From sequence record SRR20825010_2136: DNA of 64,000 nucleotides. One strand, 5' to 3'. Position 1 is the first letter of the stretch; each line of letters opens with the position of its first letter. The position numbers and the translations under genes are program-made. Shown here one piece after another: positions 1 through 64,000 of this stretch. The notes under the pieces are model-generated. The model saw only the letters and a program-made list of their open reading frames with translations, was not told where the DNA came from and did no database searches.

Positions 1-1
1 A

Positions 2-118
2 ATTTCTAAATTCTACGAAAGAATGCCAAAGCCAACTGCTATGGCAATAGAAGAGTTCGCCAATGACGAAATCTATTGGAGAATGAATGAAGCTGAAGAA
101 GCTACTGAAACAAAATAA
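2..118 (+). CDS. rpoZ: RNA polymerase omega subunit, 3' end only (truncated by window start)
   Basis: Frame 2 reads ISKFYERMPKPTAMAIEEFANDEIYWR...ETK*, matching the Bacteroidota-type omega C-terminus. It lies directly upstream of coaBC, the usual synteny. Confidence 0.8.
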   Translation: MSKFYERMPKPTAMAIEEFANDEIYWRMNEAEEATETK

Positions 119-124
119 CACCCA

Positions 125-1330
125 ATGTTATTAAAGGGTAAGAAAATTATTCTGGGAGTAACCGGAAGTATAGCAGCTTACAAGGCTGCTATTTTCGTTA
201 GGTTACTAGTGAAAGAGGGAGCAGAAGTTAAGGTTATTATGACCAAAGCTGCTACCGATTTCATTACCCCCCTAACACTTTCTACCCTTTCCAAAAACCC
301 TGTTCTCATTGAATTTAAAAAAGACAATACGGGCGAATGGAATAATCATGTTGATTTAGGGCTTTGGGCAAATGCCATAATCCTTGCACCTGTTAGTGCT
401 AATACAATTGGTAAAATGGCCAATGGGCTTTGTGATAACCTACTTTTAGCTACCTACCTTTCTGCGAGGTGCCCAGTGTTTTTCGCTCCAGCCATGGATT
501 TGGACATGTACCAACACCCATCGGTATTGGCCAATATTCAAAAGCTGATTGGTTTCGGGAACCGCCTAATTGAAGCTGAATATGGCGAATTAGCCAGTGG
601 ACTTATTGGTCAAGGTAGAATGGCAGAACCTGAAAATCTTGTCGCTCACCTTTCAGGTTTCTTCTCAAAGAAGTCTATACTGAAAGGCAAAAAAGTAATG
701 ATTACGGCAGGCCCAACCTATGAACCCATCGATCCTGTCCGTTTTATAGGCAACCATTCTACTGGAAAAATGGGTTATGCCTTAGCCGAAGAAGCTGCGA
801 ATCAGGGCGCTCAAGTCACCTTAATTTCTGGCCCAACCCACCTTTCTATTGAACATTCAAACATTAAGCTTATCCAAGTGAAATCGGGCGATCAGATGTA
901 TGAAGCATGTTCCATCGCCAATCAAATTTCCGATATTAATATCATGGCTGCAGCTGTGGCTGATTATATGCCAAAAACGGTGGCAGACCAAAAAATAAAG
1001 AAGAAGGGTGATGAAATGACGGTTGAGTTGGTAAAGACCACAGACATCGCCAAATCACTGGGTGCCATTAAAAGGAAGGATCAGTTTAATGTCGGCTTTG
1101 CACTAGAGACTGAAGCTGAAATAGAACACGCCCAACAAAAAATAAAAAGTAAGAATTTCGACTTCATTGTACTTAACTCGCTCAACGACAAAGGTGCAGG
1201 ATTTGGTCACGACACGAATAAGATTATGATCATTGACAATCAAAATAATATTCAGCATTTTGAGTTAAAGTCAAAAAGGGAAGTTGCCAAAGACATCATC
1301 AATGCCATCGTTCAAAAACTGGAAGCTTAG
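125..1330 (+). CDS. coaBC: Bifunctional phosphopantothenoylcysteine decarboxylase / phosphopantothenate-cysteine ligase
   Basis: Motifs GVTGSIAAYK, APAMD, GRMAEP, TAGPTYEPIDPVRFIGNHSTGKMG, AAVADY and GFALET. Confidence 0.97.
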   Translation: MLLKGKKIILGVTGSIAAYKAAIFVRLLVKEGAEVKVIMTKAATDFITPLTLSTLSKNPVLIEFKKDNTGEWNNHVDLGLWANAIILAPVSANTIGKMANGLCDNLLLATYLSARCPVFFAPAMDLDMYQHPSVLANIQKLIGFGNRLIEAEYGELASGLIGQGRMAEPENLVAHLSGFFSKKSILKGKKVMITAGPTYEPIDPVRFIGNHSTGKMGYALAEEAANQGAQVTLISGPTHLSIEHSNIKLIQVKSGDQMYEACSIANQISDINIMAAAVADYMPKTVADQKIKKKGDEMTVELVKTTDIAKSLGAIKRKDQFNVGFALETEAEIEHAQQKIKSKNFDFIVLNSLNDKGAGFGHDTNKIMIIDNQNNIQHFELKSKREVAKDIINAIVQKLEA

Positions 1331-2219
1331 TTTCTTCGGCTTGTGCTTAGCCACGCTCCCACTCCATATGGTCGCTCAAGAGCTTGACTTTACGGTGAGT
1401 GTGAATGCATCGAACGTGCAAACTACTGAAAGAGCCATTTTCTCTGAAATGGAAACAGCCATGCAGCGTTTCTTCAATGATAGAGTTTGGACAGACGATA
1501 ACTTTCAACCCAACGAAAAAATAAAGGGCAATCTGATCCTCAATATTCAAGACCAACCTTCAATCGGTCAGTTCAAAGCCAATGCACAAATCCAGATCAT
1601 TCGGCCAGTTTATGGCGCTTCTTATGAAACATTACTTTTGAACTTTGCCGACCGTGATTGGGAATTCCAATTCAGCCAAGGGCAATCCATGGATTTCAGT
1701 GAGAATAGATTTCTTAACAACATCACTTCACTTTTAGGTTTCTATGCTTACATCGCCATTGGTTTGGATTACGATTCCTTCAGTCCATTGGGTGGAACAC
1801 CTTATTTTAGATCTGCCTTAAATGTGGTCAATAGTGCCCAAAATAATGGTGGCGCTGGTTGGGGTCAATTTCAAAGTAGAAGAAATCGATATTGGTTAGT
1901 GGAGAACTTAGCCATCAATAGTCAATATGAACCTGTAAGAAAAGGCCTTTACGATTATCACATTAATGGTTTAGACAAATTCAAAGATGACCCAAAGGCT
2001 TGTAGAGAAACCATTAGCCAAGTTATTAAAGATATTCAAACTGTTAACGAGATACTTCCCAATGCCATATTGATTACTGCATTTTTGGATACGAAAAATG
2101 AGGAAATCACCAGCATCTTTTCAGAAGGCCAAACGAACATCAGAAAAGAGGTCTACAATGAGTTGTTGAAACTGGATCCCACACGCAGAAATAAATACCA
2201 GAAAATCGTTCAAAACTAG
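1302..2219 (+). CDS. porD: DUF4835 family secreted protein (type IX secretion component PorD-like)
   Basis: Signal peptide followed by AQEL; RPVYGASYET, FYAYIAIGLDYDSFSPLGG and NRYWL motifs; coaBC-DUF4835-recN synteny. ATG at 1302 preferred over TTG at 1284. Confidence 0.8.
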   Translation: MPSFKNWKLSFFGLCLATLPLHMVAQELDFTVSVNASNVQTTERAIFSEMETAMQRFFNDRVWTDDNFQPNEKIKGNLILNIQDQPSIGQFKANAQIQIIRPVYGASYETLLLNFADRDWEFQFSQGQSMDFSENRFLNNITSLLGFYAYIAIGLDYDSFSPLGGTPYFRSALNVVNSAQNNGGAGWGQFQSRRNRYWLVENLAINSQYEPVRKGLYDYHINGLDKFKDDPKACRETISQVIKDIQTVNEILPNAILITAFLDTKNEEITSIFSEGQTNIRKEVYNELLKLDPTRRNKYQKIVQN

Positions 2220-2244
2220 TATTGTCACAACACCATGTAATTGA

Positions 2245-2252
2245 TACATTTG
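2245..2252 (+). promoter_or_regulatory. Bacteroidota sigma-A -7 element (TAnnTTTG) for recN, probably leaderless
   Basis: TACATTTG ends 4 nt before the recN ATG at 2257. Confidence 0.55.
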
Positions 2253-2256
2253 TACT

Positions 2257-3906
2257 ATGCTTCAACGCCTAAGTATAGAAAATTATGCACTGATTCGACA
2301 ATTGGAAATCAACCCTGATGCCCAGTTGAATATCATTACTGGAGAAACTGGCGCTGGAAAATCTATTATCCTGGGCGCCCTTGGTCTACTGCTCGGTAAT
2401 CGTGCCGATACCAAATCATTATTAGACCAAGACAAGAAATGCGTCATTGAAGGTGCCTTCGATATTTCTGCCTATCAGCTTAAAAGCCTCTTCGAAGAAA
2501 ATGATATGGATTACGATCCAGAATGCATCATAAGGCGAGAAATTAGCACCAGTGGTAAATCAAGAGCTTTTGTAAACGATGGATTGACCAACCTTGACTT
2601 CCTGAAACTATTAGGAAAAAGGCTTATGGACATTCATTCACAGCATGACAACCTACTTCTGAGCGCGAATAGTTATCAATTAGGTTTGGTGGATGCTTTC
2701 GCTCAAAACAATGGTTTGGTTAGGCAATACACTGTATCCTTTTCTGATTACCGCGTCAAGCATGAAATTCTTGAACAACTAAAATCAGAGTCTGCTGAAT
2801 TGAGAAAAGAAGCAGACTACCATCAGTTTCTATTTGACGAACTAGACAAAGCACAGCTTCAGACGAATGAGCAAGAAGTTTTAGAAGCTGAACTGAATAA
2901 GCTTGAGAACGCTGAAGAAATTAAACTCAAGCTGAATGAAGCTTTGAGTGCATTGGATCAATCTGAATTTAATGCCAACCAAATGTTGCAAGGCGCTAAA
3001 GTGGCCCTGGGTCAGATCAACAAATTCTCCAAAGAATATGAGGCACTTTTTGAACGACTGAACAGTAGTTGGATAGAATTAAAAGATATTATTGTTGAAC
3101 TAGAAACCGAAGAAGGGCAAGTAGAGTATGAGCCACAGCGGGCCGAAGAAGTACAAGAACGACTGAGTCTCATTTATAAGTTGCAACAAAAACATCAGGT
3201 TTCAGACATTGCTTCCCTTCTTTCCGTTTATGAAGAATTAGGAGATAAAGTACTTAGGGTTGGTAATTTAGATGATGCCATTGAGGCAGCAGAAAAAGAA
3301 GCCAACCAAGCCTATGAGTTAGTTGGAACTTCTGGAGAAGCACTAAGTCAATCCAGAACCAAAGTGTTCTCCAACTTTGAAAAGCAAATTGGCGGGCTAC
3401 TCGATGACCTCGGTATGCCACATGCTAAGCTGGCCATTCAACATGAAAAACAGGCTCCTTCTGAATCTGGAGTTGATAAAATCAATTTACTCTTCTCTGC
3501 CAACAAAGGAATTGCACCACAGCCACTGAAACAAGTAGCTTCTGGTGGTGAATTTTCAAGACTGATGTTTGCCGTAAAATATATTCTGGCAGATAAAACC
3601 GCTTTACCTACGATCGTATTCGATGAAATTGATGCTGGTATTTCAGGAGAAATATCCATTCAGATGGCGGAAATGATGAATAAGATGGCGCAAAACCATC
3701 AGGTAATTACCATTACGCATTTGCCACAAATTGCTGCCCGAGGAAAGTCACATTACTATGTGTATAAAGACAATGCACAAGATGTGACAGCAAGTAACAT
3801 TAGGAAGCTAAACCATGAAGAACGCTTGTCTGAATTAGCGCAAATGATTGGTGGTAAGCAATTCTCTGAAAGTTCGTTAGAGAGCGCGAGAGAGCTAATG
3901 AAGTAA
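2257..3906 (+). CDS. recN: DNA repair protein RecN
   Basis: Walker A TGETGAGKS, coiled coil, signature ASGGEFSR, Walker B VFDEID and ITHLPQIAA. Confidence 0.97.
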   Translation: MLQRLSIENYALIRQLEINPDAQLNIITGETGAGKSIILGALGLLLGNRADTKSLLDQDKKCVIEGAFDISAYQLKSLFEENDMDYDPECIIRREISTSGKSRAFVNDGLTNLDFLKLLGKRLMDIHSQHDNLLLSANSYQLGLVDAFAQNNGLVRQYTVSFSDYRVKHEILEQLKSESAELRKEADYHQFLFDELDKAQLQTNEQEVLEAELNKLENAEEIKLKLNEALSALDQSEFNANQMLQGAKVALGQINKFSKEYEALFERLNSSWIELKDIIVELETEEGQVEYEPQRAEEVQERLSLIYKLQQKHQVSDIASLLSVYEELGDKVLRVGNLDDAIEAAEKEANQAYELVGTSGEALSQSRTKVFSNFEKQIGGLLDDLGMPHAKLAIQHEKQAPSESGVDKINLLFSANKGIAPQPLKQVASGGEFSRLMFAVKYILADKTALPTIVFDEIDAGISGEISIQMAEMMNKMAQNHQVITITHLPQIAARGKSHYYVYKDNAQDVTASNIRKLNHEERLSELAQMIGGKQFSESSLESARELMK

Positions 3907-3931
3907 CCACCTTCCTTCCCCCTTAAAACCA

Positions 3932-3964
3932 AGAAAGTCGATTTGGAAACCAAACCGACTTTCT
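3932..3964. terminator. Hairpin between convergent recN and AGCS genes, probably a bidirectional terminator
   Basis: AGAAAGTCG-A-TTTGG-AAA-CCAAA-C-CGACTTTCT inverted repeat. Confidence 0.6.
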
Positions 3965-3984
3965 CGTAATTTCTATTCTATATC

Positions 3985-5406
3985 TTAATTCTTATCGAAC
4001 TCTCCCGCTTTATGACGAGCAAAGTAAGATTTTGTTGCCTTCATTACTTTTGGAGCTAGAATCAGTGCTGAAACCATGGTAGGAATCGCCATCAAAGCAA
4101 AACTTCCATCAATCAAATTCACTACAAAACCTAAAGAAGCCACGGCTCCAAGAATAATTGTACCGATGTATACATAATTATAGAGTTCTCCCTTTTTTGC
4201 TCCGAACAAGTAGGATACACTTTTCACTCCATAATAGGAATAAGAAAGTAAACTAGACACAGCAAATACTAAGATACAAAGCCCTAACAAATAGCCCCCA
4301 ACTCCTGGGATAGCAGCATTAAAAGCTTTTAGGGTTAATGTAACACCGAGCAAACCAGTGTCAGCCGCGCCAACAAACTCATGATGAACCCCAGTACCTA
4401 AAATCACCAATGCGGTAAGTGTACATACTAAAAGTGTATCAATGGCTGGACCAAGCATGGCCACAAGACCTTCGCGTACAGGTTCTTCTGTTTTTGTGTC
4501 TCCATGTACCATTGGGGCAGTTCCAATGCCTGCTTCATTAGAAAAGGCAGCTCGTTTGGCTCCTATAATAATCACGGCTCCAATACCACCTCCCAAAATG
4601 GCACTACCTGAAAATGCTTCTTCGAAAATTGAAGCGAAAATATCAGGAATACCCGTTACATTCTGAAGTAGAATGTAAACCACCAAACCGAAATACAACA
4701 CCACCATAGAAGGCACCAATTTGGCAGCTACACTACTAATTCTTTTAATACCCCCAAAGATCACCATAGACACTAAGGCCATTAAGATAAGTCCAGTAAC
4801 AAATGACGCTATTCCCACTGGAGCACCAAAGAGGTTAAATGTTGCTTCAGTATCATAGCCAACCGCTGGACCTAAAACGGCATTCATGGCCGCAGTAAGT
4901 TGATTTGCTTGGAAAATAGGCAAAGCTCCAATCAGCGTAAAAACGCAAAAGAATATGGCCATTGGCTTCCATTTTTTACCTAAACCTTCGGTAATTACAT
5001 ACATGGGACCGCCTCTTACTTCACCTTCACTGTCTTTTCCACGGTACATTACCGAAAGCGTACAGGTGAAAAATTTGGTCGCCATACCAACAAATGCAGA
5101 AACCCACATCCAAAAAATAGCCCCTGGGCCACCCATGGTAATGGCCACCGCCACACCACTGATATTACCCATCCCTACTGTGGCCGCTAAGGCTGTAGAA
5201 AGTGCTTCGTAGTGCGTTATTTGCCCTTCTTCATGATGAGTATCATACTTCCCTCTCAATACATTTATAGCGTGACCTATGTATTTGAAAGGCAAAAACC
5301 GTGAATAAAACAAGAATACTAGTCCTCCACCCATTACCAATATTAAGAGGGGAACTCCCCAAATCCAGCCACTAAAGCTGGATACAGCATCTTCTATAAA
5401 ACCCAA
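3985..5406 (-). CDS. Alanine/glycine:cation symporter (AGCS) family protein
   Basis: ATVGMGNISGVA, GGPGAIFWMW, GGPMY and FSNEAGIGTAP motifs; many TM helices. Confidence 0.95.
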   Translation of the reverse strand: MGFIEDAVSSFSGWIWGVPLLILVMGGGLVFLFYSRFLPFKYIGHAINVLRGKYDTHHEEGQITHYEALSTALAATVGMGNISGVAVAITMGGPGAIFWMWVSAFVGMATKFFTCTLSVMYRGKDSEGEVRGGPMYVITEGLGKKWKPMAIFFCVFTLIGALPIFQANQLTAAMNAVLGPAVGYDTEATFNLFGAPVGIASFVTGLILMALVSMVIFGGIKRISSVAAKLVPSMVVLYFGLVVYILLQNVTGIPDIFASIFEEAFSGSAILGGGIGAVIIIGAKRAAFSNEAGIGTAPMVHGDTKTEEPVREGLVAMLGPAIDTLLVCTLTALVILGTGVHHEFVGAADTGLLGVTLTLKAFNAAIPGVGGYLLGLCILVFAVSSLLSYSYYGVKSVSYLFGAKKGELYNYVYIGTIILGAVASLGFVVNLIDGSFALMAIPTMVSALILAPKVMKATKSYFARHKAGEFDKN

Positions 5407-5517
5407 GTCAGTAATTTTTTAGTTAAGCTACTATATTAGTTCAATCCGCGTAACCGTACAAGAAGTATAGTCATTTTGTAGACTAACGGTAAATTGGATG
5501 ACTTTACTACGGTCATA

Positions 5518-5555
5518 AACAAAAGAAGCGGAAATGGATTAACCATTCCCGCTTC
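5518..5555 (-). terminator. Rho-independent terminator of the TPR-to-tonB operon
   Basis: GAAGCGG-A-AATGG...CCATT-C-CCGCTTC stem with an A-tract on its left, which is a U-tract on the minus strand. Confidence 0.65.
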
Positions 5556-5608
5556 CTTATTAAGTTTCTTAATTGTTTCTAATTCAACCAAAAGCAGGTT
5601 TGCACGAG

Positions 5609-6583
5609 TTAATTCGTTTTGATCACAAAGGTGATTTCGCCTTTAGAAATATTGGCTGCCATTTTGGATGGATCAGTCTGGATAAACGCCAGCTTCTCCA
5701 CTTGTTTTTTATAAAACTCGATAATTGTGTTATCGCTAATAGTCGTGCCCGGAATTTTAGTCACGTTAATTACCGTACCTCGATCATCTACTTCAATTCT
5801 GAATTTAATAACACCCTCGATCTGTGAATCGTCCTTTTCTGCAGGGGGTCTCTCCCACTTCCAGCCATCAAGACTCAAACTAACACCTAAATCGGCACCA
5901 CCTGGTTGTGTACCATTCGCAGTAGTCTTCCCTTTAGGGTCGCCCATGTTACCTCTTTTATCTACTTCTTTCCCTTGATTGTTAGAGGCCGCTTCTTTGC
6001 TATCAGACTCTGCCTTTTTACCACCTCCCATAATAGCACGTTGGTCCACTACCGGTACTGGTTTAGGCTTTACCTCTTCCTTCTTTTCTTCAACGGGTTT
6101 GGTTACTTCCTTTTTAACTTCTACAGGTGGTTTTACCTCTTCTTTCTTCTCAACAACCTCTTCTACCTTCTTTTCTTCTGCTTTTACGGCACTTTCCTTT
6201 TCTTGAACCACTTCGGCTTTGACCTCTTCTTTAGGTTTAGGCGTTTCTTTGGCGACCTCTTTCACTACCTCTTGCTTAGGTGGAGTCACCTCTTTGACTT
6301 CCTCCACAACAGGAGTTTCCTCTACTGGATCATCTTCCGTCTCTTGTTCAGATTCTGGAGGTGTATCATTCTCAGTTTCATCGATTTCAGCCTTGTTCTC
6401 TCTTTCTATATCTCCAGAGCCAGCTTCTTCGAAACCAAAATTTAATTCTATACCGTATTCTGGGATTGGCGGATCAGGTTGGCGCCACGCCACAAGAAAT
6501 AAAAGCAAAGCCAGAATGGTACCATGCACGACTATCGACATGATCATACTGAACTTCTTATCTCTTTTTTCTTGATCTGACAT
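5609..6583 (-). CDS. tonB: TonB/TolA-like energy transducer
   Basis: One N-terminal TM helix with a conserved His (SIVVHG), a long E/K/P-rich linker, and a TonB_C-like end (GVIKFRIEVDDRGTV...GEITFVI). Follows exbB-exbD. ATG at 6583 preferred. Confidence 0.85.
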   Translation of the reverse strand: MSDQEKRDKKFSMIMSIVVHGTILALLLFLVAWRQPDPPIPEYGIELNFGFEEAGSGDIERENKAEIDETENDTPPESEQETEDDPVEETPVVEEVKEVTPPKQEVVKEVAKETPKPKEEVKAEVVQEKESAVKAEEKKVEEVVEKKEEVKPPVEVKKEVTKPVEEKKEEVKPKPVPVVDQRAIMGGGKKAESDSKEAASNNQGKEVDKRGNMGDPKGKTTANGTQPGGADLGVSLSLDGWKWERPPAEKDDSQIEGVIKFRIEVDDRGTVINVTKIPGTTISDNTIIEFYKKQVEKLAFIQTDPSKMAANISKGEITFVIKTN

Positions 6584-6584
6584 T

Positions 6585-6974
6585 TTACTCAGGTTTAGTA
6601 ACAATAGTCACTTTTTGCTTTAGTAGTGCCGCAATGCCTGCCACTTTCATAAAGTATTCAGCATCTACAGTTTTATCTACATGTAAAGTAACCGAACCAT
6701 CAGGCCCGCTTATTACTTTACGCAATTCTTGTTCCAAGTTTGTAAGCGTTACCTCCTTGTCATTTACATAGTAGTGTAAATCTTCCGTTATCGTAACGCT
6801 GTTCTTCTGCATTACTATATTAGAAGCCGCTGAAGAAGGCAAGTTTACCGGTAAACCAGATGGGGTAATAAAGGAAGCCGTCAGCATAAAGAAGATCAAC
6901 AACAAGAACACAATGTCTGTCATTGAAGACATACTGAAGTTGGCGTCTACCTTAAGTTTCGATTTAATATCCAT
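6585..6974 (-). CDS. exbD: ExbD/TolR biopolymer transport protein
   Basis: SMTDIVFLLLIFFML TM helix with the conserved Asp; VNLPS motif. Confidence 0.93.
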   Translation of the reverse strand: MDIKSKLKVDANFSMSSMTDIVFLLLIFFMLTASFITPSGLPVNLPSSAASNIVMQKNSVTITEDLHYYVNDKEVTLTNLEQELRKVISGPDGSVTLHVDKTVDAEYFMKVAGIAALLKQKVTIVTKPE

Positions 6975-7654
6975 TATTGAGGCTCTTGAAGTAAATCAAT
7001 AAAGTCAACCGAAGTATACTCCATATAATGAATGGCCTTCTGAACCCTAGAAACCAAGTAGTTATAACCTAAGTAGGCAATAATACCCACCACCAACCCC
7101 AGGGCTGTAGTGATCATAGCTTCATAAATACCGGTAGATAAAAGCTTAGGGCTCACCGAACCTTCTTCTTGCGCAATGGCAATAAAGGCTTGGATCATTC
7201 CCGTTACAGTACCCAAGAATCCTACCATTGGGGCAGCTCCCGATATAGTCGCCAACATAGATAAGTTCTTCTCAAGCTTATACACTTCAATTTTACCCAC
7301 GTTTTCGATAGAAGCTTCAATGGTCTTTAAAGGACTACCAATTCTATGGATCCCTTTCTCAATCATTTTGGCAATAGGAGATTCAGTTTGAGAACAAAGG
7401 AGTTTTGCTCCATTGATATCACCCGCTAAAACCAAATTTTTGATTTTGTCCATAAACTCGAATGGAGTTTTGGAGGCTCTGTTGATATGTCGATATCGTT
7501 CAAAAAATATGTAAATCGCTGTAATCCAAAGTGCTATCAAAGGAATCAACCAGACCCCTCCTTTTAACAGTAAATCAAACCAAAATAAAGCTCCTCCATC
7601 GCCACCTGAAATGTTTAAAGTATCAGATGCTGCGAGTTCTTGAATAATTGTCAT
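6974..7654 (-). CDS. exbB: MotA/TolQ/ExbB proton channel protein
   Basis: APMVGFLGTVTGMI and GIYEAMITTALGL motifs. Confidence 0.93.
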   Translation of the reverse strand: MTIIQELAASDTLNISGGDGGALFWFDLLLKGGVWLIPLIALWITAIYIFFERYRHINRASKTPFEFMDKIKNLVLAGDINGAKLLCSQTESPIAKMIEKGIHRIGSPLKTIEASIENVGKIEVYKLEKNLSMLATISGAAPMVGFLGTVTGMIQAFIAIAQEEGSVSPKLLSTGIYEAMITTALGLVVGIIAYLGYNYLVSRVQKAIHYMEYTSVDFIDLLQEPQ

Positions 7655-7655
7655 T

Positions 7656-8468
7656 TTAATATTTAAGTGCCCAGACTTCTTTTCCGTATTTTTCTCTGTA
7701 GGAGGCCAAAGCAGCTTCCGCTTCTTTTATTGAGCCTACATTCGGAATCATGATCCCAACTCTATGGAAAGCAGAGTTTCCAATAGGCTTTAGAACGTGT
7801 GCTGTAATTCCAGAAGCAACCAATTCGTTTCCTTTATCTTCCGCTAAGTCACCATCAAAGAAACTACCTACTACGGCAAAATAACGACCTTGACGTTCAG
7901 AAATTGTAATCAATTCAGCTTTTGGCGCCTCTACTTTTACTGGCTCAGGTTCTGGCTGAGGCTCAACCTTTGGTTGTTCAATTATGGGTTTGACTACAGG
8001 CTCAGGTTTTGGGGCTTCTTTCTTGTAAAAGACAAAATAAAATATGACCAAAAACACAACAAGTAACACGATACTGACGATCCAAATGCCACTGCTTTTT
8101 TTCTCTTCTTCTTTCTTTTCTACCATAATTACCTTCTTTTTAGGTGCAGGTGATTGATCTTTATTTTCTATTACAATAGGAGCTGCTGCTTGTGAAGACC
8201 GTTCTTCTTTTACCTCCTCCTTAGGCGATTCTTCTTGAACGGACGGTTTATCTGAAGTTTCACTTTTCGAAACTTCATCATCCACGAGCACTAACTCTTC
8301 TGAATTGTCATCAAGGGTATTCAAATCATCAATATCGTCTAAACCAAAGTCATCATCCGACACCTTAGGTTCTTCTTTTTTAGGGGCTCTTTTTTTACCC
8401 ACATTTGCAGGTGTCTTACCCACCTTTTTATTGTTGTCTGAAGAACTGTTCTTCTTTTTAGCAGCCAT
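7656..8468 (-). CDS. Membrane-anchored SPOR domain protein
   Basis: Charged disordered N-terminus, one TM helix, Pro-rich linker and a SPOR-like C-terminus (YFAVVGSF...A...HRVGI...W). Confidence 0.75.
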   Translation of the reverse strand: MAAKKKNSSSDNNKKVGKTPANVGKKRAPKKEEPKVSDDDFGLDDIDDLNTLDDNSEELVLVDDEVSKSETSDKPSVQEESPKEEVKEERSSQAAAPIVIENKDQSPAPKKKVIMVEKKEEEKKSSGIWIVSIVLLVVFLVIFYFVFYKKEAPKPEPVVKPIIEQPKVEPQPEPEPVKVEAPKAELITISERQGRYFAVVGSFFDGDLAEDKGNELVASGITAHVLKPIGNSAFHRVGIMIPNVGSIKEAEAALASYREKYGKEVWALKY

Positions 8469-8553
8469 AAGAAATAGTTATTGGTTGATATTTCTCCAAA
8501 TTAACAAAATATAGCTACGATATTAAAGGTGTAGCACATGCGAATCTACAAAA

Positions 8554-10209
8554 TTAGAAGGATACTGTAATCCCTCCCAACACTTGAATGCCTCGACTTG
8601 GGTAATTCAGGTATCTTTCGTACTCCTTCCCAAAAATATTTTTGAATTGTAAAAACACAGAAATTTTTTCATTTAAGTCATAATCACCGCCCAAGTTCAT
8701 GTCCACAATATCATCCATCTCTACCCTTGTACTGCTTTCTCTATTCAGACCAACCAGTCCTCCCATATAATAGAGGTCTGCAGTTACCTTTAAATTCTTT
8801 ACAGGGTAAAAGATATTATTAAAGACCGCTTGATACTGTGGTTTATGATATGGATCAGCCAAAGCGCTCAAAGTGTAATCGAAAAAATCGAACCTTAGGC
8901 CACTTCTAACACTCTCTACCTTCTCAAAAACCACTTCGCCATAAACGTTCGTACGGTCAACGGCATCGTTGTCATACAATACCTCAAACCTAGTGGAATC
9001 GGTAATGCTATTGGTAAAGAATGGCATACGTTGGATCGATGCCATTGAGAGTCCAGCGTTCAACCTAAGCCCATTGGTGAGGTCGAGGTTAATTCCTGCA
9101 AAAATATCGCTCTCCTTATCCGTATTGAGTAAGATAAAATCCCTCTGTAGAAATGCATTCTCACTTGCAAAGCCCTGAAAAGAATTGTATTCCAAATCTC
9201 CTTGATAACCTCCATAAATATTTATGCTACTGGTCGGGTTAACATCCAGTCTAGCATAAGGATATACTTTAAAGCCATCTTTTGCAGTCGTGGTAATTTG
9301 CGTTAAATCATCATTATCACCCGCTAAGTTAGCACCCACACTTACTTTAAAACCTCTTGCAGCGTACTCTAGGCGTGGTTTTGCATTGTAAAAATTCCTA
9401 CCAATTTTCTCAGTGTCTTCGCGGCTTGAGAAGGTTACTTGACCGCCCACTTTAAAGCGAAGTTCTTCTGAAAACTTATACCCTAAACCTAAATCGAAAT
9501 TGAATCGGCTTTCTTTTGCCTCGAAGTTATCTCTAAAGAAATCCCAATCTGTCTTAAAATGATAAGTAGTCACTTCATCCAAGGCAGTTTTCTCTACACC
9601 AGCCCTTGCCGTAAAGCTGTTGAACTTTCGCTCGACTAAATCAGGCGTAAGATCCAAAGCGGGGTTATAACCGTAGAAATGTACTTTTCTTTCCCCATAT
9701 TGAATATCACCAGAAATGGTATTCTTACCATTGAAGAACTTTCCGCCCAACACCACATCGGTTTTGGAATCACCAGAATTCTTATCGAAGACTGGGCCTT
9801 TGGCTGAAGAGCGATGTCTTATATACAAATTATAGAGATAGTTCGGGTTTCGAGTAGACCCCAAGTAAGCCTCACCTAACAATGTTCCAAAATTGCCATA
9901 ACCTAACTTAAAGTAGTTACCAGTAATGTCCTTTTCCTTTTGGTTTATGGCTAAATTAACGGCCCTGAAATTGGGCTGAATTGGCGTTAAACTCAGTACA
10001 TATTCATGGAAAGTATAGGTCTGTTGCGACTGTGCTTTTTGCACCGGCAGCTGCGGTATTTTCTCAAAATTCCTAGTCGCTGGCGGAAGCGTAATTTTCC
10101 GGTCCTTTCTAATTACGATTTCGGATTCTTCTAATTCACCTTGCTGGCCAAAAGCAGTGAAGGCCAACATTCCAAAAACAAGAGTAATGATATATCTAAA
10201 GTCTCTCAT
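8554..10209 (-). CDS. Outer-membrane beta-barrel protein (TonB-dependent-receptor-like)
   Basis: Signal peptide, alternating aromatic/hydrophobic strands, a C-terminal NIFGKEY...YPSRG segment and terminal Phe (GGITVSF). ATG at 10209 preferred. Confidence 0.75.
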   Translation of the reverse strand: MRDFRYIITLVFGMLAFTAFGQQGELEESEIVIRKDRKITLPPATRNFEKIPQLPVQKAQSQQTYTFHEYVLSLTPIQPNFRAVNLAINQKEKDITGNYFKLGYGNFGTLLGEAYLGSTRNPNYLYNLYIRHRSSAKGPVFDKNSGDSKTDVVLGGKFFNGKNTISGDIQYGERKVHFYGYNPALDLTPDLVERKFNSFTARAGVEKTALDEVTTYHFKTDWDFFRDNFEAKESRFNFDLGLGYKFSEELRFKVGGQVTFSSREDTEKIGRNFYNAKPRLEYAARGFKVSVGANLAGDNDDLTQITTTAKDGFKVYPYARLDVNPTSSINIYGGYQGDLEYNSFQGFASENAFLQRDFILLNTDKESDIFAGINLDLTNGLRLNAGLSMASIQRMPFFTNSITDSTRFEVLYDNDAVDRTNVYGEVVFEKVESVRSGLRFDFFDYTLSALADPYHKPQYQAVFNNIFYPVKNLKVTADLYYMGGLVGLNRESSTRVEMDDIVDMNLGGDYDLNEKISVFLQFKNIFGKEYERYLNYPSRGIQVLGGITVSF

Positions 10210-10210
10210 C

Positions 10211-13200
10211 TTAATTCCCTCCTTTTCTTGTGGTGTCTGCATTTACTTCTTCTTGCGATGGCGCCTCCGCTTCTAGTTTCTCAATCTGTTTCAACTTTAT
10301 TTTTGCCTCTTCTTTAATATCATCCAATTGAGAATACTGAATGATTGAGTTTACCGTAGCCTTGGCTTGAAAAATCTCATTCAAAGCAATATAGTTGTCA
10401 GCAATCAATAAAAAGGCTTTTCCGAGCCATTCATCATAGGCTGAAAAATTCTCATTCATTTCAAAAAGCGTATTCAACGACTGTTGATACTGTTTTTGTT
10501 GATAGAAAATCTTACCCACCATGAACTGTGACTCAGCTCCATACTGGTTCTTGGCCGTATTCAACGTGGTCAAGAACTGGTCAATGGCTTCATCGAAATT
10601 GCCTTCAGCATAAGCTGCTTTACCTAAATAAAGCTGTGCTTTATCCGTAGCTTCTTGCGTAACAGACCCCTTGGTAATAATATTCTTAGCGTAAACTCGC
10701 ATTTGAGCATATTCACTCAATCGATAATGCGCTTCTAACAAGCCTAACCAAGCATCATTTTCTTGCCTTTTACTTTTGGCTACTTTTTCCAATTGACCAT
10801 AGAAGCTCGTGGCCTCTTTAAAGTCACCCGCTTTTAACTGCAACTCACCAATACGCTCAAAAACACGATCCATTCCCGTGATTTTGTTATCACGATTGAT
10901 CGCATAGAACATTTCAAGCGCTTTCTCTGTGTCACTCAAGCGGTAATAGCTTTCTGCCTGGTAATATTTAGCTTCATGCACCAAACCGCTGTTAGGGTAA
11001 TTCTTTCTATAATCTTCCAAAGCACCAATAGCAGCGCTGTATTCTTGTCCAAAGAATAAGTTTTTGGCTGATTCAAATTCAATATTCTCTAAAGCCTGAT
11101 TCTCAGGGTGAGCACTCTTATAACGTGCCAAGTACTGATCAAACTGAATGGTTTTATTCTGAAGCTTTAAAGTATTTTGTAAACCAAGCAAGGCCGAATT
11201 AGAAACCGAACTGGTGATATAATTGTCCAAAATGGTTTTGTAATCACGCTCTGCCTGATCGTAGTCTTCTAAATTAAAATAAGCCAAAGCACGACTCTCA
11301 TAAGCATAAGGAATAAATGGACTTTGGTTCAGTCGATCTATAATTCTGTTAAACCCTTGAATCGAATTTCTAAACTGACGGTCTTCCAATTGAATTTGTG
11401 CCTTCTTATAAATAGCATCATCATAATAACGCGAATCGGCAAAACGATTGATCACCACATCTAAACTAGCGATGGCATCCGCAGGCCTCCCTTCAAAATC
11501 ATACACCACTCCTTTTTGAAAATAGGCGTAATCAATATTTGGGTTACTAGTACCGATAGCGCGATCGTAATAAGTAATCGCACTAGCATATTCCTTATCT
11601 ACATAGTAGCAATCGGCAAGCCTGATGAGCGCATCATTGTAATTTTGTTTGTCGCGGGCATTTTCAAGCGCATCTACATAACGCTTAAAGTAAGTTCTCG
11701 CATCCGTATATGATTTACCATTATAGTAAGCATAGCCCAAACCGTAATTTGCCTTCACCAAATATTCTGAATTTCTACTTCCCGAAGTGATTACCTTCTT
11801 ATAGGAAGCAATCGCTTGAGGATAATTACGAGCCGTGGCAAAAGCCTCTCCTTTCCAGAAGTAAGTGGCGGTGGCCAAATCCTTGTCTATCGGGTATTGG
11901 AGCGATTTATCGAACAACTGCACCGCATTATCATACTTTCTTGCATTATAAAACTCCGTTCCCTTAAAAAAGGTCACCTTTTGGTATGCCTCTTTCAGTC
12001 GGTCGGATTTGTTTTGAATTCTTTCAATGAAAGTAATCGCTCTCGAATAATCATTCGTATTCAAAAAAGCTTCACTCAATAAATTGTTCGCTTCAGGAAT
12101 GTAATCACTGGTTGGATAATCTCTCATGAACTTATCCAAAGCAATAATGGACTGAGAATATTTACTGGCCTGGAAGTTTACCTTGGCCGAATTGAATGCC
12201 GCTTCTTCCTGAATTTCTTTATTGAAACCTAAACTGGCAGCTTTATCAAACGCAGCTATGGAAAAAAGGAAGTTTTCTTGCTCTACGTATAGTTTCCCTA
12301 AATAATAAGAGGCGTTTTGGGCAAGCGTATCACTATTGAGCGCCACTTTTTTGAACTGCTCTATGGATTCTTCTGCTTGTCCTGTGCTATAATAGGCGTA
12401 GCCCATTCTGTACAAAGTCTCTTGGGTAACATTTTGCTGCGCCAGTTGACTGTACAAATCATAATACTCTAAACTCTCCTTATACTGTCCTTGGTTGTAA
12501 TATGACTCGGCTGTCATTTGGTAAATCTGATACAGATAATCCAGCTTGCGGTTTTCGGCTATCGCGGTCTTAAACTGTGAAGCATATTGCACCAACTCGC
12601 CATAACGCTTTTGCTGATAATAAGCACTGGCCACCATAATGGGCACCCTGTTTTTATACTTTTCAGTTGTGCCAGCATTTTTTAAATCGACCAGCGCCTT
12701 GTCGTACTCCTGATAAGCATAGGCCAGATAACCCGAATAGTAGTTTGCATCGGCAAAGTAAGGGCCTTGGCTCCCTTTGGCTTTATCGAAATAAGGAACA
12801 GATTCCTCATACTTTCTTAAAGCATACAGCGAATAGGCAATTTTAAAATTGGTTTCTACCCTTTCTTCCCCATTGAGGGCTGAAGCGTTTACCAATTTGA
12901 AATACCTTTCAGCAGTGGTGAAATCTCCATTTTTAAAACTCACCACACCCAAATTATAATAGGCTTTTGCCGCCTTGGGGTGATTGGGTCTGTTTCTTAC
13001 AAATTGTGATATCAATTGTGCCCCATCGCCATTGTCGAGGTTGAGGGCGCAAAACGCCATATAGTATTCGGCATCTGCCTTTTTAATTTCGTCATCGCCT
13101 TGGGCCAAATATCGCTCAAACTGATCACGGGCAGCGCTGTACTTCTCCATCTCCAAAAGTTCCAGTCCCGAAGAAAAATAAATATTCGGGTTAGATGGAT

Positions 13201-13273
13201 GTAGTGTGTTTTGTGCGTTTAATGACCCGTGAAGACAAACCAGTGTGGCGATCAAAAGAATTTTGTGCTTCAT
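10211..13273 (-). CDS. Large periplasmic tetratricopeptide-repeat protein (1020 aa)
   Basis: Signal peptide, then TPR repeats (e.g. AYYNLG, ALIRLADCYY, AYFQKG) along the whole length. Confidence 0.9.
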   Translation of the reverse strand: MKHKILLIATLVCLHGSLNAQNTLHPSNPNIYFSSGLELLEMEKYSAARDQFERYLAQGDDEIKKADAEYYMAFCALNLDNGDGAQLISQFVRNRPNHPKAAKAYYNLGVVSFKNGDFTTAERYFKLVNASALNGEERVETNFKIAYSLYALRKYEESVPYFDKAKGSQGPYFADANYYSGYLAYAYQEYDKALVDLKNAGTTEKYKNRVPIMVASAYYQQKRYGELVQYASQFKTAIAENRKLDYLYQIYQMTAESYYNQGQYKESLEYYDLYSQLAQQNVTQETLYRMGYAYYSTGQAEESIEQFKKVALNSDTLAQNASYYLGKLYVEQENFLFSIAAFDKAASLGFNKEIQEEAAFNSAKVNFQASKYSQSIIALDKFMRDYPTSDYIPEANNLLSEAFLNTNDYSRAITFIERIQNKSDRLKEAYQKVTFFKGTEFYNARKYDNAVQLFDKSLQYPIDKDLATATYFWKGEAFATARNYPQAIASYKKVITSGSRNSEYLVKANYGLGYAYYNGKSYTDARTYFKRYVDALENARDKQNYNDALIRLADCYYVDKEYASAITYYDRAIGTSNPNIDYAYFQKGVVYDFEGRPADAIASLDVVINRFADSRYYDDAIYKKAQIQLEDRQFRNSIQGFNRIIDRLNQSPFIPYAYESRALAYFNLEDYDQAERDYKTILDNYITSSVSNSALLGLQNTLKLQNKTIQFDQYLARYKSAHPENQALENIEFESAKNLFFGQEYSAAIGALEDYRKNYPNSGLVHEAKYYQAESYYRLSDTEKALEMFYAINRDNKITGMDRVFERIGELQLKAGDFKEATSFYGQLEKVAKSKRQENDAWLGLLEAHYRLSEYAQMRVYAKNIITKGSVTQEATDKAQLYLGKAAYAEGNFDEAIDQFLTTLNTAKNQYGAESQFMVGKIFYQQKQYQQSLNTLFEMNENFSAYDEWLGKAFLLIADNYIALNEIFQAKATVNSIIQYSQLDDIKEEAKIKLKQIEKLEAEAPSQEEVNADTTRKGGN

Positions 13274-13369
13274 TTATCTCTGTTTGTTCACTCTTTATCT
13301 AAACTCTAATCTCTTATGAATATTGCTGTCGAACAATTACCACTAAGAATAATTTATTCGACCTATTTA

Positions 13370-14392
13370 TTAATGCATCAACCGATACACCAATTCCTTA
13401 AAAATATCTCCGTCCGTCATGCTGCCTGCTCCCACTCCCTTGCTTCTTAAATCTGCTTCGTGAAGAATACTAATATTCTGCATCACTTTACTCACTGGGT
13501 AATTTCGCGCAGCCAGTTTATATTCCTTTATAAAATAAGGGTTTGTGCCCATAGCAGCCGCCAGTCCTTTATCCGACTGATCTTTACTTCCGTGAAGGAT
13601 CAGCAGTTTGGCATAATAAGAATACAAAGCCGCCACCATCGGAATGATTGGGTTGGCTTTTGAATTGGCCGCAAAGTAATTCACCATTTTGTTGGCCTTT
13701 AATATATCACGCATTGAAATGGCTTTCTGCAATTCAAAAACATTGTATTCTTTACTGATTCCAACGTATTTCTGAATCAGGTCTTCGTTGATTGTTTTTC
13801 CCTCACCCAGATTAACAATCACTTTACCTATTTCATTGGAGAGCCTTTCTAGGTTCGTTCCAATGTATTCTGCTAGCATTTGTACAGAATTTTGATTGAT
13901 ACTGTAGCCCTGAGACTTCACATACTTATCAATCCAAGCGGGCAGCTCATAATCTCTTATTGGTGTGGTGGTGACCAACACCGACTTATCTTTCAAGGCT
14001 TTAGCCAAAGGCCTTCTGCCGTCTACTTTCTTATGCTTATGCCCAAAAACCAAAACCGTACTGGGTACAGGTTGCTCCAAATATTGCAACAGCAATTTCT
14101 GGCCATCCTCTTTATTCAAATCTTGAATATCCTTGGCCTCCTTTACAATCACCACTTGCCTTTCGGCCATCATCGGGAACCTACGGGCGTGGGTAAGCAC
14201 TTCGGCCATATTAACATCCTTACCATAAAGAATGGTTTGATTAAAGCCCCTTTCCGCTTCTTGAAGACAATTATCCTCGATATAATCTAAGATTTGATCG
14301 ATGTAAAAAGGTTCTTCGCCCTGCAAAAAATAGACTGGTTTATAGTCACCGGATTTTAATGATTGTAAGACCTGATCAGGATGCAAACTCAT
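13370..14392 (-). CDS. holA: DNA polymerase III delta subunit
   Basis: PVYFLQGEEPFYID, FNQTILYG, RRFPMMAERQVVIVKEA, VGISKEYNVFEL and ADLRSKG motifs. Confidence 0.95.
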   Translation of the reverse strand: MSLHPDQVLQSLKSGDYKPVYFLQGEEPFYIDQILDYIEDNCLQEAERGFNQTILYGKDVNMAEVLTHARRFPMMAERQVVIVKEAKDIQDLNKEDGQKLLLQYLEQPVPSTVLVFGHKHKKVDGRRPLAKALKDKSVLVTTTPIRDYELPAWIDKYVKSQGYSINQNSVQMLAEYIGTNLERLSNEIGKVIVNLGEGKTINEDLIQKYVGISKEYNVFELQKAISMRDILKANKMVNYFAANSKANPIIPMVAALYSYYAKLLILHGSKDQSDKGLAAAMGTNPYFIKEYKLAARNYPVSKVMQNISILHEADLRSKGVGAGSMTDGDIFKELVYRLMH

Positions 14393-14602
14393 GGAATCAA
14401 TTTGTCACGAATATACAATTCGCATTCCGTTTTAGCATATACAAAAGCAAGTATCTGCTGGTCGGTTTTAGAAATAAATTGCAATGAATACGCACAAGTC
14501 TAAATATTACAATGATGTCTAAGAAACACTATGAAAATGAGCAGCAAAACCAAAATCTGGTTAAGAATAGAACCAATTTGGGTAATGCTTGAGTTGACTG
14601 AT

Positions 14603-14610
14603 TATATTTG
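14603..14610 (+). promoter_or_regulatory. Bacteroidota -7 promoter element
   Basis: TATATTTG ends 6 nt before the ATG at 14617. Confidence 0.5.
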
Positions 14611-14616
14611 TACAAA

Positions 14617-15303
14617 ATGAGTGAGATGGTTGAAAAGTGGATCAAAGAAGGGGCTAAACACTGTGAGAATGCAAAATTTGAAGAAGGTGTAAAGTGCTTT
14701 AATAAAGTGTTGGGAATAGAACCAAACCATACAACGGGATTACACAACCGCGCCAGGGCACTTTCTAGAATTGGCCAACTGGAAGCTGCTTTAGCTGACT
14801 TTGAAAAACTGACCCAACTCTTCCCTACTCACGCCTCATTTATTGGCGATTATGCTGTTGCCCTCCACCTCAATGATAAAAATGATTTGGCTTTAGTTCA
14901 TTTTGAGAAAGCACTCCAACTTGAGCCTACCAACCCCTACCGTTATTCGAGCCGTGCCTTCTTCAAAGACAGAACTGGCGACTTAGAAGGCGCAATTGCG
15001 GATTATGAAAAAGCGGTTGAATTAGACCCAGAAGATGCCATAGCCTTAAACAACAAAGGCTTAGTAGAGGAAAAGCTAGGCTATAAAGACCAAGCAAAAC
15101 AAAGCTTTGATCGTTCCAACAACCTTGTGGGCTACGACCCCACAAAGCCCAACCCGCTACCAAAAACAGAGAACAAAGCACCAAAATTCATTCCCTCCAA
15201 GCCCACCAACCGCTGGGAAGTAATGAAATCTGTATTCACCAAAGAAGGCTTTAAAGATTTCGCTAAGTTTACTAAGGGTTTGGTGAAGGGGAAGAAGGGG
15301 TAG
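14617..15303 (+). CDS. Tetratricopeptide-repeat protein
   Basis: Several TPR units (ALADFEKL, FEKALQLEP, AIADYEKAVELDP, ALNNKG). ATG at 14617 preferred over TTG at 14608. Confidence 0.85.
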   Translation: MSEMVEKWIKEGAKHCENAKFEEGVKCFNKVLGIEPNHTTGLHNRARALSRIGQLEAALADFEKLTQLFPTHASFIGDYAVALHLNDKNDLALVHFEKALQLEPTNPYRYSSRAFFKDRTGDLEGAIADYEKAVELDPEDAIALNNKGLVEEKLGYKDQAKQSFDRSNNLVGYDPTKPNPLPKTENKAPKFIPSKPTNRWEVMKSVFTKEGFKDFAKFTKGLVKGKKG

Positions 15304-15338
15304 CTTTTAGCTTCTGATGTTTTATAGTAAAAGCAAAT

Positions 15339-15364
15339 GGATCCTGAGTCAGGCTCAGGATGAC
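15339..15364 (-). repeat. REP-like palindrome (GTCATCCTGAG family)
   Basis: Minus strand reads GTC-ATCCTGAG-CCTGA-CTCAGGAT-CC, an 8-bp perfect stem. Confidence 0.7.
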
Positions 15365-15484
15365 GGCCCTATGAGACTTTTTTAGAGTTTCACGCTGCCC
15401 ACGATTCCCGGAGTGTTTCGGTACCCCTCAATTAACTTTCTTTGCGTTTCTCAGCGTACTTTTCGGTTTAATAAAACCGAGTTC

Positions 15485-15530
15485 TATGTACACTCCTTTT
15501 CATCCTGAGCGGCAACAGAAGGAACTAAAG
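15485..15530 (+). repeat. REP-like element, left copy of an inverted pair with 18602-18645
   Basis: TATGTACACTCCTTTTCATCCTGAGCGGCAACAGAAGGAACTAAAG aligns with the reverse complement of 18602-18645. Confidence 0.7.
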
Positions 15531-15701
15531 ACATCCCTTCTGTTGCAGTGTTTCGTTAGTTTTTTGGTGTACTAGGTGTGAGCTCCACAAATCAATCCCC
15601 TCTTAGGTTATTGCTCGGTTTTTAAGCAAAACATTTACAAATGATTGACAGCCAAACAGAAAGGTTTATTAACTTGAGATACAAACCATAAAGCGCAGAA
15701 C

Positions 15702-16067
15702 ATGACCGACACAAGCCACCACGATGAACGCATTGCGAAAATGACTTTTGCTTCGGTATATCCGCATTATGTTACAAAAGTTGAGAAGAAAGGCAGAACA
15801 AAAGCAGAGTTACATGAAGTGATTGAGTGGCTAACTGGCTATAATGAAAAGAAACAACAAGAGCTTATTGAAGAAAAAGCAACTTTTGAAAAATTCTTTC
15901 AGAATGCTTCGCTAAACCCTAATTCTCCGCTGATTACTGGTGTAATCTGCGGTTATCGTATCGAAGAAATTGAAAACAGATTAACACAACAAGTAAGGTA
16001 TTTAGACAAACTGGTGGATGAATTGGCCAAAGGTCGTAAGATGGAGAAGATTTTGAGAGAGGCTTGA
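15702..16067 (+). CDS. DUF2200 family protein
   Basis: [34 protein letters not shown] and [13 protein letters not shown], as typical of DUF2200. Confidence 0.9.
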
Positions 16068-16215
16068 ATCCATTCATATCGTCATTCTCTCCTAGGCTTT
16101 GGAGATGATGAACGAGAAAATTACCTGGAGCCAAGAACAGACGCTCCGAAGCCTCGGAGCTTTCTTCGCCTTACGTTGCACTTCAGGTTCATCAGAATAA
16201 CGACTAATTTTAACC

Positions 16216-16246
16216 AAAAAAGGTGGTGCTTCTCAGCACCACCTTT
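16216..16246 (-). terminator. Rho-independent terminator of katG
   Basis: AAAAAA-GGTGGTGCT-TCTC-AGCACCACC-TTT. Confidence 0.8.
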
Positions 16247-16277
16247 CAGTATTTACATTAGGTATTTACCTCTTAAC

Positions 16278-18503
<2,226 letters not shown>

Positions 18504-18553
18504 TTATTGTTAACGAATACAATTTAAGAAAACCCTTTCGATAATTTTTATTT

Positions 18554-18585
18554 ATAGTTTTTATGAAGGTATAGATAAAAACTAT
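18554..18585. promoter_or_regulatory. Probable OxyR (LysR-type) operator upstream of katG
   Basis: Perfect 11-bp inverted repeat ATAGTTTTTAT-N10-ATAAAAACTAT, containing ATAG-N7-CTAT at 18571-18585. Confidence 0.6.
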
Positions 18586-18601
18586 ATCAAGACATGACTA
18601 G

Positions 18602-18645
18602 CTTTAGTTCCTTCACTCCGTTCAGGATGAAAAACAGTGTGCATA
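18602..18645 (-). repeat. REP-like element, right copy of an inverted pair with 15485-15530
   Basis: Minus strand reads TATGCACACTGTTTTTCATCCTGAACGGAGTGAAGGAACTAAAG. A more degenerate forward copy lies at 18703-18729. Confidence 0.7.
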
Positions 18646-18782
18646 AAATTGGCATATCTGATAAATGTAAAGTAAACGACTAAAGTATATTTACAGGTTT
18701 CTTTTCCTGAGAGAAACGAAGGATCTAAATAGGTGTGTAGACAATTGGTTTATGATGCTGAAGCAGTTGCCTACAAAAACAA

Positions 18783-18810
18783 AAAACCTCCAGATAAATC
18801 TGAAGGTTTT
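18783..18810 (-). terminator. Terminator of kynA
   Basis: AAAACCT-C-CAGAT-AA-ATCTG-A-AGGTTTT stem with an A-rich left flank. Confidence 0.6.
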
Positions 18811-18833
18811 GAATCTCGTTTTAAGAAAAGGAC

Positions 18834-19796
18834 TTAACCTATAACATTCTGATCTACCCAATGCTTACCCCATTCGTTTTGTTCCTCTTCAGACCATAGC
18901 TCTGGGAAGAAAATAACCTTCTGAAATCTTGGAGGAAGGTACTTTTGCCAATTGGTTCCGCCTGTAGCTTTAATGTCTTCTGGGCTGCGTTGCAAATAAC
19001 GCACCGCTGATTTATAATGCACCAAAGGCCAATCTACATTGACTAGTAAATCATAACGCTTCAATTCGGCAACAAGCTCTTCTATTCCTACCAAATCTTT
19101 ATAAAAGCGGGTATAAAGCTGATTTAAGTTGGTAGACTTCACCTCATTGGCGAGTTGGATAAACTCTTTGGAATACTTGGCGTCAAATTGATCGAGTGTC
19201 AAGGTTTTCTTCCCTGTTTTCAATTCTGTAGCTCCTGTCATCCAGTAAATAGAATCGTAGAGTTCTTCAATTGAAGCATAAGGATCGAAGTCATCTCTTT
19301 TTTTATAGTTCACCAAGTTGATCATGTCGGTAGAGGCAATTTCGATCATGCGGTATTGCGCAGACTGAAAGCCAGAAGCCGGTAAAAGCGACATTCTAAA
19401 CTGTAAAAACTGCTCCTTTTCCATGCCTTGAATCATGATGGAAAACGAATGGCAAAGGTGTTCGAAGTAGTTATTAATACGCTTTACTCGAGCCGTGAAA
19501 AACTCAAGGTTTGGATGTTCAGCAGATTGCATTTGTTTCATTTCCCACAGAATCAGTTTAAAATACAACTCTGTAGACTGATGGTAAACGATGAAAATCA
19601 TTTCATCAGGGAAATAGGTTTTGGGATGTTGAAGCGCCAAAAGCGACTCCAAATTAATGTATTCCCAATATTTGAGGTAGTCCGCATGAATTAGTCCATC
19701 GAGGTAGGAAGCCATATCTTGCCCCATTGCTTCGTACTTGGCCTCGAGCTTTTTAATTCTATCTAATATCCCTTGGTCGATTTCCTTGTTGTTCAT
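18834..19796 (-). CDS. kynA: Tryptophan 2,3-dioxygenase
   Basis: YWEYINLESLLALQ, DEMIFIVYHQSTELYFKL, PASGFQSAQYR, ATGGT and FFPELW motifs. Confidence 0.93.
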   Translation of the reverse strand: MNNKEIDQGILDRIKKLEAKYEAMGQDMASYLDGLIHADYLKYWEYINLESLLALQHPKTYFPDEMIFIVYHQSTELYFKLILWEMKQMQSAEHPNLEFFTARVKRINNYFEHLCHSFSIMIQGMEKEQFLQFRMSLLPASGFQSAQYRMIEIASTDMINLVNYKKRDDFDPYASIEELYDSIYWMTGATELKTGKKTLTLDQFDAKYSKEFIQLANEVKSTNLNQLYTRFYKDLVGIEELVAELKRYDLLVNVDWPLVHYKSAVRYLQRSPEDIKATGGTNWQKYLPPRFQKVIFFPELWSEEEQNEWGKHWVDQNVIG

Positions 19797-19859
19797 ACGT
19801 TTGTATTGTACTGAAATACGTGCAAATTTGAAGGATAATTTTTAGAAACCAAAGAACAT

Positions 19860-21074
19860 ATGAATACCGATAACCACGTTAATATTCAGAAATCGTCAAA
19901 ACAAGATACTTTTGAACACCCTGATTTCTACGGAATGGATTCCATGCTTACCGAAGAGCACATCATGGTGCGTGGCGCGGTGCGTGATTTCGTAAAGCAA
20001 GAAATTTCTCCTTATATAGAGAGTTGGGCGCAAAACGCGCACTTTCCACTAGAAATGGTGAAGAAATTTGGCGACATCGGAGCATTTGGCCCACAGCTGC
20101 CTACCGAATATGGTTGCGGTGGAATGGACTACATTTCTTACGGTTTGATTATGCAAGAAATTGAGCGTGGTGACTCAGGCATGCGTTCTACGGCTTCGGT
20201 ACAAGGTTCTTTGGTAATGTACCCTATCTACAAATTTGGCAACGAAGAACAACGCCACAAATACTTACCAAAATTAGCCTCTGGCGAATGGTTGGGCTGT
20301 TTTGGTTTGACAGAACCTGATCACGGTTCGAACCCTTCGGGCATGACCACCAACTTTAAAGACATGGGCGACCATTACCTTTTGAATGGCGCTAAAATGT
20401 GGATCTCAAATGCTCCACATGCCGATGTGGCCGTTGTTTGGGCGAAAAGCGAAGAAGGCCGAATTCACGGACTGATTGTAGAGCGTGGCATGGAAGGTTT
20501 CTCCTCTCCTACTACGCATGGCAAATGGTCGTTGAGAGCAAGTGCTACAGGCGAATTGGTGTTTGACAATGTGAAAGTGCCGAAAGAAAATTTACTTCCG
20601 AACAAAAGTGGTTTGGGTGCGCCAATGATGTGTCTGGACTCTGCCCGTTACGGCATTGCTTGGGGTGCTATTGGTGCCGCAATGGATTGTTACGAATCTG
20701 CTAGAAAATATTGCGCTGAGCGTATCCAGTTTGATAAGCCCATCGGGTCTTTCCAATTGCAGCAAAAGAAATTAGCAGAAATGCTGACAGAAATTACCAA
20801 GGCGCAGTTATTGAACTTCCGTTTAGGTCAGCTTTTTAACGAAGGGAAAGCCACTACGCCACAAATTTCTATGGCCAAACGTAATGCGGTAGAGGTTGCC
20901 TTGAACATTGCCCGCGAAGCAAGACAAATGCATGGTGGAATGGGTATTACAGGCGAATACCCAATGATGCGACATATGGCCAACCTAGAATCTGTAGTAA
21001 CCTATGAAGGAACACACGATATTCACCTGCTCATTTTAGGTGCTGAGATTACTGGAATTCCTGCTTTTAAGTAG
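19860..21074 (+). CDS. gcdH: Glutaryl-CoA dehydrogenase (acyl-CoA dehydrogenase family)
   Basis: ERGDSGMRSTASVQGSLVMYPIY, GCFGLTEPDHGSNP, ARYGIAWG and TYEGTHDIH motifs. Confidence 0.9.
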   Translation: MNTDNHVNIQKSSKQDTFEHPDFYGMDSMLTEEHIMVRGAVRDFVKQEISPYIESWAQNAHFPLEMVKKFGDIGAFGPQLPTEYGCGGMDYISYGLIMQEIERGDSGMRSTASVQGSLVMYPIYKFGNEEQRHKYLPKLASGEWLGCFGLTEPDHGSNPSGMTTNFKDMGDHYLLNGAKMWISNAPHADVAVVWAKSEEGRIHGLIVERGMEGFSSPTTHGKWSLRASATGELVFDNVKVPKENLLPNKSGLGAPMMCLDSARYGIAWGAIGAAMDCYESARKYCAERIQFDKPIGSFQLQQKKLAEMLTEITKAQLLNFRLGQLFNEGKATTPQISMAKRNAVEVALNIAREARQMHGGMGITGEYPMMRHMANLESVVTYEGTHDIHLLILGAEITGIPAFK

Positions 21075-21112
21075 TGGACGTATAGCAATGATATATCATC
21101 GCTATACGTCAC
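21071..21112 (+). repeat. GTAG-headed REP-like hairpin at the gcdH stop codon
   Basis: GTAGTG-GACGTATAGC-A-ATGAT-AT-ATCAT-C-GCTATACGTC-AC; the right arm stops before regenerating CTAC. Confidence 0.6.
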
Positions 21113-21132
21113 ATTTGTGACTGACACATAAC

Positions 21133-21696
21133 GTTGTAGCTAATGTCGTTTAGAAAATGGATTGGTTAATTGAAAATTACGAGTGGTTACTATCTGGGGC
21201 AGGAATCTTTATTCTTGGATTCATAATTGATTTCTTTCGAAAAAAAAGGAGTTCCAAAGATTTGAATGATTCGACAGGAAACTCTCCTTCAAATAAAATA
21301 AAAGCCAAGAAAGTTAGTTTGAACCAAATCTTCGTGAATAACTCGAATACTGGAGACATTAAAACAAAATCATATAAGCAAAACAAGTCTCTTAAGGACC
21401 CTGATCTCAAAAAAATAAAGGACACATATTTTGGAGCAAAAAATAAATTCCGCACCTATTTAATTAAAAAATTGGCTGATGAAAGAAATAAAAATCTTTA
21501 TCTCCAAATTCATCACATAACTGATGCTGCTGAAGATGAAAAAGGAATTGAACAAACAGTTACATTCTCAGAGATCATAAAATTGAAGGAAGAAGGACTA
21601 ATAAGCTTTGAATTGGAAAACAATGAAATTCCAAGCCCATATACTTACATAGTCTTGACTGAAAAATATTTTGAACTACTTTAACCACTTCTTACA
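21133..21696 (+). mobile_element. Putative solitary integron-type gene cassette
   Basis: Begins at GTTGTAGC (R'-like core) 24 nt before an ATG and ends at TTACA (truncated R''-like TTACAAC) 8 nt after the stop. It holds a single, visibly AT-rich ORF. Confidence 0.5.
21157..21684 (+). CDS. Hypothetical membrane-anchored protein (cassette cargo)
   Basis: N-terminal TM helix (WLLSGAGIFILGFII), basic linker and a possible C-terminal winged-helix segment (IIKLKEEGLISF); AT-rich coding sequence. Confidence 0.7.
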   Translation: MDWLIENYEWLLSGAGIFILGFIIDFFRKKRSSKDLNDSTGNSPSNKIKAKKVSLNQIFVNNSNTGDIKTKSYKQNKSLKDPDLKKIKDTYFGAKNKFRTYLIKKLADERNKNLYLQIHHITDAAEDEKGIEQTVTFSEIIKLKEEGLISFELENNEIPSPYTYIVLTEKYFELL

Positions 21697-21718
21697 ATCG
21701 AGTAGACGGTTCCGCCCC
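21697..21718 (-). mobile_element. 3'-terminal remnant (domain VI 3' strand) of a class C group II intron
   Basis: Minus strand GGGGCGGAACCGTCTACTCGAT, with the class C-like CTACTCGAT end and a branch-position A 7 nt from the end. No domain V or RT gene upstream. Confidence 0.6.
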
Positions 21719-21833
21719 TAATAAGCACGTAACTTAGTTTCTTGTGTTTCTAAAAAAACCTTTATAAAGTGACTGTTCTGAGCTGTAGTTAATAAAAGCA
21801 GTCCTCTTCAACAATTCTGTTCTCCACTCCCTT

Positions 21834-21888
21834 GTCGCAGGTTCTCCGAACCTGAGACCATCTATTCATCAAGGACGCTGTCCGCTTT
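21834..21888 (+). repeat. REP-like family GTCGCAGGTTC..GAACCTGCGAC, copy A
   Basis: GTCGCAGGTTC-TCC-GAACCTGAGAC, plus a CTGTCCGCTTT tail shared with copy C. Confidence 0.7.
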
Positions 21889-21960
21889 CTTTTCATTGAC
21901 AAAACCTCCTGAGTATCAGCGTAAGCAAGGCGGCTGATGATTTGTTTGTCCAAAAAAAAG

Positions 21961-22196
21961 GTATTACGCCCTTACAGGGCTAAAATTATTTTTACTGAAT
22001 TAGGAATGGGTTGCACCCATTCCTATGTTATTTCGCCCCGTTGGGGCTTTGAGTGCGCAATCAGCCCATCAATATTTCTTACAACGCGTATTTCACTCCC
22101 CCTGCCCTGAAAGGGCCTAATATCAAAACGAAGGGTGAAACCCTTCGGTAAAACTATACCACAAACACTATTTGAGTCCTGAAGGGACGGGATAAC
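21961..22196. repeat. Two back-to-back three-hairpin units of the GCCCTGAAAGGGC repeat family
   Basis: Unit 1 (21961-22048): GCCCTTACAGGGC, TAGGAATGGGTTGCACCCATTCCTA, GCCCCGTTGGGGC. Unit 2 (22104-22196): GCCCTGAAAGGGC, CGAAGGGTGAAACCCTTCG, GTCCTGAAGGGAC. Confidence 0.75.
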
Positions 22197-22230
22197 GGTC
22201 ACTTGCGGTTAGTCAGGTATCAATTCCTCT

Positions 22231-22255
22231 GTCGCGGGTTCTCCGAAACTGTGAC
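22231..22255 (+). repeat. REP-like family GTCGCAGGTTC, copy B
   Basis: GTCGCGGGTTC-TCC-GAAACTGTGAC. Confidence 0.65.
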
Positions 22256-22405
22256 CACCTACTCATTCGAGTTTCTGTTTTTCATCAATAATAGTATGAA
22301 AAGAATGAGAGAGTCTGCTAATTTATAGCGTGTTCTATCGTTAAGACAATCATTTCTTAACTGATCAGGCACTATTTTACTTTTGTTTAAATTTCATGCA
22401 GACCA

Positions 22406-22975
22406 ATGCACCAAGCTTTAAGAACTAAACTGGAGAAAACCTTAAAAATATCAGATGAGGATTGGAAAACTTTTGAGTCCATTCTACAAACCCTAGAATT
22501 CAAAAAAAAGGAATACATTTTAAAAGCAGGTCAAATTTGTAATGGCATATATTTTCTGAGAGAAGGCACTGTACGAGCTTTCTATTTAAAAGATGGGCAA
22601 GAGATCAACACATCTTTCAATTTTGAAAATGATTTTTTGCGAGAAATAGAAAGCTTAGCCAATAATCAACCTTCAGAGAAATATATTCAGGCAATTGGAA
22701 ACAGTAAGTTGTTTTATATAGAAAAAAACAAGCTTATTGATCTTTATCAGAACTCCATTTTCTTTCAAGAATTAGGTAGAAAGATTTTGGAACAATTAGC
22801 GATTACCGAACAGAAATACGCTACGCTTTTAGCTGCCAATTCGCCAAAAGAAAGATACCTCCATATTCTAGAGCACAAGCCTGAACTGATTCATCGCGTT
22901 TCATTACAACACCTTGCCTCCTATTTGGGAATCAGCAGAGAGTCTTTGAGCAGAATCCGGAAGCGGGTTTCATAA
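22406..22975 (+). CDS. Crp/Fnr family transcriptional regulator (Bacteroidota type)
   Basis: cNMP-binding-like domain (ILKAGQIC..IYFLREG) and C-terminal HTH (LASYLGISRESLSRIR). Confidence 0.92.
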   Translation: MHQALRTKLEKTLKISDEDWKTFESILQTLEFKKKEYILKAGQICNGIYFLREGTVRAFYLKDGQEINTSFNFENDFLREIESLANNQPSEKYIQAIGNSKLFYIEKNKLIDLYQNSIFFQELGRKILEQLAITEQKYATLLAANSPKERYLHILEHKPELIHRVSLQHLASYLGISRESLSRIRKRVS

Positions 22976-22982
22976 AGCATTT

Positions 22983-22998
22983 TGTGACTTAAGTCAAA
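22983..22998. promoter_or_regulatory. Crp/Fnr-type operator upstream of the NTF2-like gene
   Basis: TGTGA-CTTAAG-TCAAA with a perfect core palindrome TGACTTAAGTCA, just after the regulator's stop codon. Confidence 0.6.
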
Positions 22999-23044
22999 GG
23001 AGCAAAAAAACCTGTGCTATTAATTTGTTTCAAAAAACAATCAT

Positions 23045-23491
23045 ATGAAACAAATCTTAATACTTGCATGCCTAGGTACAATTATAAGCCTTCCGACTTG
23101 CATAGCTCAAAACAAAACGCTTATGGAAAATGAAATCAAAAAAGTAGTGTTGAATTTAGAAAGTGCCACTGCTAAAAGGAATATTATAGAAATAGAAAAA
23201 TACCTTCACAAAGACTATCGAGTTGTCGCCAACAGGTTTAAAGGATCAAGCACAACAACCATTATTACAAGAGAAATGTATCTAGGAATGATGCAAGCCG
23301 GTAAAATTGGCGGCACCTCATACACCACTGAATTTAAAAGTATCAGTATCACCGATCATACCGCTTTGGTAGATCTTGTTTTCACATCAGACATTAGCTC
23401 CGATATGCACAAATACCTGATATTGATTTTAGATGAAAACGACCAATGGAAAGTTGTCAGTGACATTCCTGTCGTGATCGAAAAAAACTAA
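23045..23491 (+). CDS. Secreted NTF2-like (DUF4440/SnoaL-like) protein
   Basis: Signal peptide; IEKYLHKDY..., ITREMYL and QWKVVS pattern of the NTF2 fold. Confidence 0.7.
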   Translation: MKQILILACLGTIISLPTCIAQNKTLMENEIKKVVLNLESATAKRNIIEIEKYLHKDYRVVANRFKGSSTTTIITREMYLGMMQAGKIGGTSYTTEFKSISITDHTALVDLVFTSDISSDMHKYLILILDENDQWKVVSDIPVVIEKN

Positions 23492-23520
23492 TGTAGTGGG
23501 GATATAAGAGCCTTATCTCT

Positions 23521-23598
23521 GTCGCAGGTTCTTCGATTTATTAGCAATAGGTAGAATCTGCGACCACTTATGAATGACAGGGCTCTGTCCGCTTTACC
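23521..23598 (+). repeat. REP-like family GTCGCAGGTTC, copy C (19-nt loop insertion)
   Basis: GTCGCAGGTTCTTCGA-[TTTATTAGCAATAGGTAGA]-ATCTGCGACC...CTGTCCGCTTT. Confidence 0.65.
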
Positions 23599-23607
23599 AG
23601 CTGGCTT

Positions 23608-23718
23608 AAATAGTTAAAACCATTCCCAAAAGGCATTCATACATATAGCCCAGGGTTTAAACCGTGGGCTATATAAGCTATATAATTTATAATCTACATT
23701 AACCGTTTCAACGGTTTT
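23608..23718 (+). repeat. Three-hairpin repeat (AATGGTTAAAACCATT / AGCCCACGGTTTAAACCGTGGGCT / AACCGTTTCAACGGTT), copy 1
   Basis: Same three palindromes in the same order as at 24878-24979. Confidence 0.8.
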
Positions 23719-24535
23719 CGAGTTCATTTTTCATAAACCGATTGAATTCCTCCAGCTTATCTGTATTAATAAAGTCTATTCCCAAATCCATCAAGGTTTT
23801 CCAAGCATTAGGCATATCGGGAATGGCCCAGAGACGAACTTTCTTGTCTTCCGCATGAGCCTTACTGATCAGATCAGTGATTCTGTTTTTGTCATCGTTT
23901 GGCATTTCACCTTTGCCATTCCACTTTGAAAACTGATTGAAATTCTGACTAATCACTGGCATTTTCTCAGCAGATATTCCCTTTCCCACATCAGAAGGCC
24001 GTCCATCTAATGTCGCCAAATTGATATCTTCTGAAAGCATTGTTGCGATGGGCCTATTGCCAGAAATAAAAACAAGCACGGGTTTATCTACCTGCCTTTT
24101 TCCCTTTTCAACCACAGACAAAATGGATTCATATTTTTGAAGCAGTTGTTTTATTGCCTTATAAGTGCTCTCTCCTTCTGTTTTAAAGTCAATCATTAAG
24201 AAAAAGAATTCATCATAATTTGGGTATACGCTACCTCCATTACTTTGTACTCTTTCCAATAAAGGCTTTAAATACAGCTTTTCTAAAGTTCGGTCTTCAC
24301 TTGGTTGCTCAGGTTGATTGTGATAAACAAACAATTCGTTACCAATCAAATAAACATCTGCTTCTACAGAAACAAACCCATTGCTTAAGGCATCAAACAA
24401 AGGTTTTTCATGCTCATAATCATTATGGGCATGTGCGTTTATGAGCGGCTTTGACTGGCCATGTCCGCTGATTAAGCCAAGACTGGTTAAAAGTAAAACT
24501 GTAAGAACCGTGGTACGCATTGTAGAAATAAACAT
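23708..24535 (-). CDS. Secreted PI-PLC/GDPD-like phosphodiesterase (AIM6-like)
   Basis: NAHAHNDYEH, SVEADV, LMIDFK, VRLWA and GIDFINTD motifs; signal peptide. Confidence 0.8.
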   Translation of the reverse strand: MFISTMRTTVLTVLLLTSLGLISGHGQSKPLINAHAHNDYEHEKPLFDALSNGFVSVEADVYLIGNELFVYHNQPEQPSEDRTLEKLYLKPLLERVQSNGGSVYPNYDEFFFLMIDFKTEGESTYKAIKQLLQKYESILSVVEKGKRQVDKPVLVFISGNRPIATMLSEDINLATLDGRPSDVGKGISAEKMPVISQNFNQFSKWNGKGEMPNDDKNRITDLISKAHAEDKKVRLWAIPDMPNAWKTLMDLGIDFINTDKLEEFNRFMKNELENR

Positions 24536-24648
24536 TTGAGGATTAATGGAACAAGTTTAGCAAAACTAAAAGACTTATCTGTGGGATATTGATCGCTAAA
24601 CTGTTAGTGAATTCTAAACATAGACCTCATAATAACAAAACAACAACT

Positions 24649-24694
24649 CTCGCAGGCTCTCCGAGTTATCTGCCATAGGCAGGACATGTGAGAC
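24649..24694 (+). repeat. REP-like family GTCGCAGGTTC, copy D (19-nt loop insertion)
   Basis: CTCGCAGGCTCTCCGA-[GTTATCTGCCATAGGCAGG]-ACATGTGAGAC. Confidence 0.55.
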
Positions 24695-24747
24695 TTATGA
24701 AAGAAGGATTCTGACTGTTCTAGGCGGTGGTTAATAAAAATAACTCC

Positions 24748-24780
24748 ATTGGTCAGACCACTCGGAGTGGTCTGACCAAT
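24748..24780. repeat. 33-bp perfect palindrome (TTGGTC..GACCAA family)
   Basis: ATTGGTCAGACCACTC-G-GAGTGGTCTGACCAAT; related shorter hairpins at 24811-24832 and 25599-25615. Confidence 0.75.
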
Positions 24781-24877
24781 TTTAAACAGTAGCAGGCTCT
24801 TCGCTCCCACTGGTCGTTGCTCGCTGCGACCATACCTAGAAACTTTGCTTTAACAAAATGAAGACTTCAACCTACCA

Positions 24878-24979
24878 AAATGGTTAAAACCATTACTCAA
24901 ATACACCCATATTCATAGCCCACGGTTTAAACCTTGGGCTATGAAATCCACAATCAACGTCAATCGTTTCAACGGTTTT
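24878..24979 (+). repeat. Three-hairpin repeat, copy 2
   Basis: AAATGGTTAAAACCATT ... ATAGCCCACGGTTTAAACCTTGGGCTAT ... AATCGTTTCAACGGTTTT. Confidence 0.8.
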
Positions 24980-25086
24980 TCCATATTCACTGAAATGGAT
25001 CAAATCCGTTAACCCTACAAAACAAAAAATGTATCTTGCTCCATTGGATAGAAACAGAACATTGTGCTTAATAATAAGATACTCGA

Positions 25087-25551
25087 ATGATACTTAAAGA
25101 ACTAAAACAAAGACAGGATATTAAGGGAGACATCAAACTTGAAGGAGCCTATATTCAGTTGGATAAACTCCTGAAAGAATTGAGCGGTAGAAAGCTGACA
25201 AATGAAGTAGTAAGTGCTATCAATAAAGATATTGAGGAAATAAACTCAACCTCAGCCTCAGGGAAAATTTTGAGGAATGTGATTAAAAAGAAACAATCAA
25301 AAATTATCCAGTTAGTAGCCAAAGAGGTCAAGCTTGTGACTAAGAATCACAACCGGAATACTTGGATGGCCATTGGAATGTCAGTCTTTGGTATTCCTCT
25401 TGGCGCTGCCTTTGGTACGAGCCTTGGAAATATGGCTTTTATAGGAATCGGATTACCAATTGGCATGGCCATAGGAATTGCGATGGGTACAAGTCTTGAT
25501 AAAAAAGCTTTTGAAGAAGGAAGACAGCTTGACATTGAATTAAAGCACTAA
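25087..25551 (+). CDS. Hypothetical membrane protein with C-terminal glycine-zipper helices
   Basis: GMSVFGIPLGAAFG...GIGLPIGMAIGIAMG followed by DKKAFEEGRQL. Confidence 0.8.
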   Translation: MILKELKQRQDIKGDIKLEGAYIQLDKLLKELSGRKLTNEVVSAINKDIEEINSTSASGKILRNVIKKKQSKIIQLVAKEVKLVTKNHNRNTWMAIGMSVFGIPLGAAFGTSLGNMAFIGIGLPIGMAIGIAMGTSLDKKAFEEGRQLDIELKH

Positions 25552-25701
25552 ACTTTGTGGGCTTATTTGCTCCATAAATGTCCTCAATAATATTCCTATT
25601 GGTCGCAGCGACCAACTAATCCTCAAATTCACCTCTGCGCTTCTCAGCGTTCTTTGCGGTTAAACTAAACCCGTTACTTCCCTCATTAAGAATTATCCGA
25701 A

Positions 25702-25746
25702 TGTGATTTTTGTCACGTTCTAGCCAACAAACTCATCGTAAATTTG
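25702..25746 (+). promoter_or_regulatory. Crp/Fnr-type box plus -7 promoter for the thioredoxin-OsmC-permease operon
   Basis: TGTGA-TTTTTG-TCACG at 25702-25717 and TAAATTTG at 25739-25746. Confidence 0.6.
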
Positions 25747-25767
25747 TGATAATTAAACGTACGTAAA

Positions 25768-26004
25768 ATGAGCAAAGTAATTAAAATATTAGGAACAGCT
25801 TGTCCAAAATGCCAATCAATGACAGCCGTGATCAAAGATGTGATTTCAGAAAACAACATTGATGCTACCATTGAAAAAGTGGAAGACATAATGGAAATCA
25901 TGAAGTTCAACGTGATGACAACACCTGCTTTGGTCATTGACGATGTCATCACAGTGAAAGGCAGAGTACCTACCAAAAAGGAAGTACTGGAACTGTTAAA
26001 TTAA
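25768..26004 (+). CDS. Small redox-active disulfide protein (MTH895-type thioredoxin family)
   Basis: IKILGTACPKC, IEKVED and VMTTPALVID motifs. Confidence 0.9.
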   Translation: MSKVIKILGTACPKCQSMTAVIKDVISENNIDATIEKVEDIMEIMKFNVMTTPALVIDDVITVKGRVPTKKEVLELLN

Positions 26005-26010
26005 AGGGTC

Positions 26011-26418
26011 ATGGACTATCATATCAAAGCTTCTTCTATATCGAACAACGATGCAGAGATTCACATTAAAGAATCGAATATAGATTTTGGTACTACTGCA
26101 AAAACAGCTGAAACGCTACCCAATCCTGCTGAATTGTTCCTAGGGTCATTTTCAGCCTGTATGCTTAAAAATGTAGAGCGTTTTTCGGCCATGATGAACT
26201 TTACTTATACAAAAGCCACAGTAGAAGTAAACGCAACTCGCCTTGAGAAGCCGCCTAGAATGGACAACATTGATTATAAATTAACCATTTATAGCAACGA
26301 TGATAAACTGAACACAGACTTGTTAAAAAGGAACATTGAAAAATTTGGCACTATCTATAATACGGTGAAACAATTCTGCACTATTTCTGGCACCATAAAT
26401 ACGGTTAAAGATGTTTGA
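26011..26418 (+). CDS. OsmC/Ohr family protein
   Basis: PNPAELFLGSFSAC motif. Confidence 0.85.
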   Translation: MDYHIKASSISNNDAEIHIKESNIDFGTTAKTAETLPNPAELFLGSFSACMLKNVERFSAMMNFTYTKATVEVNATRLEKPPRMDNIDYKLTIYSNDDKLNTDLLKRNIEKFGTIYNTVKQFCTISGTINTVKDV

Positions 26419-27385
26419 TTGGTTGCAGGGTTTTGCAAACTGGCTGATCTATTCAGTGTTTGAGGTTGGAGCAGAAACCCATTTGGGAACTACTCTGAAT
26501 TTCTTTGTGTATGACACGCTCAAAATCCTAATTCTACTTTTTTTCATTGTCTTCTTAATGGGAATTGTAAATGCATACTTCCCTATTGAACGACTCAAGG
26601 ACTACTTAAACAGAAGAAAGCTCTACGGCTTAGAATACTTTTTCTCTTCTGTTTTTGGTGCAATTACTCCTTTTTGCTCTTGCTCTTCCGTTCCGTTATT
26701 TATTGGCTTTGTACAAGGTGGGATTCCGTTAGGCGTAACCTTCTCTTTTTTGATTACTTCACCCCTAGTAAATGAAGTAGCTGTGGCCATGTTTCTAGGT
26801 ATGTTTGGTGTAAAAGCTACCTTGATTTATGCTATTTCAGGTATCATACTAGGCACTGTTGGTGGTTGGTTGCTGGGTAAATTCAATCTAGAACCTTTGC
26901 TTTCGGATTGGGTAAAAAAGATTCTCGATAACAAAATGCAGCAAGCTGAATTTGAAGAAGAGAAACGAACTTTCTACCAACGCTTGCCTGAAATTTCGCG
27001 TGGCGCTTGGGATATTGTAAAAGGTGTACTGCTTTATGTAATTATAGGAATTGCCATCGGGGCTGCCATGCACGGTTATGTTCCAGCAAATTTTTTCAAT
27101 CAGTATTTAGGCGGTGGAGAATGGTGGACTGTTCCCTTGGCCGTAATGCTTGCCGTGCCCATGTATGCCAATGCAGCAGGAATTGTTCCTGTTATTCAGG
27201 TATTTGTGGTCAAAGGAGTACCGCTTGGAACAGCCATTGCCTTTATGATGGCCACTGTTGGTTTGTCCATCCCAGAAGCTACTCTGCTTAAAAAGGTTAT
27301 GTCTTTAAAACTGATTACGATCTTCTTTGGAATCGTTACGCTCTGCATCATCATTTCAGGGTATTTATTCAATGTCATACTGTAA
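26411..27385 (+). CDS. DUF318/ArsP-family permease
   Basis: ITPFCSCSSVPLF, GIPLGVTFSFLITSPLVNE, AVPMY, KGVPLGTAIAFMM and LSIPE motifs. Confidence 0.9.
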   Translation: MFDWLQGFANWLIYSVFEVGAETHLGTTLNFFVYDTLKILILLFFIVFLMGIVNAYFPIERLKDYLNRRKLYGLEYFFSSVFGAITPFCSCSSVPLFIGFVQGGIPLGVTFSFLITSPLVNEVAVAMFLGMFGVKATLIYAISGIILGTVGGWLLGKFNLEPLLSDWVKKILDNKMQQAEFEEEKRTFYQRLPEISRGAWDIVKGVLLYVIIGIAIGAAMHGYVPANFFNQYLGGGEWWTVPLAVMLAVPMYANAAGIVPVIQVFVVKGVPLGTAIAFMMATVGLSIPEATLLKKVMSLKLITIFFGIVTLCIIISGYLFNVIL

Positions 27386-27419
27386 AGCCTAAATACCAAC
27401 ATACCGTATAAAGTCAAAG

Positions 27420-28109
27420 CTAAATTTCAAAATGCATGCCTTCTTTCAGTAGCTTGTTGTAGGTGGTTTTATTGAATTGAAATAAGTTTCCGGGCCTGCC
27501 CGCTCCAGTTGATTTTGTCTTTTCTTCTAGCTCATCTAGAATCCCTAGACTCATCACCTTCTTTTTGAAATTTCTCCTGTCAATTGGTCGGTCCAATACA
27601 GTAGAATAAAGGTGTTCCAAATCGGAGAATGCGAACTTCTTGTCCAACAATTGGAAGCCGATGGGCTGGTATACAATTTTGCCTCTAAGTCTTTCAATAG
27701 CTATTTTGAGTATTTCCTGATGATCGAAAGCTAGTTTAGGCAGCTTTTTAAAGTTGAACCATGCGGCATCCGCTGCGTCTGTAGATGCCTTCAGTTTTTC
27801 GAATTGCTTTGATTTCACTAAACCAAAATAAGCTACAGATAAGATGCGTTTTCGAGGATCTCGGTCTGGCTTCCCGAAGGTGTATAACTGTTCGAGGTAA
27901 TTGATTTCAACCCCCGTTTCTTCCTGGAGCTCTCGGGCCACAGCGGCTTCTAATGATTCATCATCCAACACGAAGCCACCAGGTATTGCCCATGATCCCT
28001 TGAAAGGATCATACTTTCTTTTAATCAACAAAATAGACACCCCCTCCTCTTTGCTGTAACCAAATACAATTGCGTCCACCGCCACTTCAATATTTTGTGT
28101 TCTATTCAC
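27420..28109 (-). CDS. nrtR: NrtR family regulator (Nudix domain + winged HTH)
   Basis: WAIPGGFV..ESLEAAVARELQEETG Nudix box, EQLYTFG.PDRDPR, LAFDH, DRRNFKKK and GRPG. GTG start at 28109 preferred. Confidence 0.9.
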   Translation of the reverse strand: MNRTQNIEVAVDAIVFGYSKEEGVSILLIKRKYDPFKGSWAIPGGFVLDDESLEAAVARELQEETGVEINYLEQLYTFGKPDRDPRKRILSVAYFGLVKSKQFEKLKASTDAADAAWFNFKKLPKLAFDHQEILKIAIERLRGKIVYQPIGFQLLDKKFAFSDLEHLYSTVLDRPIDRRNFKKKVMSLGILDELEEKTKSTGAGRPGNLFQFNKTTYNKLLKEGMHFEI

Positions 28110-28112
28110 GCA
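28096..28112 (-). promoter_or_regulatory. Putative NrtR operator 1, overlapping the nrtR start codon
   Basis: Minus strand TGCGT-GAATAGA-ACACA, the same TGCGT-N7-ACACA form as the two intergenic sites. Confidence 0.6.
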
Positions 28113-28211
28113 ATAAAGGTAGCACAATATATATCAATACAACAAATCGACTTGCAACATGATGTCACAAAAAGACAGCCTATTGCTGTTAATCAATGAT
28201 TAAGAATTATT

Positions 28212-28228
28212 TGCGTAAAATAAACACA
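28212..28228 (+). promoter_or_regulatory. Putative NrtR operator 2
   Basis: TGCGT-AAAATAA-ACACA. Confidence 0.65.
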
Positions 28229-28258
28229 TATTATTTGTCTAACCATAAATATTTTACT

Positions 28259-28281
28259 TAATTTTGCGTACATTAAACACA
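28259..28281 (+). promoter_or_regulatory. Putative NrtR operator 3, overlapping a -7 promoter element
   Basis: TAATTTTG (28259-28266) overlaps TGCGT-ACATTAA-ACACA (28265-28281). Confidence 0.65.
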
Positions 28282-28319
28282 ATTAGTTTGTAATCAAGCG
28301 CATCAAATTCAATTCGCTC

Positions 28320-28601
28320 ATGCTCGAAGCTTCTCAAGTAACACCACCTATTTTCATGAGTTCGGATGGTCTAACAACGGCATTAATGCCTTTGATTTTT
28401 AGAACAGACATTAAAACCAAGAAGAAGCGCAAGGCCGTAGCGTTAATGCTGGATAATGATGCCTCTATAGTAAGTTGGTCTGTTGACCTTCAGGATATAG
28501 ATAATGTATTGAGAATAGAGCCGACTTGGGGGCTATCTGAACCTGATGTGATTGCCAAAGTCAGAGCTATTGGTTTTTACTGTGAACCTTTAGACACATG
28601 A
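28320..28601 (+). CDS. Small hypothetical protein, possibly HMA/ferredoxin-like fold (start may be ATG 28386)
   Basis: LIFRTDI...WSVDLQDIDNVLRIE...GFYCEPL; its stop overlaps the next ATG (ATGA). Confidence 0.7.
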   Translation: MLEASQVTPPIFMSSDGLTTALMPLIFRTDIKTKKKRKAVALMLDNDASIVSWSVDLQDIDNVLRIEPTWGLSEPDVIAKVRAIGFYCEPLDT

Positions 28602-29572
28602 AAGCAATAGTTTGGAAAAAGTATGGTTCACCTGATTATCTTGAATTAGCTGAAATTGAAAAGCCTATCCCAAAGGATGATGAAGTGCTGATTAAGGTTC
28701 ATGCGGCAACGGTAACACCGGGTGATTGTGAAATCCGAAGGTTTGAAATGCATGTTTTATTCTGGCTCCCACTCCGGATTTACTTTGGTATCTTCAAACC
28801 CAAGCGACCCGTTTTAGGGATGGAGTTATCAGGGAAAATAGAAGCCATTGGTAAAAGTGTAAAGAATTTCAACATTGGAGATCAAATAGTCTGTGGGACA
28901 GGTCTTAAATTTGGTGCATATGCAGAATATAAGTGCTTGAAAAGCACTGCGATGATCGCCCTGAAGCCAGCAAACATGACGTATGAAGAGGCAGCTTCCC
29001 TTCCCACTGGAGCCATCAATGCACTTCATTACCTCAGAAAAGGAAATATCCAGCCTGGTGAAAAACTGCTGATTATTGGGGCAGCAGGTTGTTTTGGTAC
29101 CTATGCCATTCAGCTCGCTAAATATTTTGGTGCAGAAGTAACTTGTGTGGATAGTACAGACAAACTTCAGCCATTGCTTTCCTTAGGTGCTGATCACCTC
29201 ATTGACTATACCAAAGAAAGTTTTGTGGAAAGGGCTGAGAAGTATGATGTCATCTTTGATGTGGTGGGTAAATCCGTATTTCAAGGAATGAAATCACTTA
29301 CACCTAACGGTAGGTACATTTTGGCTACGCCTTGGGTTTTTCCAGTACTACAAGGACTGTGGGTTTCTATGACGAGCAGAAAGAAATTCATTTTGGAACT
29401 CGCTAAAGAAGATCCAAAAAACTTAATCTATTTAAAAGAACTTATTGAAGATGGCAAGCTAAAGACGGTTATCGATAAGCATTTTCCTTTAGCAGAAATG
29501 GCGGCTGCCCATCATTATGTTGAAAAGGGTGATAAGGTAGGGCAAGTTGCGATCAATGTAACTAACCAATAA
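28598..29572 (+). CDS. NAD(P)-dependent MDR-family oxidoreductase (quinone-reductase type)
   Basis: YGSPD, DEVLIKVHA, GAYAEY, GAAGCFGT nucleotide-binding motif and AAAHHYVEKG; no catalytic-Zn GHE motif. Confidence 0.9.
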   Translation: MKAIVWKKYGSPDYLELAEIEKPIPKDDEVLIKVHAATVTPGDCEIRRFEMHVLFWLPLRIYFGIFKPKRPVLGMELSGKIEAIGKSVKNFNIGDQIVCGTGLKFGAYAEYKCLKSTAMIALKPANMTYEEAASLPTGAINALHYLRKGNIQPGEKLLIIGAAGCFGTYAIQLAKYFGAEVTCVDSTDKLQPLLSLGADHLIDYTKESFVERAEKYDVIFDVVGKSVFQGMKSLTPNGRYILATPWVFPVLQGLWVSMTSRKKFILELAKEDPKNLIYLKELIEDGKLKTVIDKHFPLAEMAAAHHYVEKGDKVGQVAINVTNQ

Positions 29573-30553
29573 ATGAAAGCCATAGTACTCAAGCGATATG
29601 GAGGAATAGAAAACCTCGTTTTGGAAGAAGTTGAAAGACCAGCACCAAAGGATAATGAAGTTTTGATCAAAATGATATCCGCTTCCATCAATGATTGGGA
29701 CCGGGCACTAATGACTGGAAAGCCATTTATTATCCGAATGCTCTATCGTGCTTTTTTCAAACCTAAAATTAAAATTTTAGGCGTTGATGTCGCTGGAAAA
29801 GTAGTCGCTATAGGGAAAGCAGTCATCGCTTTTAATCTTGGTGATGAGGTTTATGGAGACCTTTCAGAATGTGGCTTTGGAGGTTTTGCAGAATATGTTT
29901 GCGCAGATGCCAAAGCACTTGTCATCAAGCCTTCCAACATGAGTTTCGATCAAGCGGCTGCAATTCCCCATGCTGCTGCGCTTACAATACAAGGTCTAAT
30001 CGATGAAGGCCAACTTCAAGAAGGTCAGCATTTACTCATCAATGGTGCTGGAGGCGGTGTAGGTACATTTGGAATCCAAATAGCGAAACTGTATCAAGCG
30101 AAAGTAACGGGTGTAGATAGCTTTGAAAAACAAGAAATGATGGCATCCTCGGGCTATGATGAGGTGATCGATTATAAAGTTCAAGACTTCACCAAAAATG
30201 GAAAGCAATATGACCTGATCCTCGATGCAAAGACCAATCGTTCACCCTTTGAATACCTTAAATCTCTAAAACCCGGAGGAATATATGTAACCATTGGCGG
30301 CCAAATGTCTCGACTAATGCAAATCGTATTCCTTGCCCCTATGATAAAGCGCATTACTGGAAAGCAATTAAAAGTCCTTACTCTAAAGCCAAACAAAGGG
30401 TTAGACTACATCAATGAGTTATACATGTCAGGTAAAATTAAATCTGTCATTGATGGACCATATCCTTTCGAAGAAATACCAAAAGCGGTTGATTATTTCA
30501 TCCAAGGCAAGCACAAAGGAAAAGTGATTATTTCGATTAGTAATGAAGATTAA
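29573..30553 (+). CDS. NAD(P)-dependent MDR-family oxidoreductase (quinone-reductase type), paralogue
   Basis: GGFAEY, NGAGGGVGTF, VIDY and GKHKGKVII motifs. Confidence 0.9.
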   Translation: MKAIVLKRYGGIENLVLEEVERPAPKDNEVLIKMISASINDWDRALMTGKPFIIRMLYRAFFKPKIKILGVDVAGKVVAIGKAVIAFNLGDEVYGDLSECGFGGFAEYVCADAKALVIKPSNMSFDQAAAIPHAAALTIQGLIDEGQLQEGQHLLINGAGGGVGTFGIQIAKLYQAKVTGVDSFEKQEMMASSGYDEVIDYKVQDFTKNGKQYDLILDAKTNRSPFEYLKSLKPGGIYVTIGGQMSRLMQIVFLAPMIKRITGKQLKVLTLKPNKGLDYINELYMSGKIKSVIDGPYPFEEIPKAVDYFIQGKHKGKVIISISNED

Positions 30554-30716
30554 GTTGACCTTTTGTAGGCCCTGTAAATAGATCGACTGGTAGTTTAGAA
30601 TTATTTAATTTTTACATCCATAACATAATCCCAAAAGTCTTTTTACCTTCTCCATATCCTAAGCATCGGATCGCGTCAAACTCCTAATGTCGTTACTTAG
30701 CGTTGATAAATTCAAT

Positions 30717-31574
30717 ATGGAAGCATTAAAGAAATTTTTAGAATTCGAGTTGTTTCACATTGGAGAATTCCAGTTGAGGGCTCTCTCCTTGGTGATCATT
30801 TTTATAATCTTTTTGGTCACCAAATTAGTCTTACTTATCATTAAGAAAACAATTTTCGGCCGGCAACATGGCAAGCTTGATATAGGCGCCAGTTATGCAT
30901 TATATAAAATCATTAAATACGTCATCTGGGTAATTGCCCTTGGTTTGATTTTAGAAGCGCTCGGTGTCAAATTAACTGTATTAATTGCGGGCTCTGCGGC
31001 CTTACTCGTTGGTATTGGCTTGGGCTTACAGCAGACCTTCAACGATATTCTATCTGGGATCATTCTGCTTTCAGAAAAGTCCATTAAAATTGAGGACGTC
31101 CTAGAAATAGATGGTGACATCGTGAAAATTCAGAGTATAGGCCTACGAACGTCCAAAGCCTCAAATACCGATGACGTTTCTATTATCATTCCAAACTCAT
31201 TGATTACCACCAACAAAGTGATCAACTGGAGTCATCAGACCACCAAGGCCCGTTTTAGAATTAATGTTGGGGTTGCTTATGGGAGTGACATAGACTTGGT
31301 GATAAAAATACTGGAAGAAAGCGCACATGAACATCCAGATGTCTCTACAATTGATTCCACTGAAGCACGATTGGTAGATTTCGGTAATTCATCATTAGAC
31401 TTTCAAGTCTTATTCTACAGTCAGAATATTTTCCGAATCAGTAAGGTGAAAAGCGATATAAGGAGAAGTATCAGTCAGAAATTTGTCTCAAATAATATAA
31501 CGATTCCATTCCCTCAAATGGACTTGCATGTAAAATCAAATTCTGGAGAGAAAACAAAAGATATTAAGGAGTAA
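30717..31574 (+). CDS. Small-conductance mechanosensitive channel family protein
   Basis: GSAALLVGIGLGLQ, IGLRTS, IIIPNS, VGVAYGSD, FGNSSLDF and IPFPQ motifs. ATG at 30717 preferred. Confidence 0.93.
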   Translation: MEALKKFLEFELFHIGEFQLRALSLVIIFIIFLVTKLVLLIIKKTIFGRQHGKLDIGASYALYKIIKYVIWVIALGLILEALGVKLTVLIAGSAALLVGIGLGLQQTFNDILSGIILLSEKSIKIEDVLEIDGDIVKIQSIGLRTSKASNTDDVSIIIPNSLITTNKVINWSHQTTKARFRINVGVAYGSDIDLVIKILEESAHEHPDVSTIDSTEARLVDFGNSSLDFQVLFYSQNIFRISKVKSDIRRSISQKFVSNNITIPFPQMDLHVKSNSGEKTKDIKE

Positions 31575-31711
31575 CATGCTACCCTTGTTGATGAAACCAT
31601 CAAGCCTCCAAAGGGTGACTATTCTTTTTCCTTTACGTGTTTTTGAAAAAGGTCACCAGAAATCCTGGGGTAAGACGATCTTTCTGATGGTGGATACAAC
31701 CGCTCGGTTCT

Positions 31712-33322
31712 TTACTTAATAATCACAAACTCCACCCTGCGGTTTGACTCTCGGCCGGCAACACTGAAGTTTTGGCCTACGGGCTTTTCGCCTCCAAAAC
31801 CTTCGGTTTCTATGCGTTTTCCAGAGAGGCCTTTCTCTACTAAGTAATCTTTTACGGTGTTCACTCGATCTAAAGAAAGTTCTTTGAGCAACTTCGGATT
31901 ACCTCTGTTGTCGGTGTGCCCTTCCAAACGAATTTCCAAATCAGGGTTGTTTTCCATCAAAGTAATAAGTTTTTCCAACTGGACTGCCGCCTCTTTTGCA
32001 TTGGCAAATGACGAAGTACCTTCGTTAAAAAGCACATTTTCAATCTTGATTTTCGTACCTACTTCTCTCGAAGTCAGCTTAAAACCTTCCACCCCTTTGG
32101 GCTCATCTCCACCGCTCCGTGGAGTGGCCGAGGCCATAAAGGCTTCTTTGTACTTTAGAAAACCATCAGCGTCAATCTCAACATTCACTTCAAGACCTTC
32201 TTCAATAGTCACTAAAAACTTCTTTTCAGGAGAGTCTAGTTCTGAGGTATTGATTTCAATTTCCTTTTCTCCAAAATTCAGTTTCACCACAGCATTGATC
32301 GGCTGGTCATTACTGATATCCAGCACCTGCATAGTCATTACAACTACTGGTTTTTCTTGCACTTTTGGTTCAGGTACTTGAGTGATTCGGGTTTCTGTTG
32401 TCGATACTACTTCCTGAAGCACTTTTTCTGTTTTGTTCAATGGAAAACCGAAGATATCACCAAAGCCCTCGCTGTTTTGGGTAGAAGAGAAATAAGCCAA
32501 TTCCCCGAGCTTCGGGATTGCATATCCTAACTCCATACCCGCTGTATTCACTTCAGCACCTAAATTAACGGGATTTGTCCAGTCTACCCAAGAACTACCT
32601 TTACGCTGACTTACAAAGATATCGCGGCCACCTTGACCTCCAAAACCATTTGAAGAGAAGTACAAGGTCTTTAAATCCGGAGCCAAATAAGGTGACCATT
32701 CTTCACCCTCTGTATTGATATCTGCCCCCAAGTTCTCGGGCTGACTCCAACTACCACTGCTTTCTTTAAAGGTGACATAAAGGTCTTCATTCCCAAAAGT
32801 ATCGTAGCTTTTATAAGACAGAATCATCATTTTTTCGTCTGGAGAAATAGAGCCACTGATGTACTCAGAGTTATTTGAAAAATAACGAATATCTAAAGGC
32901 TGAGGTACAGACCAATGATCCATCACCCATTCAGCCATAGCAATTCCTTTGTGTAAATTTCCCTCAGCGTCTTTGTAGTTCAAAAGGTAGATACGTTCTC
33001 CATCGGCTGAAAAACCCACAACACCGTTCAATCCAGTATGGTTAATGGTGCTACCCGCATGTTTGGCCAGAGACCAACCCTTTTCGGTTTTGTCAGAATA
33101 CCAAATATCACCACGATCAATCACTCCCCCTTGGTTTCGAGCATGCCCAGAACGCACAAAGTACATCCGTTTGCCATCAGGTGTAAGTATTGGGTTCTGC
33201 TCATCAAAACCAGAACTAATGCTGTCCATTTTTATATGGCTTTGGGTCTGCCCCATCAGCATTGCTTGATGACAAAAAAGAACTAGAAGAGTGATATATA
33301 GAGTCGTTTTCAAAGCCAACAT
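31712..33322 (-). CDS. OmpA family protein with PD40 beta-propeller repeats (PorE-like architecture)
   Basis: PD40 repeats (PILTPDG, PENLGADINT..EWSP.LAPD..LYFSSNG) and OmpA_C (EGHTD, LSLDR, NRRVEF). Confidence 0.88.
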   Translation of the reverse strand: MLALKTTLYITLLVLFCHQAMLMGQTQSHIKMDSISSGFDEQNPILTPDGKRMYFVRSGHARNQGGVIDRGDIWYSDKTEKGWSLAKHAGSTINHTGLNGVVGFSADGERIYLLNYKDAEGNLHKGIAMAEWVMDHWSVPQPLDIRYFSNNSEYISGSISPDEKMMILSYKSYDTFGNEDLYVTFKESSGSWSQPENLGADINTEGEEWSPYLAPDLKTLYFSSNGFGGQGGRDIFVSQRKGSSWVDWTNPVNLGAEVNTAGMELGYAIPKLGELAYFSSTQNSEGFGDIFGFPLNKTEKVLQEVVSTTETRITQVPEPKVQEKPVVVMTMQVLDISNDQPINAVVKLNFGEKEIEINTSELDSPEKKFLVTIEEGLEVNVEIDADGFLKYKEAFMASATPRSGGDEPKGVEGFKLTSREVGTKIKIENVLFNEGTSSFANAKEAAVQLEKLITLMENNPDLEIRLEGHTDNRGNPKLLKELSLDRVNTVKDYLVEKGLSGKRIETEGFGGEKPVGQNFSVAGRESNRRVEFVIIK

Positions 33323-33508
33323 TGAGTTTACTTCTTTTTCAACGTATGAAATAGAAAATATTTTGACCCTAAGATAAGGGTTAAGCTTTAAACTACCCTG
33401 TTATGAACGCTGAATAACATATTTTAACAGGGATATGGGGTTTACTGTTTAATGTTTACTGTTCGGAACGCAGAACTCAAAAGAGATGGTTGTTTTGCTA
33501 AAGGAAAT

Positions 33509-34594
33509 TTAACCTTCCAAGAATTTACACAACAGACTGTGAAAATGGTGGACTCCTTTTTCCATTTTGGGTGAATACCTTCCTGACTTATAAAACCGAG
33601 AATTGATCCCCTTCTGAACACCTTCTACCACAAACTCATCTTCACGCTCTACTTTATCCAATAAAGCACCCGCACCACTGTCCATTTTGCTTTCGTCATA
33701 CACGTAAGTAATAAAGCTAACGCGAGTACGGTTCACCGAAATTGGTTTGACCACATTGATGGACAGCCCCCAAGGGTAGAAATTGAACATCATATTGGGG
33801 AATACCCAGAAATAATAAGCCGCCACGTTCTTACCATAATCCATATGCCCTTCCGGTAGATCAAAAGTATCTTCGGCTGAAGTCGCAAAGCCAATTTGAA
33901 GGTTCATGTGCTCGTAAAGCACTGATTCATAAGAGCCGTAATCCAACACCGCATTCAAGTCACTATGTACGAATGGAATATGGAAACCTTCCAGGTAATT
34001 ATCGCAGTACAAAGACCAATGCGCATTGACCAAGTAGTCTTGTGAACGCTGAGCATCATGTCTAAACTCGTGCAAAGGCATAAAACCAATACGTTCCAGC
34101 ATTCCCTCCAACACAGGTTCAAAATCGAAACTAGGATCGAGCCCCATAAACAGCAAAGGCCCCAATCGCTTCAATGGAAATTGATGCAGACTATCCGAAG
34201 CACATGGGAAGTTTTCGGCTTCTTTAAACTCAGGCATATGCTCGAAAGCACCGTTCAAAGCGAATCTTCGACCATGGTATTTACAGACTAACTTTCGTTC
34301 AGAACTAGGATGATGACAAACGATATTCCCTCGATGTGTACAAACATTTGTTAGGCAATGGATCTCTTCATCCTCGCTTCTGGTTAATAAAACGGGCTCT
34401 GTTAGGTAGCCGTCCAAGAGCGTAAATGGATAAACTTGCTTCGGTAACTTCACCAAAGACTCGTCCCCAATCCATTGCCAAGATTTTAGAAAAACCTTTT
34501 CTTTCAGTGCTTCAAATACCTGAACATCACGATAAAAGCTAGAGGGAAGCGTATATGCTTTTTCAATTTCTGGATGGATGGAGTAGTTAGGCAT
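33509..34594 (-). CDS. Rieske non-heme iron oxygenase alpha subunit (choline/carnitine monooxygenase-like group)
   Basis: Rieske motif CTHRG...CKYHG; mononuclear Fe ligands in DNYLEGFHIPFVH and ED; N-terminal TLPSSFY. Confidence 0.9.
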   Translation of the reverse strand: MPNYSIHPEIEKAYTLPSSFYRDVQVFEALKEKVFLKSWQWIGDESLVKLPKQVYPFTLLDGYLTEPVLLTRSEDEEIHCLTNVCTHRGNIVCHHPSSERKLVCKYHGRRFALNGAFEHMPEFKEAENFPCASDSLHQFPLKRLGPLLFMGLDPSFDFEPVLEGMLERIGFMPLHEFRHDAQRSQDYLVNAHWSLYCDNYLEGFHIPFVHSDLNAVLDYGSYESVLYEHMNLQIGFATSAEDTFDLPEGHMDYGKNVAAYYFWVFPNMMFNFYPWGLSINVVKPISVNRTRVSFITYVYDESKMDSGAGALLDKVEREDEFVVEGVQKGINSRFYKSGRYSPKMEKGVHHFHSLLCKFLEG

Positions 34595-34666
34595 GCTCAG
34601 CTTTTATCAATATATTTCAAATGGAATACCTGCTAAAATAAGGATTCTAATTCGATTTTTTCAGCT

Positions 34667-35971
34667 ATGCGCGACAACAAGAATTCCAGTAAGAAATTAG
34701 GCGTTTGGACCACCACAGCACTCGTTGTGGGCGGAATGATTGGCTCTGGTATTTTTTCCTTGCCAGTTGCTTTGTCACAATTTGGAGGCATCAGCCTTTT
34801 TGGATGGTTATTCGCTGCCTCAGGGGCTTTTGTACTGGCCCAAATACTGGGTAAATTAAGCAAGGTGATACCTGAAACTGGAGGGCCTTATGCTTATAGC
34901 AGAGCAGGTTTTGGAGACTTTATCGGTTTCTTTGTTGGCTGGGGTTATTGGTTATCACTTTGGGCTACCAATGCCGCCATTGCCATCTCCTTCGTTAGCT
35001 ACTTAAGCGTATTTATTCCAGTCTTAAAAGACAATTCATTTCTCTCCTTAATTACTGCACTAATCACCATTTGGCTGCTTACAGCCCTGAATAGCTACAG
35101 TGTCAAGGGAGGTGGAAAAACACAGTTGATTACGACACTTTTAAAAATCGTCCCATTGGTGGTAATTACTATTGGTGGATTTTTCTTTATTGACTGGAGC
35201 AACTTCAGCCCATTTAATGTGAGCAAGGTTTCTTCTATTGAGGCAATAACGATTAGCACCGCCATTTGTCTGTTTGCATTTTTGGGGATCGAAGCAGCCA
35301 CAATACCGGCAGGCAACATTAAATCCCCAGAAAAAACGATCCCGAAAGCCACCATGTATGGAACCATAGCGGTTTCCATTATTTATATGGTCAGCTCATT
35401 TGCTTTGTTTGCCGTTTTGGCTCCCACTGATATGACCAATACGGTTTCTCCTTTTTCAGATGCAGCTTCTAAAATGTGGGGAACAAATGCAAAGTACATA
35501 GTCGCTGCTGGGGCTTGTATTTCAACTTTTGGTGCTTTAAATGGTTGGATTCTTATATCCGGTCAAATGCCTATGGCAATGGCCAAAGAGGGGGTACTTC
35601 CAAAACCCTTCGCTATAACAAACAAAAATGAGTCCCCCTACTTTAGCCTTATCGCTTCGAGCATTATAGTCACTATTCTATTGTTGCTCAATCAAACCAA
35701 AGGTTTGGCAGATGTTTACACCTATATGATACTACTCAGCACTGTCGCCACGCTAGTGGCTTATATCTTTAGCGTATCAGCTTATGGCTTGTTTTCCATT
35801 GAAAGCAAATTCGGTTTCAGACCAAAAATCACCAATTTTTTACTCACCCTAATCGGCTTTGGCTTTTCTATCTGGATGATGTTCGGCTCTGGTCATGAGG
35901 CTGTTTCTGTTGGTTTTATTGGCCTTTTATTAGGAATTCCAGTCTATATTTGGAGTAAACGAAAAATCTAA
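34667..35971 (+). CDS. APC-family amino acid permease (AdiC/ArcD/PotE-like)
   Basis: MIGSGIF, GGPYAY, FAFLGIE and GALNGW motifs; about 12 TM helices. Confidence 0.9.
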   Translation: MRDNKNSSKKLGVWTTTALVVGGMIGSGIFSLPVALSQFGGISLFGWLFAASGAFVLAQILGKLSKVIPETGGPYAYSRAGFGDFIGFFVGWGYWLSLWATNAAIAISFVSYLSVFIPVLKDNSFLSLITALITIWLLTALNSYSVKGGGKTQLITTLLKIVPLVVITIGGFFFIDWSNFSPFNVSKVSSIEAITISTAICLFAFLGIEAATIPAGNIKSPEKTIPKATMYGTIAVSIIYMVSSFALFAVLAPTDMTNTVSPFSDAASKMWGTNAKYIVAAGACISTFGALNGWILISGQMPMAMAKEGVLPKPFAITNKNESPYFSLIASSIIVTILLLLNQTKGLADVYTYMILLSTVATLVAYIFSVSAYGLFSIESKFGFRPKITNFLLTLIGFGFSIWMMFGSGHEAVSVGFIGLLLGIPVYIWSKRKI

Positions 35972-35972
35972 A

Positions 35973-36848
35973 ATGAATACCTCTCATTCGGAATACGGAA
36001 CAATTAAATCCCTTTGGATCAAGCCTGTAAAACATAGTTTTGTAGATCAGCAAATGATTGACAGTCAATGGATAGACTTGAACTTTCTAGAATGCCCTAT
36101 CTACCCCAAAGCACTTCAGGAATACGATAGTTTCAAAGCAAATTTCTATTTCCTTGGGGAGAACCTGGCCACATTCGGTTCGAATGATTATGTAAAAATG
36201 GATTCTATTTACTGCAGAGATGCCTCTATCGCCACTGACTATGGAATGATTCTCTGCAATATGGGTAAAGCCTGCAGAGTTAATGAACCCATGTCGCATA
36301 GAGAGGCTTATGAGGCAGCGGGCATAAAAATTTTCGGACAGATTGAAGGGCCAGGTACATTGGAAGGCGGTGATGTAGCTTGGTTAGATGAAAAGACTTT
36401 GGCAGTTGGAAATACTTACCGCTCCAACCCCGAAGGAATCAGGCAACTCGAAGCGCTTTTAGCACCAAAGGGAATTGAAGTACTCACCGTAGATTTACCG
36501 CATTACAAAGGTCCTTCCGATGTATTCCATCTTATGTCAATTCTTAGTCCTGTGGATAAAGATTTGGCCGTGATTTACTCTCCTTTAATGCCTATTTCCT
36601 TTAGAAAGGAATTGATCAGAAGAGGTTTCGAGTTTATCGAAGTGCCAGAAGACGAGTTTGATTCTATGGGCTGTAATGTATTGGCCATTTCACCCAGAAA
36701 CTGCTTAATGGTCGATGGAAACCCTTCTACCGAAGCACAATTGAAAGCCGCGGGGTGCAGGGTTAACACTTATAACGGAGACGAAATAAGCTACAAAGGC
36801 GGTGGTGGCCCAACTTGTCTAACGAGGCCCATGATGAGGGAAATCTAA
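35973..36848 (+). CDS. Amidinotransferase / dimethylarginine dimethylaminohydrolase (pentein) family hydrolase
   Basis: HSEYG, DSIYCRD, LEGGD, FHLMS and catalytic Cys in GGGPTCLT. Confidence 0.87.
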   Translation: MNTSHSEYGTIKSLWIKPVKHSFVDQQMIDSQWIDLNFLECPIYPKALQEYDSFKANFYFLGENLATFGSNDYVKMDSIYCRDASIATDYGMILCNMGKACRVNEPMSHREAYEAAGIKIFGQIEGPGTLEGGDVAWLDEKTLAVGNTYRSNPEGIRQLEALLAPKGIEVLTVDLPHYKGPSDVFHLMSILSPVDKDLAVIYSPLMPISFRKELIRRGFEFIEVPEDEFDSMGCNVLAISPRNCLMVDGNPSTEAQLKAAGCRVNTYNGDEISYKGGGGPTCLTRPMMREI

Positions 36849-36982
36849 ACACTTTCATTTCGCTCCATTTAAATTCATTTTGAATAGAAGCCCTGAAAAC
36901 TTTTTAGGCTCTAAATTCTATGCGATCTTCGTAAGCGGAACGGCTCAAGGCTCGTTCTTCCAACCTCAAAAACCGAATAACT

Positions 36983-39019
36983 ATGCCTCATCAAGCCAAT
37001 CGACTGATCAATTCTTCCTCCCCTTACCTTTTACAGCATGCCTATAATCCTGTAGACTGGTTTCCTTGGGGAGAAGAAGCTTTAGAAAAGGCGAAGAAAG
37101 AGGACAAGCCGATTATCGTCAGTATTGGCTATTCGGCTTGCCACTGGTGTCATGTAATGGAGCGAGAAAGCTTTGAAAACGAGAAGATTGCCGAAATCAT
37201 GAATGCGCATTTCGTTTGCATCAAAGTGGACAGAGAAGAGCGCCCCGATGTAGACCAAGTGTATATGGATGCCGTGCATGCCATGGGTTTGCAAGGTGGC
37301 TGGCCGCTGAACGCCATTCTCCTACCTGACCAACGCCCGTTTTATGGAGGCACATATTTCCCTGCCCAAGGTTGGGCGAATTTGCTGCTTCAAATCGCCA
37401 AGGTATTTAAAGAGCAACGTGCCGAATTAGAAAAATCGGCTGAAGGCTTTATGAATTCACTCAGCGTGAGTGACATTCAAAAGTATGGTTTAAATTCTAT
37501 CGGTGCAGATTTCAGCAAAGAGGATTTGGGCCAAATGTTCAAGGTTCTCAGTCAGAATTTTGACAAGGAAAAAGGCGGCATGAACAAAGCACCCAAGTTT
37601 CCAATGCCTGTGATCTACTCTTTTTTGCTCCGAGAATTTGAAGCAAATAAAAATGAGGGCGCTTTGATCCATGTAAAGCTTACGTTGAACAAGATGGCTT
37701 TCGGAGGGCTTTACGATCAAATTGGTGGTGGTTTTACCCGCTACTCTACCGATGCAGATTGGTTTGCACCTCATTTTGAAAAAATGCTTTACGACAATGG
37801 ACAGCTTGTAAGTCTTTATTCTGAAGCCTTTCAGGCCACAAAAGATCCGCTTTACAAAGAAATCGTTTTTCAAACCATTGAATGGCTACAAAGGGAAATG
37901 ACTACCGAAGAAGGCGGGTTCTATTCAGCTTTAGATGCCGATAGCGAAGGAGAAGAAGGTAAATTCTATTGTTGGAGAGCGGCTGAATTCCGTGACGTCC
38001 TTGGATCCGATGCAGAACTGATGTTTGCCTATTATAACCTTACCGAAAAGGGAAATTGGGAGCCTCAAAAGAACATTCCACACAGGAACCTAACAGATTC
38101 AGAGTTCGCAAAGGCGAATGACCTTTCTTTAGAAAAATTACAAGGTTTGGTGAAAGCAGCCAACCTCAAGCTTCTCAAGCAAAGAGAAACGAAGGTGCGT
38201 CCTGGCCTAGACGACAAAATACTTTCTGGCTGGAATGGCCTTATGCTCAAAGGCCTGGTGGACGGTTACGCAAGCTTTCAAGCACCTGAGTTTCTTGAAA
38301 TGGCCATTAAAAATGCAGAGTTTATTTGTGCCAAAATGAAAAACGGAAAAGGGCTATTCCGAAATTATAAAGCAGGAAAACCCAGTATTGATGCCTATTT
38401 GGAAGATTACGCAGCTGTAACTCAGGCCTTCAGCGCCTTGTACCAAGTCACCTTTGATGAGAAGTGGTTGAACGAGGCTGTCCAGTTGACCGAATATACA
38501 ATTGAGCATTTTTATGATAAAGAAGAACGCTTCTTCTTCTTCACCAATGATGAATCTGAAAAACTAATTGCCAGAAAGAAAGAGGTTTTCGATAATGTCA
38601 TTCCGGGTTCAAACTCACTGATGGCGCAAAACCTATACACTTTGGGCACCATCACCAGTAATCAAACCTATACCGACATGGGAAACGAAATGCTCGGTCG
38701 GGTCAAGAAAATGGTCATGGTCGAACCTCAATATTTAACCAATTGGGCCTGTTTGGCTACTCAAATGGTAACGCCTACTGCCGAAATCGTTATGGTGGGT
38801 GATGATATTCAAACACAGGCCTTTAGTTTCTTTGATCAATTTATGCCGAATAAGGTATTGGTTGGTGCAGAAAATGAAGGCACAAGTAAACTAGAACTAT
38901 TGGCCAACCGAGGCAGAATTAATGATCAAACCACTTTTTACGTTTGTTTCAATAAAGCCTGTCAACTGCCGGTAAATTCTGCAAGTGCGGCAATAAATCT
39001 AATTCAGGATAGAAAATAG
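36983..39019 (+). CDS. Thioredoxin-domain / six-hairpin protein (YyaL/SSP411, DUF255)
   Basis: [39 protein letters not shown] and [12 protein letters not shown] motifs. Confidence 0.95.
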
Positions 39020-39085
39020 TTTTGGCAGACGAGGAATATTTCTAACCTTGCCAAAGGTTCAAAACCAAGATATTTCCCTAACGAT

Positions 39086-41596
39086 TTGACAATAGAACAA
39101 CTCAATATTGACGATGCAAATGAGCAGGTACTGTTTGCCGATGTGGCTTTACCAGTCCCTGTGCCCATGCTTTATACCTATAGTATTCCAGCGGAATATC
39201 GTGGGAATATAAAAGAGCGGACGAGGGTTATCGTTCAGTTCGGGAAAAAGCGAATAGTCACTGGAATTGTGGAAAAGGTACATAGAAATCGCCCAGAAAT
39301 CTATGCTGCCAAACCCATTTTAGAAGTACTGGACACCGAGCCTATCATTACCCGCATGCAAATGGAGGTGATGAAATGGATGGCAAACTACTACATGTGC
39401 ACCTTTGGCGAAGTGATTAATGCAGCATTGCCTTCCGGCCTAAAACTGAGCAGCGAGTCGCGCATTCAGTTGCATCCACACAACGATTGGAACGATAGTG
39501 AATATCCCTTTGATGATCGAGAACTGTTGATCCTTAAAGCACTAGAGCATAAAGACTCACTCACCTACAAAGAAGCCGCAGAAGCGATCGATCAAAAAAG
39601 TGCACTGAAATTCATTAAATCGCTCATTCAGAAGGATGTCATCATAATTTATGAAGAAGTAAGGGAGAAATATAAACCCAAAATAGTGAAGAAAATACGT
39701 CTGGCAGCAAGTTACGCTGAAGATGAAAAAACACTTCAATCACTTTTTGCGGAACTTGAGAAAAGACCAAAGCAAAGTGATATTCTACTGAAATACCTTC
39801 AAATGGTGCCTGTATATCAGAAACCAGAACGAAATGAAGCCGGTATTCCTAAAAGCACTATTAATGAAGCTAGACTTTCTGTTTCCTCGCTGAGCACACT
39901 CATTAAAAACAAAATATTTGAGGAGTTTGAAGAAATCATTTCTCGTTTCGAAGAGAATACTGAGGTTTTTGAAGCTTCTCCCCTTTCTGAGATTCAAGAA
40001 AAAGCCAAGCAGGAAATTCTCGATATTTTTGAAGAGAAATCAACTGCCTTACTCCACGGAATTACGGGTAGTGGAAAAACTGAAATCTATATTTCGTTGA
40101 TTCAAGAAGTACTAGACAATGGACTACAGGTCCTTTATCTGCTACCAGAAATTGCATTAACCGCCCAGATTGTTAATCGCTTAAAAGTGGTTTTTGGTGA
40201 CCGAATGGGTGTTTACCATTCTAAATTCTCAGACAATGAGCGCGTAGAGGTTTGGATGGGGTTGTTGGATGGCCGTTTCGATTTCATCGTAGGCGTAAGA
40301 AGTGCCATATTCTTGCCTTTTGCTGATTTGGGATTAATCATTGTGGATGAAGAGCATGAGAACTCTTACAAACAGTACGAACCTGCTCCTCGCTATCATG
40401 CCCGTGATGTAGCACTTTTTCTAGCTCATAAACACGGTGGTAAAACCATTTTGGGTTCGGCCACTCCTTCCGTTGAATCCTTCTACAACGCCAAAATAAG
40501 CAAATATGGTTTGGTAACCATCAACAACCGTTATGGTGACGCGCAACTGCCTCAAATGGTTTTCGCTGACATAAGAACCGAAAAGAAACGTAAAACAGCC
40601 ACTGGAAATTTTTCTTCCGTGCTTATTGAAGCTCTTGGCGGAATACTTGAGAAGAAAGAACAAGCCATTGTGTTTCAGAACCGCAGAGGCTATTCAAATT
40701 TCATCACCTGCGATGACTGTGGCTATACCCCTGAATGCCCAAGATGCGCGGTAAGCCTTACTTATCACCAATATAAAAACCAGCTGAACTGCCATTATTG
40801 TGGGCATAAAGAACCTGTTCCTGTCACCTGCCCCGCTTGTGGTAGTCAGCGCATAAGAACGGTAGGTTTTGGGACCGAGAAAATTGAGGAAGACCTCAAA
40901 CTAATTTTCCCGGATGCTAAAATCCAGCGCATGGATTTAGAAACTACACGGGCTAAATATGCCTATCAAAATATCATTAAGGATTTTGAGGATGGAAAAA
41001 TAGACATCTTAGTAGGCACACAAATGGTGAGCAAGGGCCTCGATTTTGATCGCGTGAGTTTAGTGAGTGTTTTTGACATTGACCGAATGATTCATTTTCC
41101 TGATTTCAGGTCAATGGAACGCACTTACCAATTGACGACCCAAGTAAGTGGGCGAGCAGGTAGAAAGGACATTGCTGGTAAAGTAATCATTCAAACTGGT
41201 GATCCAGAACAGCCCATTCTAAAATTGATTTCACAACAGAAATACAACACTTTTTTCGACCTAGAAATGCAGGAAAGGGAGAAGTTTAACTACCCTCCTT
41301 TTTCTAGGATGATCAAAATTTTAGTAAGAAGTAAGGATAAACGACTATCGAAAGATGCCGCTGAATTTTTAGGAAATATTCTAAAAGAAGACCTAGGTAC
41401 ATACCGCGTCTTAGGACCACACGAACCAATTGTCAATAAAATAAGAGATAAATACCTGATGGAGATTTACCTCAAAATTGAACGTAAATACAACATCAAT
41501 TCGGTTAAGGAAAAGATCAAGTCCGCCTACTTAGAAGCCCTTCGGAAAAAGGACTTCACACAAGTAGAGTTTATCACCGATGTAGATCCTTACTAA
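39086..41596 (+). CDS. priA: Primosomal protein N' (replication restart helicase)
   Basis: HGITGSGKT, DEEH, NRRGY, four CxxC pairs, GTQMVSKGLDF and QVSGRAGR. Confidence 0.97.
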   Translation: MTIEQLNIDDANEQVLFADVALPVPVPMLYTYSIPAEYRGNIKERTRVIVQFGKKRIVTGIVEKVHRNRPEIYAAKPILEVLDTEPIITRMQMEVMKWMANYYMCTFGEVINAALPSGLKLSSESRIQLHPHNDWNDSEYPFDDRELLILKALEHKDSLTYKEAAEAIDQKSALKFIKSLIQKDVIIIYEEVREKYKPKIVKKIRLAASYAEDEKTLQSLFAELEKRPKQSDILLKYLQMVPVYQKPERNEAGIPKSTINEARLSVSSLSTLIKNKIFEEFEEIISRFEENTEVFEASPLSEIQEKAKQEILDIFEEKSTALLHGITGSGKTEIYISLIQEVLDNGLQVLYLLPEIALTAQIVNRLKVVFGDRMGVYHSKFSDNERVEVWMGLLDGRFDFIVGVRSAIFLPFADLGLIIVDEEHENSYKQYEPAPRYHARDVALFLAHKHGGKTILGSATPSVESFYNAKISKYGLVTINNRYGDAQLPQMVFADIRTEKKRKTATGNFSSVLIEALGGILEKKEQAIVFQNRRGYSNFITCDDCGYTPECPRCAVSLTYHQYKNQLNCHYCGHKEPVPVTCPACGSQRIRTVGFGTEKIEEDLKLIFPDAKIQRMDLETTRAKYAYQNIIKDFEDGKIDILVGTQMVSKGLDFDRVSLVSVFDIDRMIHFPDFRSMERTYQLTTQVSGRAGRKDIAGKVIIQTGDPEQPILKLISQQKYNTFFDLEMQEREKFNYPPFSRMIKILVRSKDKRLSKDAAEFLGNILKEDLGTYRVLGPHEPIVNKIRDKYLMEIYLKIERKYNINSVKEKIKSAYLEALRKKDFTQVEFITDVDPY

Positions 41597-41612
41597 GAAC
41601 CCAATGGCTTAC

Positions 41613-43010
41613 TTATTCCCCTTCAAACTCTTCACTATTGTCTAATGAAGAGTCTTTTGTTTCGGGCTGAATTTCAGCTTTAGGCTCAACCTTTGGCACT
41701 ACTTTCTTTGGAACAATAGATGAATTGGCTTGAGTCTTGATAGGCTCAGCAGTCCTCAAGTCTGGCTCCATTCGCTCAATAAAATATGAGATTTTTCGTG
41801 CTCCTTTCATGCCTTCTGGCAATGTGTCTGTATTTTTACTGAAGCTAATCAAGCCCCAAGTCATAATGATACTCGTTGACAAAATGGTGATCAAAATAAT
41901 ATCTCCATTGAACAATTCAGATTGAAGTTCCACAGGAATTGAGAAGAACAACAACACTGTAATTAAGCCTCTTGGGCTAATCATCAGTTCTGGTAGAATA
42001 GACTTCTTCCAGAAAAAGACCTTCAATACAATAACTCGAATTAAGAAAAAGGACGCAACAATCATTAAGCTGATTCCCAATACTTCTAGGTTCACTAGAG
42101 CTGAAAGATTAATCGTAGTTCCGAATACCACAAAAAAGAAAGTTCGTACCACAAAAGCAGTTTCCCGAGTGACCAGATGGAGCTCGTCTAGAATTTTATC
42201 AACTACATCGTGTTTGACCCACTTTTTGAGCTTCCCAACAAAAAAGAGCTCACTGTTATTAATTACCAAACCAAAGGTCAGGATGATAACTAAAGAAGAA
42301 AGGTGCATTTGTTTACCTATTGCATATATCAAAATCAACATGGCTATCAGCAAAAAGAGCTTTACCTCTCCTTCTATGCGCTGAAACAATAATACCAAAC
42401 CATAACTAAAAACGAAGGATATGACTATAGTGATAATGATGTTACCAATAATTCCATAGACTACTTCTCCTGCTTGCTCAGTTTCTGCATTTCCTGTTAG
42501 AAAATAGAAAAACATAATGCCGAGAATATCAGAAAAGGTACTCTCATAAATCATGAATTCCTTTTTATCCTTCATTAAGCTCGTTACACTAGGAATTACA
42601 ATAGCGCTACTTACAATAGAAAGCGGAATGGCGTACACTAGCGAGATAAAGGGATCCTCTTGATAAAATTGATTGATTATTAGTGCAATCAGAAAAGCGC
42701 AGCCAGCCAATGAAATTAGGGCTACAGTAAAGGATTTCCATATAATGGGCCATTTCTCCTTACTCAATTCTAGGTCTAAAGCTGCTTCTAATACAATCAT
42801 TATTAGCCCTACAATCCCTAGCAGTTCTAGGGTGCTAAAAATCAGCTTATCCTGATTGATACCGTAGGCGTCAAGTCCAAACTTTATCCCAATACCCAAA
42901 AGGATCAAAAGGATGACACTTGGGATATTCGTACGCTTAGAAAGTATATTGAACAAGTGTGAAAAAATGATCACACAAGACAGTGCTATGATAAGGTTGT
43001 ATACATTCAT
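41613..43010 (-). CDS. Cation:proton antiporter (CPA1/NhaP-like)
   Basis: Multiple TM helices; IVSSAIVIP, YESTFSD, FVVRTFFFV and PRGLIT motifs. Confidence 0.85.
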   Translation of the reverse strand: MNVYNLIIALSCVIIFSHLFNILSKRTNIPSVILLILLGIGIKFGLDAYGINQDKLIFSTLELLGIVGLIMIVLEAALDLELSKEKWPIIWKSFTVALISLAGCAFLIALIINQFYQEDPFISLVYAIPLSIVSSAIVIPSVTSLMKDKKEFMIYESTFSDILGIMFFYFLTGNAETEQAGEVVYGIIGNIIITIVISFVFSYGLVLLFQRIEGEVKLFLLIAMLILIYAIGKQMHLSSLVIILTFGLVINNSELFFVGKLKKWVKHDVVDKILDELHLVTRETAFVVRTFFFVVFGTTINLSALVNLEVLGISLMIVASFFLIRVIVLKVFFWKKSILPELMISPRGLITVLLFFSIPVELQSELFNGDIILITILSTSIIMTWGLISFSKNTDTLPEGMKGARKISYFIERMEPDLRTAEPIKTQANSSIVPKKVVPKVEPKAEIQPETKDSSLDNSEEFEGE

Positions 43011-43214
43011 GGCCTAATAATAGGAAAAAGAAAATTGTGAGGTTAAAAATGAGCTTAATAATTGACTTCAACCTTATTTTTACGTTTATGGTTTCAAATA
43101 AAATTTAAACAGGGACTCTCAAAAAGTATGTGAAAACTTCGTTTATACTATACTCCAAAAATATATTCACCTCTACCAATTAAAAAGTGCACCCGATAAT
43201 TTAATATTGCATCA

Positions 43215-43589
43215 ATGAAAAATATGTTCAAGTCCATCCTCATATCGCTCACCTTATTGGTGTATGGGATGAGTGTGGATAGCCTGTTGAATAGGGCTTT
43301 GGTTAAACAGCAAGTTGAGCACATTCAGGCAGACAAAGTTGAGGATGCCTTCACTCCTTCTTATTCTAGTTTATTTCATTTACCAGCCTTTAATGAGTTG
43401 GTCACTGAAACATCAACTAATTTTCAAGAATCAGAGACAAACTACCTCCCTCATTGGGCTGTCATTAAAAATTCAGCTTCAGATAATACAAAGCAGGCTC
43501 TCTGGCGTAAGGAACTCGTAAGGTCAATACAAATCAATCTTAGCCTTACAGTCAAAGACATCATTTTCCCTTTCCATACCTTCTCGTAA
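43215..43589 (+). CDS. Hypothetical small protein with N-terminal hydrophobic segment and C-terminal IIFPFHTFS (candidate leader peptide)
   Basis: 124-aa ORF with a signal/TM-like N-terminus and a distinctive aromatic C-terminal motif directly before the stop. Confidence 0.7.
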   Translation: MKNMFKSILISLTLLVYGMSVDSLLNRALVKQQVEHIQADKVEDAFTPSYSSLFHLPAFNELVTETSTNFQESETNYLPHWAVIKNSASDNTKQALWRKELVRSIQINLSLTVKDIIFPFHTFS

Positions 43590-43651
43590 GCATTCCATTT
43601 ATTTCTTAGGCGAACAATCCGTTGGCCATTTATTTTATGGTTTCAGAATTC

Positions 43652-43686
43652 ATATTGGAGTTCTGTGGCCTCCAATATTATTTAAT
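43652..43686 (+). terminator. Hairpin between the candidate leader ORF and the downstream gene (possible attenuator)
   Basis: ATATTGGAG-TTCTGTGGC-CTCCAATAT followed by TATTTAAT; the stem ends 18 nt before ATG 43697. Confidence 0.4.
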
Positions 43687-43696
43687 CAAAAAGAAA

Positions 43697-44185
43697 ATGG
43701 AATTATCATCAACACTATTTGGAATAGCTGCCATGGCAGTATTTGTGCTTCCTATTGTTTATTTACAAGGAATGCAAAAGAAAAAGGAAAAGAAATTATA
43801 CGCTGAATTTCTCCAGTTAACGCAAGAAAAAGGCTTAAAACTCACCCACAGTGAGGTATGGAATTATGTGTATTGTTTAGGTTTGGATGCACAAACCAAG
43901 CAGCTCATCCATTTCAAAAAGAAAGGTGAAACACCTGAAACCCAACTGATCGACTTGAAGCTATTCAAAAAATGCGCTGTGAATAAAGTGGGTAGAACTG
44001 TGAAAACAAACGATGGCCCTATTACGATAATCGAGCGTTTACATTTGACTTTAACCCCCACAAACGTACAAAGCAAAGTTGAAAACATAGAGTTTTACAA
44101 TGCGGATGAAAGCAGTTCAGTAACTACAGAGCTACCCTTACTTGCTAAATGGGAAAAACAAATTAGCGAAGCCTTAGAAACATAA
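43697..44185 (+). CDS. Hypothetical membrane-anchored protein
   Basis: ATG 43697 follows an A-rich leader; one N-terminal TM helix (LFGIAAMAVFVLPIVYL), then a soluble domain (LGLD...LIDL...IEFY...LAKW). Confidence 0.8.
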   Translation: MELSSTLFGIAAMAVFVLPIVYLQGMQKKKEKKLYAEFLQLTQEKGLKLTHSEVWNYVYCLGLDAQTKQLIHFKKKGETPETQLIDLKLFKKCAVNKVGRTVKTNDGPITIIERLHLTLTPTNVQSKVENIEFYNADESSSVTTELPLLAKWEKQISEALET

Positions 44186-44200
44186 ATTAAATCAAAATCA

Positions 44201-44240
44201 AAGGTCTTGTGGGCTCAAGACTCACAAGACCTTATTTTTT
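44201..44240 (+). terminator. Rho-independent terminator
   Basis: AAGGTCTTGTG...CACAAGACCTT followed by ATTTTTT. Confidence 0.75.
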
Positions 44241-44316
44241 AATCCAATGAATTTATCAGATTGAATTATTAACTGCTCTCAAAAGTTATCTTTGCGGTTT
44301 AAAACCATAATCTGAA

Positions 44317-45786
44317 TTGAGTTTAACTATAGAAAATATCATGTTGATTGGTTCGCTATTGCTGTTCATCAGTATAATAGCGGGTAAAACCTCCTACCGT
44401 TTTGGAGTTCCAACCTTGGTATTATTCTTGGCCATAGGCATGCTGGCTGGCTCTGATGGGATTGGGGGTATCTATTTCGACAATCCTTCAGTGGCGCAGT
44501 TTATTGGAGTGGTTTCGCTTAATTTTATCCTTTTTTCAGGCGGGCTCGACACCAACTGGTCATCCATCAAGCCTGTATTATGGGAAGGAATTTCCCTCTC
44601 AACTCTTGGCGTTTTGCTGACTGCGGTAACCATGGGCACCTTTGTTTGGGCCATTACTGATTTCACTATTTATGAAGGACTGTTACTTGGTGCCATTGTA
44701 TCTTCCACAGATGCAGCAGCAGTTTTTTCCATTTTAAGAGGAAAAAACTTAGCCCTTAGGAATAACCTAAGGCCTACCCTAGAGCTGGAGAGCGGAAGTA
44801 ATGATCCTATGGCTTATGTATTGACCATTGCTTTTCTCTCCATAGTCATCAACCCAGATCAGAGTTTGCTCTCCATTATTCCTTTATTTTTAAAGCAGAT
44901 GATTATTGGTGGAGTTGCTGGTTTGCTTTTTGGAATGGTCAGTAAGTATGTCATCAACAGAATCAAACTCGGGTTTGAGGGACTCTATCCTGTTTTGGTG
45001 ATTTCGTTGATGTTCATCACTTTTTCCGGTACTGATGCCCTAGGTGGAAATGGTTTCTTGGCCGTTTATTTATGTGCCGTTTACCTTGGTAACCAAGACT
45101 TAATCCATAAAAAAACCATCTTAAAAATGTTTGATGGTTTAGCATGGTTGATGCAAATTGTACTCTTCTTAACCCTTGGGCTTTTGGTTTACCCAACAGA
45201 AATACTTCCTATTTTGGGTATAGGTTTGCTTATTTCACTCTTCCAGATTTTTGTCGCTCGACCTATTAGTGTGTTCCTAAGCCTAACGCCCTTCAAAATG
45301 AAAATGAGAAGGCGATTCTATATCTCGTGGGTAGGTTTAAGAGGTGCTGTACCAATCGTTTTTGCTACTTATCCTTTAATTGCAGGAATCGAAAAAGCAC
45401 CAATGATTTTCAATATTGTGTTCTTTATTTCGCTTTCTTCTGTACTTATTCAAGGAACCACCTTGTCAGTAATAGCCAAGTGGCTGAATGTATCTTTGCC
45501 AGAAGACTCTAAACCTAAATCGCCTTTGGATGACCTCCTTTCAGAAACCGCCAAGGCCATTATGGTAGAAATCAAAATGCCAGCAAATGGTATAGCGGTA
45601 AACAAAAAGATAGTTGACCTCAATTTTCCTAAAACCGCCCTTATCGCAATGATTAATCGCGACAACAAATTCATTACCCCTAGTGGAGCCACAGAAGTTT
45701 TAGCAGAAGACATTTTGGTGGTACTTTCTGACACACAAGATGGCATTAACGAAGTTTACGAGTGCCTGCAGGTTCAGAAATCCTAA
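44317..45786 (+). CDS. cvrA: K+/H+ antiporter NhaP2/CvrA with TrkA-C domain
   Basis: SSTDAAAVFS, LELESGSNDPMA, GLRGAVPI and a C-terminal TrkA-C domain; -7 element TATCTTTG at 44287-44294. Confidence 0.9.
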   Translation: MSLTIENIMLIGSLLLFISIIAGKTSYRFGVPTLVLFLAIGMLAGSDGIGGIYFDNPSVAQFIGVVSLNFILFSGGLDTNWSSIKPVLWEGISLSTLGVLLTAVTMGTFVWAITDFTIYEGLLLGAIVSSTDAAAVFSILRGKNLALRNNLRPTLELESGSNDPMAYVLTIAFLSIVINPDQSLLSIIPLFLKQMIIGGVAGLLFGMVSKYVINRIKLGFEGLYPVLVISLMFITFSGTDALGGNGFLAVYLCAVYLGNQDLIHKKTILKMFDGLAWLMQIVLFLTLGLLVYPTEILPILGIGLLISLFQIFVARPISVFLSLTPFKMKMRRRFYISWVGLRGAVPIVFATYPLIAGIEKAPMIFNIVFFISLSSVLIQGTTLSVIAKWLNVSLPEDSKPKSPLDDLLSETAKAIMVEIKMPANGIAVNKKIVDLNFPKTALIAMINRDNKFITPSGATEVLAEDILVVLSDTQDGINEVYECLQVQKS

Positions 45787-45796
45787 AGTATATCCA

Positions 45797-46750
45797 TCAA
45801 AACAACTCGGCTGCAATCTGCTTTACTATTTGAGACTTGCTCATGGTGTAGTAATGCAAACATGGTACTTTGGCGGCCATCAATTCTTTTGATTGCTGAA
45901 TGCACCACTCAATACCTACTTCTCTTGCCGCCTTATTATCCTTACATTTATCCAGCTCATCTACCAAATCATCAGGCAAATCGACATGGAAAATACTCGG
46001 CAGAATAGTGCTATGGTTCAAAGTAGTGATCGGCTTTAATCCTGGTATAATCGGTACATTAATGTCTGCTTTTCGGCATTTTTCTACAAAATCAAAATAC
46101 TTCTGATTATCGAAAAACATTTGGGTTACGATGTACTCAGCACCCATTTCTACCTTTTGCTTAAGGTACTTCATATCACTTTTTAGGCTTGGTGCTTCAA
46201 AGTGTTTTTCCGGGTACCCCGCCACCCCCATTGAAAAATTGGTTTTGGCCATTTCCGCTTCTTCATTTAGGTATTTCCCCTGATTCAAGTCCAACACTTG
46301 CTGCATCAATTCAGTAGCGAATGAGTGACCATCCGGGTCAGCAACGAACCTTCCCTCCGACTTAATGGCATCGCCACGTAACACCAACACGTTGTCGATC
46401 CCCAAGAAATCAAGGTCTATCAATGCGTTTTCTGTTTCTTCTCTACTGAAACCACCACAAATAATATGAGGCACGGCATCAATTCCATATTTGTTCATAA
46501 TGGCAGCACAAATCCCAACTGTTCCTGGACGCTTTCGAGTAGTTACTTTTTCAAGTAAGCCGTTAGCATGTTGCTTATAAATGTACTCCTCACGGTGATA
46601 AGTAACATCGATAAACGGTGGGTTGAACTCCATTAATGGGTCAATTGCATCAAAAATACCATTAACGTTTTCCCCCTTTCTTGGAGGTAGTATTTCAAAG
46701 CTGAAGAGTGTTTTACCTTTTGCTCTTTTTATATGTTGGGATACTTTCAT
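45797..46750 (-). CDS. metF: 5,10-methylenetetrahydrofolate reductase
   Basis: FSFEILPP, PFIDVTY, LRGD, VAGYPEKH, TQMFFD and LHYYTM motifs. Confidence 0.96.
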   Translation of the reverse strand: MKVSQHIKRAKGKTLFSFEILPPRKGENVNGIFDAIDPLMEFNPPFIDVTYHREEYIYKQHANGLLEKVTTRKRPGTVGICAAIMNKYGIDAVPHIICGGFSREETENALIDLDFLGIDNVLVLRGDAIKSEGRFVADPDGHSFATELMQQVLDLNQGKYLNEEAEMAKTNFSMGVAGYPEKHFEAPSLKSDMKYLKQKVEMGAEYIVTQMFFDNQKYFDFVEKCRKADINVPIIPGLKPITTLNHSTILPSIFHVDLPDDLVDELDKCKDNKAAREVGIEWCIQQSKELMAAKVPCLHYYTMSKSQIVKQIAAELF

Positions 46751-46789
46751 TTTCAGTGGATCAGTTATCGGACAATCAGAAAATCAGGT

Positions 46790-49504
46790 TTAAACATCAT
46801 AAGTCAAGTTCGGACCTAACCACTTCTCAGTTTCTTCTAAAGTCATACCTTTGCGTTTGGCGTAATTTTGCACTTGGTCTTTTTCAATTTTACCCAAACC
46901 GAAGTATTTAGCTTCTTCGTGCATAAAATAAAGTCCACTTACGGAAGAAGCTGGGTACATCGCCATGGATTCCGTGAGTATAATTCCTGTTTCTTCTTGC
47001 GCATTTAGTAAATCAAAAAGGATAAGTTTTTCGGTATGATCTGGGCAAGCTGGGTAGCCTGGTGCGGGACGAATTCCTTGATAATTTTCTTTGATCAGAG
47101 ACTCATTGTCAAATGTTTCGTTCTTCGCATAAGCCCAAAGTTCTTTACGAACAATTGCATGCATGGCTTCTGCAAATGCCTCTGCCAATCGATCGGCAAT
47201 GGCTTTGATCATAATCGAGTTGTAATCATCATGATCCTTCTCGTACTTTTCAACGAGTGGCTCAATACCCAAGCCACCTGTAACCGCAAAACCACCGACA
47301 TAGTCGATCTTCCCTGAATCTTTTGGTGCCACAAAATCAGCTAACGACAAGTTTGGAATACCTGTGCCTTTTTTACCCTGCTGTCTTAAGCTGTGAAACA
47401 CAGTTTTTACTTCGGAACGAGTTTCATCAATATATACTTCAATATCATCGCCCACACTGTTGGCAGGATAAAGCCCCACAACGCCATTGGCCTGTAATAG
47501 ATTATTCTCAATTACTTCATCCAGCATTCTATTGGCATCGTCAAAAAGTTTTTTTGCCTCCTTGCCAATCGTTTCGTTTTCGAAAATTCGAGGATACTTC
47601 CCTTTCAGCATCCATGTTTGGAAGAATGGAGTCCAGTCTATGTATTCTCTAATAATATTTAGGTCGAAGTTTTTGAATACCTTATTACCGATAAAGCTCG
47701 GTCTCACGTATTCCTTTTCTTCCCAGTTTACATTTAGTCTATTTCCTAAAGCCCTCTCATACGAGATGTAATGCTTAATTTCTTTACGATTAGCATGATC
47801 TTCCCTTAATTTGGCGTATTGCTTCTTGGTTTCAGCATTGTATTCTATTTTCCTGTCACCACTAATTAATTCTCCCGCCACAGGCACACTCTTAGAAGCA
47901 TCCAAAACATGAATAACAGGTCCAGAATAGACAGGATCAATTTTTACTGCCGTATGAATTCTAGAAGTAGTTGCCCCACCTACCATAAGCGGAAGTGTCA
48001 TCTTCCTCCTTTCCATTTCTTTAGCTACATGCACCATTTCATCAAGCGAAGGAGTAATCAAGCCGCTTAGACCAATTACATCTACATTTTCCTCAATGGC
48101 TTTGTCTAGAATTTTATCAGCAGGAACCATTACGCCCATATCAATAATCTCATAGTTATTGCAGGCCAAAACCACCCCAACTATATTTTTACCTATATCA
48201 TGAACATCACCTTTAACAGTGGCCATGAGGATTTTTCGCCCTGCGTCAGTCTTGGTTTGATCACGATTGGGGTCATTACGTTTGGCTTCCTTCTCTTCTT
48301 CCAAATAAGGTAAAAGATAAGCCACGGCCTTTTTCATCACACGGGCACTCTTCACTACTTGTGGCAAAAACATCTTACCAGAACCAAAAAGGTCGCCCAC
48401 TACATTCATACCATCCATTAAAGGTCCTTCAATAACTTTCAATGGACTTACATATTTCTGACGCGTTTCTTCCGTATCTTCATCGATAAACTCGATAATT
48501 CCTTTTACTAGAGCATGCTCAAGTCGTTTCTCAACTGATTCCTTCCTCCAAGCATCGTCTTTTACTTGTTTCTTCCCCTCGCCCTTTACCGTTTCGGCAA
48601 AATCCAGTAAACGCTCGGTAGCATCAGGCCTACGGTTTAAAAGTACATCCTCCACCCTTTCTAATAAGTCCTTTGGTATGTCATCATAAATCTCCAGCAT
48701 GGTTGGATTTACAATGCCCATGTCCATTCCATTTTGAATGGCATGATATAGAAAGGCCGAGTGCATGGCTTCGCGTACAGGGTTATTTCCTCGGAATGAG
48801 AAGGATACATTACTTACTCCACCACTGACGTGAGCACCCCGTAGGTTTTCTCTAATCCATTTGGTCGCCATGAAAAAATCAACTGCATTATTGTTGTGTT
48901 CTTCAATACCCGTGGCCACAGGAAAAATATTTGGATCGAAGATGATGTCGTTTTTAGGGAACTTGACCACATCGACTAGAATATCGTATGAACGCTTACA
49001 GATTTCGATCCTCCTTTCGTAGGAATCCGCTTGCCCATCTTCGTCAAAGGCCATTACGATCACTGCTGCTCCATAACGCTTTACTTTCTTAGCGTGGTCA
49101 ATAAATTGCTCTTCTCCTTCTTTTAAGGAAATCGAGTTTACTACACTCTTTCCTTGAACACACTTCAATCCAGCTTCGATAATTTCCCATTTCGATGAAT
49201 CGATCATTATGGGAATTCGAGAAATATCTGGCTCAGCCGCTATCAGGTTCAGGAATTTAACCATCGCCTCTTTACCATCAAGCATTCCTTCGTCCATATT
49301 GATATCCAGAATTTGAGCACCACCGTCTACTTGGTCGCGTGCAACTTCTAAGGCATCATCAAATTTTTCTTCCAAAATCAAACGTGCAAAACGCTTTGAG
49401 CCAGTTACGTTCGTCCTCTCTCCAACGTTAACAAAGTTAGATTCAGGCGTAACTATAAGCGGCTCTAAACCTGAGAGTTGGAGTGTACTATTGTTGTTTC
49501 TCAT
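46790..49504 (-). CDS. metH: B12-dependent methionine synthase, C-terminal polypeptide (pterin-binding, cobalamin-binding and reactivation domains)
   Basis: [33 protein letters not shown] and [12 protein letters not shown] motifs. Confidence 0.96.
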
Positions 49505-49536
49505 TTCCTATGCAGTAAAAAGTCTTGTGAATTGGT

Positions 49537-50559
49537 TTAATCTTGAATTGCCTCACGTTCCAAGCTTCGCGGCTGATATTTAGCAGCCACATCCGCTATA
49601 GCCCTAATATGCTCTGGCGTGGTGCCGCAACAACCGCCAATAATGTTCAAGAAACCACTTGATAGAAAATCCTCTATCTGTTCAGCCATCTCTTCTGGTG
49701 ATTCATCGTATTCCCCAAACTCGTTTGGCAAACCTGCATTAGGGTGAGCGCTGGTGAAAAAATCAGCCTTATCGGATAAGGTCTCCAAATATGGACGCAG
49801 TTGTTTGGCTCCTAAAGCACAATTAAGCCCTATTGAGAGCAAAGGAATGTGAGAAACTGAAATTAAGAAAGCCTGAGTAGTTTGACCTGACAACGTTCTT
49901 CCACTGGCATCAGTAATAGTTCCAGAAACCATAATTGGCCACTCCTTTCCTTTTTCTTCAGAAACCTCTTCAATGGCAAAAAGTGCTGCTTTAGCATTCA
50001 AGGTGTCAAAAACCGTTTCAACCAAAAGTAAATCAACTCCCCCATCCGTAAGCGCGATTACTTGTTCCTTATATGCTTTTACCAATTGATCGAATGTAAT
50101 TCCTCTAAAGCCCGGATCATTAACATCTGGTGACAATGAAGCCGTTCGGTTAGTTGGGCCAATGGAACCCGCTACAAAACGAGGTTTATGTGGTTCTTGA
50201 GCAGTTATTTCATCTGCTACTTCTCTAGCAATTTTAGCCGATTCGAAGTTGATTTCATACACAGCATCCTCCAAATGATAATCGGCCTGAGCAATAGTAG
50301 TTCCACTGAAAGTATTCGTTTCAACAATATCAGCCCCAGCTAAAAAATACTGACGATGGATATCTTTTATGATTTCTGGACGAGTAATGGAAAGCAGGTC
50401 GTTATTTCCTTTAAGGGAATGTGAATGACCTTTGAATCTTTCTCCTTTAAAATCTTCTTCTTCCAAAGGGTGCCTTTGAATCATAGTGCCCATTGCACCA
50501 TCTAAAACCAAGATTCGTTCTTTGAGAATTTCCTTAATATTTCTTGACATATTTTGCAT
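49537..50559 (-). CDS. metH: B12-dependent methionine synthase, N-terminal homocysteine-binding polypeptide
   Basis: [24 protein letters not shown] and [11 protein letters not shown] motifs. Confidence 0.93.
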
Positions 50560-50599
50560 TTAGAGTGCTTATCAAGAAAGACAGGGAGAGTTTTACAGG

Positions 50600-50701
50600 C
50601 TCATCTTTTCCTCGAAAACAATTCGAGGCTAGGAGTTAGCACCAGATTTTACAGGTTGCTAAGACATCACAGGGCCTAGTCCCTCAGTCTTTCTTGATAA
50701 G
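50600..50701 (-). ncRNA. SAM-I (S-box) riboswitch aptamer
   Basis: Minus strand CTTATCAAGAAAGACTGAGGGACTAGGCCCTGTGATGTCTTAGCAACC...GGTGCTAACTCC...AAAGATGAG, the canonical S-box signatures, upstream of metH/metF. Confidence 0.93.
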
Positions 50702-50841
50702 TGATGCAAAGAAAGTAAATAAAGAACAAACCGAAGATCGTTATTCAAATTATTTCAAGAAAAAATGACAGGAACATACTTCCATAAAAATCCACATGAT
50801 GATCCTTCTCACAATAATATTCTCTAATTTAATGCCCGTCT

Positions 50842-51750
50842 ATGAGTAGTCTAAGATTAGCAGCAATTGATATAGGTTCCAATGCCATAAGGTTTCAAGT
50901 CACAAACGTGTTGAGTTATGAAGGTCAACACATTTTCAAAAGACTAGAGTATGTAAGGTTTCCTTTACGACTGGGGCAAGATGTTTTTACACTCAAGAAA
51001 ATTGGGCCTGAAAAGGAAGATAAGTTCTTGAGGCTAATGCATGCGTTTAAACTGCTCATTGATCTGTATGAAGTAGATGATTATTATGGTTGCGCCACCT
51101 CTGCAATGCGTGAAGCAGAAAATGGATACAAACTAGCCGAAAAGGTAAACCAGCTTTTAGGGCTAAAAATCAGAATTATTAGCGGAGACGCGGAAGCTGA
51201 ACTCATTAATAAAGTGGTGCTCAAAAAGCTCGATAATGAGAACTATTTACATATTGACGTTGGCGGTGGCAGTACTGAACTCAACTTAATTTCCAATGGA
51301 AAGAAAGTGACCTCACAGTCTTTCAAAGTGGGTTCAGTAAGGAGCATTGAGCAATTAGGCACCTCTGATATTCTTGGGAAAATCGATAAATGGGTTCTGG
51401 AAAACGTAACGGGAAAATATAAAGTAATCAAAGCCATAGGAACTGGTGGAAACATCAATAAGACCTACGAACTGGCAAATAAGCGTAAGGTAGATCGTGT
51501 TCTCACATTGAAAGAAGTTTTGGATGTCCAAACCTATGTATCAAGTTTCACTTTAGATGAAAGGATTCATAAACTTCAGCTTAACCCTGACAGGGCTGAT
51601 GTACTAATTCCGGCTTCACATATTTATATGCATGTGATGAAATCTGCCAAATGTCGTAAAATTTTAGTACCGGATGTTGGTCTCAAAGATGGCATAATGC
51701 ACATGTTGTACGAAAGAAATATTAAGGATACTGAGGTTGACTTTAAATAA
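50842..51750 (+). CDS. ppx: Ppx/GppA family exopolyphosphatase
   Basis: AAIDIGSNAIR, LRLG, ATSAMREA, IDVGGGSTE, DRADVLIP and GLKDG motifs. Confidence 0.92.
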   Translation: MSSLRLAAIDIGSNAIRFQVTNVLSYEGQHIFKRLEYVRFPLRLGQDVFTLKKIGPEKEDKFLRLMHAFKLLIDLYEVDDYYGCATSAMREAENGYKLAEKVNQLLGLKIRIISGDAEAELINKVVLKKLDNENYLHIDVGGGSTELNLISNGKKVTSQSFKVGSVRSIEQLGTSDILGKIDKWVLENVTGKYKVIKAIGTGGNINKTYELANKRKVDRVLTLKEVLDVQTYVSSFTLDERIHKLQLNPDRADVLIPASHIYMHVMKSAKCRKILVPDVGLKDGIMHMLYERNIKDTEVDFK

Positions 51751-51850
51751 AGAATTTACACTCTATATCCAATTCCTACCCTTGGTGTAAATCGTTATAG
51801 CCCATTAAACCATTAGGCTTCAGACACGTCCAATGCTGAAACGAATCAAA

Positions 51851-52267
51851 ATGAGAAAAAGAACTCTATTAATTGTGGCGATATTCTTTGCTGTAGCAGC
51901 AACAGCATTCGCTCAGCGTGGCGGTCAAGGTGGGCAAAGACCTGACCCTAAAGTACAAGCCAAAACTACCGCAGATACTTGGCAAGAAAAATTTGGTTTA
52001 TCAGATGAACAACGCACTAAGGTTTATGACCTACTTATTGTTTCTTCTGAGAAACAAACGGCAAAGATGACCGAACTAAGAGGTAGTGGTACTATGGATC
52101 GTGATGCAATGACAGCAGCAATGACCAAAATGCAAGAAGATCAAGATAAGGAATTGAAGAAAATTTTCAGTGCAACCCAATGGACTGCATATGAAGTATG
52201 GAAGAAAGAAAACCCACCAACGCAAGGAAGAAGAGGGGGAGGCGGAGGCCGAGGCGGACAAGAATAG
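51851..52267 (+). CDS. Secreted helical hypothetical protein (DUF4890/Spy-like)
   Basis: Signal peptide ending AFA-Q; GLSDEQ and LKKIFSATQWTAY segments; Gly/Arg-rich ends. ATG at 51851 preferred. Confidence 0.7.
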   Translation: MRKRTLLIVAIFFAVAATAFAQRGGQGGQRPDPKVQAKTTADTWQEKFGLSDEQRTKVYDLLIVSSEKQTAKMTELRGSGTMDRDAMTAAMTKMQEDQDKELKKIFSATQWTAYEVWKKENPPTQGRRGGGGGRGGQE

Positions 52268-52289
52268 TCTTTGTTTTTTCAGTTGATAG

Positions 52290-52322
52290 AAACCCGATAA
52301 CTAAATAATATCGGGTTTTTTT
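52290..52322. terminator. Bidirectional terminator
   Basis: AAACCCGATA-N9-TATCGGGTTTTTTT between convergent genes. Confidence 0.75.
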
Positions 52323-52608
52323 ATGCCTTAAAACCCTTAACACCCGCTGACTTCTTCTTAAAAGTGACTTTAAAGTAAATTAAAATCAAGCTGAGAACGA
52401 GTATAGCTGAATTGGCTATAATCACTGGGATTAAGCCCAAAGCAAAGCCATAAATAAGCCATACAATAGTGCTGCAAAAAACGATCACGAGCATCCCCAT
52501 ACTTAAATCATCAGCACTCTTAATTTTCCATGTTCGAATAACTTGAGGTAAAAAAGTCAAGCTACTTAAAATTGCCCCCATCAAGCCCATTGATTCGTAT
52601 ATATCCAT
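52321..52608 (-). CDS. SemiSWEET (PQ-loop) sugar transporter
   Basis: FLPQVIRTWK.KSA.DLS, WLIYG and PVIIAN motifs; three TM helices. Confidence 0.92.
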   Translation of the reverse strand: MDIYESMGLMGAILSSLTFLPQVIRTWKIKSADDLSMGMLVIVFCSTIVWLIYGFALGLIPVIIANSAILVLSLILIYFKVTFKKKSAGVKGFKA

Positions 52609-52701
52609 CTCGTTCTATCTAGGCCGAAATTTATTACAATATTTCGGTAGATTTTTGAAATCAGAAAGCTTGTATCAAAACATAACCTAGGGGTAAAGGG
52701 C

Positions 52702-52743
52702 AGAAACCGATCCCAAAGACTTGACCCTTCGAGATCGGCTTCT
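52702..52743 (-). terminator. Hairpin after the ABC permease array
   Basis: Minus strand AGAAGCCGATCTCGAAG-N8-CTTTGGGATCGGTTTCT; G:U pairs favour the minus strand. Confidence 0.5.
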
Positions 52744-52769
52744 ATAGTTGAGTTTCTCTTTACTGACTA

Positions 52770-55211
52770 TTACTCGTATCGCAAAGCCTCAATTGGATTG
52801 CGCCTAGCCACTTTGATGGATTGGAAAACCACCGTTAGAAAGGCAACCCCAAGGATTAAAACTGCGGGTATGGCAAAGATGTACCAAGCCAGATCAATTT
52901 GATAGGAGAAAGTTTGAAGCCACTTTTCGGCACCAAAATAAGTAATTGGAAGGGCTATTATTACGGAAAGAAGAATAAGCTTCATGAAGTTTGTAGACAG
53001 CATTTGTATGATGCTAGAAACGTTTGCCCCCAGAACCTTTCTAATACCAATCTCCTTAATCTTCTGCTGAACTTCGTAAAGCACTAAACCGAATAAACCT
53101 AAGATAGAAACAAAAATAGTGATAGAAGCAAAAACACCGAAAACGGTTCCAAACTGCTGATCGGCCTTATATTGCTCGTTAAACTTCTCATCAAGGAAGA
53201 AGTAATCAAAATCACTATTTGGATAAACAGTTCGATAAGCACTTTCAATTTTAGCTACCATGGCTTTATATGACCCCCCTGAATTTTCAGCATTCAGTTT
53301 CACAGAAGCATAATTCCCATTATCTCCCTCCTTATCGAACCAAAAAACGGTAGGGTCAACACTAGTTTTGAGTGAATGATGGTTGTAATCATTGAACACT
53401 CCTAAGACCTGAACTTCATTACCCCAAAAATAAACCTTAGCTCCTATTGCTTCTTCGTTTGAATTAAGACCCAACATTCTTCTGGCTGTTTCATTTACCA
53501 TGATAGAAGTAAGTTTTTCGCTAGCTGAAATATCTCTTTCATCGTTAAAATTACGACCAGCTAAAACCTGAAAGCCAAAAGTTGGAACAAATTCAGCATC
53601 TATCCTGTAGAAAAAGAAAACGCTATTTTGAGCTTCTTCATGGCCCTGGGCATAAATTCCTGTCCCGGTATTCATTTCGCCTGTTCCTTGACCAAACAAG
53701 GTTTCGGAATAAGTTACATTGGCCACTTGCGGCAATCGCTTTAGTTCGGTTTTGAAAGCTTGGCGTTTTTGCAATTGTGCCTCATTAGAATCGGCTACTA
53801 ATGGCGATCGTACCACCACGGTTCGGTCTATATTTACCCCCAATTTTTGATTCCGCATTTCTTGCACCTGAGAATAAATCACCATCGTTCCAGCCAAAAG
53901 CACCATGGTAATCATAAATTGAAACACCACCAGTCCCTTTCTGAGTACTATTCCTTTTTTGGAACTTGCAAGGCTACCTTTGAGTACTTCAAGCGGCTTA
54001 TAGTTCGATAATACTAATGCCGGGTAAACACCCGAAGCCAGTGTACCTATAAAAAGCAGGCCCATGACAAAGCCAAAAAGCGCTAGTTCTGAGAACACGT
54101 TAAAACTTAAACTGAGTCCAGAGAACTGATTAAAGAAAGGCAAAACACCCTGAATCAGCGTGAGTGTAAGTACCAAGGATAAAAAGTTAATCAGGAAAGA
54201 CTCTGTCAAAAATTGACTTAACAAAGCGCCCCTATTAGAGCCCAAAACCTTCCTTACCCCTACTTCTTTGCCTCTTTCCAAAGCTTTTGCGGTAGATAGA
54301 TTTATGTAGTTTACCCAAGCAATCACCAGAACAAATAAAGCAACGACTAATAAAATATTTACGGTTGCTTGATTTCCGTTCACATCTGCTTCAAAGGTTT
54401 TGTCAGAATTAAGGTGAATATCTGTTAGGGGTTGAATGATCAATTTTTCGGCCCTGTCAGCTTCTGTTTTGGCTAAAAAACTCTGATTGAAACGTTCGGT
54501 AAAAGCATTATCGAGCTTTGCTCCATTCGTTTTTAAATACATAAATTCATTATTCCCGCTCCAATTATTGTAATCCCATTCTAAGTATTGGACTCCTGTT
54601 GCATAAGAAATAAGGATATCGAATTTAAGATGCGCATTTTCCGGAACATCTTTAATCACTCCAGTCACTTGCATTGGAATTTCAGCCCCACCAGGTACCG
54701 CTGTTAGAATTTTACCCATTGGGTCTTCATCACCAAAATACTTTTTCGCCACGCTTTCGGTAATTACAATCTTGGCTACTTCATTCAATGCCGATGCTTT
54801 ATCCCCTTGAGTCACTCCCCAATCAAAAACACTTAGCCAGCCCGGGTTGGCAAAATACACCTGGTCTTCATTAAAGGCTTTGTCCTCATTTTTGAAAAGA
54901 AAACGACCAATATGGCGCACCATGGCAAAGTCTTTTACTTCCGGAAAATCCTCTATAGCCATAGGCCCAACTGCAGGGTAACATTGAGCATCGGAAGTTT
55001 GTAAAGTACCTTCGGCATATAAGTCTACTGTCACACGATAAATATCTTCGGCCTGTGGATGAAAACCATCGTAACTCATTTCGAATCGAGCATAAGTCAG
55101 AATCAGAAAACAGACCGTCATGCCAATCGTAAGTCCAAAGACATTGATGATTGCGAATGACTTTCTCTTCTTGATGTTTCTTAAAGCGACTAATAAGTTA
55201 TTTTTAAACAT
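52770..55211 (-). CDS. ABC transporter permease, MacB/FtsX type (paralogue 4)
   Basis: IINVFGLTIG, NYINLSTA..LERGKEVGVRKVLG, KEIGIRKVLGA; ends NPIEALRYE. Confidence 0.93.
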   Translation of the reverse strand: MFKNNLLVALRNIKKRKSFAIINVFGLTIGMTVCFLILTYARFEMSYDGFHPQAEDIYRVTVDLYAEGTLQTSDAQCYPAVGPMAIEDFPEVKDFAMVRHIGRFLFKNEDKAFNEDQVYFANPGWLSVFDWGVTQGDKASALNEVAKIVITESVAKKYFGDEDPMGKILTAVPGGAEIPMQVTGVIKDVPENAHLKFDILISYATGVQYLEWDYNNWSGNNEFMYLKTNGAKLDNAFTERFNQSFLAKTEADRAEKLIIQPLTDIHLNSDKTFEADVNGNQATVNILLVVALFVLVIAWVNYINLSTAKALERGKEVGVRKVLGSNRGALLSQFLTESFLINFLSLVLTLTLIQGVLPFFNQFSGLSLSFNVFSELALFGFVMGLLFIGTLASGVYPALVLSNYKPLEVLKGSLASSKKGIVLRKGLVVFQFMITMVLLAGTMVIYSQVQEMRNQKLGVNIDRTVVVRSPLVADSNEAQLQKRQAFKTELKRLPQVANVTYSETLFGQGTGEMNTGTGIYAQGHEEAQNSVFFFYRIDAEFVPTFGFQVLAGRNFNDERDISASEKLTSIMVNETARRMLGLNSNEEAIGAKVYFWGNEVQVLGVFNDYNHHSLKTSVDPTVFWFDKEGDNGNYASVKLNAENSGGSYKAMVAKIESAYRTVYPNSDFDYFFLDEKFNEQYKADQQFGTVFGVFASITIFVSILGLFGLVLYEVQQKIKEIGIRKVLGANVSSIIQMLSTNFMKLILLSVIIALPITYFGAEKWLQTFSYQIDLAWYIFAIPAVLILGVAFLTVVFQSIKVARRNPIEALRYE

Positions 55212-55247
55212 GGTATTGAATTAAGATTGTAAATGTTGTTTTGAGTT

Positions 55248-57698
55248 TTATTCGCAGCGAAGTGATTGAACAGGATTTAACCGAGCGACTTTTAGGGTTT
55301 GCCCTATCACAATACCTAAAGAGATAAATGCGATAACCGCCAATGGTAGCGCAAAGAAAACCCAACCAATATTGGTTCTAAATGCATAGCCTTCTAGCCA
55401 TGATTCAGCACCCATATAAATTAAAGGAAGGCCGATAAAATTGGCCAACAGAATAAGCCAAAGAAACTCCTTGGAGAGCAATTGCAAAACATCAACAACG
55501 GAAGCGCCCAAGACCTTTCTGATCCCAATTTCCTTTGTCCGCTGAACAGCGGTGTACCCTACTAAACCAAAAAGTCCTAAACAAGCAATAGCGATTGTCA
55601 ATAGAGAAAATAGGTTGAAAATGCTCCCAAATTGTTCGTCAGACTTATAAAGGTTATTGAATCTGGCATCCATAAAACCATACTCGAATACATCCCCTGG
55701 ATAGAACTCATTGTAGGTTTGCTCAATATATGATAATGTTTGTGGCACATTATCGGCACTCACCCTAATTTGATATGTATCGCTATAGCCAAAATAAATA
55801 GGTATAATTAGCATAGGTTCTATGGACTCTTTAAGTGAGCGATGATGAAAATCCTCTGTTATGCCTACAATAGTCCATTCCTGTCCGAAGAACAATAACT
55901 TTTTATTCACAGCCTCTTCTGCAGTTTTAAACCCTAGTAATTTGGATGCCTTCTCATTTATTATAGCTGCATCAATTAGCCGTGGATCATCTTTGTGATC
56001 TGCTGGGCGAAAAGGTCTCCCTGCTAGAAAATTGATTTGGTAAACATCAAAAAACCTATAGTTAGCCCCCATCCGATTAAGCATATGACCTTCAGTTTGG
56101 CCCAGCCTTCTCACATCAAAAACCCTTGGCATACGGCTTCCAAAAACATTGGAGGATGTACCAGCCTTTATGACATGTGCATTTTGTTCAAGTTTGTTGA
56201 GAAAGGTGTTCATATGAACTACAATAGTCGTATCAAAATTTGCCAATGAAGGCCCCTCCACGGTAACTACTTGCTCCATATTTAATCCCAAATCCTGACG
56301 CTTCATGAATTGGGTTTGTTTCACCACTAGATAAGTGCCAGCAATAAGTGCCGTAGAAAGAATAAATTGAAAAGTGACTAAGGACTTTCTCAAAATCCGA
56401 CCTTGCGTACTTTTTCCATAATCTCCTTTAAGAGTCTGAAAAGGCTTAAAGCCAGAAAGGATAAAGGCTGGATAAATGCCTGATCCTATAGAGCCCAATA
56501 ATAGAATAATAAGCATCCAGACAAACACTTGAAGTGAGCCAAGCTTCAAAAATATAAACTCTAACAAAGACAGGTTTTCTTCGACCAAATTGTTAAACGG
56601 AACTTGCAAGGCCTGTACGAGAGTAATTGCCAATACAAATGCCAAGAGGTTCAGCATCATTGATTCGGTCAAGTATTGTCTAATTAACTGAATCCGGCTG
56701 GCACCCACTACCTTTCGTATCCCTACCTCCTTAGCCCTTTGTAAGGATTTGGAGGTTGTCAAGTTCACATAGTTCACCCAGGCCATGATTATAATAAAGC
56801 CAGCAATAATTATGAGAACCCAAACCATTTTACCATCTGAAGTTTCATGAATTTCATACTCATAATCAGAATATAGATGTACATCCGCCAAAGGTTGAAG
56901 GTGGAACTTTTCGAGGTTTCCTGTCACTTCATCTCCCCTGAAGTACTTCTCTGAGAAATCAACGAACTTCTCCTGAAATTTGCTGTAGTCTACACTTTCG
57001 GCCAGTTCTATATAGTGGAAATAATCAGAATTGTTCCAACTAAAACGGGCAGATTCTCCCCAGAGACTAAAGATTGTTACTCGCGAAAGAAGTGCTTCAT
57101 ATGGAAGACTCGAATTAGTTGGTGGGTCTGCCACGACTCCAGAAAGCTGCCATTTTAATCTTTCTGAGCCCATTTCTAAAACAGTACCTAGGTAGTCTGT
57201 CCAATCACCCTCCGTAGTCTGAAAAATTTTCTCCGCCATCGACTCGGTCAATACAACCTGGTAATTCTCGCTCACAAAGGTCTCACGGTTTCCAGCTAGT
57301 ACCTCGATATCAAACATTTCGAAAAATGAAGGTTCAACTAATAATGCCGAAGATATTTCTGAAGCCTTATTCTCATATAAAAAAACATTCCCATCAAAAG
57401 TGTTGACTGTGGTATAATTCACAATTTCTGGATAATCTTCTGCCATTTGAGGCCCCACCGCAGAGTAGGTAATCTGACCACGCTGAAGCAATTGATCGCC
57501 TTCAAAGCGTTCATTCATTACTCGATATATCTGATCTGACTTGTGGTGATACTTATCGAAGCTCAGCTGAAAAAAGGCATATTCTAAAATAAAGATACAA
57601 GCGGCCAAACCAATGGAAAGCCCGAGTATATTGACCAAAGAGAAAGTTGTGTTCTTTCTTAAAGACCTGAATGTTGTTTTGAGATAGTTTTTGAACAT
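55248..57698 (-). CDS. ABC transporter permease, MacB/FtsX type (paralogue 3)
   Basis: NILGLSIG, RAKEVGIRKVVGA, RTKEIGIRKVLGA; ends NPVQSLRCE. Confidence 0.93.
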   Translation of the reverse strand: MFKNYLKTTFRSLRKNTTFSLVNILGLSIGLAACIFILEYAFFQLSFDKYHHKSDQIYRVMNERFEGDQLLQRGQITYSAVGPQMAEDYPEIVNYTTVNTFDGNVFLYENKASEISSALLVEPSFFEMFDIEVLAGNRETFVSENYQVVLTESMAEKIFQTTEGDWTDYLGTVLEMGSERLKWQLSGVVADPPTNSSLPYEALLSRVTIFSLWGESARFSWNNSDYFHYIELAESVDYSKFQEKFVDFSEKYFRGDEVTGNLEKFHLQPLADVHLYSDYEYEIHETSDGKMVWVLIIIAGFIIIMAWVNYVNLTTSKSLQRAKEVGIRKVVGASRIQLIRQYLTESMMLNLLAFVLAITLVQALQVPFNNLVEENLSLLEFIFLKLGSLQVFVWMLIILLLGSIGSGIYPAFILSGFKPFQTLKGDYGKSTQGRILRKSLVTFQFILSTALIAGTYLVVKQTQFMKRQDLGLNMEQVVTVEGPSLANFDTTIVVHMNTFLNKLEQNAHVIKAGTSSNVFGSRMPRVFDVRRLGQTEGHMLNRMGANYRFFDVYQINFLAGRPFRPADHKDDPRLIDAAIINEKASKLLGFKTAEEAVNKKLLFFGQEWTIVGITEDFHHRSLKESIEPMLIIPIYFGYSDTYQIRVSADNVPQTLSYIEQTYNEFYPGDVFEYGFMDARFNNLYKSDEQFGSIFNLFSLLTIAIACLGLFGLVGYTAVQRTKEIGIRKVLGASVVDVLQLLSKEFLWLILLANFIGLPLIYMGAESWLEGYAFRTNIGWVFFALPLAVIAFISLGIVIGQTLKVARLNPVQSLRCE

Positions 57699-57709
57699 GA
57701 GTTATAAGT

Positions 57710-60127
57710 TTATTCGTAACGAAGTGAATCGGAAGGATTCGTATTGGCTGTCTTTAAAACTTGATAACCCACTGTAAACAAGGTGAGTACAAAGACAATC
57801 AGCATAGGAAAAATAAATAAAGTAGCTCCTATGTTTATGTGGTTTGCAAAATTGGCCAACCACTTGTTAAGGAAAATGTAGCCTATGGGTATAGAAATGA
57901 GGGACGCTAATAAAATCAGCCATGCATATTCTTTTGTTAAAAGAAGAACTAACTGATGAACAGAAGCCCCTAGCACTTTTCTCACACTTACTTCTTTGGA
58001 TCTTCTGTTGATATTGTAAAGTGATAATCCAAACAGACCGAGTACGGTAATCACGATCGCCAATATTGAAAAGAAGCTCACAATACTTCCGAAAAGGCGA
58101 TCTGATTTGTATTGTCTATTGAAATAATCATCCAAGAAGAAATACTCGAAGTAGCTATTTGAATAACTTTGGTCAAAAGCTTGTTCAATTTGGGCCATTG
58201 TATTTTGTACATCTTCAGTACCCAACTTTATAGAATAGTATATTACCCTATCATGATGGGTGTAAATATGAGGTGCAATATTTGACTTTAATGACTCTTG
58301 ACTGATATCGTCCACAATACCGACTAAAGTATAAGGTTCGGTTTCATAATAAATGGTTTGGCCAATCCAGTCTGCTAGTCCTTCGCCTTGTAATAAATCC
58401 TTAGCAGCCGATAGACTCAGAATTAAAGACTGACTATCATTAAAGTCTTTACTAAAATTTCTACCATACAGGATTTCAATATCATAGAGGTCTATAAATG
58501 ATTCATCCACAGATATATCTTTGGCATACAAAGCTTTATCATCCTCGTCTGGGCCCAGTGCTACAAACCTCATTCTTGAAATTTCATAGCCTGGAATCTC
58601 AGAAGAGGCTGCAATAGATTGCACTCCGCTCATCGTTTTCACATCGTTGATGAAAGCAGACTTGGTATCCTCCCTATTGGCTTCATCCATGAAGGGCTTT
58701 TTCACAATCAGGGTTTGGTCAATATCCATCCCCAAAGATTGGTTCTTCATAAAATTTAACTGCGATTGAACAGCCATTGTGCCTAAAATCAAAACCAAAG
58801 CCACCACATTTTGAAAAACCGTGAGTGATTTTCTAAGGGCTAAGCCAGAACTGCTGGTTTTTGCCTTTCCCTTTAAAACCACAGTGACTTTCTGTATTGA
58901 AAATAGCCAAGCTGGATACAGCGCAAAAAACAGAGAACCCAAGGTAAAGAGCAGAAGCAATACCAAGGTCTGATTTAGTGAGTCTTCACCAAAAAAATCA
59001 ACCGGAATGCCTAATAAGTTTTTAAAGAACACACTGCTAAACTGTAATAGCGTAAGTGCTAAGAGTATTGCAAGGAAATTGATGATAAGTCCTTCTATCA
59101 GAAATTGGCCAATGAGCTGTGACTTAATACCGCCCAAAACCTTTCTTATACCCACTTCTTTACTTCTATCAATCAACTTAGCGGTGCTCAGGTTTACATA
59201 ATTCACCCACGCAATGATCATGATGAAAATGCCAACTATGCTCAGGAAGCCCACAGTCGACTTATTGCCATTCACTTCCATTTCAAAAGAATGGTGCGAG
59301 GTTAGGTGGATGTCTTGAATGTTTTGTAGTTTAAAAGTCACCCCCTCATCTTTAAACCAAGCACCTTCTATCCCTACAAAAGCCCTGTTGATTTTGTCTT
59401 CAAGCAAATTGGGATCACCCGAATTATTAAGTTTTAGATAAGTAAAAAAGTTACCCCATCCATAATTATTGTCCAAGTCCCATTCGCTAGGCAATGACTT
59501 AAAAGAAACCAGCACATCATATTTGAAATGTGTGTTTTCAGCAAGTTCTTCGAAAACACCAGTCACTTTAAAATCCTGCTCCATGTTTTTAAACCTTAGC
59601 AGCTTACCAATTGCAGAATCTTCACCAAAAAAACGTTCTTTATAAGAAGAGGAAATCACGACCTCATACGGATTTTCCAAGGAAGCTATGCTTTCCCCTT
59701 CCACCCAATTCATGGTAAAAATCTTTAATGCATCGTCATCAGCAAAAAATGCCTTGGGTATATTAAAAGTTTTGATATCTCCTGAGGGGGCGTAATAGCT
59801 GAGAGCAAACGACTGATAGATATAATCGTAGTGAATTACGCGGGCAATATTTTCGACCTCTGGAATAGAGCTTTTGATTACAGGAGCCATTGGCGGAAAT
59901 ACTGACACCACTCCATCATCTGGAGACTCTTCTTCCGCTATTCTATAAATCCTAAATACCCTCTCGGCATTTTCAATATGACTGTCATAGCTCTTTTCGA
60001 ATGACACATATTTGAAAATGAGTAGACAGGCCACCATAGAAAGAGATAGCCCTAAGATATTAATCAGAGAAAAAACCTTATTTCTCTTTAAGTGGCGAAT
60101 AGCAATAAGTATGTTGTTTTTGAACAT
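57710..60127 (-). CDS. ABC transporter permease, MacB/FtsX type (paralogue 2)
   Basis: INILGLSLS, RSKEVGIRKVLG, RSKEVSVRKVLGA; ends NPSDSLRYE. Confidence 0.93.
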   Translation of the reverse strand: MFKNNILIAIRHLKRNKVFSLINILGLSLSMVACLLIFKYVSFEKSYDSHIENAERVFRIYRIAEEESPDDGVVSVFPPMAPVIKSSIPEVENIARVIHYDYIYQSFALSYYAPSGDIKTFNIPKAFFADDDALKIFTMNWVEGESIASLENPYEVVISSSYKERFFGEDSAIGKLLRFKNMEQDFKVTGVFEELAENTHFKYDVLVSFKSLPSEWDLDNNYGWGNFFTYLKLNNSGDPNLLEDKINRAFVGIEGAWFKDEGVTFKLQNIQDIHLTSHHSFEMEVNGNKSTVGFLSIVGIFIMIIAWVNYVNLSTAKLIDRSKEVGIRKVLGGIKSQLIGQFLIEGLIINFLAILLALTLLQFSSVFFKNLLGIPVDFFGEDSLNQTLVLLLLFTLGSLFFALYPAWLFSIQKVTVVLKGKAKTSSSGLALRKSLTVFQNVVALVLILGTMAVQSQLNFMKNQSLGMDIDQTLIVKKPFMDEANREDTKSAFINDVKTMSGVQSIAASSEIPGYEISRMRFVALGPDEDDKALYAKDISVDESFIDLYDIEILYGRNFSKDFNDSQSLILSLSAAKDLLQGEGLADWIGQTIYYETEPYTLVGIVDDISQESLKSNIAPHIYTHHDRVIYYSIKLGTEDVQNTMAQIEQAFDQSYSNSYFEYFFLDDYFNRQYKSDRLFGSIVSFFSILAIVITVLGLFGLSLYNINRRSKEVSVRKVLGASVHQLVLLLTKEYAWLILLASLISIPIGYIFLNKWLANFANHINIGATLFIFPMLIVFVLTLFTVGYQVLKTANTNPSDSLRYE

Positions 60128-60139
60128 GCTGTTTTGAGT

Positions 60140-62548
60140 TTATTCGTAGCGAAGGGAATCAATTGGGTTTGATAAGGTTGATTTGACCGAGTGAAATGAA
60201 ACGGTAACGGCCACCACCAAAAGACAGATACTTGTGGAAAGCAGGAAAATATCGGCTGTTATGGAAGTGCTATAAGCAAAACCCGAAAGCCACTGATCCA
60301 TAAAGTAATAAGATATAGGTAGCGAAATGGCTGTGCTCAGCACAATCAACCAAATGGTTTGTCGGTTTAAAAGAATGAGTACATCGGAGAAACCTGCTCC
60401 TAGTACTTTTCTAATGCCAATTTCCTTAGTTCGATTGGCCATATTAATACCCGTTAAGCCAAAGAGCCCAATACAGGCTATGATTACCCCAAGTACAGAG
60501 GCTACATTAATAATCTCTTTCCATTTTTGGCTGTCCTTGTAGCGGCTGTTGAGGTAGTCGTTAAGAAAGCTAACCTCAATTTCCTTTTCAGGAACGATTT
60601 TCTCTGCGGCAGCTTTAATGGCAGCTATCCCCGCTTCAGTTTTCCCCGCTCCAATTTTTACGAACAAATCCGAAAGACCATTGCTATTGGCAACATTGAA
60701 ACGAAAAGGCCCGATAGATTTCTGAAGTGATTCAAAATGAAAATCGTTTACTACACCTTGAATATCTTTTTGCGTAGCATTATACATTGCGGTATCTGAC
60801 TTGTAAAGATCAAAGAGCGTTTTATTTATTATGCTTCTGCTCTCCAATGCCTCTATTCCCATTTCCTCACTAAAATATTCTCCTTCCAAAAGTGGAATGC
60901 CAAAGGCTTCAAAGAAATCGAAATCAACCCGAGCGCTTTGTACCCAGTATTGCACGTTGTTAATCACAATACTGCCCCGACTCGTTGAAGGAGTGAAAAT
61001 CCCGTTCACACCAGTAACTGATTCAATAGCTGTATTTGAAGTCAGCTCCTGCTTCATCAATTGAGTTTTTCCCCAAAGTCCACGAACGTAAACAATCTGT
61101 TCTTTGTTAAACCCTAAATCTTTGGTATTCATATAATCGAACTGGCGCGTCATGGCCAATCCCATTGAAATAAAGAAGAGGCAAAGCACAAATTGAAACA
61201 CTACCATTGACTTAATTAAAGCAGGTTTAATTTTGTAAGTAGTATTTCCCTTAAGGCCATTCACCACCTTAAACCTTGATAAAACTTGAGCAGGATAAAT
61301 GCCAGCTAAAAAAGCCAACAATAAAGAAAAAAGCAGACTAAAACTGAGTATTTGAATGTTTTCAGATATGCTTAACTCAATTGACTTACCAGCCAACTCA
61401 TTGAATCTAGGCAGCACTAGTTGCATTAAAGTAAAACCACCTACAACGGAGAAGGCAGAAATAAGGAGCGCCTCAATATAAAACTGAGTCCGCAAATAAC
61501 CTCCATGTGCTCCCATTACTTTCCTTACAGAAACTTCGAGTTGCCTGCTTCCCGAAGAAGCCACATTGATAGAAAGGTAATTGATACAGGCAATCAGGAG
61601 GATGAGTAATCCAATACCAATAAGCACAATTGAATAAAGTGGAGATGAGCTCTCTCCATAACTTACGCTAGGATCGAGGTATAAATCTTGAATGTTCTTC
61701 AAACCGTACTGCACAACAGGATTGGATTCTGAAAGCTTGAGCATTTCGCGCTGACTAGAGATTTCATCGGCAAACCTCTCAGTATAAACCTTACTTATTT
61801 TGTTACTTACCAAGCTGGCATTCTCTGGGTTATTGAGAAGTAAAAAGCAAGAAATGGCATTATAATACCAGTTATCTTTATCCTCTTTAAAGTAATCAGA
61901 ATTCGCGAGATTAAGTACTATGTTAAGCTTCAGGGAAGAGTGTACCGGCTTTTCTATTACTCCCGAAATTATGTAAACATCAGGTTGTCCATTTCCACTT
62001 GAAAAGGTTTCTCCCACCACATCTAACCGTCCAAAAAGCGTCATTGCCATTTCGTCTGTGATCACCGCATTTTTCATATCTTTTAGTGCAGTGCTAGGTT
62101 GACCATACAAAAAGGTAAAGCTGAAAGACTCAAAGAAATCTGGTTCTACATAGTTGACAAACTCGAAAAGTTTCTTTTCATCTTTGTTAATACTTATGTA
62201 ATTAGATTCAACCCTAATCACTTTATCAATTTCAGGCACACTTTCTCTCACCAATTCTAAAAAAGGTAAATTGTGAGAAATCCCCTTCTCAATTCCTTTG
62301 TCTGGTGTGGAATCAAACCAACCGAGTTCCAGTTTTGGGTCGTCCGTTTTGAAATCCGTTTTATAGAGAAGAAACAGATTGTCTCCCTTGGCGTGGAATC
62401 CATCATAACTCCACTCATCTTTCACAAATACACAAACCAATAAGCCTATCATCACGGCAATGGACAGGCTCGTGAAATTTATAGTGCTGTATAACCTTCG
62501 CTTGGAAAGGTTTCTAAAGGACATTTTGAGGTGGTTCCTGATCATCAT
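60140..62548 (-). CDS. ABC transporter permease, MacB/FtsX type (paralogue 1)
   Basis: ACINYLS, EVSVRKVMGA, RTKEIGIRKVLGA; ends NPIDSLRYE. Confidence 0.93.
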   Translation of the reverse strand: MMIRNHLKMSFRNLSKRRLYSTINFTSLSIAVMIGLLVCVFVKDEWSYDGFHAKGDNLFLLYKTDFKTDDPKLELGWFDSTPDKGIEKGISHNLPFLELVRESVPEIDKVIRVESNYISINKDEKKLFEFVNYVEPDFFESFSFTFLYGQPSTALKDMKNAVITDEMAMTLFGRLDVVGETFSSGNGQPDVYIISGVIEKPVHSSLKLNIVLNLANSDYFKEDKDNWYYNAISCFLLLNNPENASLVSNKISKVYTERFADEISSQREMLKLSESNPVVQYGLKNIQDLYLDPSVSYGESSSPLYSIVLIGIGLLILLIACINYLSINVASSGSRQLEVSVRKVMGAHGGYLRTQFYIEALLISAFSVVGGFTLMQLVLPRFNELAGKSIELSISENIQILSFSLLFSLLLAFLAGIYPAQVLSRFKVVNGLKGNTTYKIKPALIKSMVVFQFVLCLFFISMGLAMTRQFDYMNTKDLGFNKEQIVYVRGLWGKTQLMKQELTSNTAIESVTGVNGIFTPSTSRGSIVINNVQYWVQSARVDFDFFEAFGIPLLEGEYFSEEMGIEALESRSIINKTLFDLYKSDTAMYNATQKDIQGVVNDFHFESLQKSIGPFRFNVANSNGLSDLFVKIGAGKTEAGIAAIKAAAEKIVPEKEIEVSFLNDYLNSRYKDSQKWKEIINVASVLGVIIACIGLFGLTGINMANRTKEIGIRKVLGAGFSDVLILLNRQTIWLIVLSTAISLPISYYFMDQWLSGFAYSTSITADIFLLSTSICLLVVAVTVSFHSVKSTLSNPIDSLRYE

Positions 62549-62686
62549 ATCTTAATTATTCATGTTCTGCCGTTAATTTCAACATCTTCATAGACGCTCA
62601 TAGCAATGTCCTACAATCATGCCCAAACCACAAACATCTAAATAACAGCATCTTACAGTTTGTTCCATCCCGTTTATCAATTAATC

Positions 62687-62726
62687 CGTATCAATGTGAG
62701 ACAAATGAACGTATCATAATGGTACA
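62687..62726. promoter_or_regulatory. Tandem putative binding sites for the adjacent NtrC-type regulator
   Basis: CGTATC-AATGT-GAGACA (62687-62703) and CGTATC-ATAAT-GGTACA (62710-62726), two 17-bp pseudo-palindromes 23 bp apart in the divergent promoter region. Confidence 0.5.
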
Positions 62727-62766
62727 TTTCATACCTTTATTACCGAAAAAAGAACCATTATGAACA

Positions 62767-64000
62767 ATGTCAAAAATTGACGCCAAAATTCTAGTTTTAG
62801 ACGATGATCAAGGGGTGCTCTATACGGCCAACATGATCTTGAAGCAATATTTCCAAACTGTAATTACTGAAAAAGACCCTGCCAAATTAGACTTCCTTCT
62901 TAACCAACACGAATATGATGTCATTGTATTGGATATGAATTTCTCCTATGGATTGACTGGCGGGAAAGAAGGAATCAAGCTATTGAAAAGAGTTTTGGAA
63001 AAAGACCCAAAAGCACACGTATTAATGAATACCGCCTATGGTGATATTGACATTGCCGTGGAAGCTATGAAAGAAGGTGCTGTTGATTTTTTGGTGAAAC
63101 CTTGGCCGAAAGAAAAATTATTGGCCACCGTATTGGCCATTTATGAGTTGAGTAAAAGTAGAAAGGAAGTTCAAGAGTTAAAGACTGGCCAGAAGATTCT
63201 GATGAAGGATCAACAGAAAGAGTTGAGCGATATAATTTCTGTGAGCCCTGTGATGAAGCCAATTTTTCACACCATTGAAAAAGTAGCCAAAACCGATGCT
63301 AACGTACTTGTTTTGGGTGAAAATGGAACGGGGAAGGAGTTAGTTGCCAGAGCAATTCATTATCAATCTGAAAGGGGCAATGAAAACTTCATCAAGGTGG
63401 ATTTAGGGGCAGTTTCCGCTAGCCTTTTTGAATCTGAGCTATTCGGCCATATAAAAGGTGCTTTTACCGATGCCCATGAAGATCGTCCAGGTAGGTTTGA
63501 ATTGGCTTCAAATGGAACATTGTTTTTGGATGAGATTGGAAACCTATCCTTGCCCCTACAAGCGAAATTATTGACTGCTCTTCAGTTCAAACAAATTAGC
63601 CGTGTGGGCTCTAATAAAGTACTCCCTCTAAATATTCGTTTAGTTTGTGCCACCAATATGCCCCTTTACCAAATGGTAAAACATAATGAGTTCAGACAAG
63701 ATTTGCTCTACAGAATGAATACGGTGGAAATCAAACTTCCTCCTTTGAGAGAAAGAAAAGAGGACATCGCACCATTGGCAAAGCATTTTCTCACCACTTA
63801 CTCCAAAAAGTATCAAAAAGGAAAAATGAGGCTAAATGAAACCACCTTGAATAAACTACTCGGTTATAGCTGGCCAGGAAATATTCGTGAACTTCAACAC
63901 GCCATTGAAAGGGCCGTAATTATGGCCAATTCTCCTCTTTTAGCCCCTGAGGACTTCCTCTTGAAAGACGACAGTATTGAAGGCAGTAGTCAGCCCGAAT
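62767..64000 (+). CDS. Sigma-54-dependent (NtrC family) response regulator, runs off the window end
   Basis: Absent from the ORF track because it has no stop in the window. Reads MSKIDAKILVLDDD..., LDMNF, TAYG, GENGTGKE, ESELFGH, GAFTDA, LFLDEIG, FRQDLLYR, WPGNIREL. Confidence 0.93.
   Translation, partial: MSKIDAKILVLDDDQGVLYTANMILKQYFQTVITEKDPAKLDFLLNQHEYDVIVLDMNFSYGLTGGKEGIKLLKRVLEKDPKAHVLMNTAYGDIDIAVEAMKEGAVDFLVKPWPKEKLLATVLAIYELSKSRKEVQELKTGQKILMKDQQKELSDIISVSPVMKPIFHTIEKVAKTDANVLVLGENGTGKELVARAIHYQSERGNENFIKVDLGAVSASLFESELFGHIKGAFTDAHEDRPGRFELASNGTLFLDEIGNLSLPLQAKLLTALQFKQISRVGSNKVLPLNIRLVCATNMPLYQMVKHNEFRQDLLYRMNTVEIKLPPLRERKEDIAPLAKHFLTTYSKKYQKGKMRLNETTLNKLLGYSWPGNIRELQHAIERAVIMANSPLLAPEDFLLKDDSIEGSSQPE

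Follow-up and report, generated by a model that had tools for sequence, protein, structure and literature searches.

The 64-kb stretch of DNA analysed here (the window) carries a core gene of the gcdH type whose product, an acyl-CoA dehydrogenase, is 99 % identical in amino acid sequence to its counterpart in the nearest Roseivirga genome (L001), the genes themselves being about 88 % identical in nucleotide sequence. Synteny with L001 breaks exactly at the gcdH stop codon (TAG, 21072–21074), and at the position of the variable region that follows L001 has 1.2 kb of other genes. The features of the locus are listed below, a slash within a motif marking a crossover or insertion point.

19860–21074, plus strand: gcdH-type acyl-CoA dehydrogenase, core gene (Pfam Acyl-CoA_dh_N/M/1)
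21075–30592: variable region of 9.5 kb, compared with L001, whose blastn match is interrupted between 21074 and 30593
21076–21111: loop-less palindrome (arms 21077–21093 and 21094–21110), left part of an attI-like module, unique in the window
21087–21137, plus strand: attI-like module with the inverted repeat GTCAC-ATTT-GTGAC (21108–21121), ACATAAC and GTTG, similar to sites in the Roseivirga genomes G001 and G003
21133–21140, plus strand: core GTTGTAGC, presumed R-box with crossover G/TT; identical cores in the G001 array
21157–21684, plus strand: ORF of the presumed cassette, 175 aa, with a membrane helix at the N terminus and no Pfam family assigned
21689–21696, plus strand: TTCTTACA, presumed left part of the cassette R'' core, cut by the intron after ...ACA
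21697–21721, minus strand: class-C-type group II intron scar of 22–25 nt, comprising the domain VI 3' strand, the branch-site region and the terminal ...CTACTCGAT
21738–21884: REP-like short repeats, a 46-nt unit (21738–21783) and a unit of roughly 50–70 nt (21816–21884), with many matches in G001
21962–22200: mosaic of short GC-rich hairpins, about 190–240 nt, a repeated intergenic element with copies in G001

An earlier reading of this DNA made from its letters alone (the sequence-only reading) had proposed that a single integron-like gene cassette, joined to the 3' end of a group II intron, was inserted behind gcdH, and every coordinate that it gave was reproduced exactly. Both composition and comparison with relatives bore the foreign character of the segment out: the G+C content falls to 30.9 % in 21133–21696 (40.0 % in the whole window), the lowest value among all sampled 564-nt stretches, and the 175-aa ORF is missing after gcdH in all four Roseivirga genomes. 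Pieces identical to the window are contained in sequencing runs X2 and X3. In run X1 one contig of 458 nt spans 21340–21722 and then diverges from the window, while two contigs join 21073/21074 to 21833/21827; because the shorter side of these joins measures 22–28 nt and the far side lies in a high-copy repeat, they suggest at most that an allele lacking the block may exist.

The intron scar and its lineage

The scar occupies 21697–21718 or 21721 on the minus strand, antisense to the 175-aa ORF, and TTACA (21692–21696) abuts ATCGAGTAGACGGTTCCGCC (21697–21716) directly. The sequence-only reading had taken this 20-mer for the 3' end of a reverse transcriptase (RT)-encoding class C intron, and that identification holds. 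In nine of eleven exact metagenome matches the 20-mer ends intron copies that have a complete domain VI and is followed by the 3' exon; 24 of the 25 bases of the scar match the intron at locus L083, and 22 match metagenome introns. The terminal ...CTACTCGAT claimed for class C is found in 18 of 20 distinct related intron copies, and alignments to Rfam RF00029 terminate exactly at ...CUACUCGAU. Moreover, copies that share the A variant of the window (CGGAA, against CGGAG elsewhere) have the pairing strand CATTCCG in place of CACTCCG, a compensatory change. That the resemblance to an intron end has arisen by chance is hardly credible: the two remaining exact metagenome matches do lie in unrelated GC-rich sequence and are themselves chance hits, but besides the agreement with L083 and the metagenome introns, the 19-mer occurs once in the window when up to three mismatches are allowed and not at all in 100 shuffles of it, and the habits of the lineage are matched in strand, in a 3' exon beginning with T and in the distance of 12 nt from the preceding stop codon. 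A one-mismatch variant was found at seven places in 3 of 201 genomes of the family, against two control places.

Only the 3' terminus of the intron is left, as had been supposed. Neither domain V nor domains D1–D4 were detected by Rfam models at E<=1 in 18000–26000, no intron family reached its Rfam gathering score anywhere in the window, and a sensitive blastn search of the window with all intron loci matched 21692–21721 alone. In the four Roseivirga genomes, the intron 17-mer gave one place with two mismatches, against six control places, which is background, and RF00029 gave no match in any of the four. The expectation that the two flanking motifs would bracket other genes therefore failed in these four genomes, where the motifs do not co-occur since the intron 17-mer is absent.

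The lineage to which the scar belongs is common in the family of the host. A full-length copy (L099) measures about 1.86 kb, scores 88 bits against RF02001 and 40.1 bits against RF00029 and carries an ORF for an RT plus maturase; RF00029 likewise matches L085 and L082. In the RT of L108, RVT_1 and GIIM are the sole domains (no endonuclease), GIIM being followed by about 58 aa. Domain V of the lineage reads C-CGC-CGUAU, and we take the CGC to mark class IIC. In a tblastn search of the plasmid collection the nearest RTs were those of Bacteroidota (65–76 % identity), those of Firmicutes reaching about 42–44 %.

The insertion habit of the lineage is clear. The 3' exons begin with T in all 20 distinct copies and the 5' exons end in TGT in 17 of 18, several of them directly after hairpins; the introns insert at ...TGT/T..., antisense to cassette genes and within the R'' core, in cassettes that lie behind an integron-like recombinase gene. 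Three full-length examples are linked to such a recombinase (L108, L113 and L192), one of them on a named Chondrinema plasmid. Where recombinase, first cassette and intron occur together (three loci), the 3' exon repeats the opening bases of the cassette: TGTGGTG in L108, TGGCATT in L113 and, on the Chondrinema plasmid NZ_CP111070.1, TAGCTGC against TACCTGC in the cassette. The window agrees with this arrangement, as the sequence-only reading had held: the scar is antisense to the ORF and adjoins ...TTACA/, just as the lineage sits in R'' cores beside integron-like recombinases. Copies truncated at the 5' end are common in the lineage, and short 3'-terminal remnants inside contigs were found at L194 (~115 nt) and L195 (~170 nt), the two informative cases among four loci. 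Published IIC-attC introns insert into R'' on the bottom strand, at TTGT/T, and oppose cassette transcription (PMC7923331, PMC3001079). A literature search, with the key target-site papers outside its scope, returned no related report of a Bacteroidetes group II intron at attC.

The left flank and the presumed cassette

The palindrome immediately after gcdH had been read as a GTAG-headed hairpin with a shortened right arm that served as a pre-existing insertion target. This description needs correction on each point. Both 17-nt arms are complete (94 % complementary, with one mismatch and no loop), the GTAG is the gcdH stop codon plus G, and the hairpin belongs to an imported module resembling the one behind the recombinase genes of G001 and G003, where the same position is taken by TATAGC...GCTATA hairpins. 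Nor does it behave as a REP/RayT-type GTAG hairpin, a palindrome repeated in many copies: it occurs once in the window, and in G001 it is the right arm alone that recurs, within the attI-like module. The left flank as a whole (21076–21136) is no REP or terminator target; its counterpart is the site immediately behind the recombinase gene of two Roseivirga genomes. A Bacteroidetes-type promoter in the module was also considered, by eye, and the spacing was unfit.

The comparison establishes the homology of the left flank with attI-like sites of related genomes. The module at 21087–21137 is 83–85 % identical to two places in G001, with a weaker third match (78 %), and over five attI-like sites CAC-N4-GTG..ACATA.CGTTG is invariant. 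Two of the five lie directly downstream of recombinase genes (G001 and G003). In the alignment of all five the similarity stops after GTTG, and two lead into cassettes whose ends complement the bases beyond it; in the window the left flank ends in G/TTGTAGC. A separate 634-nt contig in run X2 (record 13) matches 21101–21138 with two differences. Two further copies in G001, one before hsdM and one at the end of the array, have no recognizable cassette end downstream, so that the module may serve another role, and a RayT-like gene lies beside one of them.

In these relatives (G001, G003 and G261) a site with GTT at its end comes behind the recombinase gene, and after it a tiled series of cassettes, the start of each complementary to its R'' core. 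Start and end are perfect 9-nt complements in all three cassettes of the G001 array, in one cassette of G003 and in two of G261, and attC-like imperfect inverted repeats of about 55–190 nt are present in the arrays. The G001 recombinase scores 209.6 bits against the integron-integrase model TIGR02249, below its cut-off of 265, passes NF040815 (224 against 220) and lacks the IntI-specific insertion (IntI4 residues about 215–245); that additional domain was found neither in this protein nor in the window, and we therefore use the word integron loosely. In the G001 array, cassettes 2 and 3 open with cores identical to GTTGTAGC, whose counterpart at the cassette ends is GCTACAAC. The earlier assignment of GTTGTAGC as a cassette-start core is thus borne out in the nearest genome, and with its presumed crossover at G/TT it would mark the start of the cassette in the window.

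The 175-aa ORF partially matches PDC-M43A, a candidate defence family. It has 15 homologues at E<=1e-10 and is present in 3 of 401 genomes of the order; the homologue at L143 lies between GTTAGCGGC and GCCGCTAAC, in a cassette whose start and end are perfect 9-nt complements. A word-based protein search of public collections returned one 116-aa fragment, and no relative was found in the metagenome contigs scanned or, by tblastn, in the plasmid collection.

The right end of the presumed cassette is less well preserved. According to the sequence-only reading, TTACA/AC would complement the upstream GTTGTA. The geometry fits that of L108, L113 and L192, but the R'/R'' agreement is weak: the presumed R'' bottom strand (TGTAAG...) and the cassette start (TGTAGC...) agree in four of six bases, TGTA followed by mismatches, whereas 6–9 bases match in the arrays and in the three examples that carry the intron. 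On the right side of the scar no remainder of attC (L'', L' or R') was recognizable, the flanking DNA matching REP-like repeats alone (a 54-nt unit has a second copy at 22213–22266). The window thus holds an attI-like site with the R' core and a truncated R'', and the attC of the cassette, interrupted and lacking its distal part, is therefore undetectable. Two candidates for the missing part were rejected. The hairpin mosaic at 21962–22200 has at least five copies in G001 at 70–80 % identity, four of them ~1.5 kb apart on contig C10, but we do not read either the mosaic or these regularly spaced copies as attC, since tiling R'/R'' pairs are absent. A second TTCTTACA at 22076–22083, followed by AC, was weighed as half of a displaced R'' or as a duplicated target; it is probably a chance occurrence, since the REP-like mosaic is variable in its middle, where this copy falls, and the aligned letters in the G001 copies are unrelated. 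No recombinase homologue was found in the 64-kb window (best tblastn E 7.1), in agreement with the claim that no integrase is nearby.

One alternative accepts the scar and dispenses with the cassette. An accessory gene acquired in some other way would have received a class C intron behind its terminator hairpin, the commonest IIC target, with later decay, and the upstream motif would be a repeated regulatory or REP-like element rather than a recombination site. Some copies of the lineage do directly follow plain hairpins (an L099 copy, L103 and L119), the R'/R'' match is limited to four bases, two G001 modules (before hsdM and at the end of the array) are without a matching cassette end, and one of these adjoins a RayT-like gene. 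We nevertheless regard this history as unlikely, given the exact end of five-module similarity after GTTG, the two modules that lead into complementary-ended cassettes, the homologue of the ORF in a cassette with perfectly complementary ends, and a scar whose position and strand are those of the three recombinase-linked examples. The description of the locus as a cassette plus attC-intron scar, with no integrase in 64 kb, is supported by the identity of the scar, the attI-like left flank, the array in the nearest genome and the cassette that carries the homologue.

Origin of the block and relation to known systems

We hypothesize that 21076–21721 is the decayed remnant of a single cassette from a Cytophagales integron-like system that was later invaded by a IIC intron, and consider this the probable history of the locus. 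Its left part (21076–21136) would be an attI-like site such as lies behind the tyrosine recombinase gene in related Roseivirga genomes, and the cassette, opening at the crossover G/TTGTAGC (21133/21134) and carrying one low-GC accessory gene, would have arrived by integrase-mediated attI x attC recombination. Twelve bases past the ORF stop would lie the former R'' core of its attC (...TTACA/AC). Once the cassette was in place, a Bacteroidota IIC intron would have entered this core on the bottom strand, in antisense orientation to the gene and at the ...TGT/T... target customary for it, and the remainder of the intron and of attC would have been lost by 5'-truncated reverse transcription or by later deletion, leaving the REP-like repeats next to a 22–25-nt remnant of domain VI. 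The unit is presumably immobile now, and its gene, if expressed at all, may depend on read-through from gcdH or on its own promoter.

The sequence-only reading went further and suggested that the cassette had been copied to this site by RT, independently of an integrase. A transcript of the bottom strand would have run from the intron through the antisense cassette into attI, and its cDNA, stopping about 22 nt into the intron, would have been inserted without integrase after gcdH as a block of roughly 650 nt. Such a history, which we hold to be quite unlikely, would explain together why the attI-like module is without a recombinase gene and why domain VI breaks off abruptly, and it is in keeping with the recurrence of orphan attI-like modules (two in G001 and the 634-nt contig of X2) and with the frequency of 5'-truncated copies in the intron lineage. 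Against it, neither metagenome contigs nor plasmids yielded a second copy of the cassette that could have been the source, target-site features of retro-insertion were not found, the intron 17-mer is missing from the four Roseivirga genomes, in which the motifs do not co-occur, and deletion gives the same anatomy; the consulted portions of PMC4424553 and PMC7923331 contain no precedent. None of our results shows RT-mediated copying, and the left junction, at the canonical G/TT of an attI-like site, favours ordinary integrase recombination. It seems very doubtful that the whole block, from the attI-like module through the cassette to the 22 nt of intron, is the cDNA of a bottom-strand read-through transcript of an intron-invaded integron, inserted without integrase. 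Were it so, the locus would be a bacterial counterpart of LINE 3' transduction with 5' truncation and would account for the orphan attI-like modules scattered across Roseivirga genomes. Integrase insertion followed by intron invasion and then truncation or deletion explains the locus more simply and, as the intron is of a kind known to invade cassette recombination sites, we regard it as a relic of known processes and not as proof of a new route.

This locus does not settle how integron cassettes originate, or whether group IIC-attC introns play a part in making or moving them. What it offers is a natural system in marine Cytophagales that lends itself to study and has three parts: integron-like arrays driven by an Xer/IntI-like recombinase without the IntI insertion, a Bacteroidota class C intron lineage found repeatedly in the R'' core of the first cassette, and orphan attI-like modules with very short intron scars. 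For annotation, an intron scar of 22 nt can flag the place of a former attC that would escape attC finders relying on structure.

The systems of the relatives resemble canonical integrons in the order of recombinase, GTT-ending site and tiled cassettes, but their recombinase, besides being without the IntI insertion, reads in the same direction as the cassettes. In the model of Leon and Roy, IIC-attC introns reportedly join genes to attC sites, with reverse transcription helping to make cassettes, and new cassettes are said to be built by recombination between two intron copies; copying through RNA, as considered above, would instead bring an existing cassette to a new place, and neither process is shown here. 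The scar resembles IIC-attC introns such as S.ma.I2 in its class-C-type ribozyme, in insertion into the bottom-strand R'' core at (T)TGT/T and in its orientation antisense to the cassette gene, which it parts from attC (PMC3001079, PMC7923331). It differs in its Bacteroidota host and in the 22–25 nt that remain in the window, and the comparison with that clade, published as monophyletic by its intron-encoded proteins, is one of structure and target. The fragments UHB.F1 and H.ha.F1/F2 also keep 3' parts only, within cassette arrays; two are in an array without integrase, and they are attributed to incomplete reverse transcription (PMC7923331). Those fragments retain parts of the RT gene, whereas the scar in the window is much shorter: it is without domain V and has kept one half of domain VI, and its attC is gone. 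As an isolated cassette with no integrase near, in the chromosome beside a core gene, the locus also recalls the SALIN/CALIN elements and attG insertions treated in bioRxiv 10.1101/2022.09.11.507474. SALIN elements are there defined by a detectable attC, none of which is intact here, and, unlike attG insertions with their dif-like attG site, the block in the window meets its left neighbour through an attI-like module.

The gcdH neighbourhood and the cassette ORF

The gcdH gene is 99% identical in protein and ~88% in DNA to that of the nearest genome, Roseivirga G001 (locus L001), and 92–93% identical in protein to those of three further Roseivirga genomes. The DNA match with G001 ends exactly at the gcdH stop and restarts at 30593, at an MscS-type gene; the two genes are 9.5 kb apart in the window versus 1.2 kb in G001, where the interval holds a deaminase-like gene and a small membrane ORF. 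When the window sequence was re-read, the coordinates of the sequence-only reading all proved exact:

19860–21074: gcdH, with Pfam acyl-CoA dehydrogenase domains; stop TAG at 21072–21074
21077–21093 and 21094–21110: arms of a loop-less palindrome, 17 nt each, one mismatch
21133–21140: GTTGTAGC
21157–21684: ORF175, a single ORF of 175 aa
21692–21696: TTACA, directly joined to ATCGAGTAGACGGTTCCGCC at 21697–21716, the intron scar (minus strand)

Both palindrome arms are complete, where the right had been described as cut short, and the supposed GTAG head is the gcdH stop codon plus one G. The GC content of 21133–21696 is 30.9%, against 40.0% for the window, and is the minimum among all 564-nt stretches sampled. 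ORF175 is absent after gcdH in all four Roseivirga genomes, and the remaining genes of the 9.5 kb (Crp-like, DUF4440, GDPD, OsmC, permease, NrtR-type Nudix and two zinc dehydrogenases) are ordinary. A related strain (public run X1) offers hints only: ORF175 and the scar are present to 21722, with different sequence beyond, and two contigs run from the gcdH stop straight into 21827 or 21833, the shorter side of these junctions being 22–28 nt with a high-copy repeat beyond.

ORF175 is no orphan: at E≤0.001 an exhaustive search with a profile returned 42 proteins, of which 15 reached E≤1e-10. Full-length relatives are 31–51% identical, and the family is rare, occurring in 3 of the 401 genomes from this order. 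The homologue in genome G261 is flanked by GTTAGCGGC and GCCGCTAAC, and the next unit, a zeta-toxin-like ATPase, by GTTGTGGGC and GCCCACAAC; that in G253 is a pseudogene adjoining a RhuM-like gene. The ORF175 N-terminus partially matches a candidate defence family, PDC-M43A (E 5e-9).

REP-like repeats, matching G001 up to 32 times, make up a mosaic to the right of the scar, and nothing there resembles the remainder of an attC. The 8 bases abutting the scar, TTCTTACA (21689–21696), recur at 22076–22085 followed by AC, the two bases predicted by the R'' model; this second copy may be due to chance, since it sits in the variable middle of the hairpin mosaic. A ~54-nt unit occurs at 21816–21869 and 22213–22266 (78% identical; repeated in G001 too), its minus strand reading as similar short peptides, MNRWSQVRRT... 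and MSRWSQFRRT.... The GDPD gene is flanked by direct copies of a ~70-nt hairpin repeat (23607–23676 and 24877–24948), one repeat copy overlapping a weak Rfam HrrF-like match (E 0.007); G001 has two similar copies a short way upstream of its recombinase gene. The OsmC-like gene (26068–26370) has a 71% DNA match inside a region of G001 contig C10 with 190-nt hairpin mosaics ~1.5 kb apart between same-strand ORFs. Across the window, only a SAM riboswitch (RF00162, 68.6 bits; 50598–50703, minus strand) exceeds its Rfam gathering score.

The intron remnant and its lineage

Related genomes, Rfam and metagenome copies bear out the claim that the 20-mer is the real end of a group II intron. Three of 201 same-family genomes carry a 17-mer of it, allowing one mismatch, at 7 places in total, every time as GGAGCCGTCTACTCGAT (control, 2 places), and RF00029 (domains V and VI) aligned to two of these loci, terminating exactly at ...CUACUCGAU, with scores of 38.8 and 33.9 bits, slightly below the 40-bit gathering score. 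A full-length copy of ~1.86 kb (L099, genome G161) scores 88 bits with RF02001, 42.1 with RF01998 and 40.1 with RF00029; its RT/maturase ORF is frameshifted, and in another copy RVT_1 and GIIM are the only RT domains. As query, the L099 intron has matches (E≤0.001), many partial, in 107 of 201 family genomes, a tally that takes in G115, flagged unpublished. Eleven metagenome stretches contain the exact window 20-mer, in which A replaces the G of the family-genome copies; in nine it closes a complete domain VI directly before the 3' exon, and the other two are unrelated GC-rich sequence. In the A-variant copies (CGGAA for CGGAG) CATTCCG replaces CACTCCG on the opposite strand, a compensatory change that confirms the domain VI helix. 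The terminal sequence is CTACTCGAT in 18 of 20 distinct intron copies.

Within the window a 19-mer of the scar occurs once, even allowing 3 mismatches (shuffles gave none). No Rfam intron family was found over 18000–26000 at E≤1, and sensitive blastn of all intron loci gave no match outside 21692–21721, the best scar matches being 29 nt at 93% and 25 nt at 96%; the intron breaks within or beside the terminal loop of domain VI. The four Roseivirga genomes have no RF00029 match, and the 17-mer is not above background in them. Other short 3' remnants lie inside contigs (L194, ~115 nt; L195, ~170 nt), two further places being contig ends and uninformative. Locus L086 (G132:C113, 1221–1517) is a 297-nt ORF-less element bearing both lineage ends, GTGTGCC... 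and ...CTACTCGAT, with no canonical domain V found in it and an interior common to L088; it may be a non-autonomous mini-intron. Genomes G161, G166 and G132 also carry a second group II lineage (L089, L090, L091 and L092), with an AGC triad in domain V and the 3' end ...CTACTCGAC.

Domain V of the scar lineage reads C-CGC-CGUAU, against G-AGC-CGUAU in the other lineage, and CGC is a hallmark of IIC introns. With the 5' end placed at GTGTGCC..., TGT ends 17 of 18 distinct 5' exons, several copies lying directly 3' of hairpins, and T starts the 3' exon in all 20 copies. IIC-attC introns are described as targeting the bottom strand at TTGT/T of the R'' core, opposite to cassette transcription; they can part a gene from its attC, and 5'-truncated examples are known in integrase-less arrays (PMC7923331, PMC3001079, PMC4424553). 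Homologues of one tyrosine recombinase lie a few kb or less from the intron in L108, L113 and L141, and likewise on the Chondrinema litorale plasmid NZ_CP111070.1, which is annotated with, in order, a site-specific integrase (−), a GNAT gene (−), an ltrA intron (+) and more genes (−). Its locus L192 (4984–8577) is a named, complete instance of the intact architecture: integrase, attI-like inverted repeat and G/TTAGCTGC, GNAT cassette, full-length antisense class-C-type intron and further same-strand genes.

In the three loci showing recombinase, first cassette and intron together, the intron 3' exon repeats the bases that follow G/T behind the recombinase, as insertion of the intron into the R'' core of the first cassette would predict:

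L108: after G/T, TGTGGTGC; intron 3' exon, TGTGGTGT
L113: after G/T, TGGCATTC; intron 3' exon, TGGCATTT
NZ_CP111070.1: after G/T, TAGCTGC; intron 3' exon, TACCTGC

Integron-like arrays and the attI-like module

Behind a 352-aa recombinase, G001 has ...GCCACAAACGTGACTGATACATAAC/GTTGTGGTG and then small ORFs on the same strand, none with a Pfam family. The first bases of three consecutive units (GTTGTGGTG, GTTGTAGCA and GTTGTAGCC) are matched, after the unit's ORF, by a perfectly complementary end (CACCACAAC, TGCTACAAC and GGCTACAAC, respectively), and imperfect inverted repeats separate each end from the next start. In G003 an orthologue of the recombinase (69% identity) is followed by a like site and a first unit GTTGGCCGC...GCGGCCAAC. 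Since 9-mer pairs at any spacing are common by chance (~2 per 8 kb in shuffles), the evidence for arrays is their tiling and placement around ORFs. The arrays (L176, G001:C4:262000-270000, 128–4200; L190, G003, reverse strand) hold 3–4 small cassettes read in the same direction as the Xer/IntI-like recombinase, with starts GTTGTRG... perfectly complementary over 9–10 nt to cores behind the ORFs and attC-like repeats of ~55 to 190 nt. The G001 recombinase passed NF040815 ('tyrosine recombinase/integron integrase'; 224 vs 220 bits) and failed TIGR02249 (209.6 vs 265 bits). Unlike a canonical integron integrase, it lacks the IntI-specific insertion present in IntI4 (residues ~215–245, 2A3V alignment), and we therefore term the system integron-like.

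Window 21087–21137 matches G001 at two places with 83–85% identity and at a third, weaker, with 78% (E 0.35):

directly behind the recombinase
end of the recombinase array (L176, 4161–4200), before a TPR/AraC-type gene
before hsdM, beside a RayT-like gene (L177, G001:C2:519500-523500, 1134–1186)

The L177 module has the RayT-like transposase gene on one side and a type I restriction-modification operon on the other; downstream of the two orphan G001 modules no matching cassette end was found. Five aligned sites, including that of G003, share CAC-N4-GTG...ACATA.CGTTG, the likeness ending right after GTTG, and TATAGC...GCTATA hairpins like the window palindrome stand upstream of the G003 site and one G001 site. 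Because of this alignment and these hairpins, we take the window hairpin to be part of a putative imported attI-like module, not a gcdH terminator that acted as target, and the proposal of a GTAG hairpin target is rejected.

Origin of the locus

The window anatomy copies that of the full-length examples: attI-like site, G/TT, one gene, ...ACA/ and antisense intron. The view that a cassette and an attC-intron scar lie outside any integron is supported. It has three weak points: the bottom-strand 3' exon, TGTAAG, agrees with the cassette start, TGTAGC, in the first four bases only; no remainder of an attC is recognizable beyond the scar; and the 64-kb window has no recombinase. The sequence-only reading had further proposed RT-mediated, integrase-independent mobilization. 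A cDNA of a bottom-strand read-through transcript would account both for an attI module without a recombinase and for a break inside domain VI. Neither a source copy of the cassette (metagenome contigs, plasmids) nor a target-site signature was found, the two flanking motifs do not occur together in the four Roseivirga genomes, and the left junction falls at the canonical crossover, the expected product of integrase recombination. That route is left unsupported, and we consider the cDNA model improbable. The scar itself may stem from abortive reverse transcription or from later deletion.

Integrons as such are reported from Bacteroidota (PMC8618304). Both parts of the locus, a fragment of an IIC-attC-type intron and an isolated cassette, represent known kinds in decayed form, here in a Bacteroidota system that looks little described.
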